A stretch of DNA of 64,000 nucleotides, taken from a bacterium (GTDB lineage Bacteria > JAGOBX01). The translations under genes and the position numbers were made by a program. Below the pieces are notes generated by a model. That model was not told where the DNA came from and did not search any database. It saw only the letters and a list, made by a program, of their open reading frames with translations. Positions within the stretch are counted from its first letter, which is position 1. Every line of letters starts with the position of its first letter. The stretch is taken from NCBI GenBank assembly GCA_029551925.1, contig JAKPEO010000124.1, positions 86,898 through 150,897 of the forward strand, read 5' to 3'. Below are positions 1 to 64,000 of this stretch, one piece after another.

Positions 1-2
1 GG

Positions 3-134
3 CTAATTCGTATAAATGCAATTATTAAAAATGAATTCGATTGGAAAACTAATGAAACTATTCAATATGAATATTGGTCTGAATATTGCGAAAAATTAAA
101 AAATATCTATTTATCTTATTCATCGAATACTTGA
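3..134 (+). CDS. 3' end of an unknown plus-strand gene. It is a partial C-terminal fragment of about 43 aa ending in TGA at 132-134.
   Basis: Frame 3 is open from the window edge and translates as LIRINAIIKNEFDWKTNETIQYEYWSEYCEKLKNIYLSYSSNT*. A hairpin followed by a T-run lies at 191-231. Confidence 0.3.
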   Translation, partial: LIRINAIIKNEFDWKTNETIQYEYWSEYCEKLKNIYLSYSSNT

Positions 135-190
135 TAATAAATTTCTTTTATTTATATCAACAAGTTTTATATTTGTAGAAAAAATAAAAA

Positions 191-231
191 AAGCCGATTT
201 ATTCAAAATTTTTGAATAAATCGGCTTTTTT
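191..231. terminator. Bidirectional rho-independent terminator.
   Basis: A perfect inverted repeat AAGCCGATTTATTCAAA / TTTGAATAAATCGGCTT with a 4-nt loop. It is flanked by A-run 179-192 on one side and T-run 227-231 on the other. It therefore reads as hairpin plus U-tract on both strands, and it sits between two convergent gene ends at 134 and 260. Confidence 0.7.
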
Positions 232-259
232 AATAAAAATTATACAGCTAAATGTTTTT

Positions 260-1309
260 TTAATAAACTAATATATCCGGTAATCCAGCTGCTGTATCTA
301 TCCATTTTTGAAAAGTAGCTTCTGTCGGGATATTTCCTATTACAGCTGTTGGATGTTCTTCATTGTAAGCAGCTAAATATTCTTGACACCATGCTCTTAA
401 TTGAGCAGCGCTTTGATTTTTAAATACACTCATTTTTGCTAAATCAACTTTCTTTTCTTTTGCAACCTTCATTAATAATTCTCCATATGCTTCGCCACAA
501 CCAGGTAATCTTCTAATTGACGCTTGTTTCGCCCAACTTAATACAAGCCCTTTTACCATTGGTTCTGAACCTGCGCTTATTGTCCGCGCAATTTCACCGC
601 GCCATTCATCATAACGAGCGCACATTAATAATGCCTGTAATGTTAAAATATTTAATGGCGCTGCTGCTAATTTTGCACGATAAGCTGGTCCAATACTGAA
701 TAAACTTTCTGTTTTTATACTGCCAGGTACCCAATAAAATGCGCCTGCTGCAACTGCTATCTTACGCATATTAGTATCGCTCATACCTTTTGTAGTCCAT
801 AAATCTACAAAATTGGAAAATGGACGACCTGTTAATATTCTTTCAATTGCTGTAGCGCCTAATCCAGCTGCTGCTAACTCTCCTGAACTTGCATTATTTA
901 CCCAATTAACGCATTTCTGTTTTTCTGAATCTGTCATTCTATACGCAAATTTTGCCCAATGTTTGTCCTGAGGATATTTGAATACTCCTGTTACTTTCGC
1001 TATCTGATTTACTACGCTAGCTGATATTCCAGCAGTGCCCCAAAAATCATCCCAATTTGTAATAAGTGCTTGCATATTATATTTTACTAATTTGGCATAT
1101 AATGTAGGACTTAATTTCGCCACGTTTTCCCATTGATATTGACTTGCGTTTCTAAACCAGTTGACTATGGTTTGTTTTTCAGCTTCGCTTATTAAATACT
1201 TGTAAGGTGTAATAGAAGTCTTGCGTAAAGGTAATTCTGCCCTTACAGCGCTTACCATTAACAACGATAATATCGCGGTTAATACTAAAAATAATCTTGC
1301 TTTTTTCAT
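260..1309 (-). CDS. Secreted protein with helix-hairpin-helix (ComEA-like) DNA-binding motifs. Function unknown.
   Basis: 349-aa ORF. N-terminal signal peptide MKKARLFLVLTAILSLLMVSAVRA. HhH-like motif ELAAAGLGATAIERILTGRPFSNFVDL, with a weaker second copy. GC content is noticeably higher than in neighbouring genes. Confidence 0.45.
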   Translation of the reverse strand: MKKARLFLVLTAILSLLMVSAVRAELPLRKTSITPYKYLISEAEKQTIVNWFRNASQYQWENVAKLSPTLYAKLVKYNMQALITNWDDFWGTAGISASVVNQIAKVTGVFKYPQDKHWAKFAYRMTDSEKQKCVNWVNNASSGELAAAGLGATAIERILTGRPFSNFVDLWTTKGMSDTNMRKIAVAAGAFYWVPGSIKTESLFSIGPAYRAKLAAAPLNILTLQALLMCARYDEWRGEIARTISAGSEPMVKGLVLSWAKQASIRRLPGCGEAYGELLMKVAKEKKVDLAKMSVFKNQSAAQLRAWCQEYLAAYNEEHPTAVIGNIPTEATFQKWIDTAAGLPDILVY

Positions 1310-1459
1310 AATATATACCTCCTAAAAAATTTTTATTCCTATTTAGCATTATAATATAATCCAAAATTTATTTTTTGTCAACTTTTTTTTGTTTTTTTTA
1401 CAATTTTATTTAATTATCAATTTCTTAAAATAAGGTTATTTTTAATATTTATTTATTTT

Positions 1460-2890
1460 TTAAATTATCACATTTTTTAGTGTTGATATTTTTATAGTAT
1501 TTCTTACATTCAAACCTATCGGCAATAAATGATAATACTTTATTTTATCAATATTTTCAATGATTTTTTTTTCGAATTCAAATAAATATTTTTTCAAACA
1601 CTGAGTGGTATAAATATTATCTATTATTGTCGCTTGCTCTTCTATCAATCTCAAAAAAAAATCTGTTTCCAGCGTAAAAAATTTATTTTCAGAATTACAT
1701 TTTTTTTTGTAATAAATGCTATTCTTGGAATATAGATGATTATCAATAAATCCAAAATCCTGACCTACAATAATTATTTTTTCAAAATTCAAATATGCAA
1801 TTAAATCGTGAGCATATAAAGATACGCCAGCACCGCCAGATAATTTGCTTTCTTCATCTAATTGTAAATTATAATTTTTTAGACATCCTTCAAGTATTTT
1901 ATGCGGATACGAATAAATATAATATTTTTCAAATTTATGCTGCTTTATAATTTCATAATAACTATACGGCGTAAAAACTAAAACAAAATCCAAATCACAA
2001 GCATTTTCAAAAAAATCCAGACAATATTTTTGCGGGTCAATAGTAATAACAAAATCAGGTATTATCCCGGCTGCAAGTAATATCGGCAATGCCGCGTCAA
2101 CTGCAAAAATAGTCAATTTTTTTCGATATTCAGAAATTTCCGCTAAATGATAATCTACTGAACTACCAGCGCCTACTAACAATGCTGTATTTTTATATTT
2201 TTTAGTTTTTAATTTTTTTATGCCATTATCTAATTTTAAATATTCTTTATTTTTCCAAATATTTTCTTCTACTATCCCTCCAAATTTGCCAGCAAAATTT
2301 TTACTGTGCAATTTTCGTTCTAAATATTCAACTATTTCTAAATAATCACCGCGTTCTTTCAAAATTTTCAAAACATTTTGCCGCACTATAATTCGCCCAT
2401 CTCTAAATTTTAAATTTATCAGCGCTAATCTTTCATTAAATTCTATTTTATTTTTGCCAAATACAAAATCTACATTAAAATTTTTCAAAAAACTAATATC
2501 TATAAATCTTATTATTTCATAAAAAATTTCAGGATAAAAAATTAAATATACTATGTGAATTTTATTATTTTTCATAATTTCAATAATTTTTTTTATTTCA
2601 TAGCCACCTAAAAATTCCATTACAAAATAAGCATCGAGATTTTCAGAATATTCGGATTTTATCAATCTCTCAAATGTCAATTTCGGATTATATTTGCCTT
2701 CAAAATACAAACTTTTATTATCGTCATTAACAAAACATTCTACTATTGCAGCATCAGAATCTTGGATTTTTATAGAAAATTTCAGGTTTGATTTTTGCGC
2801 GGCGGCATTGTATTCTGTTAAAAATTTAAAAAACTCAAAATAATTTCCTTTTAAAAACAAAATATTTTTTTCTAAAAGTCCGCCAGTCAT
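1460..2890 (-). CDS. DUF115 / MptE-like (motility-accessory-factor-like) protein.
   Basis: 476-aa ORF. The core TALLVGAGSSVDYHLAEISEYRKKLTIFAVDAALPILLAAGIIPDFVITIDPQ matches the GxGPS...D-A....gi.PD.vv..D signature of the 6-hydroxymethylpterin diphosphokinase MptE-like / Maf family. The gene is very AT-rich. Confidence 0.5.
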   Translation of the reverse strand: MTGGLLEKNILFLKGNYFEFFKFLTEYNAAAQKSNLKFSIKIQDSDAAIVECFVNDDNKSLYFEGKYNPKLTFERLIKSEYSENLDAYFVMEFLGGYEIKKIIEIMKNNKIHIVYLIFYPEIFYEIIRFIDISFLKNFNVDFVFGKNKIEFNERLALINLKFRDGRIIVRQNVLKILKERGDYLEIVEYLERKLHSKNFAGKFGGIVEENIWKNKEYLKLDNGIKKLKTKKYKNTALLVGAGSSVDYHLAEISEYRKKLTIFAVDAALPILLAAGIIPDFVITIDPQKYCLDFFENACDLDFVLVFTPYSYYEIIKQHKFEKYYIYSYPHKILEGCLKNYNLQLDEESKLSGGAGVSLYAHDLIAYLNFEKIIIVGQDFGFIDNHLYSKNSIYYKKKCNSENKFFTLETDFFLRLIEEQATIIDNIYTTQCLKKYLFEFEKKIIENIDKIKYYHLLPIGLNVRNTIKISTLKNVII

Positions 2891-2894
2891 TTCA

Positions 2895-3587
2895 TTATTT
2901 TTTTTCGCCGTAAGCCATACCAGCAGAAATAATATACCGCATTGCTTCTTCCATTGTCATATCAACAAACTCTATTTCACTTTTATGCGCTATAACAAGA
3001 AATCCAGAAGTCGGATTAGGGGTAGTAGGTATAAATACATTATAATATTCATCTTCTTCTGTTGTGCTGCTTTTCAACCACGACGCTTTTGATGTCACAA
3101 ACCCTATTGCTTTTACTCCTTTTCGCGGAAATTCCACTAATGCCACTTTATGACCTGCGCTTGAAGTAGTTCGCATATTATTCACTATTTGCTCTACTAT
3201 CTGTTTTAAAATTGAATAAATCTTATTTACTAACGGTAATCTATCTAATATATATTCGCCTAGTTCAATCATCTTTCTACCAAAATAATTAGAGAAAAAA
3301 TAACCAATTAAAATTATTGAAATAAAAGTAACTACAAATGATACCAATACATCTGAATATTTTATCAAAATAGAATCGTGAAAATATTCAGGTACAACAT
3401 AATACAAAATATTTTTCGGCAAATTATTATAAATAAACAAAAACAAAAATTTCAAAATTATATAAGTTGCAGTAATCGGCGCTACTATAACCATTCCAGT
3501 CAAAAAATATCTTTTCATAAAATTCATTGCTTTTCTAATTGTAATTTCTATAATAGAATCTTGATTTTGTGTTTCCATTTTTTTCAC
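2895..3587 (-). CDS. DUF502-family membrane protein.
   Basis: 230-aa ORF. N-terminal RYFLTGMVIVAPITATYIILKF is typical of DUF502 (FLxGLxxLLPxxxT), followed by a second TM segment. It overlaps the PBP gene by 4 bp, which suggests an operon. Confidence 0.5.
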   Translation of the reverse strand: MKKMETQNQDSIIEITIRKAMNFMKRYFLTGMVIVAPITATYIILKFLFLFIYNNLPKNILYYVVPEYFHDSILIKYSDVLVSFVVTFISIILIGYFFSNYFGRKMIELGEYILDRLPLVNKIYSILKQIVEQIVNNMRTTSSAGHKVALVEFPRKGVKAIGFVTSKASWLKSSTTEEDEYYNVFIPTTPNPTSGFLVIAHKSEIEFVDMTMEEAMRYIISAGMAYGEKK

Positions 3588-5656
3588 CCTCTAAATTTTA
3601 AAATGAGCGTTTGCTCTTTTTTTATAATATTATTCGGCTTTATACTTTGATAATATAAATAGCCCGCGCCTTCTATTTTCAAATTTATATTATATTCTTT
3701 TAAAATTTCAGATAAAATATTAAGACATTCGCGTTTAGATTTGCCTGTTAAATCCGGCATCAGATGATTTTTTTCGCGGTCTAATCGAATATCTACTGTA
3801 TTTTTATTTTTTAAGGCGTTTTCTCTTTTGTTAATTTCAATATAATCGTCATTTTCATAAATTGGCGCAACTTTCGCTGTTTTTATATCGCTGACCGGAT
3901 AATTTTCTTTGTATTCCAATATTCGCACTGCAATATTTTTAAACGCAGGCGCAGCAGTTAATCCGCCGGATGCGCCTTTTCCTGCTTGATTGACTATCAC
4001 TAAAATCGCATATTCAGGTTTATCTTCTGGAAAATATCCGAAAAATGATGCAATAGAATCTTCTTTGCTATAACCGCCTGTCTGCTGGTCAATAGTTTGC
4101 GCTGTCCCGGTTTTTCCTGCTACTGCTATTCCTTTTATTTTAGCTTTTTGACCAGTGCCACCACTTTCAATTACTTCCATCAAATATCTTGACACGCGCT
4201 TAGCTGTTTTTTCAGAAATCGCTTGTCTTATAATTATCGGAGTATCATTTGAAATCACAACATTATTATTATCATCGCGTATTTCCTTTATCAACCGCGG
4301 CTGTAATAACGCTCCGCCGTTAGGTATTACCATTAATGAATTTATCAATTGCAGCGCTGTTACTGTTATTTCCTGACCTATACTAATAGAATATTTAGAC
4401 AACCCTGACCAGCGTTCCGGCGGCTTTACTGCCCCAGCGCGTTCACCAATCAATCCTAATCCGGTTGTTATGCCGTATCCAAAATTCAATAAATATTTAT
4501 AAATCAAATTTTTTGGGACATTCGCTACTAATTTTATTATACCTATATTGCAAGAATTAGCTATCACCTGCGCAAATGTCTGATCTCCGTGGGTTACTTT
4601 ATTAAAACAATGATAAGTGTGTTCATAAATCTTATATCTGCCGGGACAATTAATAATTTTAGAATCATCTACTAAATCCTCATTTACAAGTAATGCCGCA
4701 GTAACTATTTTTTGCGTTGAACCCGGTTCATACCAATCGCTTATCGCATAATTTCTTAATACTTCCGGGTCAGTAATTTTATTAACTTCATTAGGATCAA
4801 AATCAGGACGATTAGCGAGCGCCAATATTTCACCTGTTTTTGGACGCATTACTATACAAGTGATGCTTTTCGGATGGTAATACGATTGTATTAAATCCAA
4901 TTCCTGCTCTACTATCTGCTGAATATTGAAATCTATTGTTAAAACAACATTACTGCCTGAAAAACTCGACAAGATTTTTTTGTCGTAAAATAAAATGCCT
5001 ATCGGCTCTTGAAATATCTTATTTTTTGCGTTTCTACCGCTCAGCACATCATCTGCTGCAGCTTCAATACCATATAATCCTCGATTATCGCGCGAAACAT
5101 AACCTATTATATGCGACAAAAAATTTTTGTGCGGATACACGCGTTTATATTTAGTTTGAAAAGCAAATGCGTTTTCGTATTTTTTCAATCTGCGGCGGAT
5201 TTCATCTAATAATTTTTCATCGTCAAGGTCATCGACTAATTCTATCCAATTTCTATTTGTAGAATGAAATTTTTTGTTTAATTCCTCGTATGTAGTATTT
5301 AATATTTCTGATAATATCGCTACTGCGCCTTTATCTTCTATTACCTTTCGTTTATCTAATACTAATATTTTTTTCTTTACAGAAAACGCTAATTTTTCAA
5401 GATTACGAGCATATATCATTCCGCGCGGTAAGGTTATACTGCTAATTTCTTTTGGTTTGATTATATTTAACGGCAATTTAGCTGTTTTCTTTTTTTCTTC
5501 CTTAGTTAAACGTTCTAATAGCGTATCTTCTTCCGGCTCGTTCAAATTGCTAAACAGCATCATTTTGCTTAAATTAATTATCAAAAGCAAAACAAAACAA
5601 CAAAATAAAAATAAAATAATTTTTAAACGAAATTCTATTTTTTTCTCAAAACTCAT
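3584..5656 (-). CDS. ftsI: Penicillin-binding protein / peptidoglycan D,D-transpeptidase of FtsI/PBP2 class, with a C-terminal PASTA domain.
   Basis: 690-aa ORF with an N-terminal TM anchor. Contains the SxxK motif (PGSTQK) and the KTG motif (GKTGTAQ). The C-terminal ~70 aa are PASTA-like (DLTGKSKRECLNIL...LKIEGAGYLYYQSIKP). Confidence 0.8.
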   Translation of the reverse strand: MSFEKKIEFRLKIILFLFCCFVLLLIINLSKMMLFSNLNEPEEDTLLERLTKEEKKKTAKLPLNIIKPKEISSITLPRGMIYARNLEKLAFSVKKKILVLDKRKVIEDKGAVAILSEILNTTYEELNKKFHSTNRNWIELVDDLDDEKLLDEIRRRLKKYENAFAFQTKYKRVYPHKNFLSHIIGYVSRDNRGLYGIEAAADDVLSGRNAKNKIFQEPIGILFYDKKILSSFSGSNVVLTIDFNIQQIVEQELDLIQSYYHPKSITCIVMRPKTGEILALANRPDFDPNEVNKITDPEVLRNYAISDWYEPGSTQKIVTAALLVNEDLVDDSKIINCPGRYKIYEHTYHCFNKVTHGDQTFAQVIANSCNIGIIKLVANVPKNLIYKYLLNFGYGITTGLGLIGERAGAVKPPERWSGLSKYSISIGQEITVTALQLINSLMVIPNGGALLQPRLIKEIRDDNNNVVISNDTPIIIRQAISEKTAKRVSRYLMEVIESGGTGQKAKIKGIAVAGKTGTAQTIDQQTGGYSKEDSIASFFGYFPEDKPEYAILVIVNQAGKGASGGLTAAPAFKNIAVRILEYKENYPVSDIKTAKVAPIYENDDYIEINKRENALKNKNTVDIRLDREKNHLMPDLTGKSKRECLNILSEILKEYNINLKIEGAGYLYYQSIKPNNIIKKEQTLILKFRG

Positions 5657-5679
5657 ATATAATCAATTCAAACTAATTT

Positions 5680-6447
5680 CTACAATGCCAAAATTTTAGT
5701 TACAGATTCTTTTACTAAATTTATAGTGTTTTCTTCGCAGCGACTGACAACAAAATGGTCTATCCGTTCGGCATCTGTTCTATTCACTACAACACCGGCA
5801 ACGCACCCGGCTTTCAAGCCCAGCGCACTGCATATTGTAAACACAGCAGATGATTCCATTTCATAATTTAAAACATTTAATTTTTGCCATTCTTTCATAC
5901 TGCCTTGAAATCTGCGAATAACATAACCTGAAAATGAATCGTATCTTTCCTGCCCCGGATAAAATGTATCTGACGATGCGGTAATTCCCACTTTAAAATT
6001 CAATTTTAATTTTTCCGCTGTATCTACTAACACGCGAGTAATATAAAAATCTGCGACAGCAGGATATTCGAGCGGAGCATAATGCGCAGAAGCGCCATCT
6101 AATCGCACTGCTGCTGTTGTTATTACTATATCTCCGACTTTTAAACCTTTTTGGATTGAACCGGTTGTGCCTACGCGCAAAAATTTCTCCACGCCTAAAT
6201 ACGCTAATTCTTCTATCGCTATTGTCGCTGATGGACCGCCGATGCCTGTTGATGTGGTTAAAATATAAGCATTTCCTACTTTTGACAAATATGTGCGATA
6301 TTCGCGATTAAACGCTAATTCCACGCTATTCCTATCAAGAGCCAGCGCTATCTTTGGCACGCGCGCCGGGTCGCCGGGTATTATAGCTAACTTTGCATTT
6401 TTTATCTGTTTTTTGTTAATATTCAAATGATAAATATTAACCATCAC
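5680..6447 (-). CDS. udp: Uridine phosphorylase.
   Basis: 255-aa ORF. It aligns along its whole length with E. coli Udp. Shared motifs include LAIIPGDPARV, TGIGGPSATIAIEEL, FLRVGTTG, VRLDGAS.HYAPLEYPAVADF, SSDTFYPGQERYD, MKEW, NYEMES and AGVVVNRT. Confidence 0.9.
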   Translation of the reverse strand: MMVNIYHLNINKKQIKNAKLAIIPGDPARVPKIALALDRNSVELAFNREYRTYLSKVGNAYILTTSTGIGGPSATIAIEELAYLGVEKFLRVGTTGSIQKGLKVGDIVITTAAVRLDGASAHYAPLEYPAVADFYITRVLVDTAEKLKLNFKVGITASSDTFYPGQERYDSFSGYVIRRFQGSMKEWQKLNVLNYEMESSAVFTICSALGLKAGCVAGVVVNRTDAERIDHFVVSRCEENTINLVKESVTKILAL

Positions 6448-6453
6448 TCGCTC

Positions 6454-7293
6454 CTAAAAAAGTAAATTGTATAATTGATTCCTGTATTCTTCTATTTTTT
6501 TTGATTGTCCTAAAATTGTAAATATCGATACTAACGCTTTACGCGCGATCTGCTCTTTATAGTTTTTGTTTTGTTTTATTAATTCTAATAATATCGCCAT
6601 TGCTTTTTCGTAATCTTTATCTTCTAATATTTTTTTTAACGCTAAAATTAATTTAGTATCATAATCTGCATTATTAATATCAATTTTTTTTTGCTTTTTT
6701 GCGTCATTATGCAATCGCCAAAAATCTATCGCGTCTATTAAAAATTTCGATTCTTTGTCAACTATGTTTTGCGATAGTTCTTCCGCTTTATCAATATTGC
6801 CTGTCAATAAATAATATTTAACAAGTTCAATAAGTATCTTCTCATTATTTTTATCTTTTTCTGAAAGCGCTAATAATTCGCGTTCTACTCCGTCAAAATC
6901 AAAATTTATGATTCTTTTTTTTATATCGTCAAAAGTGCTTTGCTCTTCTGATTTTTTTAGTTTTATATGCCTGCTGATAAAGTCTAATAATTCTTTTTCT
7001 GATACTACGCCTTCGAGTTCGTCAACCACTCTGCCTTTGATTATCAATTTTAATTCAGGAATTCCGCTTATTCCTAAATACATCGCTATCTGCTGTTCGC
7101 GCTCGACATTCACTAATCCTAATAAAATTTGGCCATTATACTTATTAATCATATTTTCTATTTGCACCTTGAATCTTACGGTTTCCGGCACTTGTTCAGC
7201 CCAGAAAAGCAGAAGCATCGGAATCTTTACAGATTGCTTCAAAACCTCATTAACATTATTTTCAGTTATTACAAAAACATTATTTGCTTGCAT
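6454..7293 (-). CDS. YbbN/CnoX-like thioredoxin-domain protein with a C-terminal TPR-like domain.
   Basis: 279-aa ORF. N-terminal thioredoxin fold without a CxxC motif (VLKQSVKIPMLLLFWAEQVPETVRF), as in YbbN. The C-terminal half is helical and TPR-like. It lies 6 bp upstream of udp. Confidence 0.55.
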   Translation of the reverse strand: MQANNVFVITENNVNEVLKQSVKIPMLLLFWAEQVPETVRFKVQIENMINKYNGQILLGLVNVEREQQIAMYLGISGIPELKLIIKGRVVDELEGVVSEKELLDFISRHIKLKKSEEQSTFDDIKKRIINFDFDGVERELLALSEKDKNNEKILIELVKYYLLTGNIDKAEELSQNIVDKESKFLIDAIDFWRLHNDAKKQKKIDINNADYDTKLILALKKILEDKDYEKAMAILLELIKQNKNYKEQIARKALVSIFTILGQSKKIEEYRNQLYNLLF

Positions 7294-7374
7294 CTATTGC
7301 CTCCAAAATTCTACACCAAATTGCTATAAATTTATTAATTAAAATCAAATAAATTCAAATTTTCTTATCTAAAA

Positions 7375-8118
7375 TTATTTATCTTTTGACATCCACTTAA
7401 ATAACTCTATGGGTATCGGAAAAAATGTCACAGAATTATTTTCAGCCGCTATTTCTTTTACAGTCTGCAAAAATCTTAATTGCAAAGTAACAGGCGATTG
7501 CTCTATTATTTTCGCCGCGTCCAATATTTTCTGCGCAGCTTGAAATTCGCCTTCTGCGCTGATTATCTTCGCTCTGCGCTCGCGTTCCGCTTCCGCTTGT
7601 TTAGCCATTGCGCGTTTCATCGTATCAGGCAATTCCACATCTTTAATTTCAACAGTTGAAACTTTTATGCCCCACGGGTCTGTTTGCTCGTCTATTATCT
7701 GCTGAAGCGATTGATTTATCTTTTCACGATTTGTCAATAAATCATCTAATTCCGATTGCCCTAACACGCTGCGCAGCGTAGTCTGCGCTATCTGCGAAGT
7801 AGCAAGATAATAATTTTCTACTCGCACAACAGCATGTTCAGGATTCATTATCTTAAAATAAACTACCGCGTTCACTCGCACAGGCACATTATCTTTTGTT
7901 ATTACTTCCTGCGCCGGCACATCCATAGTGACAATACGCAAATCTACTTTTACCATTTTTTCAATCCCCGGCACTAACAAAAATAAACCAGGTCCACGCG
8001 CACCGACTAATCGTCCTAATCTGAAAATTACGCCGCGCTCGTATTCTTTTACTATTCGCACTGCTGACATTAAAAACATTATTCCCAAAAAAATAAAAAA
8101 CATAAATCCAGGTATCAT
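7375..8118 (-). CDS. SPFH/band-7 stomatin-like membrane protein.
   Basis: 247-aa ORF. N-terminal TM segment followed by [18 protein letters not shown]...[30 protein letters not shown]...[11 protein letters not shown]...[15 protein letters not shown], which is the canonical stomatin/QmcA signature. Confidence 0.85.
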
Positions 8119-8132
8119 TATGCTGGTCCCCC

Positions 8133-8183
8133 CTTAAAAAAAATATTACCACAAGATTAGAAAAATCTAAATCTTGTGGTAAT
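8133..8183 (-). terminator. Rho-independent terminator downstream of the PFOR gene.
   Basis: Inverted repeat ATTACCACAAGATT / AATCTTGTGGTAAT at 8145-8183. On the minus strand it is followed by an 8-nt T-run (the complement of AAAAAAAA at 8135-8142). It sits 50 bp past the PFOR stop codon. Confidence 0.65.
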
Positions 8184-8233
8184 ATATTAAAAAAAATCTA
8201 AAAAAATTTTCAACTAAAAACTTAAAAAAAAAA

Positions 8234-11788
<3,555 letters not shown>

Positions 11789-11852
11789 CTAATTTTTTTA
11801 TTATTTTTGTTTGTAAATAAAATTATAAATTAAAAATAAAAAAAATAAACCT

Positions 11853-13230
11853 TTATTTTGTTTTTTTCAAAACATCAACTAATGATTTTGTGTTCTTTTT
11901 GAGAGCTTCTCCTTTTGATTTCAAATCCTCGCTTTTCTTTAAAATCTGAGCTGAAATATTTTTTAATTTATCTGTTGATGCTACTATACTATTTATCACG
12001 CTCGTTTGTTCTTTTACCGCTTCCGAAATTTCAACTATCGAATTATTAGTCTCTTCAATAGCGGAATTTATCACATTAAAAGACGAAGCGGCTTGTTCCA
12101 CTAATTCTACACCTTTATTGATAAGTGTTCTTCCGCTATTCATAGATTCTACTGATAATGATGTCTGCACTTTTATGGTATCAACTAACAAAGAAATTTC
12201 TTTTACTGATTTATGCGTCTGCTCAGATAATTTATTTACTTCATCTGCAACAATAGCAAAACCGCGTCCGGCCTCGCCAGCACGCGCTGATTCAATAGCG
12301 GCATTCAAAGCAAGCAGTGAAATTTTTCTACTTATACCCGTTATTATTTCTACTATATTGCTTATTTTTTGACTGTTTTCATTTAATGTGTCTAATTTAT
12401 TTGAAGTTGTTTTTATACTTTCTTTTATATTTTCCATTTCTAATGTTACCATATCCATTATCTTTAATCCGTTTTTTACAGCGTTTATCGTGTTATTTGA
12501 AATTTCGCGACTCTTTTCGCAATTATGGTCTATTTCCTGCACTGACGCTGAAAATTCTGTCAGCGCTGTATCTGTATCATGCGTTAATAATGACTGTTCA
12601 TTACTTTGTTTTATAAATTCATTTGATGAATTATTAACTGTCTCTGAAACTTCATCTATTGTCACAGCGACTTTTTTAACTTCGTTTATTATATTTTCTA
12701 AATCAGAAATTAAATTCCTTAAATTATTAGTCATTATTTTGAAATTATTGCCTAATTCGCCTTTTACTGTCTCGGATAATATCGGATGATGCAATTCGCC
12801 GCGCGCTATCGCATCCGCTTGCTCTGACAATTTCTTTAAACTAAAAATCATATCTTTAAACGCATTGCTCAATACTCCAGTTTTTTCTATTTTTAAATTT
12901 TTGTTGCTCAATTCTCCATCCGCTATTAATTTCGCTAAACCGGCAAACTGTCTTAAATTTTTTGTCATTTCGGCAAACGCTTTACTTAATGTCCCGCTAC
13001 CGCTTGTCGAAAGTTCGTTCGCATAAAGTTCGTCGTTCGCTATTAATTGCGCCTGCTTGGTTAAATTTCTTAGATTCACAATAACATCAGAAAACGCCTT
13101 GCCTAATGTGCCCGCACCATCGGTGCTAAGTCGTTCATTATATAAATCATCATTTGCTATAATTTGCGCTTGCTCCGCTAAATTTTTTAAATTAGCAGCC
13201 ATCTTATAAAACGCTTCGCCTAAATCGCCT
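11853..13230 (-). repeat. Dispersed direct repeat of about 1.2-1.4 kb. It is the 3' half of the MCP gene, and its partner lies at approximately 39153-40570.
   Basis: The two MCP C-terminal halves align at the DNA level at roughly 75-80% identity. One example is ...TTTGATTTCA..TCCTCGCT.TT.TT.A.AT.TG...GAAATATTTTTTAATTT.TC.GTTG..GCTACTAT.CT... in both genes. Confidence 0.6.
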
Positions 13231-14369
13231 TCGATTTTTATCTCTAAACTTTTATCTGTTAAATTATCATTTGATATGCATAACGCCTGCTGCATCAAAT
13301 TTCGCTGACTATCTAATATTCTATTAAACGCCGCTGTTAATACGCCTATTTCGTCTTTTGAACGAACCTCTAAATTCTCTATTTTTAAATCTCCTGCTGC
13401 TAATTTCTCGCCGATTTTCGTCATCTTTATTATAGGATTTGTAATCTTTTTACTGAAAATATACGCTAAAAATATTCCCGGTATAGTAAACGAAACAAAA
13501 TAAATCACAGCATTATTTTTGATATTATTTATAACCGCTTCTTTGATTTCTGCGAGATTTTTCTCGATCTTTTGAATTTCAAAAGTTTTTTGTGTATCAG
13601 CACTTTGTTCTAATTGCTTTCTCTCGTTGTCGATTTTTTCTAAAAAATCTACGCGCATCTTCTCTAATTGCTTATTTAATGTTTCAAGAGAATACGCGAT
13701 TATTACCACTCCCCAAAATTGACCGCTTATATTTATTGGCTGGACTAATCTATAAATCTCGATGCCAAATTTATCGTCTTTCATCTTTTCTCCGATTAAT
13801 TTTTTTTCGCTAAATACTTTGTTAATTAATAAATCCTGCACTTTTTTATTCTCTAAATCAGAAGTTTCAAAAAATTCGCCTTCTGTAAATTTTTTCTGCT
13901 TTTTAGAATAATTTCCAGAAATTTTATAAAACATCGCTTGCTTATTGCTGTCTATCAATATTGCATAAACTACACTTGCATCATTTTTGAACAATTCATT
14001 AAATGCAGTCGTAGCAAAACCAAAATCATAATTAGATATAGCATTCGCTAATTGCCCTGACAAATTAGATATTACTACCCGGCCTTTTTGAGTTATTGCC
14101 TCTGTTAAATTTGTCGTGAGCATCTCCATATTTTCAGAAAATTGTTTATTTAATAAGTCGGTCATTTGCTTGATGGCATAATCAAAATTATTTTGTATTA
14201 ACTTTTGACTATTATCTATAAATGATTTGCTTTGGGTATTTAATAATCCAATATTTCCGCGAAAATTTAAACCTATTAATAATGAAATTATTATTAAAAG
14301 CAAGATTAATATAAAGGCAGTAAGTTTAAATGATAATTTATGCCAAAAAAACTGTTTGTTTACATCCAT
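11853..14369 (-). CDS. Methyl-accepting chemotaxis protein with a tandem poly-HAMP array.
   Basis: 838-aa ORF with an N-terminal TM segment. The MCP signalling core is [34 protein letters not shown]. Several ~44-aa HAMP-like repeats are present (GxLGKAFxDMxxNLRNLxxQAxxIAxDDL). Confidence 0.9.
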
Positions 14370-14597
14370 ATTATAATCAGTTTTGCTGTTTTTTTCTATT
14401 TTTTATTTTTTCACAGCGCAAACTTTTAGTTTATAATTATACTAAAAATAATAAAAAAAGCAACTCTTTAATTCTACTAAATTATAAACGGATAATAAAC
14501 ATAAATTGTTTAAAATAGATTGCGTAGAATTTTAATCGCAAATTTTTATTTACCTAACGTATTTTACAATTTTACAATAATGATATAAAATTCGATT

Positions 14598-14626
14598 TTG
14601 TCAACCGAGACGGCTTGAAATACAAT
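14598..14626 (+). promoter_or_regulatory. Sigma70-like promoter on the plus strand with no plus-strand gene downstream.
   Basis: TTGTCA at 14598-14603, a 17-nt spacer, and TACAAT at 14621-14626. It lies about 55 nt upstream of the conserved 21-nt motif at 14683. Confidence 0.3.
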
Positions 14627-14682
14627 TTGATATAAAATTTGCAATTACAACTTGCTGTCTGTTTAACAATAAATATTAAAAG

Positions 14683-14703
14683 GGGACAGGCGTCACCTCT
14701 TCA
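14683..14703 (+). repeat. Copy 1 of the conserved 21-nt GC-rich intergenic motif GGGACAGGCGTCACCTCTTCA.
   Basis: An exact 21/21 match to 22776-22796. It is embedded in DNA of roughly 20% GC and is followed by an 11-bp-stem hairpin at 14722-14753. Confidence 0.6.
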
Positions 14704-14801
14704 GCACAAAATACCAAAAAACTATTTTAGAATTTTAGAAATTTCTAAAATAGATATTCGCTAACTATAATAGAAGACGCCTCTATAAAAAAAAAGTTAG
14801 A

Positions 14802-15722
14802 TTAGTATTTCAATGTCAAACTAATTCTATGCGCATCACCGAGCGAACTATACCCAGTAAATGCATAATCAAACGAAAGATTATTAATTTTAAAACCAAT
14901 ACCGCAACTAATACCATTGCCAATATCAATTGCAGAATCATACCCAAATCTAATAAACATCGCGTTAACATAATTTAATTCTGCTCCGAGATTAACAGAT
15001 AAATCTTCTTTATCCGGACACACTAAATCCGCTGCTGGCGTTAATTTTACATCTTTACTCAATTCTAAATCTGTTGATAAGCCAAGTCTATATTCAATAG
15101 GCAGACTTTCTTTTTCACTTTCATATTTTAATTTAGTGCCTAAATTTTTGATAGTAAAACCAAATTTAGCTAATTTTTCGTAATCATAGATTATCCCTAA
15201 ATCTGTTGCAAATGCAGTTGCTTTACTATCATCTATTTTTGATGAAATGTATTTCAGTTTCGCGCCGAAATTAAAATTGTTATTTATTTTTTTACCGTAA
15301 GAAACGCCGACTTCTAAATCGCGCGCATCAAAAGCGCCAACATCAGTATAAGTAACGCCTGTTGCTATCAATGTTTTTCTGAAATCGCCGGCGTCAAACA
15401 TTGCTACATTTAAACCAAATACGCCATATAATGCTTTTATCGGTTGACTATATGCTAAATAATTATAATTCAAATCTTGAAAATAATTATTATGCATAAA
15501 AGTAAATTGTTTGTTTTCTACAAATCCCAAACCAGCAGCATTAGCATAGATACTGTTAATATCATTGGTTTGAGAAGTATATGCGCCAGCAAGTCCAGCA
15601 ATTACAGCGCTGGTCGGCATTCTTAAAAACAATGCGCTTTTTGTGCCATTGCCAGCAAAAACAACTGAACTAATCAAACATAAAATTATAATCAAACTTA
15701 TTATCTTTTTCATTTTTCTCAC
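14802..15722 (-). CDS. PorV/PorQ-family outer-membrane beta-barrel, T9SS-associated.
   Basis: 306-aa ORF with a signal peptide. N-terminal motif SAVIAGLAGAYTSQTNDINSIYANAAGLGF matches the PorV/PorQ/PorP consensus (gaRa.amgGA....aD..a...NPAGL). The C-terminus ends aromatic (SLTLKY). It lies 26 bp downstream of a T9SS cargo gene. Confidence 0.6.
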   Translation of the reverse strand: MRKMKKIISLIIILCLISSVVFAGNGTKSALFLRMPTSAVIAGLAGAYTSQTNDINSIYANAAGLGFVENKQFTFMHNNYFQDLNYNYLAYSQPIKALYGVFGLNVAMFDAGDFRKTLIATGVTYTDVGAFDARDLEVGVSYGKKINNNFNFGAKLKYISSKIDDSKATAFATDLGIIYDYEKLAKFGFTIKNLGTKLKYESEKESLPIEYRLGLSTDLELSKDVKLTPAADLVCPDKEDLSVNLGAELNYVNAMFIRFGYDSAIDIGNGISCGIGFKINNLSFDYAFTGYSSLGDAHRISLTLKY

Positions 15723-15748
15723 CTGCTTGTTATTTTTATAAAATTTTA

Positions 15749-18700
15749 TTATCGAATAATTGCTAATTTCTTAACTTTCTTTCCGAGCGGGCTCTCGATT
15801 ACTACAAGATATACGCCGCTTGCTACTTTCTCGCCTTTCTTATTATACGCATCCCAAATTACCATTCCTTGATTAGTCAACGGCTCGCATTCATCTACTA
15901 ACTGACCTAAAATATCATAAATTTTTATTTTTGCGTTTGCTGGTAATCCAATGATATGAATACCAGTCATATTACCGGCATTTAGCGCGCCAGAAAATTC
16001 AGCGCCTGTTGCAGGATTACCATCATTAGGTTTAAACGGATTTGGAAAGATAACTATATTATCCATTGTCGTCTGCACAGGTGCGCCTGCTGAAAAAACG
16101 CCGTAAATAGAAAAATGCGTTAGTCTTGCAATTATTTTATCAGACTGGCGACTAATTATTTGCGTATCTGCTAATGCTTGCCATTCATTCTGTGTTTCGT
16201 TAAACCAATAAACGCTAACATATTTATTTTGCAATTGCAGCGGCAAATTAAAAGTAATCGTACAACTTACATTATTGTTTATTGATTGGTTATTCTGTAT
16301 AAAATCAAATTTGCGCACGGTTTGCAAACCTGCTGAATAATCAGCGTCAGTGCCGAATTTCTTAACTGTTTGTTTGACCTGTTCGCTGGCTTCTATCTTT
16401 TGTTTTACCGTCGTATCTTCTGCTGTTTTGATAGAAACATTTATCGGCAAACTTGTATCGCTAAATGTTAAATTTAATTCTATTGTCGCGTTATTAGCAG
16501 TAGCAATATTTAAAACTGCGGTATTCGGCGCTTGATTATTGTTTGCCAGCACTGCATTCACTATAACAGCGGTAGTATCTTCTATTATCACAATCGGCGC
16601 AGCAGAATCAATTGTTGTATTGATTATCTTTATTGAAGTATCGTTATTATAATAAACTAGCAAATTAATATAAGTTTCGTTCCCGACAAAATCTGTTGCG
16701 ATGATTTTTAAAGTGTTAGTATTTGCTTGCAAATTTGAAACCGCGCAAGTAAATGTATCCGCCGGCAATCCTAATGTCACATAAAAAGTATCTTGATTAT
16801 TCAATACTATTTTTGCAGTATCATTAGCGGGTGTATGATTTAATTTACCAATAACGCTAATATTATCTGTGTCAATAACTATGCCGCTTGCCGGCGAAAT
16901 AATTTGTAAATTTGGTGCTGTAACATCAATATTAAATGTTATTTTAGCGCTATTTTTTGGCGGTTCGTTATTAACTGAACTTGCTGTAAATATAATAGTT
17001 TTTATACCGTCACTTGTAAATGTAATTTGTTGAGAAAATACTGTTGTGTCAGTATTAGAAAAAACTGTCGTTGTATTACCGCTTTCAGAATTATAAACCT
17101 GTAAAGTATTCAACGCTCCGATATTGCCAAAACTACCAGTAAAAATTACGGTCCGTGAATTTATTGTAGTATCAACAGTATAAGACAACGGATTAACGCT
17201 AAGCGGCGTAATATCTTGTCTTTTTAAAACTATAAATTGATTAATATTATTTACCTGCGTTACTGTCTCGCCAGCTAATAAATAATAAGTTGTATTGCCT
17301 AAAACATCAATTGCTTCTAAACCATAATAAACTAATCCTGAATCCAATGAATTAGCGCTACGCGCCGGAATTGTAAAAGTATCAGTTAAAGTTTTGCTGT
17401 TATTTGCTGTTTTTGAAATTTCTATCAAATTATCTAAAATCGCAGCGCTATCAATATCTACATAATATAAATTTACTTCTCCGATATTACTATAAACATC
17501 TGTCACACTAAACTGTAAATTAATCGCTTGCGTAGTATCAGCCCAAGTAACTGGCGTAAATGTAAAACTCGGGCCTGTCTGGTCTAATATAATTGTATCG
17601 TTGACAGTAGTATAATTTCCAGCAGAATCATATACTTTAATTGAGATTGTTTTTATCCCATCGCCAGCAGTTAATTCTATATTAAATTGATTTCCTGATG
17701 TTATTGCAATCTCGCCTTTATAAGCAGTTAATACATCACTGCTTGCTAATATTTCGATTGTATCTTTTCTATCAGTTGAATCACTGTAGCTAAATGTAAC
17801 TACTTGCTGCGTAAAATTTGTTATATCAGCTGAACCAATTTGTAAACTTATATTCGGCGCAGTGTTATCAAAAAATATCGTAGCACTACCTGCCGGTGAA
17901 GTGTTGCCTTCTATATCTACATATTCGCAATATATTGTTTTTATTCCATTTGTATTAGTCAATGATACTGCATAAGTCATAATGTTAGTATCTGTAATAT
18001 TCACTTGATTTTCTATATCGCCGTAAATTCTGCCAGTTGCTAAACCAATGCCTGTTATTGATAATTTATTTATCACAACTGTGCAGTTATTTGAATTAGT
18101 CAATGGCGCTTGAACTATCGAAATTTCTGGCGCTGAATAATCTATGCGCTGTAATTTTACAAACTGCGAAATTTGTGAAGGCGAAACAGTCGTCTCTCCT
18201 GATATTATATAATATTTTACATTATCTAAAGTATCCGATACCGCTAAATAATAATATACAAATCCAGAATCAGCAATAGTCGCATTACGCGCTGGTATAG
18301 TAAAAGTATCGGAATATTCTATCGATTGCCCGCTCGGCGTTAATGTTATTATTTGCACATTATTAAAATCTGCAGTTGAATCCATTTCTATATAATGTAA
18401 CGCTACGCCTTTAATATACCGCTGGTCTGATACAGTAAACTGCAAATTAATCGCTTGTGTAGTATCAGCCCAAGTAACTGGCGTAAAATTGAAAGTCGGT
18501 CCAGTTTGGTCTAATGTTATTGTCGCAGAGGTTTCAGATATATTGCCTGCTAAATCTTGAAATCGCGCTGTAATAGTTTTTACGCCGTCGCCGGTTGTTA
18601 AGATTATTTGCTGCGGTGAACTGTTAGTTATCTGCGCAGCATTAGTTAAATCGCCAGTTATAATAATCGTGTCTTGTAAATTTACATCAGAAACATTAAA

Positions 18701-19837
18701 TGTTAATTGAAGATAAGTAGTATTTGTCAAAGTATTATTCGCATTTAAAATAAACGAATTAATAACCGGCGCCGTTTTATCTAATGTTATTGCTATTGGA
18801 TTAGAGGTTGAATTACCGAACCAATCTTTTACTTGTAATAATAAATTTTTAGCGCCATCGCCAATAGATAAATTACATTGCGCGCTGGAAGCACTATATG
18901 TTTTCCACTCATCAGCATCGGTTACATCGCCAGTAATTTTATAATATAATGTATCCATTAAATAATTATTTCCAGAATTAGTAGCATTAAATGTTATTGT
19001 TATAGTTGTATCATTAGCGTATTGCGAATAATTTAAATTGCTTATGATCGGAGTTTCTACTTTAGAAAAATTATATTGCGGATTCGTTGTTACATTTTTA
19101 TTTGCTTCTTCTATGACATAATTCCCTAAACTATAATTCGGCTCGCCAGCGTCATACTGATTATTATCATTCAAATCAATAAAAGTTTTGAGACTATAAT
19201 TTGTGTAAAATAAATTATTAAATGAATAATTGAAATTATTACTAACATTTAATGCATTTAAATTTAAAGTAAACATTTGCGAATCTGTCGTTATTTCAGC
19301 GTTATTAGCCCAAGTAGTCAAATATAAATATATTTTTTTATTATTCAACGATTCTGCGTTAGTAGAATTTGTATTAAATGTAAATTGTCCGCTTATCGAA
19401 CCATCGCCTGGTAAAGGAAAATATACTATATTTGCATATGCACGATTATCATTATTATCACTAACGCTTAAATACAAATTATGTGGCGCACGATTAGTAT
19501 AATTTATGTTGGCATTATAACTCGTTAAATCTTGACTTGCATTTTCTTTATCTATTGATTGATTATAATGAAATGATGGACTGCCGTTGGCATAAATAGA
19601 TATATTAACAAAATCAATTAATGCATTTTGCGAAGGATCGCTTAATGTCCAAACAAATTGTCCAGTAGAATCATTTACAGAATATGCAATCGGCTTTGTA
19701 ATTATCAACGGCGTTGAAATGCCTTTGATAAATTTTGCGGTTGCTCTATAAATTGTATCATCATTATATTTTTTCACATTAAAATTATAACTCGTGCCGC
19801 TTACAGGAAAATCTGAAATAACAATATTAAGTATCAA
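15749..19837 (-). CDS. Large cell-surface protein with tandem Ig-like modules and a T9SS C-terminal sorting domain. It is probably the downstream part of a frameshifted gene that is continuous with 19827..20465.
   Basis: 1362-aa ORF. The C-terminal ~90 aa are a classic T9SS CTD (FPNPF...KIKIYDILGQLVDE...GEKVASGVYLVVIE...KKLAIIR). Internal ~310-aa repeats begin DQTGP(T/S)F(N/T)FTPVTWADTTQAINLQF. There is no ATG start and no signal peptide; the predicted start is TTG, which overlaps the upstream ORF by 11 bp. Confidence 0.75.
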   Translation of the reverse strand: MILNIVISDFPVSGTSYNFNVKKYNDDTIYRATAKFIKGISTPLIITKPIAYSVNDSTGQFVWTLSDPSQNALIDFVNISIYANGSPSFHYNQSIDKENASQDLTSYNANINYTNRAPHNLYLSVSDNNDNRAYANIVYFPLPGDGSISGQFTFNTNSTNAESLNNKKIYLYLTTWANNAEITTDSQMFTLNLNALNVSNNFNYSFNNLFYTNYSLKTFIDLNDNNQYDAGEPNYSLGNYVIEEANKNVTTNPQYNFSKVETPIISNLNYSQYANDTTITITFNATNSGNNYLMDTLYYKITGDVTDADEWKTYSASSAQCNLSIGDGAKNLLLQVKDWFGNSTSNPIAITLDKTAPVINSFILNANNTLTNTTYLQLTFNVSDVNLQDTIIITGDLTNAAQITNSSPQQIILTTGDGVKTITARFQDLAGNISETSATITLDQTGPTFNFTPVTWADTTQAINLQFTVSDQRYIKGVALHYIEMDSTADFNNVQIITLTPSGQSIEYSDTFTIPARNATIADSGFVYYYLAVSDTLDNVKYYIISGETTVSPSQISQFVKLQRIDYSAPEISIVQAPLTNSNNCTVVINKLSITGIGLATGRIYGDIENQVNITDTNIMTYAVSLTNTNGIKTIYCEYVDIEGNTSPAGSATIFFDNTAPNISLQIGSADITNFTQQVVTFSYSDSTDRKDTIEILASSDVLTAYKGEIAITSGNQFNIELTAGDGIKTISIKVYDSAGNYTTVNDTIILDQTGPSFTFTPVTWADTTQAINLQFSVTDVYSNIGEVNLYYVDIDSAAILDNLIEISKTANNSKTLTDTFTIPARSANSLDSGLVYYGLEAIDVLGNTTYYLLAGETVTQVNNINQFIVLKRQDITPLSVNPLSYTVDTTINSRTVIFTGSFGNIGALNTLQVYNSESGNTTTVFSNTDTTVFSQQITFTSDGIKTIIFTASSVNNEPPKNSAKITFNIDVTAPNLQIISPASGIVIDTDNISVIGKLNHTPANDTAKIVLNNQDTFYVTLGLPADTFTCAVSNLQANTNTLKIIATDFVGNETYINLLVYYNNDTSIKIINTTIDSAAPIVIIEDTTAVIVNAVLANNNQAPNTAVLNIATANNATIELNLTFSDTSLPINVSIKTAEDTTVKQKIEASEQVKQTVKKFGTDADYSAGLQTVRKFDFIQNNQSINNNVSCTITFNLPLQLQNKYVSVYWFNETQNEWQALADTQIISRQSDKIIARLTHFSIYGVFSAGAPVQTTMDNIVIFPNPFKPNDGNPATGAEFSGALNAGNMTGIHIIGLPANAKIKIYDILGQLVDECEPLTNQGMVIWDAYNKKGEKVASGVYLVVIESPLGKKVKKLAIIR
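17197..18604 (-). repeat. Intragenic tandem duplication: ~0.47-kb repeat segments spaced ~0.93 kb apart (approximately 18127-18604 and 17197-17671).
   Basis: DNA strings such as AATCGCTTG(C/T)GTAGTATCAGCCCAAGTAACTGGCGTAAA recur about 930 bp apart. The encoded modules are LDQTGPTFNFTPVTWADTTQAINLQFTVSD... and LDQTGPSFTFTPVTWADTTQAINLQFSVTD... Confidence 0.7.
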
Positions 19838-20465
19838 AAGAAGGATAATCTCCGTCCATTCTACCGATTAATGGAAGCCAATTTGAATTATAATTTACTT
19901 GCGCATATTCAATAACATTTGAATCACAATCAACGCCATTAATAATTATTTTACGTTCATCATTAAAATCAAGTTTGAAATATACCCGCAATGAATTATC
20001 CGGTCTTAATTCTGTAAATACCATAGCGCCAAACTGATTTTGATTGCCATACAAATACCAGGCATTATTTATTTTCTTCAAAATAAATGTTTCAGTCTCT
20101 ATCATCGTATCTGAACCGTCGCCTAAATGCAATTGAAATGTCGCTTCTACTATTGTTTCGCTTACTGACGCTACTGACAAAACAGGCAATAACATTTGCA
20201 TACCTTGTTGGATCGCTGGGATAATTTCATCGTTTAACTCATTAATAAGCAACTTGCTATCTTCACCATCATCTAAATAATCAGGAGCTAATAAAGTATA
20301 TAAACTTTGAGTATCGAGATTATTGCAAAATTGCGCAAATGAATCAAACATCGCTTGTATCTCTGCTTGTAATTGTTGATTAGCATACAGGTTCGCTCTA
20401 AAACCAAAAAACAAACTAATAAAAATAAATAACCCTATAATAATCTTTAATTTTCTCATAACCAC
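19827..20465 (-). CDS. Small secreted protein bearing a signal peptide. It is likely the N-terminal part of the T9SS cargo, split off by a frameshift.
   Basis: 212-aa ORF with signal peptide MVMRKLKIIIGLFIFISLFFGFRANLYA. It ends 11 bp inside the next ORF. Removing one T from the TTTT run around 19836-19839 joins the two ORFs in frame. Confidence 0.6.
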   Translation of the reverse strand: MVMRKLKIIIGLFIFISLFFGFRANLYANQQLQAEIQAMFDSFAQFCNNLDTQSLYTLLAPDYLDDGEDSKLLINELNDEIIPAIQQGMQMLLPVLSVASVSETIVEATFQLHLGDGSDTMIETETFILKKINNAWYLYGNQNQFGAMVFTELRPDNSLRVYFKLDFNDERKIIINGVDCDSNVIEYAQVNYNSNWLPLIGRMDGDYPSFDT

Positions 20466-20630
20466 TATCTCCTCCTAACTTTTTTTATTTGCATTTTTCA
20501 TTTTTTATTCGGAAATATTATATATGAAAATTTAAAAAAAACAATTTTTTTTTGTTCCAGTTTTTTATAATACATTAATTTTATAAAAAAATTCTATTTC
20601 ATCATATATCAAAAAATTTCGTATATAATA

Positions 20631-21254
20631 TTATACTTTTAATATTTCAACTTTGCATTTTGCTTTTTGGGAAAATTTCACAGCATCTGATTCTGACCCG
20701 ACAATCGAGCCCCAATGCATTGGTATTGCTATTTTTGGTGTAATTATAGTATTTACTGCTTCTGCCGCTTCATCAGCAGTCATTGTATAAGTTCCGCCGA
20801 CAGCCATCAAAGCATAATCAACATTTGCGGCAATTTTCATTTCTGGAATAATATCAGTATCGCCTGAATGATAGATTTTTATATTATCAAATTCTATTAT
20901 ATAGCCCAGCCAATTATTTTTTTTAGGATGAAATTGTTTGTTTATATTATATGCTGATATCCCAGTAATTTTAACATAATCATCTTTATAAATGTCATTT
21001 GGCTTAAAATAATTTGTAATTTTAAATTTTGTAGTTTTACAATCAGCAGGTGCAAATATTTTGGTATTAGTTTGAACAAGCGGCAAAATATCATCTTCTG
21101 AAAAATGGTCATAATGCGAATGCGTCGATAAAATATAATCCGCTTTATAATTTGCTTTGTTATTATAAGCATCAATAACTATTACTTTATCAGTAGAAGT
21201 TGTAATTTTAAAATATGCATGACCATACCATTTTAATTCTTTCATAAACTTCAC
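20631..21254 (-). CDS. Metallo-beta-lactamase-fold hydrolase.
   Basis: 207-aa ORF. Contains the HxHxDH motif (LSTHSHYDHF) plus downstream His and Asp residues. Size and layout match UPF0173 / UlaG-like small MBL proteins. Confidence 0.6.
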   Translation of the reverse strand: MKFMKELKWYGHAYFKITTSTDKVIVIDAYNNKANYKADYILSTHSHYDHFSEDDILPLVQTNTKIFAPADCKTTKFKITNYFKPNDIYKDDYVKITGISAYNINKQFHPKKNNWLGYIIEFDNIKIYHSGDTDIIPEMKIAANVDYALMAVGGTYTMTADEAAEAVNTIITPKIAIPMHWGSIVGSESDAVKFSQKAKCKVEILKV

Positions 21255-21276
21255 CGTCTTTATTTTAATATAAAAT

Positions 21277-21594
21277 TTATATGCGTTCTAACAGTACAAT
21301 CATCGTGCCGCCACAGACATCGCCGTCAGCCAAACCAACAGGATCAGTTAAATTTACTTCAATTAATTCAGCATAATATTCATTTTTGGTAATTATAAAT
21401 TCTATTGCTTTTTTGATAATCGAACCTTCTACGCAGCCGCCGCCAATTGTGCCGAGCGTAGAGCCGTCAGCAAAAATAGTCATTCTTGCGCCCGCTTGCT
21501 GCGGGGTTGAACCGACATTTTTTATTACAGTAGCTAAACAATATGGTTTAGCGAATTTATTTGTATTTTCAATTAATTCTATTAAATTTTTCAT
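21277..21594 (-). CDS. Stand-alone XdhC/CoxI N-terminal-domain protein, a molybdoenzyme maturation accessory.
   Basis: 105-aa ORF. Sequence ATVIKNVGSTPQQAGARMTIFADGSTLGTIGGGCVEGSII matches the XdhC_CoxI signature (ATVv...GSaPr..GakM...G...GsiSGGC.E). Confidence 0.5.
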   Translation of the reverse strand: MKNLIELIENTNKFAKPYCLATVIKNVGSTPQQAGARMTIFADGSTLGTIGGGCVEGSIIKKAIEFIITKNEYYAELIEVNLTDPVGLADGDVCGGTMIVLLERI

Positions 21595-21598
21595 AATA

Positions 21599-22381
21599 TC
21601 ACAATTTAGACGATGATTTTAAAATTTCAAGTTTATTGTTTTTTACTGCTATTATTTCCGCTAATATCGCAAGCGCTATTTCTGAAACATCATTATTACT
21701 AATCGGCAATCCAATAGGCGAATATACTCTATTCAATTTTTCAGCGCTTATTCCCTGTGTCATTAATAACTGCTTTACTGCCAAAATACGCTTCTTACTA
21801 CCGATCATTCCTATATACGCCGCATCAGAATTTATTACTTGTTCCAATACTTCTTTATCATATGTATGTCCGCGCGTGACTATCACCAAATAATCAGTAT
21901 TCATAATTTTTATGTTTAATTTATTAAAATCACAATTAAGAGTTTTTACTTTTCCATTAAATCCATTTAATAAATCTGCGCGGTCATCAACAACAATAAC
22001 ATCAAAATCAAAAAAGTTTAATAATTCCGTAAGCCGGCGGCCGCAATGTCCAGCGCCAAAAATAATTACTCTTCTGCGCGGCTCAAAATACTCAATAAAA
22101 AATTCATAATCGAATTTATTATGAGAATATTTAATGATATTAGTATTAAACGAACTATTTTTATTCTGCGGACAAACAGCATTTTTTTCTGGTAATTTTA
22201 AAATAGTATCTATTGGGAATTCTTCTATTTCAGAAAGCAAAATTCTGCCGCTGTCATCAGTTAAAATTTTAGACGCTAATCGCACATTATTATCGTTATT
22301 CAAGCAAATAAATAATATATAAGTTCTGTCTGCTTTTATTATATTCAACAATTCGTCATAAAATTTTTTTGAAGATTTCAT
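21599..22381 (-). CDS. XdhC-family Rossmann-domain protein (XdhC_C / YqeB-like) with a degenerate N-terminal domain.
   Basis: 260-aa ORF. Contains RVIIFGAGHCGRRLTELLNFFDFDVIVVDDR...LVIVTRGHTYDKEVLEQ...AYIGMIGSKKR, which is the XdhC C-terminal NAD-like fold. Confidence 0.55.
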   Translation of the reverse strand: MKSSKKFYDELLNIIKADRTYILFICLNNDNNVRLASKILTDDSGRILLSEIEEFPIDTILKLPEKNAVCPQNKNSSFNTNIIKYSHNKFDYEFFIEYFEPRRRVIIFGAGHCGRRLTELLNFFDFDVIVVDDRADLLNGFNGKVKTLNCDFNKLNIKIMNTDYLVIVTRGHTYDKEVLEQVINSDAAYIGMIGSKKRILAVKQLLMTQGISAEKLNRVYSPIGLPISNNDVSEIALAILAEIIAVKNNKLEILKSSSKL

Positions 22382-22775
22382 AATCGTAAATTTATACTAT
22401 TTTTAAGGTTAGATGTCAATATTTTTTAACACTAAATAATAAAATTTTTTAAGAAGCGTCTAATTTGATATCTGATAAATTATCTATAAATTTTCTGATT
22501 TTTTTTATGATTTTCAGCACATTCAGGACTAATTTTTCATTTTTATTAATCACAAAAATAAGTTTAGATTTAAAATTTCTGCACTGTATCAAAATAAACT
22601 GTAAATGTTTTTCAGCATTTTTTTTGGAAATCCCGTGGCATAAATACATATACAGCGGCTTCTTTCAATATTAAAACAGTTAATCAAGTATGCAAATGCT
22701 GTCAAAAAATTCGCAAGCGCATAATAAAAAATTACGCCTACTGCTAATCTCCCATATTTTAAATAATCTCTATTA

Positions 22776-22796
22776 GGGACAGGCGTCACCTCTTCA
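22776..22796 (+). repeat. Copy 2 of the conserved 21-nt GC-rich intergenic motif GGGACAGGCGTCACCTCTTCA.
   Basis: Identical to 14683-14703. It lies in a 740-bp gene-poor intergenic region. An inverted repeat AATCAAAATGA / TCATTTTGATT follows at about 22816-22862. Confidence 0.6.
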
Positions 22797-23099
22797 CCTC
22801 TTAACTGCAAAAAAAATCAAAATGATTTATACTTTAAACAAATAGAACCGCAGTCATTTTGATTTTTTCCGTTTTACTTTGCAATTTGACGGCGAATATA
22901 AAATTCACTGCAGATACGACAACAACGCAAAGAATTTTTTCCAAAGTTTGTGCGGCTATTATTTTTTAACTGCTTCAACAGTTGTATCAGCAGATTATTT
23001 GTCAGCCAAGAACCCTGACTTACAATATTTATCCCGAAATGATTGATATACAATTAAAAATAATATTTATTCATATTAGTTCGTTTGTTAAAAAAAATA

Positions 23100-23127
23100 T
23101 TGGTGTTTTTTAGAAACACTTTTATTT
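23100..23127 (-). terminator. Putative rho-independent terminator after the acyl-CoA synthetase gene.
   Basis: On the minus strand a GTGTTTCTAAAAAACAC hairpin is followed by CAATATTTTTTTT. It lies immediately 3' of the stop codon at 23122. Confidence 0.35.
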
Positions 23128-24768
23128 TGATATTAACTGTATCGCTAATTCGCGCAATTTATATTTTTGAATTTTGCCATTTGCTGTTGTTGGAAATTCA
23201 TCAATAAAAAAAACATATTTTGGCACTTTGAATTTTGCAATGCGTTCGCGACAATAATCTTTAACATCGCTTTCAGTTAAATCAAATTCCGGTTTTTTTA
23301 TAATAAACGCAGCTACTTCTTCTCCGTATTTTTCACTCGGCGCAGCCACAACTTGAACATCTTTAACGCCGTTAATTGTATATATTAAATCTTCTATTTC
23401 TTTAGGCGAAATATTTTCGCCGCCGCGTATTATTATGTCTTTTGAACGCCCTGTAATTCTAAAATAGCCATTTTCATCGCGGGTCGCTAAATCGCCAGTG
23501 CGCAGCCAGCCGCCCGGCAAAAATACCTTTGCTGTTTCTTCCGGCATTTTATAATAACCCTTCATTACATTATAACCGCGACAACATAATTCCCCTGATT
23601 GATTATCTCCTAATTCTTCAAGCGTATCAGGATTAATTATTTTCACTTCTACGCCCGGCAGACATTTTCCAACAGTTGCAGCTCGTATTTCCGCCGGATC
23701 ATCAACCGAAGACTGAGTGATGCCCGGTGACGCTTCTGTCAACCCATAAACAATTGTTAATTGCGAACAATGCATTTTATTAATCACAGCGCGCATTACT
23801 GACACAGGACAAACAGAGCCAGCCATAATACCTGTCCGCAAACTTGTTAAATCAAATATTTCAAACATCGGCGAATTAAGTTCCGCAATAAACATTGTTG
23901 GCACGCCGTATATCGCAGTGCAGCGTTCTTTATGCACTGTCGCTAATGCAGCGACTGGATTAAATGTTTCAAGCGGTATTATAGTTGCGCCGTGCGTAAA
24001 TACCGCCATTACTCCGAGCACGCAGCCAAAACAATGAAATAATGGAACTGTCAAACACAGCCGATCTTTATGCGTATATTTCATATTTTCGCCAATATAA
24101 TAACCATTATTCAAAATATTTATATGCGTGAGCATTACTCCTTTTGGAAAACCGGTTGTGCCAGAAGTATATTGCATATTTACTACTTCGTCCGGCTTAT
24201 TCAATTTCTGACGAGCTATATATTCTTCATCTGATATTGTATTTTCGCCTAATGCGCTTAATTCATTAATATTATACATTCCGCGATGTTTTTCCTGTCC
24301 GATAAATATCACATTTTTTAAACGCGGAAATTCAGCGGAATCTAAATAACCGCGCGGCTGAACTTTTAACTCCGGTATTAATTCATAAACAATATTCAAA
24401 AAATCATTTTGTTTTAATCCTTCTGTTAATATTAATGTCGTAGCATCTGATTGTTGTAATACATACTTCAATTCATTTTTTTTATATGCTGTGTTAATTG
24501 TCAATAAGACTGCGCCAATTTTAGCAATCGCAAACATAAATATTATCCAATGCGGCACATTTTGCGCCCACAGCGCTATATGCTCGCCGCGCCGCACGCC
24601 TATTGCCATCAAGCCCTTGGCTAATTTATCAACTTCTGTTTTAAATTCCTTGTAAGTTAATCTAAAATCTCGATCGGCAAATACCAGCGCCTCGTTATTC
24701 GGATATAATTCCGCTTGTTTATCTATTAATTCACTTAATGTTAATTCGATAATTTTAAAGTCGTTCAT
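23122..24768 (-). CDS. AMP-forming acyl-CoA synthetase (fatty-acid--CoA ligase family).
   Basis: 548-aa ORF. AMP-binding motif [16 protein letters not shown] and downstream GYGLTE, TGD and K-terminal motifs are present. Confidence 0.85.
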
Positions 24769-24790
24769 TTATTATTTACCGCCTTTATTT

Positions 24791-25351
24791 TCAAGGAATA
24801 TATAAAACAGCAAGTATCAATGCTTCTCGATTTTCTAATGAATAAATTCTATGCGGTATTATTGAATCAAAATATATGCTGTCGCCTTGCGCTAATTCAT
24901 AATAATTCTTGCCGTAATCTACCGCTATCGCGCCTGATAATATATAGATAAACTCTTCGCCTTCGTGCGACGATAAATTGTTTTTTTCAGAAGCACTAAC
25001 GGAAATAACAAATGGCTCCATATTACGGTCTTTTTTGTTTTTACCTAATGAATAAAATATCATTTTATCTTGCGGTATTCGCTCGCTGTCAACAAATCTA
25101 TCGCTTTGCTCGTATTTATTTGCGCGCGTTATTACGCAACCAGATTCATTGCTATCGTCTAAAAATGTGCCGATCCTGGTAGATAATACCCGCGCGATTT
25201 TAGTTAAATAATACAAATTAGGGATAATCTCATCTTCTTCTATTTTTTTTAATAATTCCACTGGTAATTGAGAAATTTTACTTAATTCTTCAATACTTAT
25301 TTTCCGATGTTCGCGGAATTCTTTGATTTTTATGCCTATTTTTTTGTCCAT
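24791..25351 (-). CDS. XRE-family HTH transcriptional regulator with a C-terminal cupin domain.
   Basis: 186-aa ORF. N-terminal HTH_3 region (IKIKEFREHRKISIEELSKISQLPVELLKKIEE). The C-terminal cupin carries G(x)5HxH-like and GDSIYFDSIIPHR motifs. It lies 22 bp upstream of the ligase gene. Confidence 0.7.
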   Translation of the reverse strand: MDKKIGIKIKEFREHRKISIEELSKISQLPVELLKKIEEDEIIPNLYYLTKIARVLSTRIGTFLDDSNESGCVITRANKYEQSDRFVDSERIPQDKMIFYSLGKNKKDRNMEPFVISVSASEKNNLSSHEGEEFIYILSGAIAVDYGKNYYELAQGDSIYFDSIIPHRIYSLENREALILAVLYIP

Positions 25352-25574
25352 ATTTTTTACCGCTCCTAAATCATATATTTTTTTATTAATTTTATTTCTT
25401 TTAATTTATAAAATCAATAAAAAAATTTTTTCAAACAAATTCAGAGCGCGACCTAAAAAAATCAAATATTTTTAACAGTTGCCCTTTTTTGGAATATTTA
25501 AAAGTGATTGACAAGTTTTTTTTCTAATTTATAATATAAAGTAATTAATTACACAAAAATTCTCGAATAAATTT

Positions 25575-26654
25575 ATGAATTATAGAGATCTCGATAAAGA
25601 AAAAATTTATATATTCAAAAATAACAATATCCAAGAAAAAATACTAACCTTTTATTTCAAATGTTTTGAAAATTCAAAAAAAATAATAATCACAATATTA
25701 GCGGTAATAATTATCATATTTTTTTTTTATTATATTTTTAGAAAACAACAATTTGATATTAAATTAGCGAGCGCTGAAAAAATTAAAATAATCAAAACAA
25801 CAACTATCTTATCGCCTACATTAGAAAATCCATTAAACCTTTTTCCACATTGGCTGCCGAGCGGAGACCAGATAGTTTTTATAACAAGCAGCCAAAATGA
25901 ATATTCTATTAATTTAGCAAATTCAGATAGCGGCGGCAAAATCAAAAAAATACTGAGATCGCAAAAGCCGATAAATTGGCTGACGAAACATTCGATATTT
26001 GAGATAAATAAAGAACCAGTCTGCTCGCCAGACGGCAAATATATAGCGTATATCTCAAATAAAACAGGCATAAACGAAATTTGGCTAACTGATTTAACAG
26101 GCAAATTCCAGCGGCAAATAACAAATTCTCCAGTTAATAAATCAGCACCGAATTGGTCACCTGACGGCAAATATTTAGTTTATCAAATTTTTGAAAATAA
26201 TACCAGCAAAATACAAATAGTCGGATTAGACGGAGAGATTAAAGATTTAATTTTGCGATATAGATTTGATATTAATGAAGCGGCGCCGAGTTGGTCGCCT
26301 GATGGTAGATACATTGTATATACATCAAATGCGAGCGGAAAATATGAAATTTGGCTGTATGATATTGCTAATCGCGTTCACAAGCAATTAACAAATACGA
26401 TTGGCAATAGCGGCGCTCCTGCATTTTCGCCTGATTCTCAAAAAATAATTTTTTTAAGTGAAATTGACAATAATATAGAATTATTTATAATAAATATTAA
26501 CGGCGGCGGAATGACGCGATTAACTCAAACATTGAATATAAATGAATTAACTTGTTCGTTCTCGCCAGACGGCAATAAAATTTTAGTCAGTTGCGCACCG
26601 CTCAAAAACGAAGCGGTTGAAATTAAATTATTAGAATTAGGATGGAAGGATTAA
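25575..26654 (+). CDS. Membrane-anchored TolB-like PD40 (WD40-like beta-propeller) repeat protein.
   Basis: 359-aa ORF with one N-terminal TM segment. It contains at least five PD40 repeats such as SPDGKYIAYISNKTGINEIWLTDLTG, WSPDGKYLVYQ, PSWSPDGRYIVYTSNASGKYEIWLYD, FSPDSQKIIFLSE and FSPDGNKILVS. Confidence 0.7.
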   Translation: MNYRDLDKEKIYIFKNNNIQEKILTFYFKCFENSKKIIITILAVIIIIFFFYYIFRKQQFDIKLASAEKIKIIKTTTILSPTLENPLNLFPHWLPSGDQIVFITSSQNEYSINLANSDSGGKIKKILRSQKPINWLTKHSIFEINKEPVCSPDGKYIAYISNKTGINEIWLTDLTGKFQRQITNSPVNKSAPNWSPDGKYLVYQIFENNTSKIQIVGLDGEIKDLILRYRFDINEAAPSWSPDGRYIVYTSNASGKYEIWLYDIANRVHKQLTNTIGNSGAPAFSPDSQKIIFLSEIDNNIELFIININGGGMTRLTQTLNINELTCSFSPDGNKILVSCAPLKNEAVEIKLLELGWKD

Positions 26655-26658
26655 ACAA

Positions 26659-28200
26659 ATGACAGAACGATATATAGAATTTAAAAAAGAATTATTAAAA
26701 ACTAAATTATCAGATGCCCGCATAAATTCGCAGCACACTAAAAATAAACTTACAGCGGAAGAACGAATAAATTTATTAGCTGATAAAGATACTTTTGTTG
26801 AATTAAATGCTTTTACAACGCATCGCAGTAATAATTTTGATTTGCCAAACAAACGAATTTATCGCGATGGAATAATAACCGGCTGCTGTCGTATAAAAGG
26901 AAAATTAGTATTTGTCGCATTTCAAGATTTTACGGCGATTGGCGGATCTATGGGCGAAATGCAAGCGCAGAAACTTTGCAATGTTTTAGAAAAAGCGCTT
27001 GAAACAGGCGCGCCTTTTATTCAAATAAATGATTCAGGCGGCGCGAGAATCCAAGAAGGCATAATGGCTCTTGAAGGTTACAACAAAATTTTTAAATTGA
27101 ATACATTGGCATCAGGCGTGATCCCGCAAATATCAGCGATATTAGGTCCCTGCGCAGGTGGCGCATCATATTCGCCGGCAATAACTGATTTTGTATTTAT
27201 GGTAAAAGATATTAGCAAAATGTTTATCACAGGTCCGAATGTAATTAAACAGGTTACAGGCGAAGATGTGACATTAGAAGAATTAGGCGGAGCAATGACG
27301 CATAATCAAATCAGCGGTAATGCACATTTTTATTATGAAACAGAACGAGAATGTTTTAACAGCATTCGCGAACTTATCTATCTACTTCCGTCTAATAATA
27401 CAGAATTAGCGCCCGGCCCTGATAATTACAGAGATATAGCTGCACGTCCTGCGCCTGAATTAAATAATATTGTGCCTGATGACCCGAAAAAAACTTTTGA
27501 TATGAAAACTATTATTAAAGCTGTCGTAGATGACAATTATTTTTATGAAGTGCATTCGTTGTATGCTCCAAACGCTATTGTCGGCTTTGCGCGATTAAAC
27601 AAACGCACAGTCGGAATAGTAGCGAATCAGCCGAAATTTTCCGCCGGCAGTATAGATATTAATTCATCTGATAAAATCGCGAGATTTGTTAGATTTTGCG
27701 ATTGTTTTAATATTCCAATTATAAATTTTGTCGATGTGCCTGGTTATCTCCCAGGCGTAAGTCAAGAATACGGTGGGATTATTAGACACGGCGCAAAAGT
27801 ATTATTCGCTTATGCTGAAGCGACTATCCCGAAAATTGCAGTAATTGTGCGTAAAGCGTTTGGCGGCGCTTATATTGCGCTCGCTTCGCCGTCATTGGGC
27901 TATGACCGCGTAATTTGCTGGCCTAATGCAGAAATAGCGGTTATGGGCGCTGAAGCCGCTGTTGAAATAATTTACGCCAAAGAATTAAACAGTTCCGAAG
28001 AACGCGATAAATTCAAAAAACAAAAAGTCGAAGAATATAAAAAATTATTTTCAAATCCTTTGAATGCCGCGGCGCTTAATATAGTTGATATGATAATCGA
28101 GCCGCAATATACTCGTATTGAATTAATAAACGCTATTGAAATGCTTATTACTAAAAAACAATTTAGACCTTATAAAAAACATGGGAATATACCGCTATGA
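26659..28200 (+). CDS. mmdA: Methylmalonyl-CoA decarboxylase alpha subunit, the carboxyltransferase.
   Basis: 513-aa ORF of the propionyl-CoA carboxylase beta / MmdA family. It is the first gene of an A-delta-gamma-beta cluster. Confidence 0.8.
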   Translation: MTERYIEFKKELLKTKLSDARINSQHTKNKLTAEERINLLADKDTFVELNAFTTHRSNNFDLPNKRIYRDGIITGCCRIKGKLVFVAFQDFTAIGGSMGEMQAQKLCNVLEKALETGAPFIQINDSGGARIQEGIMALEGYNKIFKLNTLASGVIPQISAILGPCAGGASYSPAITDFVFMVKDISKMFITGPNVIKQVTGEDVTLEELGGAMTHNQISGNAHFYYETERECFNSIRELIYLLPSNNTELAPGPDNYRDIAARPAPELNNIVPDDPKKTFDMKTIIKAVVDDNYFYEVHSLYAPNAIVGFARLNKRTVGIVANQPKFSAGSIDINSSDKIARFVRFCDCFNIPIINFVDVPGYLPGVSQEYGGIIRHGAKVLFAYAEATIPKIAVIVRKAFGGAYIALASPSLGYDRVICWPNAEIAVMGAEAAVEIIYAKELNSSEERDKFKKQKVEEYKKLFSNPLNAAALNIVDMIIEPQYTRIELINAIEMLITKKQFRPYKKHGNIPL

Positions 28201-28514
28201 TTTTTATTGAAGGATTAGTTTTAACTTTTATAGGTATTGGTTTGGTATTTTTATTTTTAACAATTATTTATTTAATTGTTTTAGGGTTTGAAAAAATAGA
28301 TGAAAACTTTATTGAAAAAAAAGAAGTGGTAGTAAACGTGCAGTTGCCAAAAGATTTTCCAGAAGATAATCTTAAAAAATTAGAAAAAATGGCTGTATTG
28401 GCTGCCGCGATTCATTATTTGAACAATCGTCATCCGTCATTAGTTTATTCTGAAACTTTGCAAGATTTGGAAATTAAACAATTAAATTGGTTTTCAAAAA
28501 AATATAAGGATTAA
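28197..28514 (+). CDS. mmdD: Na+-transporting decarboxylase small membrane subunit (MmdD / OadG-like).
   Basis: 105-aa ORF with a single N-terminal TM helix. Its position between the alpha and biotin-carrier genes matches Propionigenium mmdADCB. It overlaps mmdA by 4 bp. Confidence 0.55.
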   Translation: MIFIEGLVLTFIGIGLVFLFLTIIYLIVLGFEKIDENFIEKKEVVVNVQLPKDFPEDNLKKLEKMAVLAAAIHYLNNRHPSLVYSETLQDLEIKQLNWFSKKYKD

Positions 28515-28517
28515 TTT

Positions 28518-28940
28518 ATGAAAAAATACAATATTAAAATTGACGAACATACATTTATTGTAGATGTTGACCAGACAACACCTGACACTTTAAAAATAAA
28601 AGTGAACAATAATTTGTATTCTGTGACAATTGAAGAAATTATTCAAATGATAGATTTGCCAGAAGAACCGAAAAAAATATTTGTGCCTGTGCCCACACAA
28701 ACAGAATTTACGACAGTTTCAGAAGATGTGAAATTTATGCGTTCGCCAATAGCTGGCGCTGTAATTGATGTGAAAATCAATCAAGGACAGGAAATAAAAA
28801 ACGGCGATTTAGTATGTATAATAGAAGCAATGAAAATGGAAACCGAATTATATTCGTCGCTAACAGGAAAAATCAAAAATGTATTTGTCAAAAAAGGTGA
28901 TAATCTAAAATTAAATCAAAAAATTTTTGAGATTGAATAA
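28518..28940 (+). CDS. mmdC: Biotin carboxyl carrier subunit (MmdC / gamma).
   Basis: 140-aa ORF with the C-terminal biotinyl-lysine motif [10 protein letters not shown]. Confidence 0.8.
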
Positions 28941-28942
28941 TT

Positions 28943-30067
28943 ATGATTAGACATATAATTGACGGTTTAGAAAAATTTGTCAGTCGCAGCGGTTTTGTAA
29001 ATATTACATTTCCGCAGATTATAATGCTGATAATCGCTGGAATATTAATTTATTTAGCGATAAAAAAAGAATACGAGCCGCTGCTGCTGCTGCCTATCGG
29101 CTTCGGCACATTATTGACTAATCTGCCGCTTACTGGTTTGACTAATGACGGCGGATTATTTAATATGTTTTATTGGGGAATAAAAAGCGGATTGTTTCCG
29201 CCGCTTATTTTTTTGGGTGTCGGCGCGCTCACTGATTTCGGGCCGCTGATTGCCAATCCCAAAACTTTTTTATTAGGCGCAGCCGCGCAAATAGGAATAT
29301 TTATTACATTACTCGGCGCAATATTATTGGGATTTACTTTGCAAGAAGCTTGCGCTATTGGCATAATCGGCGGCGCGGACGGACCCACTACTATTTATTT
29401 AACAAGCAAATTAGCGCCGCATCTATTAGGTCCGATTGCCGTAGCGGCGTATTCGTATATGGCGCTTGTGCCTATTATTCAGCCGCCGATTATGAAATTA
29501 TTAACTACAAAAAAAGAACGAATGATTGTAATGACTCAAACGCGTGAAGTTTCTCGATTAAGCAAAATATTATTTCCGATAATTGTTCTGCTGTTTTCCT
29601 CGCTTTTTGTTCCTGAATCTGCGCCGTTAATTGGTATGCTGACATTGGGAAATTTATTGAAAGAAAGCGGAGTAGTAGATAGATTATCAAAAACAGCACA
29701 AAATGAAATTATCAATATTATTACTATTTTTATCGGGTTATCAGTTGGAAGTTCTATGACCGCTGATAAATTTTTGAAATTAGATTCGCTTTATATTTTA
29801 TTATTGGGATTAATTGCATTTTCAGGCGGCACAGCCTTTGGCATAATCGTAGGAAAAATAATGTCTAAATTAACAGGCGGCAAAATTAATCCTCTTATCG
29901 GAGCGGCTGGCGTATCCGCTGTGCCTATGGCTGCGCGCGTTGTGCAAAAAGTCGGACAGCAAGAGAATCCCGCAAATTTTTTGTTAATGCACGCTATGGG
30001 CCCTAATGTTGCAGGAGTTATCGGTTCAGCATTAGTCGCCGGTATCTTGTTAGCAATTGTTCAATAA
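28943..30067 (+). CDS. mmdB: Na+-translocating decarboxylase beta subunit (OadB/MmdB/GcdB family).
   Basis: 374-aa polytopic membrane protein. Conserved segments include [33 protein letters not shown] and [14 protein letters not shown]. Confidence 0.85.
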
Positions 30068-30087
30068 TTGAACACTAAATAATTTTA

Positions 30088-30822
30088 ATGAAAAAAATTA
30101 TTGTTTTTATCTTTCTATTGAATTTGGTTTTTGGCTTTGCTAATTTATGCTTTGCTAATAATAATTATAATGAACTAACAACAGAACAACTTTATAATCT
30201 GCTCGAAAATACAGATTATGTTATTATCGATGTTCGGTCAAAACTCGAATATCTATGCGGCTGTATAAAAAATGCAATATCAACACCTCAGCGAAGATCC
30301 GATTTTTCTAAAATTCCAAAAAATAAAAAAATAATTTTTTACTGCGCTAATATTAGATGTAATGACGCTAAAAACAGTGCAAAGTCAGCGATTGCGCAAG
30401 GTTTTGAAAATGTCTATGTTTATTCCGGCGGCTATGAAGAATGGCTTGAAAAAAAAATGCCGATAACTAAAATTATTGATACTTCTAAAATTGATAAAAC
30501 TGAAATAATATCTGTAAAATCAGGAGATTTAGAAAAAAATAAAAATGATTACATAATCTTGGATTTTTTGAATGATGAAAAATATGGAAAAATTAAAGAT
30601 GCTATAATTATTGAATTTAATAATTTAGATGAATTAAAAAAAAAAATAAAAAAACTAAAAAAAACAAAAAAGAAAATCTTAGCGTATCATTTAACTGAAA
30701 ATTTATCTAAATTATCAGCAGAAGTTTTAATTAGCACAAATTTACTGCCAAAAAAAGAAATTTACTATCTCGAATCAGGATTATTAGCTTGGCTCGCTAC
30801 CGGCAGAAAAACCGAACAATGA
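30088..30822 (+). CDS. Secreted rhodanese-domain sulfurtransferase-like protein.
   Basis: 244-aa ORF with a signal peptide. The rhodanese active-site loop is IIFYCANIRCND, followed by GFENVYVYSGGYEEW. Confidence 0.6.
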   Translation: MKKIIVFIFLLNLVFGFANLCFANNNYNELTTEQLYNLLENTDYVIIDVRSKLEYLCGCIKNAISTPQRRSDFSKIPKNKKIIFYCANIRCNDAKNSAKSAIAQGFENVYVYSGGYEEWLEKKMPITKIIDTSKIDKTEIISVKSGDLEKNKNDYIILDFLNDEKYGKIKDAIIIEFNNLDELKKKIKKLKKTKKKILAYHLTENLSKLSAEVLISTNLLPKKEIYYLESGLLAWLATGRKTEQ

Positions 30823-30930
30823 CAGAAAAATTTTAAAAAAATATATTATAAACCAAGTGCGTGGCGCTGATGGAAATTTCTAAAAAAACTACTTGCAAAA
30901 AAAAGCGTATTTTATATAATCTAAAAAGTT

Positions 30931-31080
30931 ATGAAAAAAGATGATATAATTTTAACTATTTTTTTGACTGTAGTGGTTTTATTAATAGCCAAATCTGCTA
31001 CTCTGACATTTAATCCGCGAATGATGGGCTTATTGGGAATTTTATTTTTTGCGGTTATTATAGCATTAGCCCTTAAATAA
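30931..31080 (+). CDS. Small two-helix membrane protein, about 49 aa.
   Basis: ATG at 30931 to TAA at 31078-31080. Translation is MKKDDIILTIFLTVVVLLIAKSATLTFNPRMMGLLGILFFAVIIALALK. It sits directly upstream of the GT-C-like membrane protein gene. It is absent from the ORF track because it is under 60 aa. Confidence 0.35.
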   Translation: MKKDDIILTIFLTVVVLLIAKSATLTFNPRMMGLLGILFFAVIIALALK

Positions 31081-31091
31081 AATTTGTTTTA

Positions 31092-32948
31092 ATGAAAAAA
31101 AATTTTGCATTTCTTTTTATTCCGTTTTTTTTATTAATTTTTAATTCAATTATTATATCGAATATCATTTCAGATTTTTTTTCTAATATCTCCGAATTTT
31201 TAAATATTTGTTATTCGTTAAACAATCATTATATTTTTATTGTTATTTTAATAACTAATGTGTCTGTGTTTTTTTATTTTTTGACGCTTGCGCAAAAATA
31301 TGATTTCAAAGTTTTGATTTTAGCGGTGCTTATTTTTTTGCCGATATTTTTTCTACCATTATTTATTAATTTCAATTTTTTTTCTAATATAAAATTTGCA
31401 GAATCTAATATTTTAGCGCAGTATAAATATATCATTGGTTTTTGTATTGTAGCGGTATTGTTTTTATTTTTGTTATTTTCTTTTTTATTGATTTTTTTCA
31501 ATACAAAAACATTGAAAACTAAATGTATTATGTTAATCAGCGTAATTTTTATTTTTCATTCTGGGTTAGCCATTTGGCAGAGTATAGTAGGCGAGCACGG
31601 CGATGAATGGCTGTATCTTCTACTTGCTAAAAGTTTGAGATATGATTTTGATGTATATGTTGAAAACAATTTCCAAAAAGAATTTCATCGAGACGACGGA
31701 AATTTATTATTTAGATATTCAAAAGACAATAAAAATGATTATAAAATTATTATTCGTTATCTGCCGATTTATTCAATGTTTTTAGCGCCGGGAGTATTAT
31801 TCGGCGATTTTTTAGAAAAATTAGATACAAAAAAAATTTATCAAAAATTAGCGCCGCCAATAATTAACGCTTATCATAGTTTCAGCGCCAGATTAATGAA
31901 TATATTTTTTTCTATTTGTTTTTTAATCGCTTTATTGCCAATTTTGAAAAAATTATTCTCTGAAAATTTTGCGATAATTGGATTTTTTTTATATTCAATA
32001 TCAATGCCATTTTCTCTATATCTAAATCAATTATATCCTGAAACATTAAGCGCTTGTCTAAAAATTTTAATTTTGTATTTGATGTTTTTTTATGAAAATT
32101 GCGGCGCTAAAAAAAATATTGTTTTCATTTTGATCGCGGTATATATTAATTTTTTATTGCATAATCGAAATATTGTGTTTTTTGCGATAGTTATCTGTTT
32201 TTTATTAATATCCAATCGAAAAAATCTAAATAATATTTTTTTGATTTGCTCAACATTAATTATTTTGCTCGGATTATATTTTCTTATGAATTTTATGTTA
32301 TATAAATCTATCTTTCCATATAAAACATTTACTGGTTATATCCCTACTAATAATATTGCAATTCAACAAAATACTAATATTTTTAATTTAGCAGATATAA
32401 CAAAAAATTTTTTTGGTATGCTGTTAGACCAAAAATACGGCATTATAATATTTTATCCGATATTCATATTTTCAGGCGTTGGCTTATATTTTTTATTTAA
32501 AATAAATAAGACATTTTCTTGGCTCTTGTTTTTTTCTTTTATATTTAATCTTATATTTTTATCTGCGCAGCAATTATCTTCGTGGACAGCTGGCAGCGCT
32601 ATCCCGGGCAGGTATCTTGTTTTCTTGACTCCTGAACTTTTTATTTTTTCATATACCGCGTTATTCGCATTTTCAAAATCTAAAAAAATAAAAAAAATTT
32701 TTGTTTTATTTATCGCTTATAGTTTAATCATAAAATTTTTGTTGAATTTATTTCATACTTTGAAATTCAGTTCAGGACACAAAACTAATCAATTATTTCA
32801 GCATATCGCAAATTTTCTGAAATTTAGATTTTATGAAGCGCTGCCGTTTTGCAATCCATCTCAGTATAATAATTTATTGATAATCTACTTATTTGTAATT
32901 TTATTAGTCAATATTTGGCTAATAAAAAAACTAAAAAATATAAATTAA
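31092..32948 (+). CDS. Polytopic membrane protein, a putative GT-C-fold glycosyltransferase (ArnT/PMT-like).
   Basis: 618-aa ORF with at least 12 predicted TM helices and periplasmic loops. It lies adjacent and convergent to an NAD-dependent sugar epimerase/dehydratase gene. GC content is very low. Confidence 0.4.
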   Translation: MKKNFAFLFIPFFLLIFNSIIISNIISDFFSNISEFLNICYSLNNHYIFIVILITNVSVFFYFLTLAQKYDFKVLILAVLIFLPIFFLPLFINFNFFSNIKFAESNILAQYKYIIGFCIVAVLFLFLLFSFLLIFFNTKTLKTKCIMLISVIFIFHSGLAIWQSIVGEHGDEWLYLLLAKSLRYDFDVYVENNFQKEFHRDDGNLLFRYSKDNKNDYKIIIRYLPIYSMFLAPGVLFGDFLEKLDTKKIYQKLAPPIINAYHSFSARLMNIFFSICFLIALLPILKKLFSENFAIIGFFLYSISMPFSLYLNQLYPETLSACLKILILYLMFFYENCGAKKNIVFILIAVYINFLLHNRNIVFFAIVICFLLISNRKNLNNIFLICSTLIILLGLYFLMNFMLYKSIFPYKTFTGYIPTNNIAIQQNTNIFNLADITKNFFGMLLDQKYGIIIFYPIFIFSGVGLYFLFKINKTFSWLLFFSFIFNLIFLSAQQLSSWTAGSAIPGRYLVFLTPELFIFSYTALFAFSKSKKIKKIFVLFIAYSLIIKFLLNLFHTLKFSSGHKTNQLFQHIANFLKFRFYEALPFCNPSQYNNLLIIYLFVILLVNIWLIKKLKNIN

Positions 32949-33979
32949 CCAACCACTTTGCGAATAGTATCGATATTTTTATTTATCCAATTATACATTA
33001 AATTCAGCCCGCGAATATAATCCGTTTTCGGCTGCCAGCTCAATAATTTTTTGGCTTTTATATTTGATGAAATGAATAATTTTTGGTCGCCGCTGCGCCA
33101 GTCGCTGAAATTATAATATACTTTTTTTTTCGTAAGTTTTTCAATAATTTGTAAAGTTTGCAAAACAGATAGTGCATTTTTCTTGCCGCCGCCAATATTA
33201 AATACTTGTCCTGCAACTTTTGAAATATTGTTAATAGCCAAATAGTATAATTGTATCAAATCGTCAATATACAATAAATCGCGCACTTGTTTGCCATTAC
33301 CATAAATATTTATTTGTTTTCCTAATAAATGAGCGATTAATAACCATGCGACCCAGCCCTGATCTTCAATGCCGAATTGTCTAATACCGTAAATACACGA
33401 TTGACGAAATACAATTGTTTTTAAATTATATATCCGCGCATAATCTAAACAATATTGATCAGCTGCACCTTTTGAACAGCCGTATGGCGAATAAAAACTT
33501 AACGGCTGGTCTTCGCTAACGCCTAAAATATTTTTATGTAATTCATATTTATTATTTCTTTCGGAAATTTTTAAGTTTTCTAATTTTCCATAAACCTTAT
33601 TTGTAGATGAATATAAAAGAATAGTATGCGCGCTGTGTTTACGCAGCGCTTCTAATAAATTAAGAGTGCCGAGCGCATTAGTCTCAAAATCGCAGCGCGG
33701 ATTAATTATTGATGTGGTCACTGCCACTTGCGCAGCTAAATGCAAAATAACATCAAACTGCCCGTTTTTTATAAGCTCGTCAATTTTATTTTTATTAGTA
33801 ATATCCAATTTATAAAAATTAAATTTTATCTTTTCATTTTTTAGCCAGTTAATATTTAGAGCAGCGCCGTTTCTTGATAAATTATCAATTATTGTAATAT
33901 CATAACTTTGATTATAAAAATATTTCGCACAGTTTGCGCCAATAAATCCAGCGCCGCCTGTTATTAATAATTTTTTCAT
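32945..33979 (-). CDS. NAD-dependent nucleotide-sugar epimerase/dehydratase (extended SDR).
   Basis: 344-aa ORF. Contains MKKLLITGGAGFIGAN (GxxGxxG), SSTNKVYG and the catalytic YGCSKGAADQY (YxxxK). It resembles CDP-paratose 2-epimerase / dTDP-glucose dehydratase enzymes. Confidence 0.8.
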   Translation of the reverse strand: MKKLLITGGAGFIGANCAKYFYNQSYDITIIDNLSRNGAALNINWLKNEKIKFNFYKLDITNKNKIDELIKNGQFDVILHLAAQVAVTTSIINPRCDFETNALGTLNLLEALRKHSAHTILLYSSTNKVYGKLENLKISERNNKYELHKNILGVSEDQPLSFYSPYGCSKGAADQYCLDYARIYNLKTIVFRQSCIYGIRQFGIEDQGWVAWLLIAHLLGKQINIYGNGKQVRDLLYIDDLIQLYYLAINNISKVAGQVFNIGGGKKNALSVLQTLQIIEKLTKKKVYYNFSDWRSGDQKLFISSNIKAKKLLSWQPKTDYIRGLNLMYNWINKNIDTIRKVVG

Positions 33980-34181
33980 AATAAAAAAAACCCCATATCA
34001 AATTTTTAGTTTAGCAATATTCTATTTTATTTTTCTAAAAATTCAATTTAAAAATATTTTTGTTTTATGCAGAACGCTCTGCCCAAAAGTTCCAATATTT
34101 TTAACAAAACAAAAAATTAAAAATTAAAAGCAGCGAATAGTAAAAAATTGAGGCATTTATCAAAAATTGTCACTAAAATTT

Positions 34182-34694
34182 TCAAAACACAAATTCGTAA
34201 TCAATTTCGATGATAAATTTTTTTGAAAGTCTGTGATATGTTATTATTGTTTCAAACGGCTCGCGGACTTTAGAAATTATTTTTATTCTATGTTCTTGCG
34301 CTATTAAATTATTCAGAGTGTGTTTAAAACAAGCATATTCCCAACCGCCTGCCATTATGATTTTTTTCATTGTTTTTAATTGTAAAAATAAAAGTTTTTT
34401 TAATGCCAATACTTGTTGAGATACATTTTGCTGATGAAAATTAGGAATTAGATAAATCATATTTTCATAACCATAAAAAAAATCCGGCAATTCCATACCT
34501 TCATTTAAATTCAACACTATTATTTTAACGCCCTGATTGTATAAATCAGAAATCTTTTGTAATAATTTTTTTTTGAAGTTGTCGATATCACTGATTTTTT
34601 TGCTTAATGAAAAAGCGAAATCGTCAGGATGAACAATTACATAACAAGTTCTTTTTAAAGGGACTGCATCTGCTTTGATATTAATGCCTACCAT
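34182..34694 (-). CDS. Hypothetical protein, possibly an isochorismatase-family cysteine hydrolase.
   Basis: 170-aa ORF. YVIVHPDDFAF resembles the isochorismatase N-terminal VIDMQNDF motif. IIMAGGWEYACFKHT resembles the catalytic-Cys loop. The match is weak. Confidence 0.3.
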   Translation of the reverse strand: MVGINIKADAVPLKRTCYVIVHPDDFAFSLSKKISDIDNFKKKLLQKISDLYNQGVKIIVLNLNEGMELPDFFYGYENMIYLIPNFHQQNVSQQVLALKKLLFLQLKTMKKIIMAGGWEYACFKHTLNNLIAQEHRIKIISKVREPFETIITYHRLSKKFIIEIDYEFVF

Positions 34695-35377
34695 GGTTTA
34701 TCTTGATATCCCTTTAAAATTACTTTTTCGGATTTTTGCGGTTCATTCATTTTATTAGAATTTATTATTGAATTTAACAGTTGTTCAGCCTGCTCTTTAT
34801 CAAAATTATTTTTTTGCTGTTTTTGATCTTGTTTGTTTTTTTCATTATCATTTTTATTTTTTTGCTGGTTGTCTTTTTTTTTGTCGTTTTCATTAGATTT
34901 ATCATTTTTATCTTTTTGGTTCTGCTGCTGTTGTTGTTGCTGCTGCAGCATATTTAAAGCATAGGTAAGATTGTATTTTGCATTTAGATGATTAGGATTA
35001 ATTTTCAAAGCATTTTTGTAATGTTCTATTGCATCTGAATATTTCTGCTGCTCTACTAAAATATTACCCATATTATAATGCGCTTCGGATTTTAGAGTTT
35101 TATCAGTTCTTTCGTTATTTATAGTTTTTTCTAAATATCGCAGCGCTTCATCGTAATTTTGCTGTTTTGCCAAAGCAGTAGATTTATTGAATTTATTAAG
35201 CGGGCTTTGCGGATTAAGCAATTCCGCATTTTCAAATTGTTTGGCGGCACTGTTAAAATCTTTTTTTTTATAATATTCAATACCTTTTTTATTGAAATTA
35301 TATTCTTTGTCAATCACAGAAAATTGCAAAAAAAAAGGCGCTAAAAAAATAATCAGAAATAATTTACCAAAATTCAT
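34688..35377 (-). CDS. TPR-repeat protein with a Q/N/K-rich low-complexity tail (BatC-like).
   Basis: 229-aa ORF with a signal peptide and three TPR units (AAKQFENAELLNP...; ALRYLEKTINN...; AIEHYKNALKINPNH). A polyQ run follows. It overlaps the vWA gene by 4 bp. Confidence 0.6.
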   Translation of the reverse strand: MNFGKLFLIIFLAPFFLQFSVIDKEYNFNKKGIEYYKKKDFNSAAKQFENAELLNPQSPLNKFNKSTALAKQQNYDEALRYLEKTINNERTDKTLKSEAHYNMGNILVEQQKYSDAIEHYKNALKINPNHLNAKYNLTYALNMLQQQQQQQQNQKDKNDKSNENDKKKDNQQKNKNDNEKNKQDQKQQKNNFDKEQAEQLLNSIINSNKMNEPQKSEKVILKGYQDKPW

Positions 35378-36420
35378 TGTTCTAATTTTTTCAATAAAAA
35401 TTTAGTTTTAAAAAATTTTAATGCGTTTTTTTGCGATGAAATTAAAGTTTCGATTACTAATAATATAAAAGCAATCAGCGCAAAAATAGCATAGCGCTCT
35501 TCATAAACAGCAATTTGAAAATTTTCAATTTCTTTTTTTTCTAATCTCATAATTTCATTGAATATCAACGTTAATTCTTTTTCATTACTGCCGGGATTCA
35601 ATCTAAAATAAGCGCCGCCTGTCTTTAATGCCAATGTCTGCAATAGTTCTTCATTTAACCGCGAGGTTACAATATTGCCACTCTGGTCTTTGATAAATTC
35701 ACCAGTCGATAGAGTAATAGGCGCTCCTTCAATTGACCCTATGCCTATTGCATAAATTTTAATATTTTTATCAATTAGTTCGTCAATATATTTTATTGTT
35801 TCAGGATTGTGGTCTTCACCGTCTGTAATTAAAATAATAGTTTTATTTGTAGCACTTTGATTGTTAAATAATGTTAAGGCTTTTTCAATAGCGGTGCCAA
35901 TATTTGTGCCCTGCGTAGATATTGCAGACGGAGACAATGAATCAAGCAGCATAAACACCGCAGAATAATCAAATGTCAGCGGACATTGAATATATGCTTC
36001 GCCTGCAAATGGCACAATTGCTATTCTATCGCTTTTAATAAATTTTTCAATACTTCGTTTTATTTCAATTTTTGAGCGCATTAATCTATTCGGTTTTATA
36101 TCGGTAGTTAACATACTATTAGATATATCTATCAAAAAGACAATATCTATTCCGCGTTGTTTAACTTTTTGAAAATTCAAACCGAATTGCGGACGCAACA
36201 CAGCCAATATCAAAAACAAAAAAACTAATAATATCAAAATATGTTTAATTATAATTTTCGCAAATGAAATTTGATTTATAACTCTAAAATTTAGTTGGCT
36301 GCTATTATTAAAAAATCTTTTTACGGCTTTTTGAAATTTTAAATAATAAAATACGCTAATAAAAAAAATTAAAGGCGTTAATAAAATAAACCAGATAAAA
36401 TTTCCGTATTCAAACCGCAT
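35374..36420 (-). CDS. von Willebrand factor A domain membrane protein (BatA-like).
   Basis: 348-aa ORF. Two N-terminal TM helices are followed by vWA with a MIDAS-like motif DIVFLIDISNSM...IVPFAGEAY...ITDGEDH. Confidence 0.75.
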   Translation of the reverse strand: MRFEYGNFIWFILLTPLIFFISVFYYLKFQKAVKRFFNNSSQLNFRVINQISFAKIIIKHILILLVFLFLILAVLRPQFGLNFQKVKQRGIDIVFLIDISNSMLTTDIKPNRLMRSKIEIKRSIEKFIKSDRIAIVPFAGEAYIQCPLTFDYSAVFMLLDSLSPSAISTQGTNIGTAIEKALTLFNNQSATNKTIILITDGEDHNPETIKYIDELIDKNIKIYAIGIGSIEGAPITLSTGEFIKDQSGNIVTSRLNEELLQTLALKTGGAYFRLNPGSNEKELTLIFNEIMRLEKKEIENFQIAVYEERYAIFALIAFILLVIETLISSQKNALKFFKTKFLLKKLEQ

Positions 36421-36429
36421 ATTAGAAAA

Positions 36430-36810
36430 TTATTGTCCGATTAGTTTTTTGTATTCGTCAGCAGTCAATAATTTATCAAAACCGCTGTCTGCATCAGGTT
36501 TGACTTTTATCATCCAGCCGTCAGTATAAGGCGCTTCATTTACTAATTGCGGACTGTCTGATAACGCATCATTCACTTCGATTATTTTACCATTTACAGG
36601 CGAATAAAGATTTGATACTGATTTGACTGATTCTACTTCTCCGAATTTTTCATTAGCAAAAACTTGTGCGCCGATATTTGGCAATTCTACATATACGATA
36701 TCGCCTAATTCGCTTTGAGCAAAATCAGTAATTCCGACAATTATATGATTATCTGTTAATTTTGCCCACTCGTGTTCTTTTGAATATTTCAATTCTTCTG
36801 GAAATATCAT
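36430..36810 (-). CDS. gcvH: Glycine cleavage system H protein (lipoyl carrier).
   Basis: The lipoyl-lysine motif is EVESVKSVSNLYSPVNGKIIEVN. The likely true start is the internal Met MIFPEELKYSKEHEW at 36810, which is preceded by AGGAGG. The ORF track extends to 36882. Confidence 0.8.
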   Translation of the reverse strand: MIFPEELKYSKEHEWAKLTDNHIIVGITDFAQSELGDIVYVELPNIGAQVFANEKFGEVESVKSVSNLYSPVNGKIIEVNDALSDSPQLVNEAPYTDGWMIKVKPDADSGFDKLLTADEYKKLIGQ

Positions 36811-36900
36811 AATTATTTTTCCTCCTAAATTTTTTATTTGGGTTATTCTAATAATTTCAAAATAAAAATCAATAACAAGCAAAGTTTTATAAAAAAAAAA

Positions 36901-38202
36901 TTATAACTCTCTTAAATCAATTACTTTTTTGGTTTTGCCGTCTGTTCTGATAATTGAATTATATTCGACTAATGAAACTTTGCATTGCAAGCTCAATTCG
37001 CTTATCAATTTTTTTTCTAATCTATCTTTCAATTTTGTCAAGCCTGCAACATCGTCTGTGAATACTTCTTCTAACACTTCTACTTTTATTTCTAATTCGT
37101 CAAGCGCATTTTTTTCGCGTTTTATTACTATTTGATAATGCGGCGCGAGATTCTCTTCTGTAAATAAAATTTTTTCTATTTGCGACGGAAATAATTTTAC
37201 TCCTTTAACAATTATCATATCATCGCTGCGTCCGTAAATTCTGCTTATTTTCGCGAATATCCGACCGCATCTACATTTTTCTTTTTGGAGAAAAGCGATA
37301 TCTCCAGTGCGATAGCGTATCAGCGGATACCCTTCTTTTAATAATGTAGTAAATACCAGTTCGCCAGCTTCTCCTTCTTTTGCCGGCTGTAATGTATTAG
37401 GATTGATTAATTCTACAAGAAAATAGTCTTCATTTATATGCAATCCGTTTTTCTCTGGGCATTCAAAAGCCACGCCGGGTCCGATAATTTCTGTCAAACC
37501 ATAAACATCATACGCTTTAATTTTTAATTTGTTTTCTATTGTCTCGCGCATTTTTTCAGACCACGGTTCTGAACCAAAAATTCCTATTCTCAAATATAAA
37601 TTTTTCAAATCTATATTCATATTTTCAATCAATTCCGCTAAATAGACAGCATAAGATGGCGCACACGCTAAAACTGTTGTTTTATAATCTATCATTATAT
37701 CAATTTGTTTTTTAGAGTTGCCTGTTGAAGCTGGAATAATTGAAGCGCCTAATTTATTAGCGCCTAAATGAAAACCCAAGCCGCCGGTTGTCATTCCGTA
37801 ATGATACGCTATTTGTATCATATCGTCTTGCGTTACACCTACTGCCGCTAATCCGCGAGCATTAAGTTCAGCCCAATGTTTCAAATCATTTCTTGTATAA
37901 CCGACTACTAACGGCTTACCTGTCGAGCCAGTAGAAGTATGCAATTGCACAATATCGCGCAGCGGCACTGCAAACATTTTATAAGGATACGCGGCTTTTA
38001 AATCCTCTTTTGTAGTGAACGGCAATTTTTTTAAATCATTTAACGTTTTTAAATGTTCCGGTAAAAACTTTATTTCATCAAATTTAGTTTTATAATATTC
38101 AACATTATAATAAACTCTGTTTAGTATCGCTTGCAATCTTTCTAATTGCAATTGTCTTAATGAATTTTCTGACATTGTCTCCAATTTAGGATTTAATATC
38201 AT
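36901..38202 (-). CDS. Phenylacetate-CoA ligase-like (PaaK / coenzyme F390 synthetase family) adenylate-forming enzyme.
   Basis: 433-aa ORF. N-terminal LRQLQLERLQAILNRVYYNVEYYKTKFDE. AMP-binding motifs include HTSTGSTGKP and YGLTE. Confidence 0.75.
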   Translation of the reverse strand: MILNPKLETMSENSLRQLQLERLQAILNRVYYNVEYYKTKFDEIKFLPEHLKTLNDLKKLPFTTKEDLKAAYPYKMFAVPLRDIVQLHTSTGSTGKPLVVGYTRNDLKHWAELNARGLAAVGVTQDDMIQIAYHYGMTTGGLGFHLGANKLGASIIPASTGNSKKQIDIMIDYKTTVLACAPSYAVYLAELIENMNIDLKNLYLRIGIFGSEPWSEKMRETIENKLKIKAYDVYGLTEIIGPGVAFECPEKNGLHINEDYFLVELINPNTLQPAKEGEAGELVFTTLLKEGYPLIRYRTGDIAFLQKEKCRCGRIFAKISRIYGRSDDMIIVKGVKLFPSQIEKILFTEENLAPHYQIVIKREKNALDELEIKVEVLEEVFTDDVAGLTKLKDRLEKKLISELSLQCKVSLVEYNSIIRTDGKTKKVIDLREL

Positions 38203-38206
38203 AATT

Positions 38207-38944
38207 CTAACGCTCCCATTTTTTAGTTTTATCGCTGCCTAAATATGCGCGGCGCACTTCATTATTATCAATCAAATCATCAGTAAAGCCCTGTAAAATT
38301 ACGCTGCCATTTTCAAGTATATATCCACGCTGCGCATATTTCAATGCAATATTAGCGTTTTGTTCCACTAATAAAATTGTAATACCGCTCTCCGCTAATT
38401 TTTTGATTATCTCAAAAATTTGTATTGTAATTTTCGGAGCTAAACCTGTTGACGGCTCATCTAATAACAGCAATTTCGGTTTTGACATCAGCGCTCTAGC
38501 AATAGCCAGCATCTGCTGTTCGCCTCCTGATAAATAGCCGGCATATTCTTTCTGACGCTGTTCTAATATTGGAAAAATTTCAAAAATTTTATTTAAATCG
38601 TCAAATATTATTTTTTTGGTTTTTTTAGAATATCTAATATATGCGCCAAGCAGTAAATTATCACACACAGTTAAATTTGGAAATACTTGTCTGCCTTCCG
38701 GCACCTGAGTAATTCCTAATTTTACAATTTCATAAACATTTTTGTTTATAATATTCAAATCATTAAAATATATTTCGCCGGTTTTTGATGAGACAACATT
38801 CATTATAGAATTAATAAGCGTAGTTTTTCCAGCGCCATTAGCGCCTAATATAGTTACTATTTCACCGGCATCTATATGCAGCGATACATTTGTTAAAACG
38901 CGAAGATTAGAATAATAAGCATTTAGATTTAGAATTTTCAACAT
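38207..38944 (-). CDS. ABC transporter ATP-binding protein (LivF-like, branched-chain amino acid type).
   Basis: 245-aa ORF. Walker A GANGAGKTT, the ABC signature LSGGEQQMLAIARAL, and Walker B LLLLDEP. Confidence 0.8.
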   Translation of the reverse strand: MLKILNLNAYYSNLRVLTNVSLHIDAGEIVTILGANGAGKTTLINSIMNVVSSKTGEIYFNDLNIINKNVYEIVKLGITQVPEGRQVFPNLTVCDNLLLGAYIRYSKKTKKIIFDDLNKIFEIFPILEQRQKEYAGYLSGGEQQMLAIARALMSKPKLLLLDEPSTGLAPKITIQIFEIIKKLAESGITILLVEQNANIALKYAQRGYILENGSVILQGFTDDLIDNNEVRRAYLGSDKTKKWER

Positions 38945-39152
38945 TAGTTGTTTTCGATAATTTCGAGTTATTTAATTTATTTATTACAAAAATTTATTGA
39001 ATTTTAATCGTCTAAATAAAAACTGCTAAAATACAAAAAAATGTTTTTACACTGGTAATTTTCTATATCAGTATTTTTATTTTGTAGTTAAACTTGTTTT
39101 CCGCTACGCTAATTCATTTATTTAGACAACGCTATTCGCAATTTTTTTAATA

Positions 39153-41696
39153 TCATTTTGTTTTTAATATTTTTTGCAATGTATGCGAATTTTCTTTTAA
39201 CAATTCGCCTTTTGATTTCAGTTCCTCGCTCTTTATTGATATTTGTTTTGAAATATTTTTTAATTTGTCAGTTGTCGCTACTATGCTGTCAATAACATTT
39301 GTTTGTTCTTTAACTGCATCAGAAATTTCAATAACTGAATTGTTCGTATCTTCTATCGCTTGATGAATTTTAGAAAATGAATCTGACGCTTTTTCTACTA
39401 ATTGCACGCCATTAGCAATTAATGTGCGGCCATTATTCATTGAATCAACTGACATTGAAGTTTGAGTCTTTATCGTATCAACTAACAGCGAAATTTCTTT
39501 AACTGATTTATTCGTCTGTTCAGCTAATTTATTAACTTCATCTGCAACTACCGCAAATCCGCGACCTGATTCGCCTGCGCGCGCTGCTTCTATTGCAGCA
39601 TTCAGCGCTAGCAACGAGGTTTTTTCGCTTATTCCTGTAATTATATCTACGATATTACTAATTTTTCTGCTGCTTTCATTTAATTCGTCTAATTTATGCG
39701 ATGTTGATTTTATACTTTCGTTTATATTTTCCATTTCGCGCGTAACTTGATTGATTATATTCAAGCCGTATTTAACAGCGTCAATTGTGTTGTGGCTGAT
39801 TTCTCTGCTTTTTTCACAGTTATGAGAAATTTCTTGAACTGACGACGAAAATTCTGTTAATGCCGTATCAGTATCATGCGTAAGCATTTCTTGTTCTTTA
39901 CTCTGTTTAATAAATTCATTGGAAGTTTCATTTATCGCTATTGTTACATTATCAATAATTCCAGCGACATTTTTTACTTCGTTTATTATATTTTCCAAGT
40001 CTGCGATAAGCTTTTTTAAATTATCAGTCATAATTTTAAAGTTATCGCCTAATTCTCCTTTTACTGTTTCTAATAAAATAGGATGATTTAATTCGCCGCG
40101 CGCTATTGCTCCTGCTTGCGCTGAAAGTTTTTTCAAACTGCTAATCATTTCAGAAAATGCATCGCTCAATACTCCGCGCGAATCTACTCGTAATTTATCG
40201 CTGCTTAATTTACCTTCTGCTATTAATTTCGCAAGTTCTGCAAAATTGCGTAATTTTATTGTCATCTGCGCAAACGCTTTGCCGAGCGTGCCTTCGCCAG
40301 ATGTTGATAATTTTTCATTATATAAATCGTCTGTGGCTATTAAATTCGCTTGTTCAGTTAAGTTCCGTAATTTTTTAATAACATCTGAAAACGCTTTGCC
40401 GAGTGTGCCCTCACCAGATATTGACAATTGCTCGTTATATAAATCGTCATTCGCTATTATTCGCGATTGCTTTGCTAAATTCCGTAATTTTTCTGTCATT
40501 TTAGTGAATGCCGCACCTAAATCGCCTTCTATTTTATTATCAAGCGCAATATTAGTCAAATCATCGTTTGATATAATTATCGCTTGCTCTACTAATTTTT
40601 TCTGACTTTCTACTAAATTATTAAAAGCTGCGCGAAGTTTGCCGATTTCATCCATATAATTCACTTCTATTTTTTTTATCTGCAAATTGCCTTTTGCTAA
40701 TTCTTCGCCGATTTCCGCCATTTTGATTATCGGTTTTGTAAAACGCGTAGAGATAAATAACGAGAGCAGCGCTACTATAACGCCAATAATTAATAAAAAT
40801 AAATAATTCATTAATTTCATTTTGTTTATATCAGCGAACGCTATTGATTCGTCTATCGCTACAATAGCATACCAATTGAGATTCGGCAATTCCTGTTCGC
40901 CTATTTTATAATTGCGTAATTTTGTGAATACCAACATTTTTCCACCGCTTGTTAAATAACCGCGATCGCTGTTTTTTAAATTTTCAAGTATTTTAGCATC
41001 TGTATTTTCCACTTTAAACATCGAATCTTTTAATAAAAATTCCGGCGCTGAAATTAATTTGTTTGAAGAATTAAATAATTCTAAATATGCGTTTTCAGTT
41101 TGACCTTTTTCAGCGTCTGCTATTAAACTAATTTTATTATTCGGCGTAAATAATAATTCATTGCAATCAATTGCTCCGACAATAAATCCGATGGTCTTAT
41201 TAGCGGATATTATAGGCACATACATTGTAATAGTTGGTGCGTTAAAAAGCGCGCTTATATAAATATCCTGCAATACAAAACCGCTTTTTTGGGCATTAGC
41301 ATAGCCCGGCTCATTGCTAATCATCTGCATTAATAATTTATTATTAGAAGACGCTACTATTCTATCCTTATTGTTCACAACAACAATATCTAAAAATATT
41401 TTGTAGTTGTTTTTGAATTTTTCAAGCATCTTGCTTATATTTCCTTCTATATCATCTGCCATTACTTCTTCCATTACAGATAAAGATGACCAGGTCTTTA
41501 AATTCTGCATATTTATAAATAATGTTTGCTGAATATTGTCTAAAAAAGCATTTTGAATATCATAATAATTCTTTAATATATCGCGCTGTTTAGAAGTTTG
41601 AAATGAATTAATACTTAAAAATGTCATTATTAATAGCGGCAGTAATGACGCTAATATAAAATATAAAATCATGCGCTTTTTTATTGAAATTATCAT
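39153..41696 (-). CDS. Methyl-accepting chemotaxis protein, a paralog of 11853..14369. It has a larger periplasmic sensor domain and a poly-HAMP array.
   Basis: 847-aa ORF. TM1, a periplasmic domain of about 280 aa that may be Cache-like, then TM2. The C-terminal ~470 aa are roughly 80% identical to the other MCP ([34 protein letters not shown]). Confidence 0.9.
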
Positions 41697-41770
41697 AAAA
41701 AAACTCCTTGCATATATAAATACATTGATGAAATTTTATATAATTTTTTTTAAAAAAACAATATATTTTT

Positions 41771-41980
41771 TCACTTTGGAAGTAAAATCTTATAAAATAT
41801 AATCACAATCAACCAAACGAAAAACAATATTTTCAAAATATCAAATAAAAACCAAATTATACTAAATATTGAACTCGGTTTATAATAACTTTTTGAAAAT
41901 ATAAACCATCTTAATCTTTTTAATTTGGCATTTATCTTTTTACGATAATATTTATACCCTTTTTGATTTGGCATTACCAT
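41771..41980 (-). CDS. Possible small membrane protein, about 69 aa if it starts at the internal Met.
   Basis: MVMPNQKGYKYYRKKINAKLKRLRWFIFSK...IIWFLFDILKILFFVWLIVIIFYKILLPK begins right after the stop of the FN3 lipoprotein gene. The predicted ORF extends further upstream and overlaps that gene. Confidence 0.25.
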   Translation of the reverse strand: MVMPNQKGYKYYRKKINAKLKRLRWFIFSKSYYKPSSIFSIIWFLFDILKILFFVWLIVIIFYKILLPK

Positions 41981-41984
41981 ATTT

Positions 41985-42692
41985 TTAATGATTACAGCAG
42001 TTTGCGGCTTCCCCGAGAGTAGTAACAGTTTTTTCGTCAGACGGCTGACTTTCATTACGCAATTTATCATAAGCAGTAACTCGTATTTTATAAAGCGTCC
42101 CTGTTTTTAACCGTGAAATCGTATATTCGGTTTTTGTTATTATTTCATCTGCGCGATTAACGCGCTGCCAGCCGCCATCTTTTGTTGAAATATAAATATT
42201 ATAGCCGTATAAATCTTCTTCGCGATTTTCGTTCCAGCGTATTTCAATACGATTTTCTGCTACTGACACAATATCCAACCCGTCTGGCTGATTAGGCGCA
42301 TCATAATCTTCTATTTTTGCCCTGCCTATTTCAATATTATTTTCAGTTAATCCTCTTATGATTATCGATTTTTTTGGCTGAATATTTATCCGTTCTTTAA
42401 AATATCCGTTTTGATTTGCTTTAAAAGTATCTTCATTAATTTTTATAATAATATTTGGTTTTGTTTTTCCAATTATATTTACATAGTCAAAATCATCGCG
42501 ATAATAATTAGTAATTTCTAAATCGCCGCTAGCTTCGACATTTATTGGCGCTTTATATACATAATTAAAATCAAAAATTTTTTTTTGAGGTAATTCTGAA
42601 TTATTAATAGAAACGCAAGAAAACAAACACAATACACTTATCATTAAAAATAAAAAAAGTAATTTTTTTTTTTCCATTTTAGTTGCTTCCAA
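41985..42692 (-). CDS. Lipoprotein with a fibronectin type III domain.
   Basis: 235-aa ORF. A signal peptide with a lipobox-like LFSCVS. The FN3-like C-terminal domain is LDIVSVAENRIEIRWNENREEDLYGYNIYIS...LYKIRVTAYD. It lies 6 bp downstream of the prohibitin-like gene. Confidence 0.55.
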   Translation of the reverse strand: MEATKMEKKKLLFLFLMISVLCLFSCVSINNSELPQKKIFDFNYVYKAPINVEASGDLEITNYYRDDFDYVNIIGKTKPNIIIKINEDTFKANQNGYFKERINIQPKKSIIIRGLTENNIEIGRAKIEDYDAPNQPDGLDIVSVAENRIEIRWNENREEDLYGYNIYISTKDGGWQRVNRADEIITKTEYTISRLKTGTLYKIRVTAYDKLRNESQPSDEKTVTTLGEAANCCNH

Positions 42693-42698
42693 AAAAAA

Positions 42699-43499
42699 TT
42701 ATTGACGCGGTAATTGTATAAATGGCATAGCATTGCCTGTCACTGTCGGCAATATCCCGTTCCATTTTTCTACAGCTTTCATCTGCACTTCTATTTCGCG
42801 CAATCTTAAAAGTTCGTTTGTAACCTGCTGCCTTTGTATTCTTAACGCTTCTGCTTCCGCTTGCGCTTGTGCTACTTTTTGCTCCGCTTCAATTTTGATG
42901 CGCTCTAAATCACGCTGCGCTTTTAATGCCTGCTGCTCCGCCGCTAACTTTTCTTCTACTGCCGCATTGAATTTCTGACTGAAATCAAAATTTACTACAC
43001 TGAATGCATCTATAATTATTCCGTAAATTTTTAATCTGCTCGTCAATAATTCTGAAATTTCATCGCTTACTTGCCGTCTTTTTGTGATAAGTTCTTCCGC
43101 TGTATATTTTGCGGTTATAGCTTTAACGCATTCTTGCACTGCCGGCGATATTAAAGTTTCAGAATAATTCACGCCTACTTTTTTATATATATCGCTCACA
43201 ACATTTTCAGTAACATGATAATTTACCGCTATCACGCTTTCTACTGTTTGCAAATCTTTACTCGCTGCGCTGGCGCGCGTCTCTAATTTTTTTATTCGTA
43301 TATCAAAATGTATTACATTCTGTATCATCGGCACTATAAAAGTTATGCCTTCGCCAGCTACTCTCTTAATCGAGCCTAATTGCAGCACTATTCCGCGATA
43401 GCCAGGCTGTATTATAGCAAACGGTTTAAATAAAATAAATAAAATTCCTAAAAAAATCAAAACTACTAAATACCTTAAAAATTGGTTTCCGGTATTCAT
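42699..43499 (-). CDS. Prohibitin-like SPFH/band-7 membrane protein.
   Basis: 266-aa ORF. An N-terminal TM segment, the SPFH core (IIQPGYRGIVLQLGSIKRV...FDIRIKKLETRASAASKDLQTV...), and a C-terminal coiled coil rich in AEQ/AQA. It lies 20 bp downstream of the giant TPR gene. Confidence 0.75.
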   Translation of the reverse strand: MNTGNQFLRYLVVLIFLGILFILFKPFAIIQPGYRGIVLQLGSIKRVAGEGITFIVPMIQNVIHFDIRIKKLETRASAASKDLQTVESVIAVNYHVTENVVSDIYKKVGVNYSETLISPAVQECVKAITAKYTAEELITKRRQVSDEISELLTSRLKIYGIIIDAFSVVNFDFSQKFNAAVEEKLAAEQQALKAQRDLERIKIEAEQKVAQAQAEAEALRIQRQQVTNELLRLREIEVQMKAVEKWNGILPTVTGNAMPFIQLPRQ

Positions 43500-43519
43500 A
43501 AAATTTCACTCCTTTATAT

Positions 43520-46500
43520 TTAATTTAAATTTTTCTTTAATTCATTTAAACGCTGCGCAGCTTTGCTCGCATAATCTGATGTCGGGTCTAATTTGATTGA
43601 TAATAAATAAAGTTCGTATGCTTTTTGATGATTATTAGAATCATAATACAAATCCGCTAACTTATTAATTATTTTTAAATCATTATTTTTTAATGTATAA
43701 ATTCGTTCGTAAATTTTTACAGTCTCTTTGATATTACCGCCGGTTTCATAAATTTCCGCTAATAATATCATATAATCAATATTAGTTGGCTCTAAATTTA
43801 CAGCTTTTTGAACATTCAATAACGCTCTGTCATATTTTTTTAATTTATATGATAATAAGCCATATTGCTGATAATATGTTGAATTTTTAATATTAAATTT
43901 TTCAGATTTCTCAAATAATTTGTCAGCTTCATCAAATTTTCCAACTTTCATTGCCGCAAGCGCTGAATTATAATATATCCGAAAATCTTCGAGATTTTGA
44001 TACTTTTGATTGTATGCTGAAAGTATCTCATAACTTTTTCTAAATAAGCCCTTTGTATAATAAATATTCGCTAATTTCAATATTCTATCATTTAATTTTT
44101 TTTGAATGTCAGATTTAGAAGTATCTAATGTTTTTAAATCTTGAAGTTTAGTATAATATCTCGCAGCATTATCAAATCTATTGATTTCATAATTTAAATC
44201 ACCGGCTGTCATCAAAATTTCCCATTGATTATTATTGATATTTAATGAATTTTCAAATTTTTGCAGAGCATCGGTCTTTTTGCCATTATTTAAATCAATA
44301 TATCCCAATAAATTCAAAATTTCAGTATCGTTTTTATTTGTAGCGTAAATTCTATTTAAAAATTCAGCGGCTTTATTATAATCATTTTTATAATAAAGTA
44401 TTTTGCCTGCTATTTTATTGAAATTTTCAATATCCGGCGCGGCAGTCAAGCCCGCGTCAAAATATTTTTTTAAATCAGCATAAGCATTATCAAAATTATT
44501 AAGGTAATAATAAGAGACAACCGTGTATTTATAATTATTCGCTGGCAATTTCGTTTTTACGCTCATAGAATTAAATAATTGCAGCGCTTCAGAATATTTT
44601 TTTAAGTGAAACGCTGAAATCGCAAAATTAAAATAATTTTCATTGTCTAATGAACTCTGCTTCTTGATTTGAGAATAATATAAATATGATTTTGCATAAT
44701 CAGTTATTGAAAAATAAAATTTCGCGATTTGCTGAACAATTTTATCAAAATAATTAGCATCTTCGATTTTATATGTCCCGTCATTATGAATCTTAATCAT
44801 TTCTTCATAATAGCCAATTAATCGCGCATCTATTTTGGAATTTAATTCATTATATAAATCAGCGGCTAATCGTAAAACTTGAAATTTTAAATTCGCTGAT
44901 ATGCCTTTTTGCAATAAATCATCGAATATTTTCAGCGCTTCGATTTTTTTCCGAATTTTGTAGAGCGAATATCCGTATTCATACATCTGCTCAGCGCGCA
45001 AATTGTTCAATTTTCCTGAATATTCCGCGCATTTTTCAAAATTTCCTAATTCAAAATTAGATTTCGCTAATTTTGATAATATCGTCTCTTTGTTTTGGTC
45101 AAGATTAAATAATACAGATAAATATCTATCTGCTAATTCATAATTTTTTAAATCAAAATAAGCATCGCCTAAATATTTGAGACATTCGGAATTTTTAGGA
45201 TTGTAATTCAAAGCAAATTTATAGTATTCTATGGCTTTTATGTTGTTGTTGCTCTTTCGATATAACCGCGCTAATATTAAAGCGTTTTCTTCTGACGGCG
45301 CTTTTGAATACAAATATAAATAATTTCTTTCTGCTGACGCAGTATCATTTTTGCTAATCGCAATGTCTCCTAAAATTTGATACACGCGCGGATCGTCAGA
45401 AATACCAGCAGCTTCATTAAGAAAATTTTGCGATTTTTCAAAATTCTTAATTTCGTAATATTTCAGCCCCAGCAATGTATAAGGCACAATTACATTAGCG
45501 CCGCTTTTCTTGGCTAAACTAAAATATTCTTCCGCTTTATTAAGATTGTTGTTATTTAAAAAATATTCGCCGATTATTAAATAAGCATCGCGTTTCGATT
45601 TTTCTTCTACTAACTCGATTTTATCTATTATCTGCTGAATATATTGCTCGATATTTTTGCTGTCGCCTAACTCTAAAAGTATCTTCACAAATTTTAATCT
45701 TATATCAATAATATTTTTTTCTGATAATCTGTTATTCAGTGCTTTTTCATTAGTATGATATTTAAAAAACTTTTCGTAATACTCGCCAGCTTTTTTTAAA
45801 TCGTTTTTGCTAAAATAAATTTCTGCTAAATAATACGCATAATCTGCAAAATTTTTAATATCCGCTGTTTTTCTTTCAAATTCTAAAAAATATTCAGCAG
45901 CATTAGTCAATTCTTTTGACAGCCAATATGTATAACCTACTATAAAATTTAATTCTGTTAATTGCTTTTTATAAATTTCTGGTAAAGTATCCACTAATCT
46001 TTTTATTTCAACATAATTCTGATTTTCAAAATAATATTTTAGCGCATATTCCAAATCTTCTAATTTTATCTTATTATCGGATTTATATTTTTTTAAAATA
46101 TATTCTACCGCAGCGGATTTATTATCCAATTTTATTAAACATTCAATTATATTATCAAAATATTCTTTGTTTTTAGTCAAATCAAGCCGAGAATAATAAT
46201 TATACGCTTTTTCGTAATTTTTACTTGCGAATAGTAAATTAGCGGTTTTTAAATATATTTCAGCGTCATTATTATTTATCGCTTGCAAATACTTTTCAAA
46301 ATAATGCGCGGCTAATAACGGATCTTTATTTTCTAATAAAAGTCCTAATCTTTTATTTACATCATTTCGAGTATTATCCAATAGCGAACATAAATAATAA
46401 TAAACAACAGCGCTGTCTATTTTTTTCAAATTATCAAATGATTTAGCCAATAAATAATAAATTTCAAAATTTGTTTTATTAAACTGCAAATATTTTTTCG

Positions 46501-49500
46501 CTGATAATATCGCACTGTCAAATAAATCTACATCAAAATAATATTCAGCTGATTTTAATGACAATTGCTGAATGTATTCAAGCGCATATTCTTCGTTTTT
46601 CATTATTTCAAACGCTTCTTTGAAATAATAGCCCGCTTGCTTTTTGTCAATAGTTGCTAACGCCAATCTAAAATACGCTAATCCCAATGTTTTTTTATCG
46701 TCAGCTGGCAAAATCTCAAAATTAAGCATTTTATAAGTGTCTATTGTTTTTTTATAATCTTCAATTTTAAATAATAATCGCGCAAGAGTCAGAATCGCTT
46801 GATTATCGCTTTTATTTGACATTATATATTTCTCATAATTCGCCGCGGCATTTTTGAAATCATTAAGCCGAAGATACAAATCTCCGAGCCGCTGATATGC
46901 TTTTATTTTGTTTTTGTCTAATGATATTAGTTGATTATATAATTTTATCGCGTCATTAACATACGATAATTGAAAATATAAATCTGCGCATTTTTCTAAA
47001 ACTTCAATATTTTTTGGGTTTGTTGACAAATAAATTGAATATTGATTTGCAGCGTTTACTAAATCGTTATTTTTTAAAAATAATTCCGCTAATTTATAAT
47101 TCAAATCATTGTTTTTAACTAAATTTCGCGCTAATACATACAATTCAATACTTTTATTAGTATCTAAATATTTTTCGCTTAACTGCGCAATCTGCAATAT
47201 AAAATTATTGTCGTTTGATTTCAGCGCAGCATTCGCTAAATATTCCGCGGCTTCTTTCTCTTGACCTGTATAATAATAAGCCCAGCCTAACTGCCGACTG
47301 TATTCAAAAGAATCCATTATTTCTTCGCGCTTTAATTTTGTGTAAATATCAATTACATTTTTATAATCTTTCAAAGAATAATAAGCGCTCGCTATTTTCA
47401 AAATTATATTTGTGTCGTTTTCCGAATATTGCAATGCTCCGCGATAGTTTTCTATCGCCTTAATATTTTCATTTGCAATGCTGTATAAATCTCCTAACTT
47501 TTCATAAATATTTCTTTTTAATTTTCGTATTTCTTCGGTGTTGCGCGCTTCTGATTCTATTCGTGTAAGCGCTTGCCATGCGTCTTGAAATTTACCGGAT
47601 TCGTATGACGCCACAGCTAAATAATAATACGCATCTTTTGATAAATACGGCTTTATACGAGATTCTGCTAATATTTTATAACCTTCAAAATAATTGGATT
47701 TCTTCACTTCCGCTATGCCTGTCAATACTCTTATTCGCATTTCAATATCGCGGTCATATACTTCAAACTTCAAATTTTTAGACGAATTTATTACTTCGTC
47801 GAATCTGCCGAGTTCTAATGCAGCTTCTAAAAATTTATATGTGTAATATTTTTTAGAATTATCTATGCTCAATAGTTTTTTCAATATTTCATATTCGTTT
47901 TGTTTGTTGCCGATTATTCTGCTGATTTCATATTTTATTAATAAATTTTCAAAATTGTCCGCGATATTAACTGATAATTTCGCGGCATCGGCAATCAGCC
48001 CATTTTTAAAATATAAATTGAATACCGCATTTATATAATTGCTATCTACTACTAACCCTTGCTTTTCAAAATTTTTTAATGCTTCGGCATATTCGCCTTT
48101 ATTATACAAACTCTGAAATTCGATTTTCTTTAATTCGGCGTCTTTTGCTTCTAATAAATTCAAATATTTTAGCGCTGTGTCGTATTTGCCGTCGCTATAC
48201 GCTTTTTTAGCAAGTATCGTATATGTGTGATTTATAATATTTACAATCTCCGGCTCGCTGCCGCTCGCTTTGATATTCATCTCCGCTAATTTTTCATATT
48301 CTCCTAATCTATACAGACACTTCGCTTTTAATAAAATAAATTTGTCTTTTTGGTCATTTTTGAGTTTTTGAGAATCTAATAATTTTAAACTTTTCGCATA
48401 ATTTCCTGTGTTAAAATACGCTGATACTAATCTTTCATAATCTGCGATTTCAAAATTATTATTTATAAATCTGTCCGCGTATTCTATATAAATATTGTCA
48501 TTTGAATTATTTAACGCTTTCAATATTTTTAGCGCGGCTTCTTCAATAACCGCGCGAGATATTTTCTTTGTCGTTTCAGTTTTTAATAATTCATTAGTCA
48601 ATTTTCCGATTAAATTAATTTTTTCAGTTTCGTCTATCGATAAATTATTCAAGCATTCTACATACATTAATAATACATCTTCGTCAAATATTGTTTTTTT
48701 CAAGGTCTCATAACATTTCTGATAATAACTTGTTTTTAAATATGCTGTCGCAATAATTTTTAATAAATTATTCGCTAAATTTTTATTTGTTAATTTTTCA
48801 AATACTTCTATTATTCGCTGATACTCGTTTCTTTCCGAAAGCAATATAATCAACTTATCAGCATAATCTAAATTATTCGTAAATTTATAATGCCAAAATA
48901 AAAAATTATACGATTTCTCACGAGTTGCTGTATTATAATAATAATTTCCTAATATCTGACTTACATTTGTTAAGATATTTTTATAATTTTCAATTTTTGC
49001 GATTTCTGTTTTGTCAGTAGAATAAACATTAAATACTCTTTCATAATAGTCGATTTTTTGAATAATATTATTTTGCAAATCTGCCGCGTTATAAAAAGCG
49101 ATAAATATTTTTTTATTTAATTCTTTTAATAAATTCAATTTTCCTAATTTTTCTAATTTATTGAATTGCTCGATAAAATTAATATAATCGGAATTATCAA
49201 AATAAATTTCGCCGAGCTGCGCTATAACTTCAATATCATTAGAATTTTTCTTTAAATGTCTTTGAAAATTTATCAGCGCCTGATTTATATTTTTAGATTT
49301 TATAAATAATCTGCCAATTTTTTTATATTTATCATTTAAAACATCATCAGGCAATTGTTCGAGCCGCGCTATCGCATTTTCATAGTTCCCTAAATTTTCT
49401 TCTAACTCGGCAATCTTCAATATCGCAGTTTGATTTTTATTGATATTTGCGTATTTCTTCAAAAAATCAAGAGCTTTTGATAGATTGCCGTTTTGCAAGT

Positions 49501-52500
49501 AAATCTCATACAAAGCATATAAAGCGTTTTCATTTTCTTCTATTTCTAATAACCTCAAATATAATTTTTCGAGATTTTGAGTATCTCGCGTCTGCTGCGC
49601 TAATTTTATCGAGCGTTTTAAAATATCAGCGTTTTTCGTTATTTCGCATAATTTCAAATAATAAGAATACGCTTTTTTATAATCTTCGATATTATACAAA
49701 GATTCCGCAAATTTCGTAATTTCGCTTTCGCTATTAAATTCTTGTTCGTCAGCTTTAGAATAATATTCTACCGCGTTTGAATAGCGTTTGAGATAATAAT
49801 AGCAATCGCCGATTTTTTTATTTAATGATGATTTTTGTTCTAATGTCGATAATCTCAAATAATTTTCTAACGCCTGATTATAACGCTGCGCTTTAAAAGA
49901 TTCGTCCCCAATCGTTGAATAAATGTCTATTAACGCATTTTTTACGCGGCTGTCGTTTGCGTCTAATTTCGCCAGCATTTCAAGCGACGCTGTATAATCC
50001 TTTAAATAATAAGCGGCAAACGCTCTGTAAAATTTTACATCGTATTTTATCGTATCTTTGATTAATTTCAAATGTCTTAACGCGTCATCGAATCTCTTCA
50101 ATTCAAAATAAGATACCGCCAATATATAATTTATCTTGTCTAATTCATCTGACCGTTTAAATGAATTTTGCTTTACCGCGTTCATCAATATATTAATTGT
50201 TTGACTGAATTTTTTTGCGTTAAAATTGTATTCTGTAAGTTCAATAATATAATTATTTTCTAATGTTTTATTTTGTAAATACGATTTTTCTAATATCTCG
50301 AAATATTTATTTTCTAAACCTAATGCCCGAGCTATTTGCAAATAGCTTTTTAATGTGTCTTTATGCAAAAATTCGTTCTTTGAAAAATAGTCGGATAATA
50401 TTTGGTTGTGATTTTTGATAATATCATCTTTCGCTAAAATATCCAAATATCTTTTTTGATTATCTGCTGATTTTTTGTGGTAATCTAATAATTCTAAAAC
50501 ATATTGTATTTGACTATTGTCTAATTCAAAAATTTTCTCTATTAGCGAATAATATTCCGGTTTGCGCAGTTCTTTGCAAATATCTGCGAATTTCTTTAAT
50601 TTTTCGATATTTCGAGTCTTTAATAAATTCAATTGAATTTTGGAATAGTAGTTATATGCTTCTACTATTTTGCCGTTTTCTAAATACAAATCAGCTAATT
50701 TTTCAATAATTTCCAAATCTTCGGTTTTATTAAGCGTTAAATATCTTTCATAATATTGCAGCGCTAAATTAATCTGCGCTAAATGCAAATTTACTTCCGC
50801 TAACTTTTTGTATATTTCAGCGGTTTCTGCGAACATCTTGGCTTTGTTGAGATATTCAAGCGCTTTACCGTAATTTTTAGTTTTAAAAAAATAATCAGAA
50901 GCGTAAAAAATCAAATCTCGGCCGTTTAATTTTCCGCTTTCTAATTTTTCTAAATAGCCGTTTAATTTCTCAAATTTTTCAGAACGCAGTAATGACAATA
51001 AAAAGAAATCTGATATTTCCTTATAATCCGGATAATACATCATTACTTTTTCATATAATTCATTTGCTTCATCGTATTTCTGTTGATAAAACAAAATCAT
51101 CGCTAATTCATATTTATAACTATAATTTTCAGGATTCAATTCTATTAGTTTTTTGTATATTTCTGCCGCTTGATTATTGTCATATAAATTTAATAATTTT
51201 TTTGCGTATATTTCAGTTAATTGTTTTGCTACTATTTTTTTATCTGATAATCTGCTGAAATAATATTCGGTCTTTTCTAAATTTTTCAACCTTGCAAAGC
51301 AGTCGCCCGCAAAATATAAACTGTCTTGCAAGCGATAATTTTCATTTGCGCATATTTCAAAAAATTTAGCGGATTTTTCATATTCTTCTAATTTATAATA
51401 TATCTCTGCAATTTTATATGCGGTATTAATTATCTGTTTTAGCGGGCTTTCTGAAATTTTACGATTATAAAATTTTAGATAATGCTCTAATGCCTGCGTT
51501 AAATTATTATTCCGTTCGTATATCCGCGCAAGTTGAAAATTAGCGGATATTTCATCAGAAAAATAGTCCTGATATTTTTTCGCAATCTTTATTCTATCAG
51601 TGTCTGACGCTAAATAATCTAATAGCGAAAATAAAATTTTTATAGAGTCTGAATCGCTGTCAGTTAAATTTTCTAATGTTTTAATAATATTGCCGAGGCG
51701 GTAATAAGCGGTCCCTAAAAGTTTTCTGCTGTTTTGATAATCTCTGATTTTATTAAATTCTGCTATTGCATTATTATAATCAGAATTATTAAAATAACAT
51801 AATGCCTTATGATAAATTACATCTGTATCTTCTTGCAATTTTAAAAAATATTCGAGCGCTTCCGCATATTTGCCGTTATCAAATAAAAATCGCGCTTTGA
51901 TTAATGAATATTTATTTGTTAATTCTTGATATTTTTTAGAATTAGTTTTTTGTAAATTCTCGTTAGATAATAATTTCTCAGCCATTTCAAATTTCGATAT
52001 GTCAATACAAGCATCGGCGAAATTTAATAAAAATTCAGTATCTGCTATTTTGTCATTATATATTTTCAAATAATATTTATACGCTATTTGCGGCAGCCCG
52101 CGCTGATAATATAAATCAGCGGCATATTTAAAAAGTTTGTCAGAACTATAACCGCTTTCCAAGCCCTGCGCAAAATATTGCAGCGCCTTTTCCTGCTGAC
52201 CTTTATTCAGGTATATCTCGCCTAAATATAAATAGCCCTGCATATAATCTTTGTCATTAGCCAATACTGCGCTAATATTTTTTTCCGCTTTGTCATACAG
52301 CCCTTGCGCCATATAAATATCAATCAATTTCATTTTTATTGATTTATCTGTTGGAAAGGATTTTTCTAATATTTCAAGATATATTAAAGCGTTTTTGTCA
52401 TCGCTGATTGACAAATAATAATCAGCTAATTTTTTCGCAATATTATTGTCTTTGAATTTCGAATATAATATTTTTTGATAGTTTGCCGCTATATCGGATT

Positions 52501-54649
52501 TTCCTAATTTTTCAGAACATTCTACATAATTAAAAAATATTTGAGTGTCATTATCAATATTAGCGTTTTTTATTAATTCATCGTATTTAGAAAACGCATC
52601 TTTGACATTGCCGTAGAAAAATTCTATATCAGCGGCCAATCGCATTTTCTCGCGTTGATAATTACTTGTTTCGCTAATCTTTTTTAAATATGACAGCGCT
52701 TCAGGATACTCTTTTTTTATATAACTTATTTTCGCTAAATAAAATAACGCGTGCTCGTCGTCCGGCGCAATCTTTATTATCTTGGAAAAATAATTTGCTG
52801 CGCTCTCGATATTTTCCGGATATTCTGATATTGCGTAATTTCTATATATCTCTATTAGATAATTATTGATTTTGTTTATATCGCCGTATCTACCGCGAAT
52901 GTTTTCAAAATATTTTTCGGATTTTTCAAATTTCTTTTGATTGTAATATAATTCCGCTAATAAATATTGCGCTTCAAAATTTTCGCGGCTGTCAGCGCTC
53001 AATTTTTTTAATATTTCGAGCAAATAATCTTCTGTTTTTTGATGATTATTAGCATACGCTAATTTCGCGGCTTCTAATAAATATTTTATATTTTGTTCTT
53101 TATCGATATTTTTTAAATTTAAGATTTTATCATAAACCGCTAACGCTTTGTCTATATCATTTATCTCTTTATAAAATTTTATGACTTGTAATAATTCGGA
53201 CAACTCTACATCTGCAAAAGATAAAATTAGTTTTAAATTTTTTTCTAATTCCGCTGTATCTTGTTGAAGCTTTTGAGAAAAATAAGCGCTTTGCAAATAT
53301 AATTTACGCTGTTCTGAACCGCTTTTTCCTTTTAAATTAGATTCTGCATAAATGTCCAACCAATATTTCGCTTTTTGATAATCGCCTAAACTCGCATAAA
53401 TTTTTGAAATCGTATCAGCGACAGTTTTTGAATCGTCTGAATTTTCAAGATGCTCGATGCTTTTTGCTAATTCGCCGTTAGAAAAATAAAATAATCCGAT
53501 AAATTTGTCTGTCAGCATTTCAGGAGTAATAGTATCCGTATAAACGCTCTGTATTCTTTCAAACAACGCAGTATCGATTTTTAATTTAAAAGCGCGGCTT
53601 TGATTATTTTCTAACTGCGTAGCTTTTATTTTATTGACTATTTCTAATACCTTGCTGTCTGTCGACTCCTGACCAACAGCATAATAAATATTTGCTATTT
53701 CTCGCAATTCGTCATTTTTCAAATTTTTTAGATTTTCAATTAATTTTAATGCTGTTAATAAATGACCATTTTCAGTAAATACTTTAAATAACTTTTTTTG
53801 CAATTCTATATCTGAATTTATCACATGAGAATAATCGTCATAAAACTTCAATAATTCGTCTAATTTTTGAATTTCTATTATTATATCGGCGCTGAATTTT
53901 ACGGCAGTTAAATCGTCTGGTTTGGTCTTTAAAATTTTTTTGAGCGCTTTTAAACTATCAGCGAGATTCTTGGTATAATATGCGCAGCGCGCAAATAATA
54001 AATTTTCTTGATAATCCAAATCTCCTAAATTAAAACCGATATATAGTTTGATATATGCTTTTTCGAGTTCGCCTAATCCTAAATATATTTTTCCTAAATT
54101 AGTTAAGGCAATAGTATCAGTTTTATCTAATTTATTAACATAGCTAAACAATCGTTCAGCGTCAACAAAATTAAATTTATTGAATTCTTTCAATGCGTCT
54201 GCTAATATAGATTGTTTTAATGAACTTTTGATTACAGAATTATCTTCTAAATCTAATGTCTCGCTGTAATTATAATAAAAATCAAGGGCTTTCGGATATT
54301 CTTTTTTCTTGATTTCTATGTCTAATAATTGCTTGACAGTCTTTTTATTCAGCGGATTTAATGACAGCGAATATTTTAATAGTTTTTCCGCATCTTGAAA
54401 TCTATTTAATTTTATAAATATTTCAGCGGTTTGATTTAATATATTTTCATCTGCAATATTATCTATATTTTTTAAAATCAATTCTGCGGTCTTTTCTGTT
54501 TTTTTTAAAGATTGCGTATTCTTGCTGTCTTTTAATTCCTTTGCAATTTTAGTCAAATCCACAGCGTTTTTGCCGTAAGATTGATTTATATTCCACAAAA
54601 AAAATAATAAAAACAATAATAGACATCTATAATAAACAATTCTTGTCAT
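43520..54649 (-). CDS. Giant 3709-aa secreted TPR-repeat protein.
   Basis: A single uninterrupted 11,130-nt ORF. It has an N-terminal signal peptide (MTRIVYYRCLLLFLLFFLWNINQSYG). The rest is essentially continuous degenerate TPR-like 34-mers (AxxYYxxAxxYxxxxxYxKAxEYYxK). No catalytic domain was recognisable. Confidence 0.8.
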   Translation of the reverse strand: MTRIVYYRCLLLFLLFFLWNINQSYGKNAVDLTKIAKELKDSKNTQSLKKTEKTAELILKNIDNIADENILNQTAEIFIKLNRFQDAEKLLKYSLSLNPLNKKTVKQLLDIEIKKKEYPKALDFYYNYSETLDLEDNSVIKSSLKQSILADALKEFNKFNFVDAERLFSYVNKLDKTDTIALTNLGKIYLGLGELEKAYIKLYIGFNLGDLDYQENLLFARCAYYTKNLADSLKALKKILKTKPDDLTAVKFSADIIIEIQKLDELLKFYDDYSHVINSDIELQKKLFKVFTENGHLLTALKLIENLKNLKNDELREIANIYYAVGQESTDSKVLEIVNKIKATQLENNQSRAFKLKIDTALFERIQSVYTDTITPEMLTDKFIGLFYFSNGELAKSIEHLENSDDSKTVADTISKIYASLGDYQKAKYWLDIYAESNLKGKSGSEQRKLYLQSAYFSQKLQQDTAELEKNLKLILSFADVELSELLQVIKFYKEINDIDKALAVYDKILNLKNIDKEQNIKYLLEAAKLAYANNHQKTEDYLLEILKKLSADSRENFEAQYLLAELYYNQKKFEKSEKYFENIRGRYGDINKINNYLIEIYRNYAISEYPENIESAANYFSKIIKIAPDDEHALFYLAKISYIKKEYPEALSYLKKISETSNYQREKMRLAADIEFFYGNVKDAFSKYDELIKNANIDNDTQIFFNYVECSEKLGKSDIAANYQKILYSKFKDNNIAKKLADYYLSISDDKNALIYLEILEKSFPTDKSIKMKLIDIYMAQGLYDKAEKNISAVLANDKDYMQGYLYLGEIYLNKGQQEKALQYFAQGLESGYSSDKLFKYAADLYYQRGLPQIAYKYYLKIYNDKIADTEFLLNFADACIDISKFEMAEKLLSNENLQKTNSKKYQELTNKYSLIKARFLFDNGKYAEALEYFLKLQEDTDVIYHKALCYFNNSDYNNAIAEFNKIRDYQNSRKLLGTAYYRLGNIIKTLENLTDSDSDSIKILFSLLDYLASDTDRIKIAKKYQDYFSDEISANFQLARIYERNNNLTQALEHYLKFYNRKISESPLKQIINTAYKIAEIYYKLEEYEKSAKFFEICANENYRLQDSLYFAGDCFARLKNLEKTEYYFSRLSDKKIVAKQLTEIYAKKLLNLYDNNQAAEIYKKLIELNPENYSYKYELAMILFYQQKYDEANELYEKVMMYYPDYKEISDFFLLSLLRSEKFEKLNGYLEKLESGKLNGRDLIFYASDYFFKTKNYGKALEYLNKAKMFAETAEIYKKLAEVNLHLAQINLALQYYERYLTLNKTEDLEIIEKLADLYLENGKIVEAYNYYSKIQLNLLKTRNIEKLKKFADICKELRKPEYYSLIEKIFELDNSQIQYVLELLDYHKKSADNQKRYLDILAKDDIIKNHNQILSDYFSKNEFLHKDTLKSYLQIARALGLENKYFEILEKSYLQNKTLENNYIIELTEYNFNAKKFSQTINILMNAVKQNSFKRSDELDKINYILAVSYFELKRFDDALRHLKLIKDTIKYDVKFYRAFAAYYLKDYTASLEMLAKLDANDSRVKNALIDIYSTIGDESFKAQRYNQALENYLRLSTLEQKSSLNKKIGDCYYYLKRYSNAVEYYSKADEQEFNSESEITKFAESLYNIEDYKKAYSYYLKLCEITKNADILKRSIKLAQQTRDTQNLEKLYLRLLEIEENENALYALYEIYLQNGNLSKALDFLKKYANINKNQTAILKIAELEENLGNYENAIARLEQLPDDVLNDKYKKIGRLFIKSKNINQALINFQRHLKKNSNDIEVIAQLGEIYFDNSDYINFIEQFNKLEKLGKLNLLKELNKKIFIAFYNAADLQNNIIQKIDYYERVFNVYSTDKTEIAKIENYKNILTNVSQILGNYYYNTATREKSYNFLFWHYKFTNNLDYADKLIILLSERNEYQRIIEVFEKLTNKNLANNLLKIIATAYLKTSYYQKCYETLKKTIFDEDVLLMYVECLNNLSIDETEKINLIGKLTNELLKTETTKKISRAVIEEAALKILKALNNSNDNIYIEYADRFINNNFEIADYERLVSAYFNTGNYAKSLKLLDSQKLKNDQKDKFILLKAKCLYRLGEYEKLAEMNIKASGSEPEIVNIINHTYTILAKKAYSDGKYDTALKYLNLLEAKDAELKKIEFQSLYNKGEYAEALKNFEKQGLVVDSNYINAVFNLYFKNGLIADAAKLSVNIADNFENLLIKYEISRIIGNKQNEYEILKKLLSIDNSKKYYTYKFLEAALELGRFDEVINSSKNLKFEVYDRDIEMRIRVLTGIAEVKKSNYFEGYKILAESRIKPYLSKDAYYYLAVASYESGKFQDAWQALTRIESEARNTEEIRKLKRNIYEKLGDLYSIANENIKAIENYRGALQYSENDTNIILKIASAYYSLKDYKNVIDIYTKLKREEIMDSFEYSRQLGWAYYYTGQEKEAAEYLANAALKSNDNNFILQIAQLSEKYLDTNKSIELYVLARNLVKNNDLNYKLAELFLKNNDLVNAANQYSIYLSTNPKNIEVLEKCADLYFQLSYVNDAIKLYNQLISLDKNKIKAYQRLGDLYLRLNDFKNAAANYEKYIMSNKSDNQAILTLARLLFKIEDYKKTIDTYKMLNFEILPADDKKTLGLAYFRLALATIDKKQAGYYFKEAFEIMKNEEYALEYIQQLSLKSAEYYFDVDLFDSAILSAKKYLQFNKTNFEIYYLLAKSFDNLKKIDSAVVYYYLCSLLDNTRNDVNKRLGLLLENKDPLLAAHYFEKYLQAINNNDAEIYLKTANLLFASKNYEKAYNYYSRLDLTKNKEYFDNIIECLIKLDNKSAAVEYILKKYKSDNKIKLEDLEYALKYYFENQNYVEIKRLVDTLPEIYKKQLTELNFIVGYTYWLSKELTNAAEYFLEFERKTADIKNFADYAYYLAEIYFSKNDLKKAGEYYEKFFKYHTNEKALNNRLSEKNIIDIRLKFVKILLELGDSKNIEQYIQQIIDKIELVEEKSKRDAYLIIGEYFLNNNNLNKAEEYFSLAKKSGANVIVPYTLLGLKYYEIKNFEKSQNFLNEAAGISDDPRVYQILGDIAISKNDTASAERNYLYLYSKAPSEENALILARLYRKSNNNIKAIEYYKFALNYNPKNSECLKYLGDAYFDLKNYELADRYLSVLFNLDQNKETILSKLAKSNFELGNFEKCAEYSGKLNNLRAEQMYEYGYSLYKIRKKIEALKIFDDLLQKGISANLKFQVLRLAADLYNELNSKIDARLIGYYEEMIKIHNDGTYKIEDANYFDKIVQQIAKFYFSITDYAKSYLYYSQIKKQSSLDNENYFNFAISAFHLKKYSEALQLFNSMSVKTKLPANNYKYTVVSYYYLNNFDNAYADLKKYFDAGLTAAPDIENFNKIAGKILYYKNDYNKAAEFLNRIYATNKNDTEILNLLGYIDLNNGKKTDALQKFENSLNINNNQWEILMTAGDLNYEINRFDNAARYYTKLQDLKTLDTSKSDIQKKLNDRILKLANIYYTKGLFRKSYEILSAYNQKYQNLEDFRIYYNSALAAMKVGKFDEADKLFEKSEKFNIKNSTYYQQYGLLSYKLKKYDRALLNVQKAVNLEPTNIDYMILLAEIYETGGNIKETVKIYERIYTLKNNDLKIINKLADLYYDSNNHQKAYELYLLSIKLDPTSDYASKAAQRLNELKKNLN

Positions 54650-54920
54650 TAGCGCTTCTACTCTCCAAACATTTTTTCATTTTTTCTAAACCTAATAAAA
54701 TTTAAACTTTTTATTATAATTTATATTTTTCTAAAAAACAAGTTTTTTTAAAAATTAAAAAATAGAATGTTATAAAATTTCTCCCATTATTTTTGATAAC
54801 CAGATATTTTCCACGCAAAAAATAAAAAATGCCTAAATGTTTGGTCTTGACTTTTTGCAACGCGATACTATTATTTTTATATTTAGACTTTAAATACTGT
54901 TTGATTTTGCTAAATATAAA

Positions 54921-55799
54921 ATGAAAGAATATCATTTTTTGTTGTATAATTTATTTTATGCTAATAAAAACGATGAACGATTAGTCGTCCCTAAAAAATT
55001 TGGTCTCGGCTGGACTATTAATTTTTGCCATCCTAAAGCCAATCTATGTTTGTTTATAACAATGACATTAATATTAATATTGATATTTCTTATTACTATT
55101 ATTTTGAATTATTCATATTTGCAGCAAAATTCAAATGTATTTATCTGGTATTTTTTATCAATATTTTTTTCGTTGATTGTTTTTTCTTTTGTTTTTTTAA
55201 AATTTAATGCAGATATAAAAGATATTTATATAGTTATGTCATATGGAATATTGGCTTGTTTTATTGGTTTTGGATTTCAACAAATTTTTAATGGCATTCC
55301 GATATTAATAATAAAAATGAAAAATATTAAATGGTATTATCATATTTATTTTGCCGCGATGGCTGCTGTGTGCCAAACATTCGGTAAATTCGCGGTTATA
55401 TTATTATTAATGAAATTATACGACTCTAAAAATACAATTATTAAATTCGGATTGCTAGTGGGGTTGGGATTTACTATAACTGAAATTTCACTAATAACAG
55501 TGACTATAATATTCAATAAACTTCCTTTTTCCTCAATATCATATTTAGGAATTTTTGAACGCACAGCTGCTTCAATATTCCATATATACACTGCTGGATT
55601 AATAGCGTTCGGTTTAATCAAACGAACATATAAATATTTAATTTTAATAATCATTTTGCATTCGCTATTAGATTTTTTAGCAGGGACCTATCGCCATTTC
55701 AATATTCCTGTTAACACTCTTGAAATTATAGTTTTTGCAATATCATTTTTTATTTTAGTAATATTTGCATTTACTTTAAAAAATACTTATAAGATATAA
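54921..55799 (+). CDS. Polytopic membrane protein of unknown function, possibly a YhfC-like intramembrane protease.
   Basis: 292-aa ORF with about 7-8 TM helices and conserved-looking E/H residues within helices (TEISLIT, FHIYTAG). It is transcribed divergently from the giant TPR gene. Confidence 0.3.
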   Translation: MKEYHFLLYNLFYANKNDERLVVPKKFGLGWTINFCHPKANLCLFITMTLILILIFLITIILNYSYLQQNSNVFIWYFLSIFFSLIVFSFVFLKFNADIKDIYIVMSYGILACFIGFGFQQIFNGIPILIIKMKNIKWYYHIYFAAMAAVCQTFGKFAVILLLMKLYDSKNTIIKFGLLVGLGFTITEISLITVTIIFNKLPFSSISYLGIFERTAASIFHIYTAGLIAFGLIKRTYKYLILIIILHSLLDFLAGTYRHFNIPVNTLEIIVFAISFFILVIFAFTLKNTYKI

Positions 55800-55867
55800 A
55801 TAAAAAAAAAATTGTTTTTTTATCTATAATAATTTACAATAAAAATCTTAAAAAAATAAAAAATATT

Positions 55868-58495
55868 TTGCTAAAATTATTTGAGGTTGTAAACATTATG
55901 ATTAATATTTTAATATTGAATCCCTTGAATAAATCCAAAATTACGATGGATGATTTTACTGATATTCCTGAAAAATATTCCAATACCTACCATTTTGAAT
56001 ATAAATTAATTGAAACAAAATCATTAACAAAAAATTTAGAAAAATTATATGATATCATATTGATAGAATACATAGACGATGAAGAACTAAATAATTTCTA
56101 TTTTGAATTGCAAGTATTTGCAAAATCATATCTCACCCCAATAATTTACATAATTGACGAAAATATCATTGATAGATTTCCTATTAGTTTTATAGACGAA
56201 AGCTCAGATTTTATTTACAAACCAATTAATAAAATAGAATTGTATAATCGTTTTAAACTTGTAATTTTAAAAAATTCACAATTAAAAAATAATATACAAA
56301 TTGACAGAACAACGAAATTGCCGAATTTCAAAAGTTTTTATCGCAAATATTACGAAGAAACCGAAAAATGCGTGCGTTATAATCGCAAAATGTCAGTTGT
56401 GTTAATACATATCAATAATCTTCAAGTTTTAAAAAACGAAATCGGCTGGTATTATTGCGACCAGATAATGTGCGAACTTTCTGAAATCATAACAAAATCA
56501 TTTCGAAATGTAGATTATCATTCGCGTTTTGCTTTTGATAAATTTATATCTATATTGCCTGAAACGAGCGATATTAACGCCAAAATATCTGTTGAACGAT
56601 TAATAGAAAAATTTAAAAATTATTATTATGTTTCTGACAATCCCAAAATAGTTAAGCCAATAGGCGTGAAAGTAAAAATTGTAATAGCTGAATATCCGAC
56701 ATTAAATCAAGATACTATTGATTTCATAAAAATATTGAATGAATATATAACTGTTAAAGAAGGCGAGAATGACTTTGAAATTAAATTACTCAATCAATCA
56801 AAAGAATACGAAAAAACAATTTTGATTATCGAAGATGAACACGAAATTGTAAATTTATTAAAAGAATTGCTGGATAAATATCATTACAATATAATTTGGT
56901 ATCCGCGTTATGTCTCTGAATTAGAACAAGTAATAGTCAATAGAAATGTCTCGCTATTATTAGTGGATATAATGCTTCCTAACAGCGAGCGCAACGGCTA
57001 CGAAATAATCGAAATGCTCCGCGCTCAACCATCATTTAAAAATCTGCCGATATTAGTTATCACAGCCAAAGGCGGACCATTAAAAATAATGGAAGTCGGA
57101 GCGAATGACTATATTTTAAAGCCGTTCAAATCAGACGACTTGATTGATAAAGTGAACTATTTACTAAATAAAAATACAATTACGCCGAAATTGATAAATT
57201 TATCAGACAGAGTAATCGACTATAACAAATTTATAAAAATAAACGAACAAAATATCGATGAACTCACGCAGCTTCCTACTATTGCCGGAGTAATGGACGA
57301 ATTGCGCGAAATGTTTAAGAACTCTCAAAATTTTGGAGTAATATACATCAACATAGCTAAATATAATGAAATAGAATTAAATTACGGCGAAAAAATATTT
57401 GATAATTTATTAGTTAAGACTGCAGCGTTATTAAAAAAAATGCGCGGAACATTGATTAGATTTAAAGATATAATTACAATTACAAGATTATGGGACGATG
57501 ATTTTGTGATATTTTTATCGCCGCCGCGCAGACAAGATAAAATCAAATTATCCGACTTAAATGAAGTTAAAAATAGAATTGAAAAATATCTTCGAGAAAA
57601 CAAATCAACTTTAATTGCGCGCGGACTTGAATTTCAATTTGATTTTTATTTCGGTTATTCGCTGATGGATATTAATCAGCAAATAAAATTTGAACGGCTT
57701 GTATATAATAATCTCAAAAATGCAATGATGATGGCTTTTGACAAAGAGTCAAAAGTATCGGTAATGCTTCAAACAGAATTCAAAGCATTATTAACAGATG
57801 AAAATATAAATATTCTCTATCAGCCGATTGTAAATTTAGAAGATTATTCTATTATTGGTTATGAAGCGCTTGTGCGCGGGCCGCAAAATTCGCTATTAAA
57901 TAATCCGCTAATATTATTCAATACTGCATATCATTCAAATAAAATTTGGGAATTAGAAAGACTCATCAGAAAAAAAATAATTGAAGATTATCTGACTTTT
58001 GATTTAAAAGGAAAATATATTTCTATTAATGTCGAACCGCACAGTTTTGCCGACCCGGAATTTAGAAAATTCGCTGAAATGAATCCATATAACTTAAATT
58101 ATTCCAATTTTGTTTTAGAAATAACCGAACGCTCGCATATCACAGATTTAACAAAATTTAATGAACAATTGAAATTATTTAAAAATTGCAAATTCACAAT
58201 AGCAATAGACGATGCGGGCAGCGGTTTTGCAAGTCTATATTATATTGCAGAAATCAAGCCGGACATTATAAAATTAGATATTTCATTAATAAAAAATATC
58301 GATAAAAATCAGCAGCGCCGCGATATAGTCAAAGCGTTAGTGCAATTTGCTAATGATAATCACATTAAAGTATTGGCGGAAGGCATCGAACGAATAGAAG
58401 AATTAACAGAAATCAAAAAAATAGGTATTTGCTACGGACAGGGCTTTTATTTCGCTAAACCATCGCGAGATTTATTAACAAAAGTTAGTTTATAA
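55868..58495 (+). CDS. Multidomain c-di-GMP signalling protein with the layout pseudo-REC, degenerate GGDEF, REC, degenerate GGDEF, EAL.
   Basis: 875-aa ORF. The REC domain at ~310-430 has a phospho-acceptor Asp context (SLLLVDIMLP) and a ...K in DYILKPF. The EAL domain shows intact catalytic motifs: EALVRG, EITERS, AIDDAGSGFASL, KLDISLIKN, EGIE. The two GGDEF-like regions lack the GG(D/E)EF motif (RFAFDKF; DDDFVIF). Confidence 0.75.
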   Translation: MLKLFEVVNIMINILILNPLNKSKITMDDFTDIPEKYSNTYHFEYKLIETKSLTKNLEKLYDIILIEYIDDEELNNFYFELQVFAKSYLTPIIYIIDENIIDRFPISFIDESSDFIYKPINKIELYNRFKLVILKNSQLKNNIQIDRTTKLPNFKSFYRKYYEETEKCVRYNRKMSVVLIHINNLQVLKNEIGWYYCDQIMCELSEIITKSFRNVDYHSRFAFDKFISILPETSDINAKISVERLIEKFKNYYYVSDNPKIVKPIGVKVKIVIAEYPTLNQDTIDFIKILNEYITVKEGENDFEIKLLNQSKEYEKTILIIEDEHEIVNLLKELLDKYHYNIIWYPRYVSELEQVIVNRNVSLLLVDIMLPNSERNGYEIIEMLRAQPSFKNLPILVITAKGGPLKIMEVGANDYILKPFKSDDLIDKVNYLLNKNTITPKLINLSDRVIDYNKFIKINEQNIDELTQLPTIAGVMDELREMFKNSQNFGVIYINIAKYNEIELNYGEKIFDNLLVKTAALLKKMRGTLIRFKDIITITRLWDDDFVIFLSPPRRQDKIKLSDLNEVKNRIEKYLRENKSTLIARGLEFQFDFYFGYSLMDINQQIKFERLVYNNLKNAMMMAFDKESKVSVMLQTEFKALLTDENINILYQPIVNLEDYSIIGYEALVRGPQNSLLNNPLILFNTAYHSNKIWELERLIRKKIIEDYLTFDLKGKYISINVEPHSFADPEFRKFAEMNPYNLNYSNFVLEITERSHITDLTKFNEQLKLFKNCKFTIAIDDAGSGFASLYYIAEIKPDIIKLDISLIKNIDKNQQRRDIVKALVQFANDNHIKVLAEGIERIEELTEIKKIGICYGQGFYFAKPSRDLLTKVSL

Positions 58496-61400
58496 ATGGC
58501 GCAATACACAAAAAAAAAAGAGCAGCAAAAAAAAATTGTTCATCTGCATACTCACACAGAATACAGCATATTAGACGGATTCTGCCGCATTTCCAATCTT
58601 GTTCAGCGTTGTAAAGAATTAAATATGCCGGCAGTCGCAATAACTGACCACGGCGTGCTCTTCGGCGTTTTAGAATTCTATCAGCAGTGCTACAAACACG
58701 GAATAAAACCAATAATCGGCTGTGAAATTTATATTGCGCCAAATAGTCGTTTTATAAAAAAAACAACGGCTGGTGAGCCAAAATATTTTCACGGAATACT
58801 GCTTGCAAAAAATAATCAAGGCTATCAAAATTTATTAAAATTAGTATCAGCCGGATTTATCGAGGGCTTTTATTTTAAGCCGCGTGTTGATAAAGAGTTA
58901 TTAGCAAAATATTCAGATGGACTATTTTTTCTTACCGCTTGTAAATACGGAGAGCTACAATATTACCTTCTTAAAAATGACTTGAAACAATTAGAAAAAA
59001 GTATTGAAGATTATATTTCTATCTTCGGTATTGAAAATTTTTTTCTCGAAATACAAAGACATAATGACCCGGAAGAAGAGACTGTAATAAAAACATTTGC
59101 TGAATTATCAGTTAAATATAATATTAAACTTGTCGCTACTAATGATGCGCATTATATTCACCGCAGCGACGCTAAATTTCAAGATGCGCTGATGTGTATC
59201 CAAACAGGAAATTTGCTATCAGACGAAAATAGATATAAATATAATACTGATTTGCTGTATTTAAAAAGCGCTGATGAAATGAATGAATTATTTTATGATT
59301 ATCCTGAAGCGATAGAAAACACTTTAAAAATCAGTCAGCACTGCAATGTGTTATTAGATTTAGGAGCTAATAAATTTCATTTTCCAATATTCCAACTGCC
59401 GCAGGAAATTAAATCTGCAAATAAATATTTAAGAGATTTATGCTATCAATCAGCGGATAAAATATTTGGTGAGACTCGCGATAAAAAAATAAACGAACGA
59501 TTAGAATATGAATTGGAAATAATAAAGAAAATGGGATTCGCGTCGTATTTTTTGATAGTTGCAGATTTTGTCGAGTTCGCAAAAAAAAATAATATCGCAG
59601 TCGGCCCTGGACGCGGTAGCGCTGCCGGCTGTCTTGTCGCTTATCTGCTTGGAATAACTGAAATCAATCCGCTTCAATATAATCTGCTGTTTGAACGATT
59701 TTTGAATACTGAACGAATATCAATGCCCGATATTGATATTGACTTTTGTTTTCGCAGAAGAAACGAATTATTTGAATACGCAAGAAAAAAATATGGGATA
59801 GATAATGTCTCACAAATAATTACATTTGGCACTTTAAAAATGCGCAATGCTGTCCGCGATGTCGGCAGAATATTAGGCGTGCCAATTGCGGAAGTAAATA
59901 ATATCCTTAAAAAATTACCTGATGATACAGAATTTAATCTCGTTGAATTAATCGCAAAAATTCCGGAATTACAAAATTATTTTTCCAAACACCCGCAATT
60001 TCAAGATTGGTTTACAATCGCTGACGCAATAAAAGGTATGCCACGCAATATCAGCACACACCCTGCCGGCTTAGTTATTTCAGATAGACCATTAGTCGAA
60101 TATCTGCCATTATACTATGACACGAAAAATGAAATTATTACTACGCAATTTGATTTAGACGGCATTGAAAAATTAGGGCTTGTAAAAATGGATTTTCTCG
60201 CAATTAAATCTTTGACTGTCATTGACGATACTTTAAAAATGATTGACGAAAAAATTAGACCCGATATCCGTAATATTCCATTAGACGATTATAAAACATT
60301 TGAACTATTGAAAAACGGCGCTACTACCGGAGTTTTCCAACTTGAAAGTAAAGGTATCCAAAATGTAATGGTAAAATTACAGCCGGACAAATTCACTGAT
60401 TTAATAGCATTATTGGCATTATATAGACCGGGCGTGCTGCAAAGCGGTATGGTCGATAGTTTCATAAATAGAAAACACGGACTTGAACCAATAAAATATC
60501 CGCATCCATTATTAAGCGATATATTAAATGAAACTTATGGAGTGATACTCTATCAAGAGCAAGTAATGCAAATCGCAAATAAAATTGCCGGTTATTCATT
60601 GGCAAAAGCGGATTTATTGAGAAAAGCAATGGGTAAAAAAATTCCGGAAATTATGGAACAAGAAAAATTGCCGTTTATTGAGGGCTGTCAAAAACATTCT
60701 AAAATTTCACAATCCGAAGCAGAAGAAATTTTTTTACTAATTGAAAAATTTGCAGAATACGGTTTTAATAAATCGCATAGTGCGGCGTATGCGCTTTTTT
60801 CTTATCGCACCGCTTATTTAAAGGCGCATTTTTTATTGGAATTTTTAATTGCCACATTAAGCAATGAAATAGAACAGAATAACCCAAAATTTGAATTATT
60901 TATAAATGACGCTTTGAAAAATAATATTAAAATATTACCGCCGGATATTAATAAAAGTGCGGCGCTGTTTACAAAAGAAAATGGTAATATCCGCTACGGG
61001 CTCGCCGCTATACAAAATATCGGATTGAATTGCATTGAAGAAATAATTGAAGAACGCAAAAAAAACGGCAATTTCAAAGATTTAATTGATTTTTGTAGCC
61101 GCGTGAATATCGCTAAAATCAAAAAAAATGGTATTGAATCATTAATATACGCCGGAGCATTTGATTTTACTAAATATACTCGCGCTACTTTGATTAATTC
61201 GCTTACTACAATACTTCATTCTAAAATCCAAGAAAATTCAAAAAATATGGACTCATTATTTGACTTTTCCAGCAAGGAATTTGTCGAAAAAACATATACT
61301 ATCACGCCTGAATATCCGCATATTGAAAAATTATTGCACGAAAAAAAAGTTTTAGGTTTTTATTTATCAGAACATCCGTTAAGCAAATATACGGAAGAAA

Positions 61401-61960
61401 TAAAATTTATTAGCAAATACGATTTATCGCTAATAGATGAATTACCGGACGAAGCACCATTATTTGTTGCAGGATTACTGACAGAAATACAATTAAAATT
61501 TGATAAAAAAAATCAAACTATGTGCATCGGATTTTTAGATACGCTTGACGGGGCATTAGAAACTATAATATTTTCGAGCGTTTATGAAAAATATAAAGAC
61601 CTGATTTTTGAAAATAGTTTTGTCTATATCTTTGGCCGCTTTGAAAAATTATATTCTAATAGATTCTGCGCAATAAAAATTTTTCCTATTGAAAATGGTT
61701 TTAGCGAAATTATCAGCAAAATTAATGTGATAATTGACAATGTCGCGCCGGACGAAACTATTATTAAAACATTAAATAATCTAATTAATAATCAACAGGA
61801 CGGTAAGACAAAAATATTTATTTCATTAAAAACAGACGCTAATAATTTTGCAGTCATCAAACCAAAAAAAAATCAGATAAAAGTCGATTATAATTTTATT
61901 ATCGAACTGCAAACGCGGTTCGGCGAAGAAAATATAAAAATTGAATATTCAGCGTTTTAA
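58496..61960 (+). CDS. dnaE: DNA polymerase III alpha subunit.
   Basis: 1154-aa ORF. PHP domain HLHTHTEYSILDG, polymerase core motifs (GPGRGSAAGCLVAYLLGIT, PDIDIDF) and a C-terminal OB fold. Its ATG directly abuts the TAA stop of the upstream gene (TAAATG). Confidence 0.95.
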   Translation: MAQYTKKKEQQKKIVHLHTHTEYSILDGFCRISNLVQRCKELNMPAVAITDHGVLFGVLEFYQQCYKHGIKPIIGCEIYIAPNSRFIKKTTAGEPKYFHGILLAKNNQGYQNLLKLVSAGFIEGFYFKPRVDKELLAKYSDGLFFLTACKYGELQYYLLKNDLKQLEKSIEDYISIFGIENFFLEIQRHNDPEEETVIKTFAELSVKYNIKLVATNDAHYIHRSDAKFQDALMCIQTGNLLSDENRYKYNTDLLYLKSADEMNELFYDYPEAIENTLKISQHCNVLLDLGANKFHFPIFQLPQEIKSANKYLRDLCYQSADKIFGETRDKKINERLEYELEIIKKMGFASYFLIVADFVEFAKKNNIAVGPGRGSAAGCLVAYLLGITEINPLQYNLLFERFLNTERISMPDIDIDFCFRRRNELFEYARKKYGIDNVSQIITFGTLKMRNAVRDVGRILGVPIAEVNNILKKLPDDTEFNLVELIAKIPELQNYFSKHPQFQDWFTIADAIKGMPRNISTHPAGLVISDRPLVEYLPLYYDTKNEIITTQFDLDGIEKLGLVKMDFLAIKSLTVIDDTLKMIDEKIRPDIRNIPLDDYKTFELLKNGATTGVFQLESKGIQNVMVKLQPDKFTDLIALLALYRPGVLQSGMVDSFINRKHGLEPIKYPHPLLSDILNETYGVILYQEQVMQIANKIAGYSLAKADLLRKAMGKKIPEIMEQEKLPFIEGCQKHSKISQSEAEEIFLLIEKFAEYGFNKSHSAAYALFSYRTAYLKAHFLLEFLIATLSNEIEQNNPKFELFINDALKNNIKILPPDINKSAALFTKENGNIRYGLAAIQNIGLNCIEEIIEERKKNGNFKDLIDFCSRVNIAKIKKNGIESLIYAGAFDFTKYTRATLINSLTTILHSKIQENSKNMDSLFDFSSKEFVEKTYTITPEYPHIEKLLHEKKVLGFYLSEHPLSKYTEEIKFISKYDLSLIDELPDEAPLFVAGLLTEIQLKFDKKNQTMCIGFLDTLDGALETIIFSSVYEKYKDLIFENSFVYIFGRFEKLYSNRFCAIKIFPIENGFSEIISKINVIIDNVAPDETIIKTLNNLINNQQDGKTKIFISLKTDANNFAVIKPKKNQIKVDYNFIIELQTRFGEENIKIEYSAF

Positions 61961-62402
61961 AAATTATCTGTCTATTATTATTATTACATAAAATATTTTT
62001 CGAAAAATAAAATTTCAAAACTCAAAAAACTTACGCGCAATTCTTTTACAAACAAAAAAATGTCTGGCACTATTCGCAAATCATCTCCTTTTTTATTTTT
62101 ATCAAGAATGTTGAAATGAAATTTTAAGATTCTTGTCTGAAAAATACTTATAATTATGTTAGGAATAATAAACAATCGCGTGTCATTCCAAATAAAAATT
62201 TTTATATTTTAATATCTTACAACCTAATATAAAAAATCGGGTTTTTTAAAAATAAAAAAATCCAAAGTTTCATTAACAAATTAGCGCAAAAATGGCATTT
62301 TTTTTAAATCATATTCACTCATAATTCATTATTTTGTTAAAAATATTGCGACTTTTAAACTGTATCAAAATATGTGAATTTGCCAAAAAAATAAAAAAAA
62401 AC

Positions 62403-62430
62403 TTGACAAATGAATTTATTTTAATATAAT
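62403..62430 (+). promoter_or_regulatory. Consensus sigma70 promoter driving tRNA-Leu.
   Basis: TTGACA at 62403-62408, a 16-nt spacer, and TATAAT at 62425-62430. This places it about 67 nt upstream of the tRNA 5' end. Confidence 0.6.
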
Positions 62431-62497
62431 AGCATTCAATATTAATTAAAAGCATTGATTTTTTCAATGTTTTAAGCGATTGTAATTTAAAGTCAAT

Positions 62498-62583
62498 GCC
62501 GAAGTGGCGAAATTGGTAGACGCCCGGGACTTAAAATCCCGTGGGAACTTGTTCCCGTATCGGTTCGAGTCCGATCTTCGGCA
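62498..62583 (+). tRNA. tRNA-Leu, anticodon UAA, type II with a long variable arm.
   Basis: The cloverleaf was read directly from the sequence. Acceptor GCCGAAG/CTTCGGC with discriminator A. Anticodon stem-loop CGGGA-CUUAAAA-UCCCG. Variable-arm hairpin GGGAAC-UUG-UUCCC. T arm ATCGG-TTCGAGT-CCGAT. No CCA is encoded. Confidence 0.9.
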
Positions 62584-62700
62584 CTCCCTTATTATTAACC
62601 TAAATTTTATTTTCATAATATTCAATTAGTTATTAATTCTGCACTGTTATTTTAATATTAAAGAATCTTTCAAAATAGATAATTTCACCCAAATAAGGTA

Positions 62701-63624
62701 TTATATCCCTAAATATTTTTTATAAATAGTTTGGCCATTTGTGCGGTTGTATAACCATATACATTTAAAAATGTATTTATCTTTTTTAGCGATAATTTCT
62801 ATATTGAATATATCGCTTTTTACTTTTAAATAATCGTCGATATATTCAAAATTTTTACGCTGTAATTCCGGTATCAAATCAGGTAGATTATTAATATCTT
62901 TAATTTGGAATTTTTTACGAAATTGCATTAATGCCTCAATTTCGAGATTATCGAGCAATTCAAAACTTTTTAAAATAGTATCACTTACTGTATTTATATT
63001 GTATTTATTATCGCTGTAAATAGTGAAATATTCCCCTAAATATAAATCATTATTTTTTTCAAAATATCCGCCTAAATTTTTTAATAATTTTAGTTCGTCT
63101 AAATTAGAAAAATAATTATTGGGCGCAAGTAATTTATTAACAGTATTGGAATAATAATCGTTTTCTGCGCCGCCAGGCAATGTGATATTATCAGCATCAA
63201 TCCAATCAATAAAAGCATTACCCCAATCTTCCGTAAGTTTATAAAATTTCAAAATATTTCTGATACTTTTTTCAATAAAATTATTTATTTTACCGTCCGG
63301 ATAAACAATTTGATTAATATTAATTTTTGAATCTTCATCTTGAATTTTTACGATAATATTCACATCGTTCAAGTTATAAATTATTGGCGCAGCAAGCAAA
63401 AAATCGTGCAAAGAATCGCAGTTATTTTCTCTACTTTTTTCAAATATTTTTTTCAACGCTACTATAGTATTTTCAATTTCATTTTTGCAGCGAATATACG
63501 CTTTTTTTTTACCGATGTCAAATAGCGAAGATTGAAATAATTGATTATAAAACAAAGTAAGTGAAAATATAAGCAGCGATATAACGCCGATTATAATTAA
63601 AATACTTCCGCGCGAATTAGTCAT
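62701..63624 (-). CDS. GspK-like minor pseudopilin of a type II secretion or type IV pilus-like system.
   Basis: 307-aa ORF. The N-terminus NSRGSILIIIGVISLLIFSLTL resembles the GspK N-terminal RG(v/s)ALLIVL hydrophobic segment. The size fits GspK. Confidence 0.35.
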   Translation of the reverse strand: MTNSRGSILIIIGVISLLIFSLTLFYNQLFQSSLFDIGKKKAYIRCKNEIENTIVALKKIFEKSRENNCDSLHDFLLAAPIIYNLNDVNIIVKIQDEDSKININQIVYPDGKINNFIEKSIRNILKFYKLTEDWGNAFIDWIDADNITLPGGAENDYYSNTVNKLLAPNNYFSNLDELKLLKNLGGYFEKNNDLYLGEYFTIYSDNKYNINTVSDTILKSFELLDNLEIEALMQFRKKFQIKDINNLPDLIPELQRKNFEYIDDYLKVKSDIFNIEIIAKKDKYIFKCIWLYNRTNGQTIYKKYLGI

Positions 63625-63635
63625 ATAATTAATTA

Positions 63636-63959
63636 TTAAGTTATCTCCTGAAAATATTTGCGCAATTCATTTATATTGATATTCAGCCCTAATATCGAAA
63701 GATTATCTTGCATGCCTTCAAAATCAAGCGATGATAAAATTTTATCAATTAATAAATGTTCAGCGCTGTGTTTGTCATTTGCTTTCAATAATTTTGCAAA
63801 CGCTTCTTGAAAAAACGGATATTTTGGGTCATTCAATAATTTATCTAAAATCAAATGAAGAGTAATATGAAAAAACGGATTCGGCGCATCGTCAGAATAT
63901 TGAAAATCATCTGTATTAGCGCATTCATAATGATAATAATATTCAATATGCTCTTGCAT
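63636..63959 (-). CDS. Hypothetical protein. Its true start may lie beyond the window edge.
   Basis: 107-aa ORF immediately upstream of the GspK-like gene. No recognisable motifs. Confidence 0.3.
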   Translation of the reverse strand: MQEHIEYYYHYECANTDDFQYSDDAPNPFFHITLHLILDKLLNDPKYPFFQEAFAKLLKANDKHSAEHLLIDKILSSLDFEGMQDNLSILGLNININELRKYFQEIT

Positions 63960-64000
63960 TATATCGTAAATAAGTTGTTCATCTTCTTCTAATTTTTTTA

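Follow-up and report, generated by a model that had tools for sequence, protein, structure and literature searches.

T9SS cargo proteins, as described in PMC12618676, carry a Sec signal peptide at the N-terminus and, at the C-terminus, a sorting domain (CTD) of about 100 amino acids, and the same paper describes type B CTD substrates of Flavobacterium johnsoniae that are often genetically linked to the genes for their cognate PorP/SprF-like shuttles. The locus analysed here resembles the type A cargo proteins of Bacteroidota (e.g., PG93, PDB 5m11) in that the repaired gene has both a signal peptide and a CTD, and its cargo body of Ig/FN3-like modules is like that of many T9SS adhesins. It differs from type A cargo in that the gene is broken, its HMM scores are marginal, its CTD, with ~30 amino acids inserted behind FPNPF, gets a slightly higher score as FlgD_ig, and its host lies outside the phyla in which a T9SS has been demonstrated. 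In gene order it also resembles the F. johnsoniae cargo-shuttle pairs, since a large adhesin-like gene is followed on the same strand by a barrel gene of the PorV/PorQ/PorP superfamily; unlike the type B pairs, however, the CTD is type-A-like and the barrel scores 42 bits against a PorP/SprF cutoff of 90.55. The barrel passes the NCBIfam PorV/PorQ family model, to which F. johnsoniae PorV (6h3i chain F) and P. gingivalis PorQ are the known parallels, but it fails the equivalog cutoffs and is 303–306 aa long, compared to 402 aa for PorV in 6h3i.

The window, by which we mean the whole 64-kb stretch of DNA that was analysed, comes from an uncultured anaerobic-digester bacterium, and the features of concern are as follows (window positions):

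14802..15722, minus strand: outer-membrane beta-barrel gene of the PorV/PorQ family, on the same strand as the cargo gene and 26 nt downstream of it.
15749..19837, minus strand: 3′ fragment left by the break, 1362 aa when read from TTG 19837, with Ig/FN3-like beta-sandwich modules and then the sorting domain.
15752..16063, minus strand: C-terminal sorting domain (T9SS type A/FlgD-Ig-like), from DNIVIFPNPF to KKLAIIR.
17499..18523, minus strand: internal duplication, a ~309-aa module of the cargo protein with the repeated peptide ...LDQTGP.F.FTPVTWADTTQAINLQF...
19090..19339, minus strand: block of 250 nt that is 100% identical to homolog L002, to which identity elsewhere is 57–95% per 60-nt window.
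19827..19828, minus strand: frameshift lesion, one extra A that changes the ancestral ACT TAT ATT to ACT TAA TAT T, from DNA alignments to L002.
19827..20459, minus strand: 5′ fragment left by the break, which starts at ATG 20459 and encodes 210 aa, colinear with homologs P0001 and P0125 up to ...FDT.
20382..20459, minus strand: Sec-type signal peptide MRKLKIIIGLFIFISLFFGFRANLYA, assigned by inspection and not by a predictor, with h-region hydropathy of 2.8.
20449, minus strand: polymorphic site, TTA (Leu4) in the window and a TAA stop in five other public contigs.

No named DnaE protein is more than 63% identical to that of the host, which is ~45% identical to those of many phyla, and by this sequence measure the host is a deep-branching uncultured lineage whose phylum has no demonstrated T9SS. 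The standard genetic code applies, because the window uses all three stop codons. The two ORFs had been described in an initial annotation, and their coordinates, lengths and 11-nt overlap were reproduced: the 5′ ORF (19827..20465, minus strand) encodes 212 aa from a GTG or 210 aa from the ATG, and the 3′ ORF begins with the TTG. That annotation had also stated that the large-ORF frame stays open upstream to 19870, where we find the stop that closes it (19868–19870), and that this ORF has no ATG, which is correct for its first 187 codons but not beyond them, the first in-frame ATG being at 19276. A promoter and terminator scan of this 30% GC DNA gave 55 promoter-like sites where 39 were expected, and terminators at chance level.

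The proposal that the two ORFs are halves of one protein is borne out by three homologs, with 73% (P0001/L002), 41% (P0125/L020) and 40% (P0123/L019) amino acid identity, each of which is a single ORF across the junction. P0125 has its own N-terminal signal peptide and continues through the junction, and P0123 has a frame that is open to its contig start and is colinear over 984 aa. Since the homologs are unsplit and one of them has a signal peptide, these sequence comparisons indicate that the ancestral gene is a single protein of ~1569 aa that runs from signal peptide to CTD; the repaired coding sequence holds no further stop. The dN/dS value against L002 is 0.27 on both sides of the junction, a figure that mostly reflects the history before the break, and both halves have therefore been coding for most of their history. 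The family is rare, with about five relatives found among billions of proteins. When the full repaired 1569-aa sequence served as query, the one match was the 1362-aa ORF of the organism itself, a scan of genome contigs of species representatives found only three loci with a short DLNDNNQYD-type motif, and two scans of metagenome contigs (with a protein pattern and with a 50-nt conserved DNA pattern) gave no match.

Where exactly does the reading frame break? In the alignment to L002 the sole non-triplet gap is a single A at window position 19828, and this extra A (at 19827/19828) makes the TAA stop itself and shifts the frame by +1, while the three homologs are continuous. The site reads ACTTAATATT, and the nearest run, a T4, is in frame; the Phe-Asp-Thr after that run is still homologous in frame, its Asp-Thr is invariant in four sequences, and the homologs carry Tyr or Ser after it. 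The initial annotation had placed the lesion in the T4 run (19836–19839) and noted that a one-base deletion fuses the ORFs. The fusion itself stands, as deleting any one base within 19830–19867 gives ~1569 aa with no stop, but the assignment to the T4 run does not. Repair by deletion of a T from that run was also considered and rejected, for it would swap the invariant Asp-Thr for Leu-Ile-Leu. A likely-looking homopolymer need not be the site of a frameshift, and here the alignment to an intact homolog shifted the lesion by ~8–12 nt onto the stop codon. An AF2 model of P0001 (pLDDT 70.7 overall and 71–85 around the junction, built on a 5-sequence alignment) has the junction (142|143) between strands 137–141 and 143–146 of a beta-sandwich at about residues 78–175, and the junction is thus predicted by this model to lie inside a domain and not in a linker.

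As sequenced, the signal peptide and the CTD are on separate ORFs in different frames and are joined only after repair. In the 5′ fragment the signal peptide is followed by an N-terminal alpha/beta domain and the opening strands of a beta-sandwich, and the fragment ends at the insertion-made TAA. Its N-terminus (MRKLK-IIIGLFIFISLFFGF-RANLYA) is laid out like a Sec signal peptide, and together with a mean h-region Kyte-Doolittle value of 2.8 this agrees with the earlier assignment of such a peptide to the small ORF. No Pfam or NCBIfam family matched the N-terminal ORF or homolog P0125; our impression is that the N-terminal part may be NTF2-like. The 3′ fragment has no signal peptide of its own, and for P0001, as far as it is modelled, Foldseek returns tandem Ig/FN3 proteins. 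The 98-nt cores of its internal duplication (17499–17596 and 18426–18523) are 86% identical and 927 nt apart. Its CTD had been called textbook; a CTD is indeed present, since it scores 23.2 bits against the TIGR04183 cutoff of 23 and matches the P. gingivalis PG93 CTD (5m11, residues 686–752) with E = 6.6e-9, but the HMM score is borderline and textbook is too strong a word, the domain also being below the Pfam cutoff of 27 (PF13860 25.2, PF18962 17.7). No other CTD-bearing ORF was found in the 64-kb window.

The neighbouring gene was correctly described as a PorV/PorQ-type barrel. Its product scores 190.8 bits against NF033709 (cutoff 90), covers positions 2–325 of the 326 in that model, begins with a signal peptide and ends in Tyr; in the PDB it matches F. 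johnsoniae PorV alone (6h3i_F, E = 1.2e-5). It is under the equivalog cutoffs (NF033710, NF033711), with 134.6 vs 220 for PorQ, 83.1 vs 250 for PorV and 69.2 vs 325 for PorV2. The T9SS core proteins PorK/L/M/N, Sov/SprA and PorU were not found among ORFs of 150 aa or more in the window or in ~10 kb past its right end, a search of ~74 kb only that is silent on the whole genome.

The same junction is present in six other public contigs that are 99.86–100% identical to the window with no gaps: L001 (NCBI GCA_035406285.1), L007 and L010 (JGI 3300019235 and 3300019243), L008 and L009 (ENA ERZ795060 and ERZ27257400) and L021 (JGI 3300010338). These come from several sample accessions and different pipelines (SPAdes-style NODE, MEGAHIT-style k141 and JGI), although some may share sequencing runs and L001 and L008 are near-duplicates, and the comparison is of consensus assemblies only. 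At that consensus level the gene is OFF in 7/7 sequences that cover the junction. The population also carries a second lesion, in which Leu4 of the signal peptide is changed to a stop in all five of the other contigs that reach codon 4; this nonsense change and two nonsynonymous SNPs are the within-population changes seen in the gene (n = 3 events only). An exact look-up of the 210-aa product gave no match because in other assemblies codon 4 is a stop and the gene call starts at Met38, and a look-up of the corresponding 174-aa form did match. The 1362-codon 3′ frame is fully open, which at a population divergence of ~0.1% is uninformative.

We conclude that a real and recent pseudogenisation of a T9SS-type adhesin-like cargo gene is the probable explanation, and it is also the one that the evidence favours among the three options of the initial annotation. 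In the ancestral gene a Sec signal peptide would have led into a small alpha/beta domain and then a long series of Ig/FN3-like modules, with a T9SS type-A-like CTD at the end and the barrel gene next in line. Insertion of an A at 19827/19828 turned a Tyr codon into TAA and put the 1359 codons that remain into the +1 frame. The 210-aa product would still be exported but would be cut off in the middle of a beta-sandwich domain, while the 1362-aa remainder, whose only start is a TTG behind a poorly spaced GGAG and which lacks a signal peptide, would, if translated, be unable to reach the periplasm, the site at which the sorting domain is recognised. It is this pairing of a truncated exported part with a remainder that could not be exported that marks the gene as a recent pseudogene. 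The codon-4 stop would have been gained later, by most of the sampled genomes of the population. Residual function of the 3′ part is possible, as are its independent translation from TTG 19837, given the GGAG 11 nt upstream, and the presence of a minority intact allele in the population.

A functional fission, in which a small secreted N-terminal protein and a large protein from TTG 19837 are both expressed and useful, is unlikely. In its favour, the large ORF runs through 1362 codons without a stop, a GGAG stands 11 nt upstream of the TTG, and gene calls at NCBI and JGI include both ORFs. Yet the homologs are unsplit, the model puts the break within a beta-sandwich domain and not at a linker, the small ORF is knocked out at codon 4 in five contigs, and the large product has no signal peptide, although according to PMC12618676 a sorting domain is meaningful only after Sec export.

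Could the frameshifted copy instead be one of several co-occurring variants (alleles or paralogs) of a variable surface-protein locus that trade segments by recombination, and be silent or in decay? The window and L002 form a mosaic in which the 100% identical block (19090–19339) interrupts much more variable sequence, contigs of several short-read assemblies end at 19055–19069, just beyond that block, as expected at a fork in an assembly graph, and the sample accession of L002 is near that of a sample with the window's sequence. Ordinary homologous recombination between strains could give such a mosaic, however, and no second copy is present in the 64-kb window, nor was any recombinase or cassette architecture seen nearby; we regard this explanation as quite unlikely.

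The initial annotation had left two further options open, and both are very unlikely. Single-base indels are the commonest assembly error and the locus lies between two break points of short-read assemblies, so that an extra base absent from the organism had to be considered, but the same junction appears in the window and in six JGI, ENA and NCBI contigs made by different pipelines from several sample accessions, and the site is AA/TT with no homopolymer run. Slipped-strand phase variation, by which a contingency locus would switch the surface protein ON and OFF, would act on a typical target class, and a T4 run is close by and a 1-nt change restores the frame. The lesion is outside that run, though, and no hypermutable simple-sequence tract is present at the site. 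Tracts of T4 and AA are far below the lengths that slip appreciably. No ON allele is found in the assemblies, and the second lesion, found in 5/5 contigs, is a nonsense SNP of a non-reversible type.

Programmed +1 ribosomal frameshifting at ACU-UAA that restores the full-length protein is extremely unlikely: the need for a +1 change exactly at a stop codon and the upstream GGAG recall prfB, as the surface-protein target recalls contingency loci, but there is no slippery codon, properly spaced SD, repeat tract or conservation, a shift from ACU to CUU allows no tRNA re-pairing, the GGAG is 22 nt from the stop and not ~3 nt, the 87 nt after the stop fold less well than shuffled sequence (z = +1.3), there is no Rfam match, the shift is absent from 3/3 homologs, and the codon-4 stop in most contigs would make it pointless.

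If the gene is, as we think probable, a recent pseudogene, the two deposited "hypothetical proteins" are halves of one inactivated ~1569-aa gene and should be labelled as a pseudogene. A type-A-like CTD beside a PorV/PorQ-family barrel, in a bacterium with no close named relatives, is a data point on T9SS-like modules beyond the Bacteroidota, and we offer it as an observation and not as a result. A wider reading, which we find unlikely, is that this rare family represents a variable locus, subject to recombination and to recurrent inactivation, in a chemotactic and deep-branching lineage outside the Bacteroidota that uses a T9SS-like CTD/PorV pathway. The distant homolog L020 has an independent in-frame TAG at a conserved Trp, and on that variable-locus reading this TAG, the frameshift, the codon-4 stop and the 250-nt identical block would reflect repeated selection. 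If true, neutral decay would not be the cause: the exposed protein would repeatedly have been lost or swapped under selection, for example by phages or grazers.

The broken cargo gene and its downstream neighbour are laid out in the window as follows:

19827–20465, minus strand: 5′ ORF, 212 aa from a GTG or 210 aa from the ATG at 20459
15749–19837, minus strand: 3′ ORF, 1362 aa from a TTG, overlapping the 5′ ORF by 11 nt
15752–16063, minus strand: C-terminal domain of the 3′ ORF, ~104 aa
14802–15722: PorV/PorQ-family gene, 26 nt downstream of the 3′ ORF (NF033709, 190.8 bits against a cutoff of 90)

The 5′ ORF begins with MRKLK-IIIGLFIFISLFFGF-RANLYA, which is laid out like a Sec signal peptide (h-region hydropathy 2.8), and its ATG at 20459 is preceded by AGGAGG; the ORF has no match in Pfam or NCBIfam. 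A stop at 19868–19870 bounds the frame of the 3′ ORF on its upstream side, and the earliest in-frame ATG of this ORF, at 19276, lies 187 codons in. Its C-terminal domain scores 23.2 bits with TIGR04183 (T9SS type A sorting domain; cutoff 23), falls under the Pfam cutoff of 27 with Por_Secre_tail (17.7) and FlgD_ig (25.2), and matches C-terminal residues 686–752 of P. gingivalis PG93 (PDB 5m11) with E = 6.6e-9. The neighbouring gene is under the PorV and PorQ equivalog cutoffs, and F. johnsoniae PorV (6h3i_F) is the one PDB entry whose sequence it matches. The anatomy described in the initial annotation is thus real: the two overlapping ORFs, the signal peptide, the sorting domain and, by its NF033709 score, the PorV/PorQ neighbour are all present. 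According to PMC12618676, the PorV shuttle handles type A domains, and genes for type B cargo are often linked to PorP/SprF-like shuttle genes. We infer that the barrel encoded here is plausibly the shuttle or anchor of the adjoining cargo protein.

Where exactly is the frame lost? The initial annotation placed the shift in a T4 run (19836–19839), which the alignments do not support: the codons past the run, TTT GAT ACT (Phe-Asp-Thr), are still in frame with the homologs, and all four aligned sequences share Asp-Thr without change. The DNA is GATACTTAATATTGTT in the window and GATACAT-ATATTACT in the intact homolog, and the full alignment to this homolog contains one non-triplet gap, a single A at window position 19828, all other gaps being multiples of three. 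The most parsimonious reading of the alignment is that ACT TAT ATT (Thr-Tyr-Ile) became ACT TAA TAT T, in which case the inserted A would itself make the stop codon.

A junction-spanning query retrieved protein P0001 of the intact variant (JGI 3300010347; 73% identity), which is continuous through the junction (...GRQDGSRAVFDTYITIQNFPITNTEYNF...), and an exhaustive HMMER search with P0001 found two more homologs. P0123 (NCBI GCA_035360475.1; 984 aa, 40% identity) is colinear with the 3′ ORF, with no stop in its frame back to the contig start, and P0125 (Logan assembly; 270 aa, 41% identity) starts with a signal peptide of its own and runs on over the junction. As none of the three is split, the ancestral gene was one ORF that began with the signal peptide and ended with the sorting domain; once repaired, the window CDS has 1569 codons and no internal stops, so the fused protein first proposed for this locus is borne out. 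In the contig of the 41%-identical homolog (Logan SRR4236669_291143, positions 2403–2405) an in-frame TAG replaces a conserved Trp (HFA*TLG versus QFVWTLS) and the frame is open beyond it; the TAG reflects either a nonsense mutation that arose independently or an error in the contig.

Recent pseudogenisation, one of three options in the initial annotation, is the best supported of them, by the unsplit homologs, by a second lesion and by dN/dS, and we consider it quite probably the best explanation of the split. The second lesion is a T to A change at window position 20449, seen in each of the five contigs extending to codon 4, which turns TTA (Leu4) into TAA inside the signal peptide, so that gene callers begin the 5′ ORF at Met38. 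Because the frameshift is present in all sequences and the codon-4 nonsense mutation in most, the frameshift came earlier and the second knockout later. The remaining two within-population SNPs in the gene are both nonsynonymous (P253L, and K1305E in the sorting domain). Relative to the intact homolog, dN/dS is 0.27 on either side of the junction, so both halves were long under purifying selection as coding sequence and the break is recent. In an AF2 model of P0001 (pLDDT 70.7; 71–85 near the site), whose Foldseek matches are tandem Ig/FN3 proteins, the junction (142/143) falls between two strands of a beta-sandwich of approximately residues 78–175, and the break is thus predicted to truncate a fold rather than part two domains. 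Before the break, the gene would have encoded an adhesin-like surface protein exported by Sec and sorted through its CTD. At present the signal peptide and the sorting domain are on separate polypeptides, the 5′ product stopping within a partial domain and the 3′ product, if translated from the TTG, being unable to reach the periplasm, and the net outcome would be loss of function.

The window and the intact variant contig (L002) form a mosaic. Per 60-nt window their identity is 57–70% in several N-terminal stretches and 75–95% elsewhere, and a 250-nt block at 19090–19339 is 100% identical, which points to recombination between variants that occur together, or to a paralog. Contigs from several assemblies end at 19055–19069, just past this block, as expected of an assembly fork between co-occurring variants. 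Together with the TAG of the 41%-identical homolog, these observations would allow for a surface-protein locus that recombines and is repeatedly inactivated; recombination of the ordinary kind between strains, with one possible contig error, accounts for them too.

Sequencing or assembly error, another of the options first offered, is very unlikely to have caused the split. Exact-product look-ups retrieved consensus sequences of six further public contigs over the junction:

L001: NCBI GCA_035406285.1
L007 and L010: JGI 3300019235 and 3300019243
L008 and L009: ENA ERZ795060 and ERZ27257400
L021: JGI 3300010338

All six have the same junction string as the window (99.86–100% identity, no gaps), the site is not a homopolymer, and the contigs were built with different assemblers and trace to several sample accessions, though reads may be common to some of them (L001 nearly duplicates L008). 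Directly upstream of the signal-peptide ORF lies an A/T homopolymer-rich stretch (…ACAAAAAAAAATTGTTTTTTTTTAAATTTT…, 20483–20540) within which all short-read contigs found on either side start or stop, so the 64-kb window derives from a different or scaffolded assembly. The cargo gene also contains a duplicated ~309-aa module (cores at 17499–17596 and 18426–18523, 86% nt identity, 927 nt spacing), which likely contributes to assembly breaks.

Slipped-strand phase variation of a surface protein, the remaining option, is unsupported: the lesion lies in no repeat tract, and none of the seven consensus sequences is an ON allele. Programmed +1 frameshifting at the stop codon is opposed by ACU-UAA, which permits no re-pairing, by a sole GGAG 22 nt from the stop, by downstream RNA that folds worse than shuffled sequence (z = +1.3), by the lack of an Rfam match and by the absence of the shift in all homologs. 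Stop codon usage in the window is 25 TAA, 9 TGA and 4 TAG, and since all three are used the genetic code is standard.

The window (~30% GC) encodes MCPs, PFOR, Bat-like proteins, a GspK-like pseudopilin, DnaE and a TPR protein; no T9SS core gene was found among its ORFs and ~10 kb past its right end (~74 kb in all). The TPR protein is a single 3709-aa ORF (43520–54649, minus strand), largely TPR repeats, with PrsT-like and MamA-like matches, and tRNA-Leu(TAA) (62498–62584, plus) adjoins the GspK-like type II secretion minor pseudopilin gene (62701–63624, minus). The organism is probably chemotactic, because there are two MCP genes (11853–14369 and 39153–41696). An XdhC-type maturation factor (21277–22381, minus) consists of two adjacent ORFs in permuted order:

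21599–22381, minus strand: C-terminal Rossmann part, first; 260 aa, NF045664 positions 108–345
21277–21594, minus strand: N-terminal XdhC_CoxI part, second, after a 4-nt gap; 105 aa, positions 13–100

This layout recurs in at least seven public contigs and is therefore not an error. In the PFOR gene (8234–11776, minus) the window differs from another JGI contig (L003) by nine transitions clustered in 134 nt (9654–9787), seven of them nonsynonymous, the rest of 13.6 kb being near-identical. At 9670–9673 the window encodes VCLYAV versus VCPHAV (the expected ferredoxin-type sequence) in L003, and at 9767–9787 L003 encodes PNSSFPTRTS and the window's 10 residues differ; the clustered changes resemble strand-asymmetric C-to-T and G-to-A substitutions.

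The source samples of the contigs are presumably anaerobic-digester metagenomes. DnaE of the window is 100% identical to that of a JGI 3300010338 contig; its identity to named sequences is no higher than 63%, and to many phyla it is ~45%, distances from which the host is a deep-branching uncultured bacterium. Unusual as the organism is, the inactivation of its cargo gene is nothing out of the ordinary.

Follow-up and report, generated by a model that had tools for sequence, protein, structure and literature searches.

The 64,000-nucleotide stretch analysed here (the window) carries on its reverse strand an 11.1-kb gene for a tetratricopeptide repeat (TPR) protein, closely followed by genes for a prohibitin-like SPFH protein and an FN3 lipoprotein. 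The locus raises the question of whether the three products belong to one dedicated envelope system, or whether the giant is a long representative of a familiar protein class with a local operon around it. We favour the second reading, at a probability of roughly 0.55, in which the giant is an exported, non-enzymatic TPR scaffold of the envelope and its pairing with SPFH and FN3 genes is a local operon, not a three-component machine.

The giant TPR protein

The original prediction of an uninterrupted 11,130-nt reading frame held: 3709 codons follow an ATG start, and a stop-free stretch of this length has a chance probability of ~1e-157 (the strand's base composition taken into account). The Sec signal peptide proposed for its product was likewise recovered on reading the sequence, with canonical n (MTRIVYYR), h (CLLLFLLFFLW) and c (NINQSYG) regions of a Sec/SPase I signal ahead of K27, a ribosome-binding site (GGAGAG) 11 nt 5′ of the ATG, and the same ATG start in the NCBI gene call (P0153, P0162); the JGI call starts 17 codons downstream. 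There is neither a lipobox nor a membrane anchor, and from this signal-peptide-like N-terminus we infer that the protein is exported and located in the envelope. The gene had been described as extremely low in GC, which overstated a small difference (28.0% vs. 30.7% in the window).

Pfam matches to the giant (TPR_19, 9e-70; TPR_16, 1e-59; and others) all belonged to TPR-clan or related helical-repeat families with no enzymatic domain among them, and TPR proteins were the sole matches in NCBIfam and PDB searches, so that its description as an all-TPR protein lacking a recognisable enzymatic domain was borne out. A repeat HMM self-trained on the giant gave 75 motif matches, spaced mostly by 34 aa or multiples of 34. 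More than 100 TPR units had been proposed; ~107 helix pairs (roughly 105–110) is a reasonable extrapolation, though not a count. An AF2 model of residues 1–1200, a third of the protein, was all-alpha with ~70 short helices at low confidence (pLDDT 48.6).

The repeats are old and each distinct. No segments of the giant are alike by BLASTP (no internal hits at E ≤ 1e-3; internal duplication was not detectable), yet their positions are conserved against an orthologue of 34% identity, which suggests that the order in which the repeats follow one another is important. This argues against a generic, expandable repeat array, and different stretches of the protein would present different binding surfaces. 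We read the giant as a Sec-exported, non-enzymatic alpha-solenoid of TPR-like helix pairs. Its most likely role is that of a very long scaffold for multivalent protein binding in the envelope of its host, an uncultured bacterium from anaerobic digesters; "scaffold" is here a generic role read from the fold. The host appears to be diderm, since the window encodes both a lipoprotein and a GspK-like pseudopilin.

Genes downstream of the giant

The coordinates of the giant gene, its neighbours and the other features discussed are collected in Table 1.

Table 1 Features of the giant TPR locus (positions in the window)
Feature	Position	Strand	Evidence
Giant TPR gene, 3709-aa exported all-TPR protein	43520..54649	(-)	ORF; TPR-clan matches only
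Sec-type signal peptide, codons 1-26, MTRIVYYRCLLLFLLFFLWNINQSYG	54572..54649	(-)	Read from sequence; predicted cleavage before K27
~1-kb divergent patch in TPR gene, residues ~2589-2917	45899..46883	(-)	SNPs vs. contigs L002-L004
TPR-SPFH spacer, 20 nt, AAGGAG 8 nt before SPFH ATG	43500..43519	(-)	Sequence
Prohibitin-subfamily SPFH (Band_7) membrane protein, 266 aa	42699..43499	(-)	Band_7 2.4e-33
FN3 lipoprotein, 230 aa	41985..42674	(-)	fn3 2.4e-10; lipobox LFS|C
99-codon ORF proposed as small TM protein	41771..42070	(-)	Probably not a gene

The gene 20 bp after the giant had been called a prohibitin-like SPFH gene and proved to be one: besides Band_7, its product has a TM segment at the N-terminus and, at the C-terminus, a coiled-coil-like stretch rich in A, E and Q, and its best PDB relatives are prohibitin-2 (4.5e-31) and prohibitin-1 (2.4e-26), with HflK reaching only 3e-05. 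The FN3 lipoprotein gene was also confirmed by its domain and lipobox, but not its distance from the SPFH gene, as both JGI and NCBI place its start codon at 42674 (ATG), which leaves a gap of 21 nt, not 6. This lipoprotein has a beta-sandwich at its N-terminus, then the FN3 domain, and an N-C-C motif at its C-terminus; its AF2 model shows two beta-sandwich domains (pLDDT 68), and Foldseek matched the model to tandem FN3/Ig structures. A possible small TM protein further downstream had been suggested, but the ORF in question overlaps the 3′ end of the FN3 gene by 86 nt out of frame, owes its hydrophobic tail to AT-rich intergenic DNA, has no Pfam match and is absent from the JGI gene calls of the source contig.

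Each of the two gaps, 20 and 21 nt, has its own ribosome-binding site, and no terminator-like hairpin was found between the TPR, SPFH and FN3 genes. The gaps are also too short for a terminator, and the three genes are probably co-transcribed in this species; the message would encode the giant, a prohibitin-type SPFH protein and a small tandem beta-sandwich lipoprotein. All contigs at strain level, which come from at least five samples, preserve their order. The single operon originally predicted fits the spacing within this species, but the unit was not recovered in the relatives compared, and the operon is probably species-specific.

Conservation of the gene neighbourhood

Were the three products one dedicated envelope system, a TPR ruler or scaffold in the periplasm might be anchored or organised by an SPFH cage of the inner membrane and a lipoprotein of the outer one. 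The short gaps without room for a terminator and the constancy of the arrangement among strains are in its favour, and all three products could meet in the periplasm if the SPFH domain is exoplasmic, as it is in prohibitin and HflK/C relatives. Strain-level conservation is, however, uninformative on function, and comparisons beyond the species point the other way. Among 1.84 billion representative proteins a single orthologous lineage was found, with an intact orthologue (L087) of at least 4548 aa that is colinear with the giant at 34–36% identity over ~2000 residues with 50 gap positions, rising to 54–63% identity at residues ~2449–2550. It is followed by unrelated, convergent genes of xanthine-dehydrogenase type (molybdo-enzyme), and no SPFH or FN3 gene occurs in the 10 kb downstream, the side that this comparison covers; SPFH and FN3 genes could still lie in the 12.7 kb upstream on contig Ga0116156_10000405.

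The SPFH family is itself widespread, with homologues at 50–61% identity in many phyla, and neither a giant ORF nor an FN3-lipoprotein homologue was present at any of the 80 closest loci, nor was a TPR ORF, apart from a single weak case on the other strand. Prohibitin and HflK/C cages, with which the SPFH neighbour shares its N-terminal TM, Band_7 and coiled-coil regions, have AAA+ proteases (FtsH, m-AAA) as their known partners, whereas the association with a TPR giant was absent from these 80 related loci; we know of no prohibitin–TPR giant association described elsewhere. The sole homologue found for the FN3 lipoprotein (P0152, 41% identity) also lies directly downstream of a TPR protein, as a dedicated system might lead one to expect, but this cytoplasmic TPR protein carries a class III cyclase domain, lacks a signal peptide and is not similar to the giant by BLAST. 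As far as these data reach, from one orthologous lineage and indirect tests, the SPFH and FN3 neighbours are conserved with the giant in no relative, an outcome named beforehand as one that would refute the proposal, and we consider a dedicated three-part system unlikely. The arrangement is better read as a lineage-specific local operon, with some functional connection possible.

The 20–21 nt spacing and the one possible shared compartment still allow a functional link in this lineage.

Comparison with known TPR proteins and envelope systems

Exported TPR proteins of 2000–4400 aa are common in metagenomes, and a crude hydrophobicity test assigns a signal-peptide-like N-terminus to about 22 of the 47 complete giant TPR proteins with 2000 aa or more. 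Other metagenomic giants (for example P0003, 4423 aa; P0004, 2596 aa, Chitinivibrionales; P0005, 3158 aa; P0014, 3580 aa) resemble ours in having TPR-clan domains only, are annotated merely as "tetratricopeptide repeat protein" and are all uncharacterised. They are not its orthologues, sharing ~25% identity over numerous short stretches in shuffled order; they sit among different genes, with no SPFH or FN3 neighbour in the four cases compared, and P0003 and P0004 contain long blocks visibly repeated in sequence, whereas the window giant has no such internal similarity. The giant is best read as an unusually long, lineage-restricted member of an ordinary TPR scaffold class, not as part of a new three-part system.

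A signal peptide with no lipobox or anchor behind it would also suit a protein released to the cell surface or medium, for example via type II secretion, where it would serve as an adhesin or as part of a matrix instead of a periplasmic scaffold. In the window a GspK-like gene occurs at a distance of 8 kb, and the orthologue has a GspG-like pseudopilin gene at 7 kb; the operon is bordered by MCP and c-di-GMP genes, and a straight solenoid of ~107 repeats, which from consensus TPR geometry we take to be roughly 95 nm long, would exceed the width of the periplasm. The pseudopilin genes are too distant for linkage, however, and Pfam and NCBIfam searches found no adhesin-type beta domains, C-terminal sorting signal or beta-barrel in the giant. 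TPR proteins are classically interaction modules of the periplasm or cytoplasm, and a pN/pS of 0.08 between strains, together with the conserved register, is unlike typical diversifying surface-exposed adhesins; release from the cell is in our judgement quite unlikely.

Less probable again is a structural role for the giant in the periplasm, as one component of a large envelope machine whose genes lie elsewhere. Candidates would be a flagellar disk or collar, or an apparatus for exopolysaccharide export; PflA/PflB, FlcA, BcsC, AlgK and PrsT are known TPR scaffolds of this type. PrsT (TIGR02917, the TPR-repeat lipoprotein of the XrtA/PEP-CTERM system) is, like the giant, a long all-TPR envelope protein and its best NCBIfam match, but the 264.9 bits are summed over repeats in seven stretches and fall below the 312.2 cut-off, the giant is four times longer and carries an SPase I signal where PrsT has that of a lipoprotein, and neither exosortase nor PEP-CTERM genes occur in the window. 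BcsC, PgaA and AlgK/PelB are exported TPR superhelices that act as periplasmic scaffolds of exopolysaccharide export; their ~10–20 TPRs go with a beta-barrel of the outer membrane, either fused or as a separate partner, and their genes lie in synthase operons, features that the giant does not share, and BcsC matches it very weakly (24 bits). Among exported TPR proteins that assemble into large structures of the periplasm, Campylobacter PflA/PflB and Borrelia FlcA are possible parallels, but they are ~10 times shorter. A flagellar setting is known for an unrelated 4423-aa exported TPR giant, encoded directly after flgF-flgG-flgA-flgH-flgI, and our organism is chemotactic with MCP genes present. 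Yet neither the window nor the L087 locus contains exosortase, polysaccharide synthase or flagellar genes, and the giant's lack of a lipobox and beta-barrel also weighs against such a role.

Assembly integrity and strain variation

For a repeat protein from a metagenome assembly, with a start codon that differs between the JGI and NCBI calls, a chimera, a collapsed repeat or a decaying pseudogene comes to mind, but as far as sequence data reach this can be dismissed: the gene aligns colinearly and with 0 gaps to contigs of four other samples, a set of 13 protein fragments (98.8–100% identity) out of other assemblies covers residues 1–3709 gap-free, an identical 3709-aa product is encoded on an NCBI contig of 150.9 kb, the orthologue in another lineage is intact, and the low pN/pS is not that of a pseudogene. 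Nor is the gene repeat-rich at the DNA level, as had been supposed; long repeats are absent, the longest direct repeat being 61 nt at 70% identity.

The gene is under strong purifying selection. It had been put forward as a candidate for rapid evolution, but its pN/pS, the absence of BLASTP similarity within the protein and its near gap-free colinearity with the orthologue all contradict this. Divergence between strains is concentrated in the ~1-kb patch listed in Table 1, where it reaches 4.8% vs. ~0.05% in the rest of the gene; the SNPs, in comparison with contigs L002–L004 from other samples, are mostly synonymous, and the patch looks like a recombination tract.

The giant TPR gene is intact and encodes a probably exported protein

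The original prediction described an uninterrupted gene for a secreted protein made of TPR-like repeats throughout, without an enzymatic domain. The uninterrupted frame and the repeat content were borne out, and the N-terminus is that predicted for a secreted protein. At the base composition of this strand ~9.3% of random codons are stops, and an open-reading frame of 3709 codons would be expected by chance with a probability of ~1e-157. A GGAGAG motif lies 11 nt 5' of the ATG, and NCBI annotation of the gene in other assemblies starts at this same ATG (54649). Read from the sequence, the N-terminus comprises the charged (MTRIVYYR), hydrophobic (CLLLFLLFFLW) and small-residue (NINQSYG/K) regions of a predicted Sec/SPase I signal peptide, the last of which contains no lipobox Cys. 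The JGI call of the same protein (3692 aa) begins 17 codons downstream (window 54599-54649), with which the signal peptide would be lost. The GC content of the gene, described earlier as extremely low, is 28.0%, just slightly under the window mean of 30.7%.

Pfam matched 19 families to the protein, all of them helical-repeat families of the TPR clan or akin to it (best TPR_19, 9.1e-70; TPR_16, 1.4e-59; TPR_2, 2e-54), and detected no enzymatic domain along its whole length. NCBIfam returned TPR proteins exclusively, the best being PrsT at 264.9 bits, and the PDB solely consensus or engineered TPRs and IFT88. Multiple significant matches to the 34-residue TPR profile place it in the TPR superfamily. 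A self-bootstrapped repeat HMM found 75 motifs, most of them 34 aa or a multiple of it apart, the longest stretch without a detected motif being 146 aa. A low-confidence AF2 single-sequence model of residues 1-1200, used for secondary structure alone (pLDDT 48.6), is all helical, with ~70 helices of 10-15 aa (DSSP) and no beta domain, and is composed of tandem helix-turn-helix units with a ~34-residue period. As the HMM motifs recur at 34-aa spacing and the model has one helix pair per ~34 aa, a total of about 105-110 TPR-like units is a fair extrapolation; the earlier count of more than 100 units stands in this sense, although those detected directly number 75.

Coordinates of the giant TPR gene, its neighbours and other features in the window
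Feature	Position	Strand	Description
Giant TPR gene	43520..54649	-	3709 uninterrupted codons from ATG
Prohibitin-like SPFH gene	42699..43499	-	266-aa Band_7 protein, 20 nt after the stop of the giant gene
FN3 lipoprotein gene	41985..42674	-	230 aa, lipobox LFS/C, fn3 2.4e-10; ATG 42674 in JGI and NCBI calls
Proposed small TM ORF (probably not a gene)	41771..42070	-	Out-of-frame overlap with 3' end of FN3 gene
Second SPFH gene	7375-8118	-	Stomatin-type
ORF with weak FlgD_ig match	15749-19837	-	1362 aa
Bat-like cluster	34182-36420	-	5.5 kb downstream of the operon
Gene divergent from the giant gene	54921-55799	+	292 aa

Assembly integrity and strain variation

An assembly artefact or chimera, raised as a concern for this open-reading frame, is ruled out by the lack of long DNA repeats, by colinear contigs and by gap-free tiling of protein fragments. 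The gene contains no notable tandem repeats and no direct repeat longer than 61 nt (70% identity). The window sequence matches JGI contig Ga0116245_10000448 (81.5 kb) exactly, a 150.9-kb contig at NCBI encodes an identical 3709-aa product, and four further samples yielded contigs that align colinearly with zero gaps (98.96-99.94% identity). In addition, residues 1-3709 are covered in full, with 0 gaps, by 13 protein fragments of other MAGs and metagenomes at 98.8-100% identity.

Compared with the strain represented by L002-L004 (contigs of the same region from other samples), the gene has a pS of ~0.05 and a pN of ~0.004, a ratio of 0.08. Nearly all strain differences (47 of 51) fall in one patch at 45899-46883, where divergence is 4.8% vs. 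~0.05% elsewhere and where most changes are synonymous. Contigs of this type, from three other samples, carry 47 differing sites in the ~1-kb patch and just 2-4 in the remaining ~4 kb, and from this distribution the patch looks like a homologous-recombination tract. When the protein was compared with itself by BLASTP, no off-diagonal match was obtained at E<=1e-3, thus its repeats are ancient and individually distinct. The low pN/pS and the lack of internal similarity leave the suggestion of rapid evolution through the repeats unsupported.

A small protein family conserved in register

An exhaustive HMMER search of 1.84 billion representative proteins with the C-terminal 1200 residues recovered, apart from the giant's own cluster, a single clear orthologue (P0002; E 2e-171, 37% identity). 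All remaining matches lie at ~25% identity, broken up into many short stretches, and reflect generic TPR similarity. A metagenome scan located the orthologous gene on JGI contig Ga0116156_10000405 (locus L087), where its ORF (1-13648) extends past the 5' end of the retrieved locus and encodes 4548 aa or more; the full length is probably >5500 aa. Residues 1722-3708 of the window protein are colinear with residues 2507-4525 of the orthologue at 34% identity, and residues 983-1405 with residues 4-427, and between these two blocks the orthologue carries ~1760 extra residues absent from the window protein. No recent internal duplication is seen in this added stretch. The alignment of the C-terminal 2000 residues contains just 50 gap positions and is closest, at 54-63% identity, around residues 2449-2550. 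Given two known lineages, an intact orthologue of at least 4548 aa and a near gap-free alignment, the family is small and has long been kept intact, with a C-terminal half constrained in register and a middle variable in length. The host organism is uncultured.

Genes adjoining the giant gene

The SPFH gene that follows the giant gene is prohibitin-like, as originally proposed. It is preceded by AAGGAG, its Band_7 domain scores above the Pfam cut-off (2.4e-33, 116.1 bits vs. 23.6), and its best solved relatives are prohibitin-2 (PHB2, 4.5e-31) and prohibitin-1 (PHB1, 2.4e-26), with HflK at 2.9e-05, so that it lies nearer to prohibitins than to stomatin, HflK/C or flotillin. The charge distribution flanking its TM segment is ambiguous, and a periplasmic orientation and ring assembly are predicted by homology.

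The FN3 lipoprotein predicted beside the SPFH gene also proved genuine, combining a lipobox with its invariant Cys and an FN3 domain, and its one homologue likewise has a lipobox (YG/C). The spacing of 6 nt first given for this pair did not hold; JGI and NCBI both start the FN3 gene at the same ATG, and the gap is therefore 21 nt. An AF2 model, for which the alignment consisted of this one homologue, comprises two beta-sandwich domains (pLDDT 68) and in Foldseek matches tandem FN3/Ig structures. The N-terminal second beta-sandwich domain is common to the lipoprotein and its homologue, as is a C-terminal N-C-C motif (…ANCCNH in the window; …QNCCE in the homologue, at 3115-3789 of locus L088).

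A small TM protein had been placed at the end of the operon. This ORF has no Pfam match, is uncalled by JGI on the source contig, and its hydrophobic tail derives from AT-rich intergenic DNA; it is probably not a gene. The FN3 gene is separated by 288 nt from the following gene, which encodes a dCache/HAMP chemoreceptor. The spacing of 20 and 21 nt, together with the ribosome-binding sites, supports possible co-transcription of the TPR, SPFH and FN3 genes. Rfam matched a tRNA-Leu only and no leader RNA 5' of the operon, and promoter-like sites numbered 136 vs. 100 ± 12 in shuffles, a scan which, like that for terminators, yields no information in such AT-rich DNA.

The SPFH and FN3 neighbours are not conserved in the loci compared

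The test proposed with the original prediction was whether giant TPR genes in related genomes keep the same SPFH and FN3 neighbours; in the loci compared, they do not. At the orthologue's locus, compared over the 10 kb downstream and excluding the 12.7 kb upstream, the genes 3' of the orthologue are convergent xanthine-dehydrogenase-type genes, a histidine kinase, a GspG-like pseudopilin and a PRA isomerase; no homologue of the FN3 lipoprotein is present in the locus (tblastn), and the five ORFs scanned 3' contain no Band_7 domain. The SPFH family is widespread, at 50-61% identity in Clostridia, Nitrospirota, Desulfobacterota, Spirochaetota and others. Among its best 80 GTDB loci, from a scan whose matches did not include the species of the window itself, none has an adjacent giant ORF or an FN3-lipoprotein homologue, and a TPR-motif ORF lies within 4 kb in one, on the opposite strand. 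The FN3 lipoprotein has a single detectable homologue (P0152, locus L088, 41% identity), the gene for which lies 8 nt 3' of that for a 923-aa protein with TPRs and a class III cyclase domain. The latter lacks a signal peptide and shows no similarity to the giant in BLAST, and the 3.9-kb contig contains no SPFH gene. We therefore discarded the FN3 lipoprotein as a constant partner of TPR proteins, this being a single case in which the TPR protein is cytoplasmic and unrelated. As the neighbours are absent downstream of the orthologue, at the SPFH loci and beside the FN3 homologue, these gene-neighbourhood comparisons do not support a conserved three-part TPR-SPFH-FN3 system.

Comparison with known TPR scaffolds and other giant TPR proteins

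The giant appears to work like the periplasmic TPR scaffolds, such as PrsT, the BcsC/AlgK type, and flagellar PflA/B or FlcA, yet belongs to none of them: its PrsT score is too low, and it is without a lipobox, a beta-barrel or the associated machinery genes. The score against PrsT (TIGR02917) is summed over 7 stretches and still does not reach the curated cut-off of 312.2. PrsT is expected to carry a lipoprotein signal, unlike the giant, and is associated with exosortase XrtA/EPS genes, none of which occurs in the orthologue's locus or among the window ORFs scanned (ORFs of at least 100 aa, nearly all the non-overlapping ones). Export scaffolds of the BcsC/PgaA type have a C-terminal outer-membrane beta-barrel and lie in a synthase operon, whereas the giant has neither, and its BcsC match is 24 bits.

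Its size and architecture are not unique, as many other TPR proteins of at least 2000 aa exist. Among the best 150 representative matches, 50 reach this length, the longest being 4423 aa, and about 22 of the 47 Met-starting giants show a signal-like N-terminus in a crude hydrophobicity test. The closest kind to the giant is this unstudied population of metagenomic giant TPR proteins. Four of their genes occur in differing contexts, after flgF-G-A-H-I, after a GT2 glycosyltransferase, divergent from ftsH and near lptE, with no SPFH or FN3 gene nearby. The first of these encodes P0003, an unrelated 4423-aa exported all-TPR protein (L098, 426-18272), and its position directly 3' of flgF-flgG-flgA-flgH-flgI suggests that some giants may be periplasmic flagellar accessories. 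The gene divergent from ftsH encodes P0014, a 3580-aa giant TPR protein (L100, 2485-15743); the arrangement is curious, since prohibitin/HflKC-type SPFH proteins partner FtsH-family proteases, but is perhaps a coincidence. A literature search found no functional study of giant all-TPR proteins, nor of SPFH-TPR operons; the one giant-gene paper found concerns multi-domain Omnitrophota proteins.

A putative envelope scaffold

The most likely identity of the giant is that of a scaffold in the cell envelope, an exported alpha-solenoid without catalytic function, and it is a new, lineage-restricted protein of an already known class. Read plainly, it joins the other very long TPR proteins that are uncharacterised, and its main value is as a clean, well-validated example of an exported all-TPR class (2000-4400 aa) that is surprisingly common in metagenomes. 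The lack of recent internal duplication and the strict conservation of position relative to an orthologue that is 34% identical are mildly unexpected in a repeat protein, and together suggest that giants like this are ordered scaffolds and not generic "sticky" arrays.

Consensus TPR geometry has ~8 repeats per 7.2-nm superhelical turn, at which ~107 continuous repeats would span ~95 nm. This exceeds the width of the periplasm, thus the giant would lie along the envelope, fold back or be released. The SPFH domains of prohibitin and HflK/C face the exoplasmic side, and all three operon products could therefore meet in the periplasm. The adjacency of the three genes and this potentially shared compartment make a lineage-specific functional link among them possible.

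A bolder reading, which we consider improbable, is that the giant is an 'addressable' ~100-nm envelope scaffold or ruler. Each of the ~107 non-interchangeable TPR units would hold a fixed partner, and in this lineage a periplasm-facing prohibitin cage and the small lipoprotein would organise the giant. The near gap-free register of the C-terminal 2000 residues would reflect a constrained docking module, and the variable middle, longer by ~1760 residues in the orthologue, a spacer of adjustable length. Were this true, it would represent a bacterial envelope ruler or organiser without a characterised counterpart.

Other genes in the window

Genes for a lipoprotein, a GspK-like pseudopilin, chemoreceptors and c-di-GMP enzymes lie in the window, the rest of which consists of ordinary chromosomal metabolism genes; the scanned ORFs included no mobile-element, exosortase, polysaccharide-synthase or flagellar genes. 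The sole Pfam match of the 1362-aa ORF is a weak C-terminal FlgD_ig, below the cut-off. The second SPFH gene (PDB stomatin, 3.5e-73) adjoins a thioredoxin/TPR_20 gene, with no NfeD partner among the neighbours examined. The Bat-like cluster comprises a VWA protein (BatB/BatA-like, 2.5e-42), a 229-aa TPR protein and a 170-aa ORF without a family. Finally, the protein encoded divergently from the giant has a DUF5808 domain and a YhfC-like intramembrane metalloprotease region.
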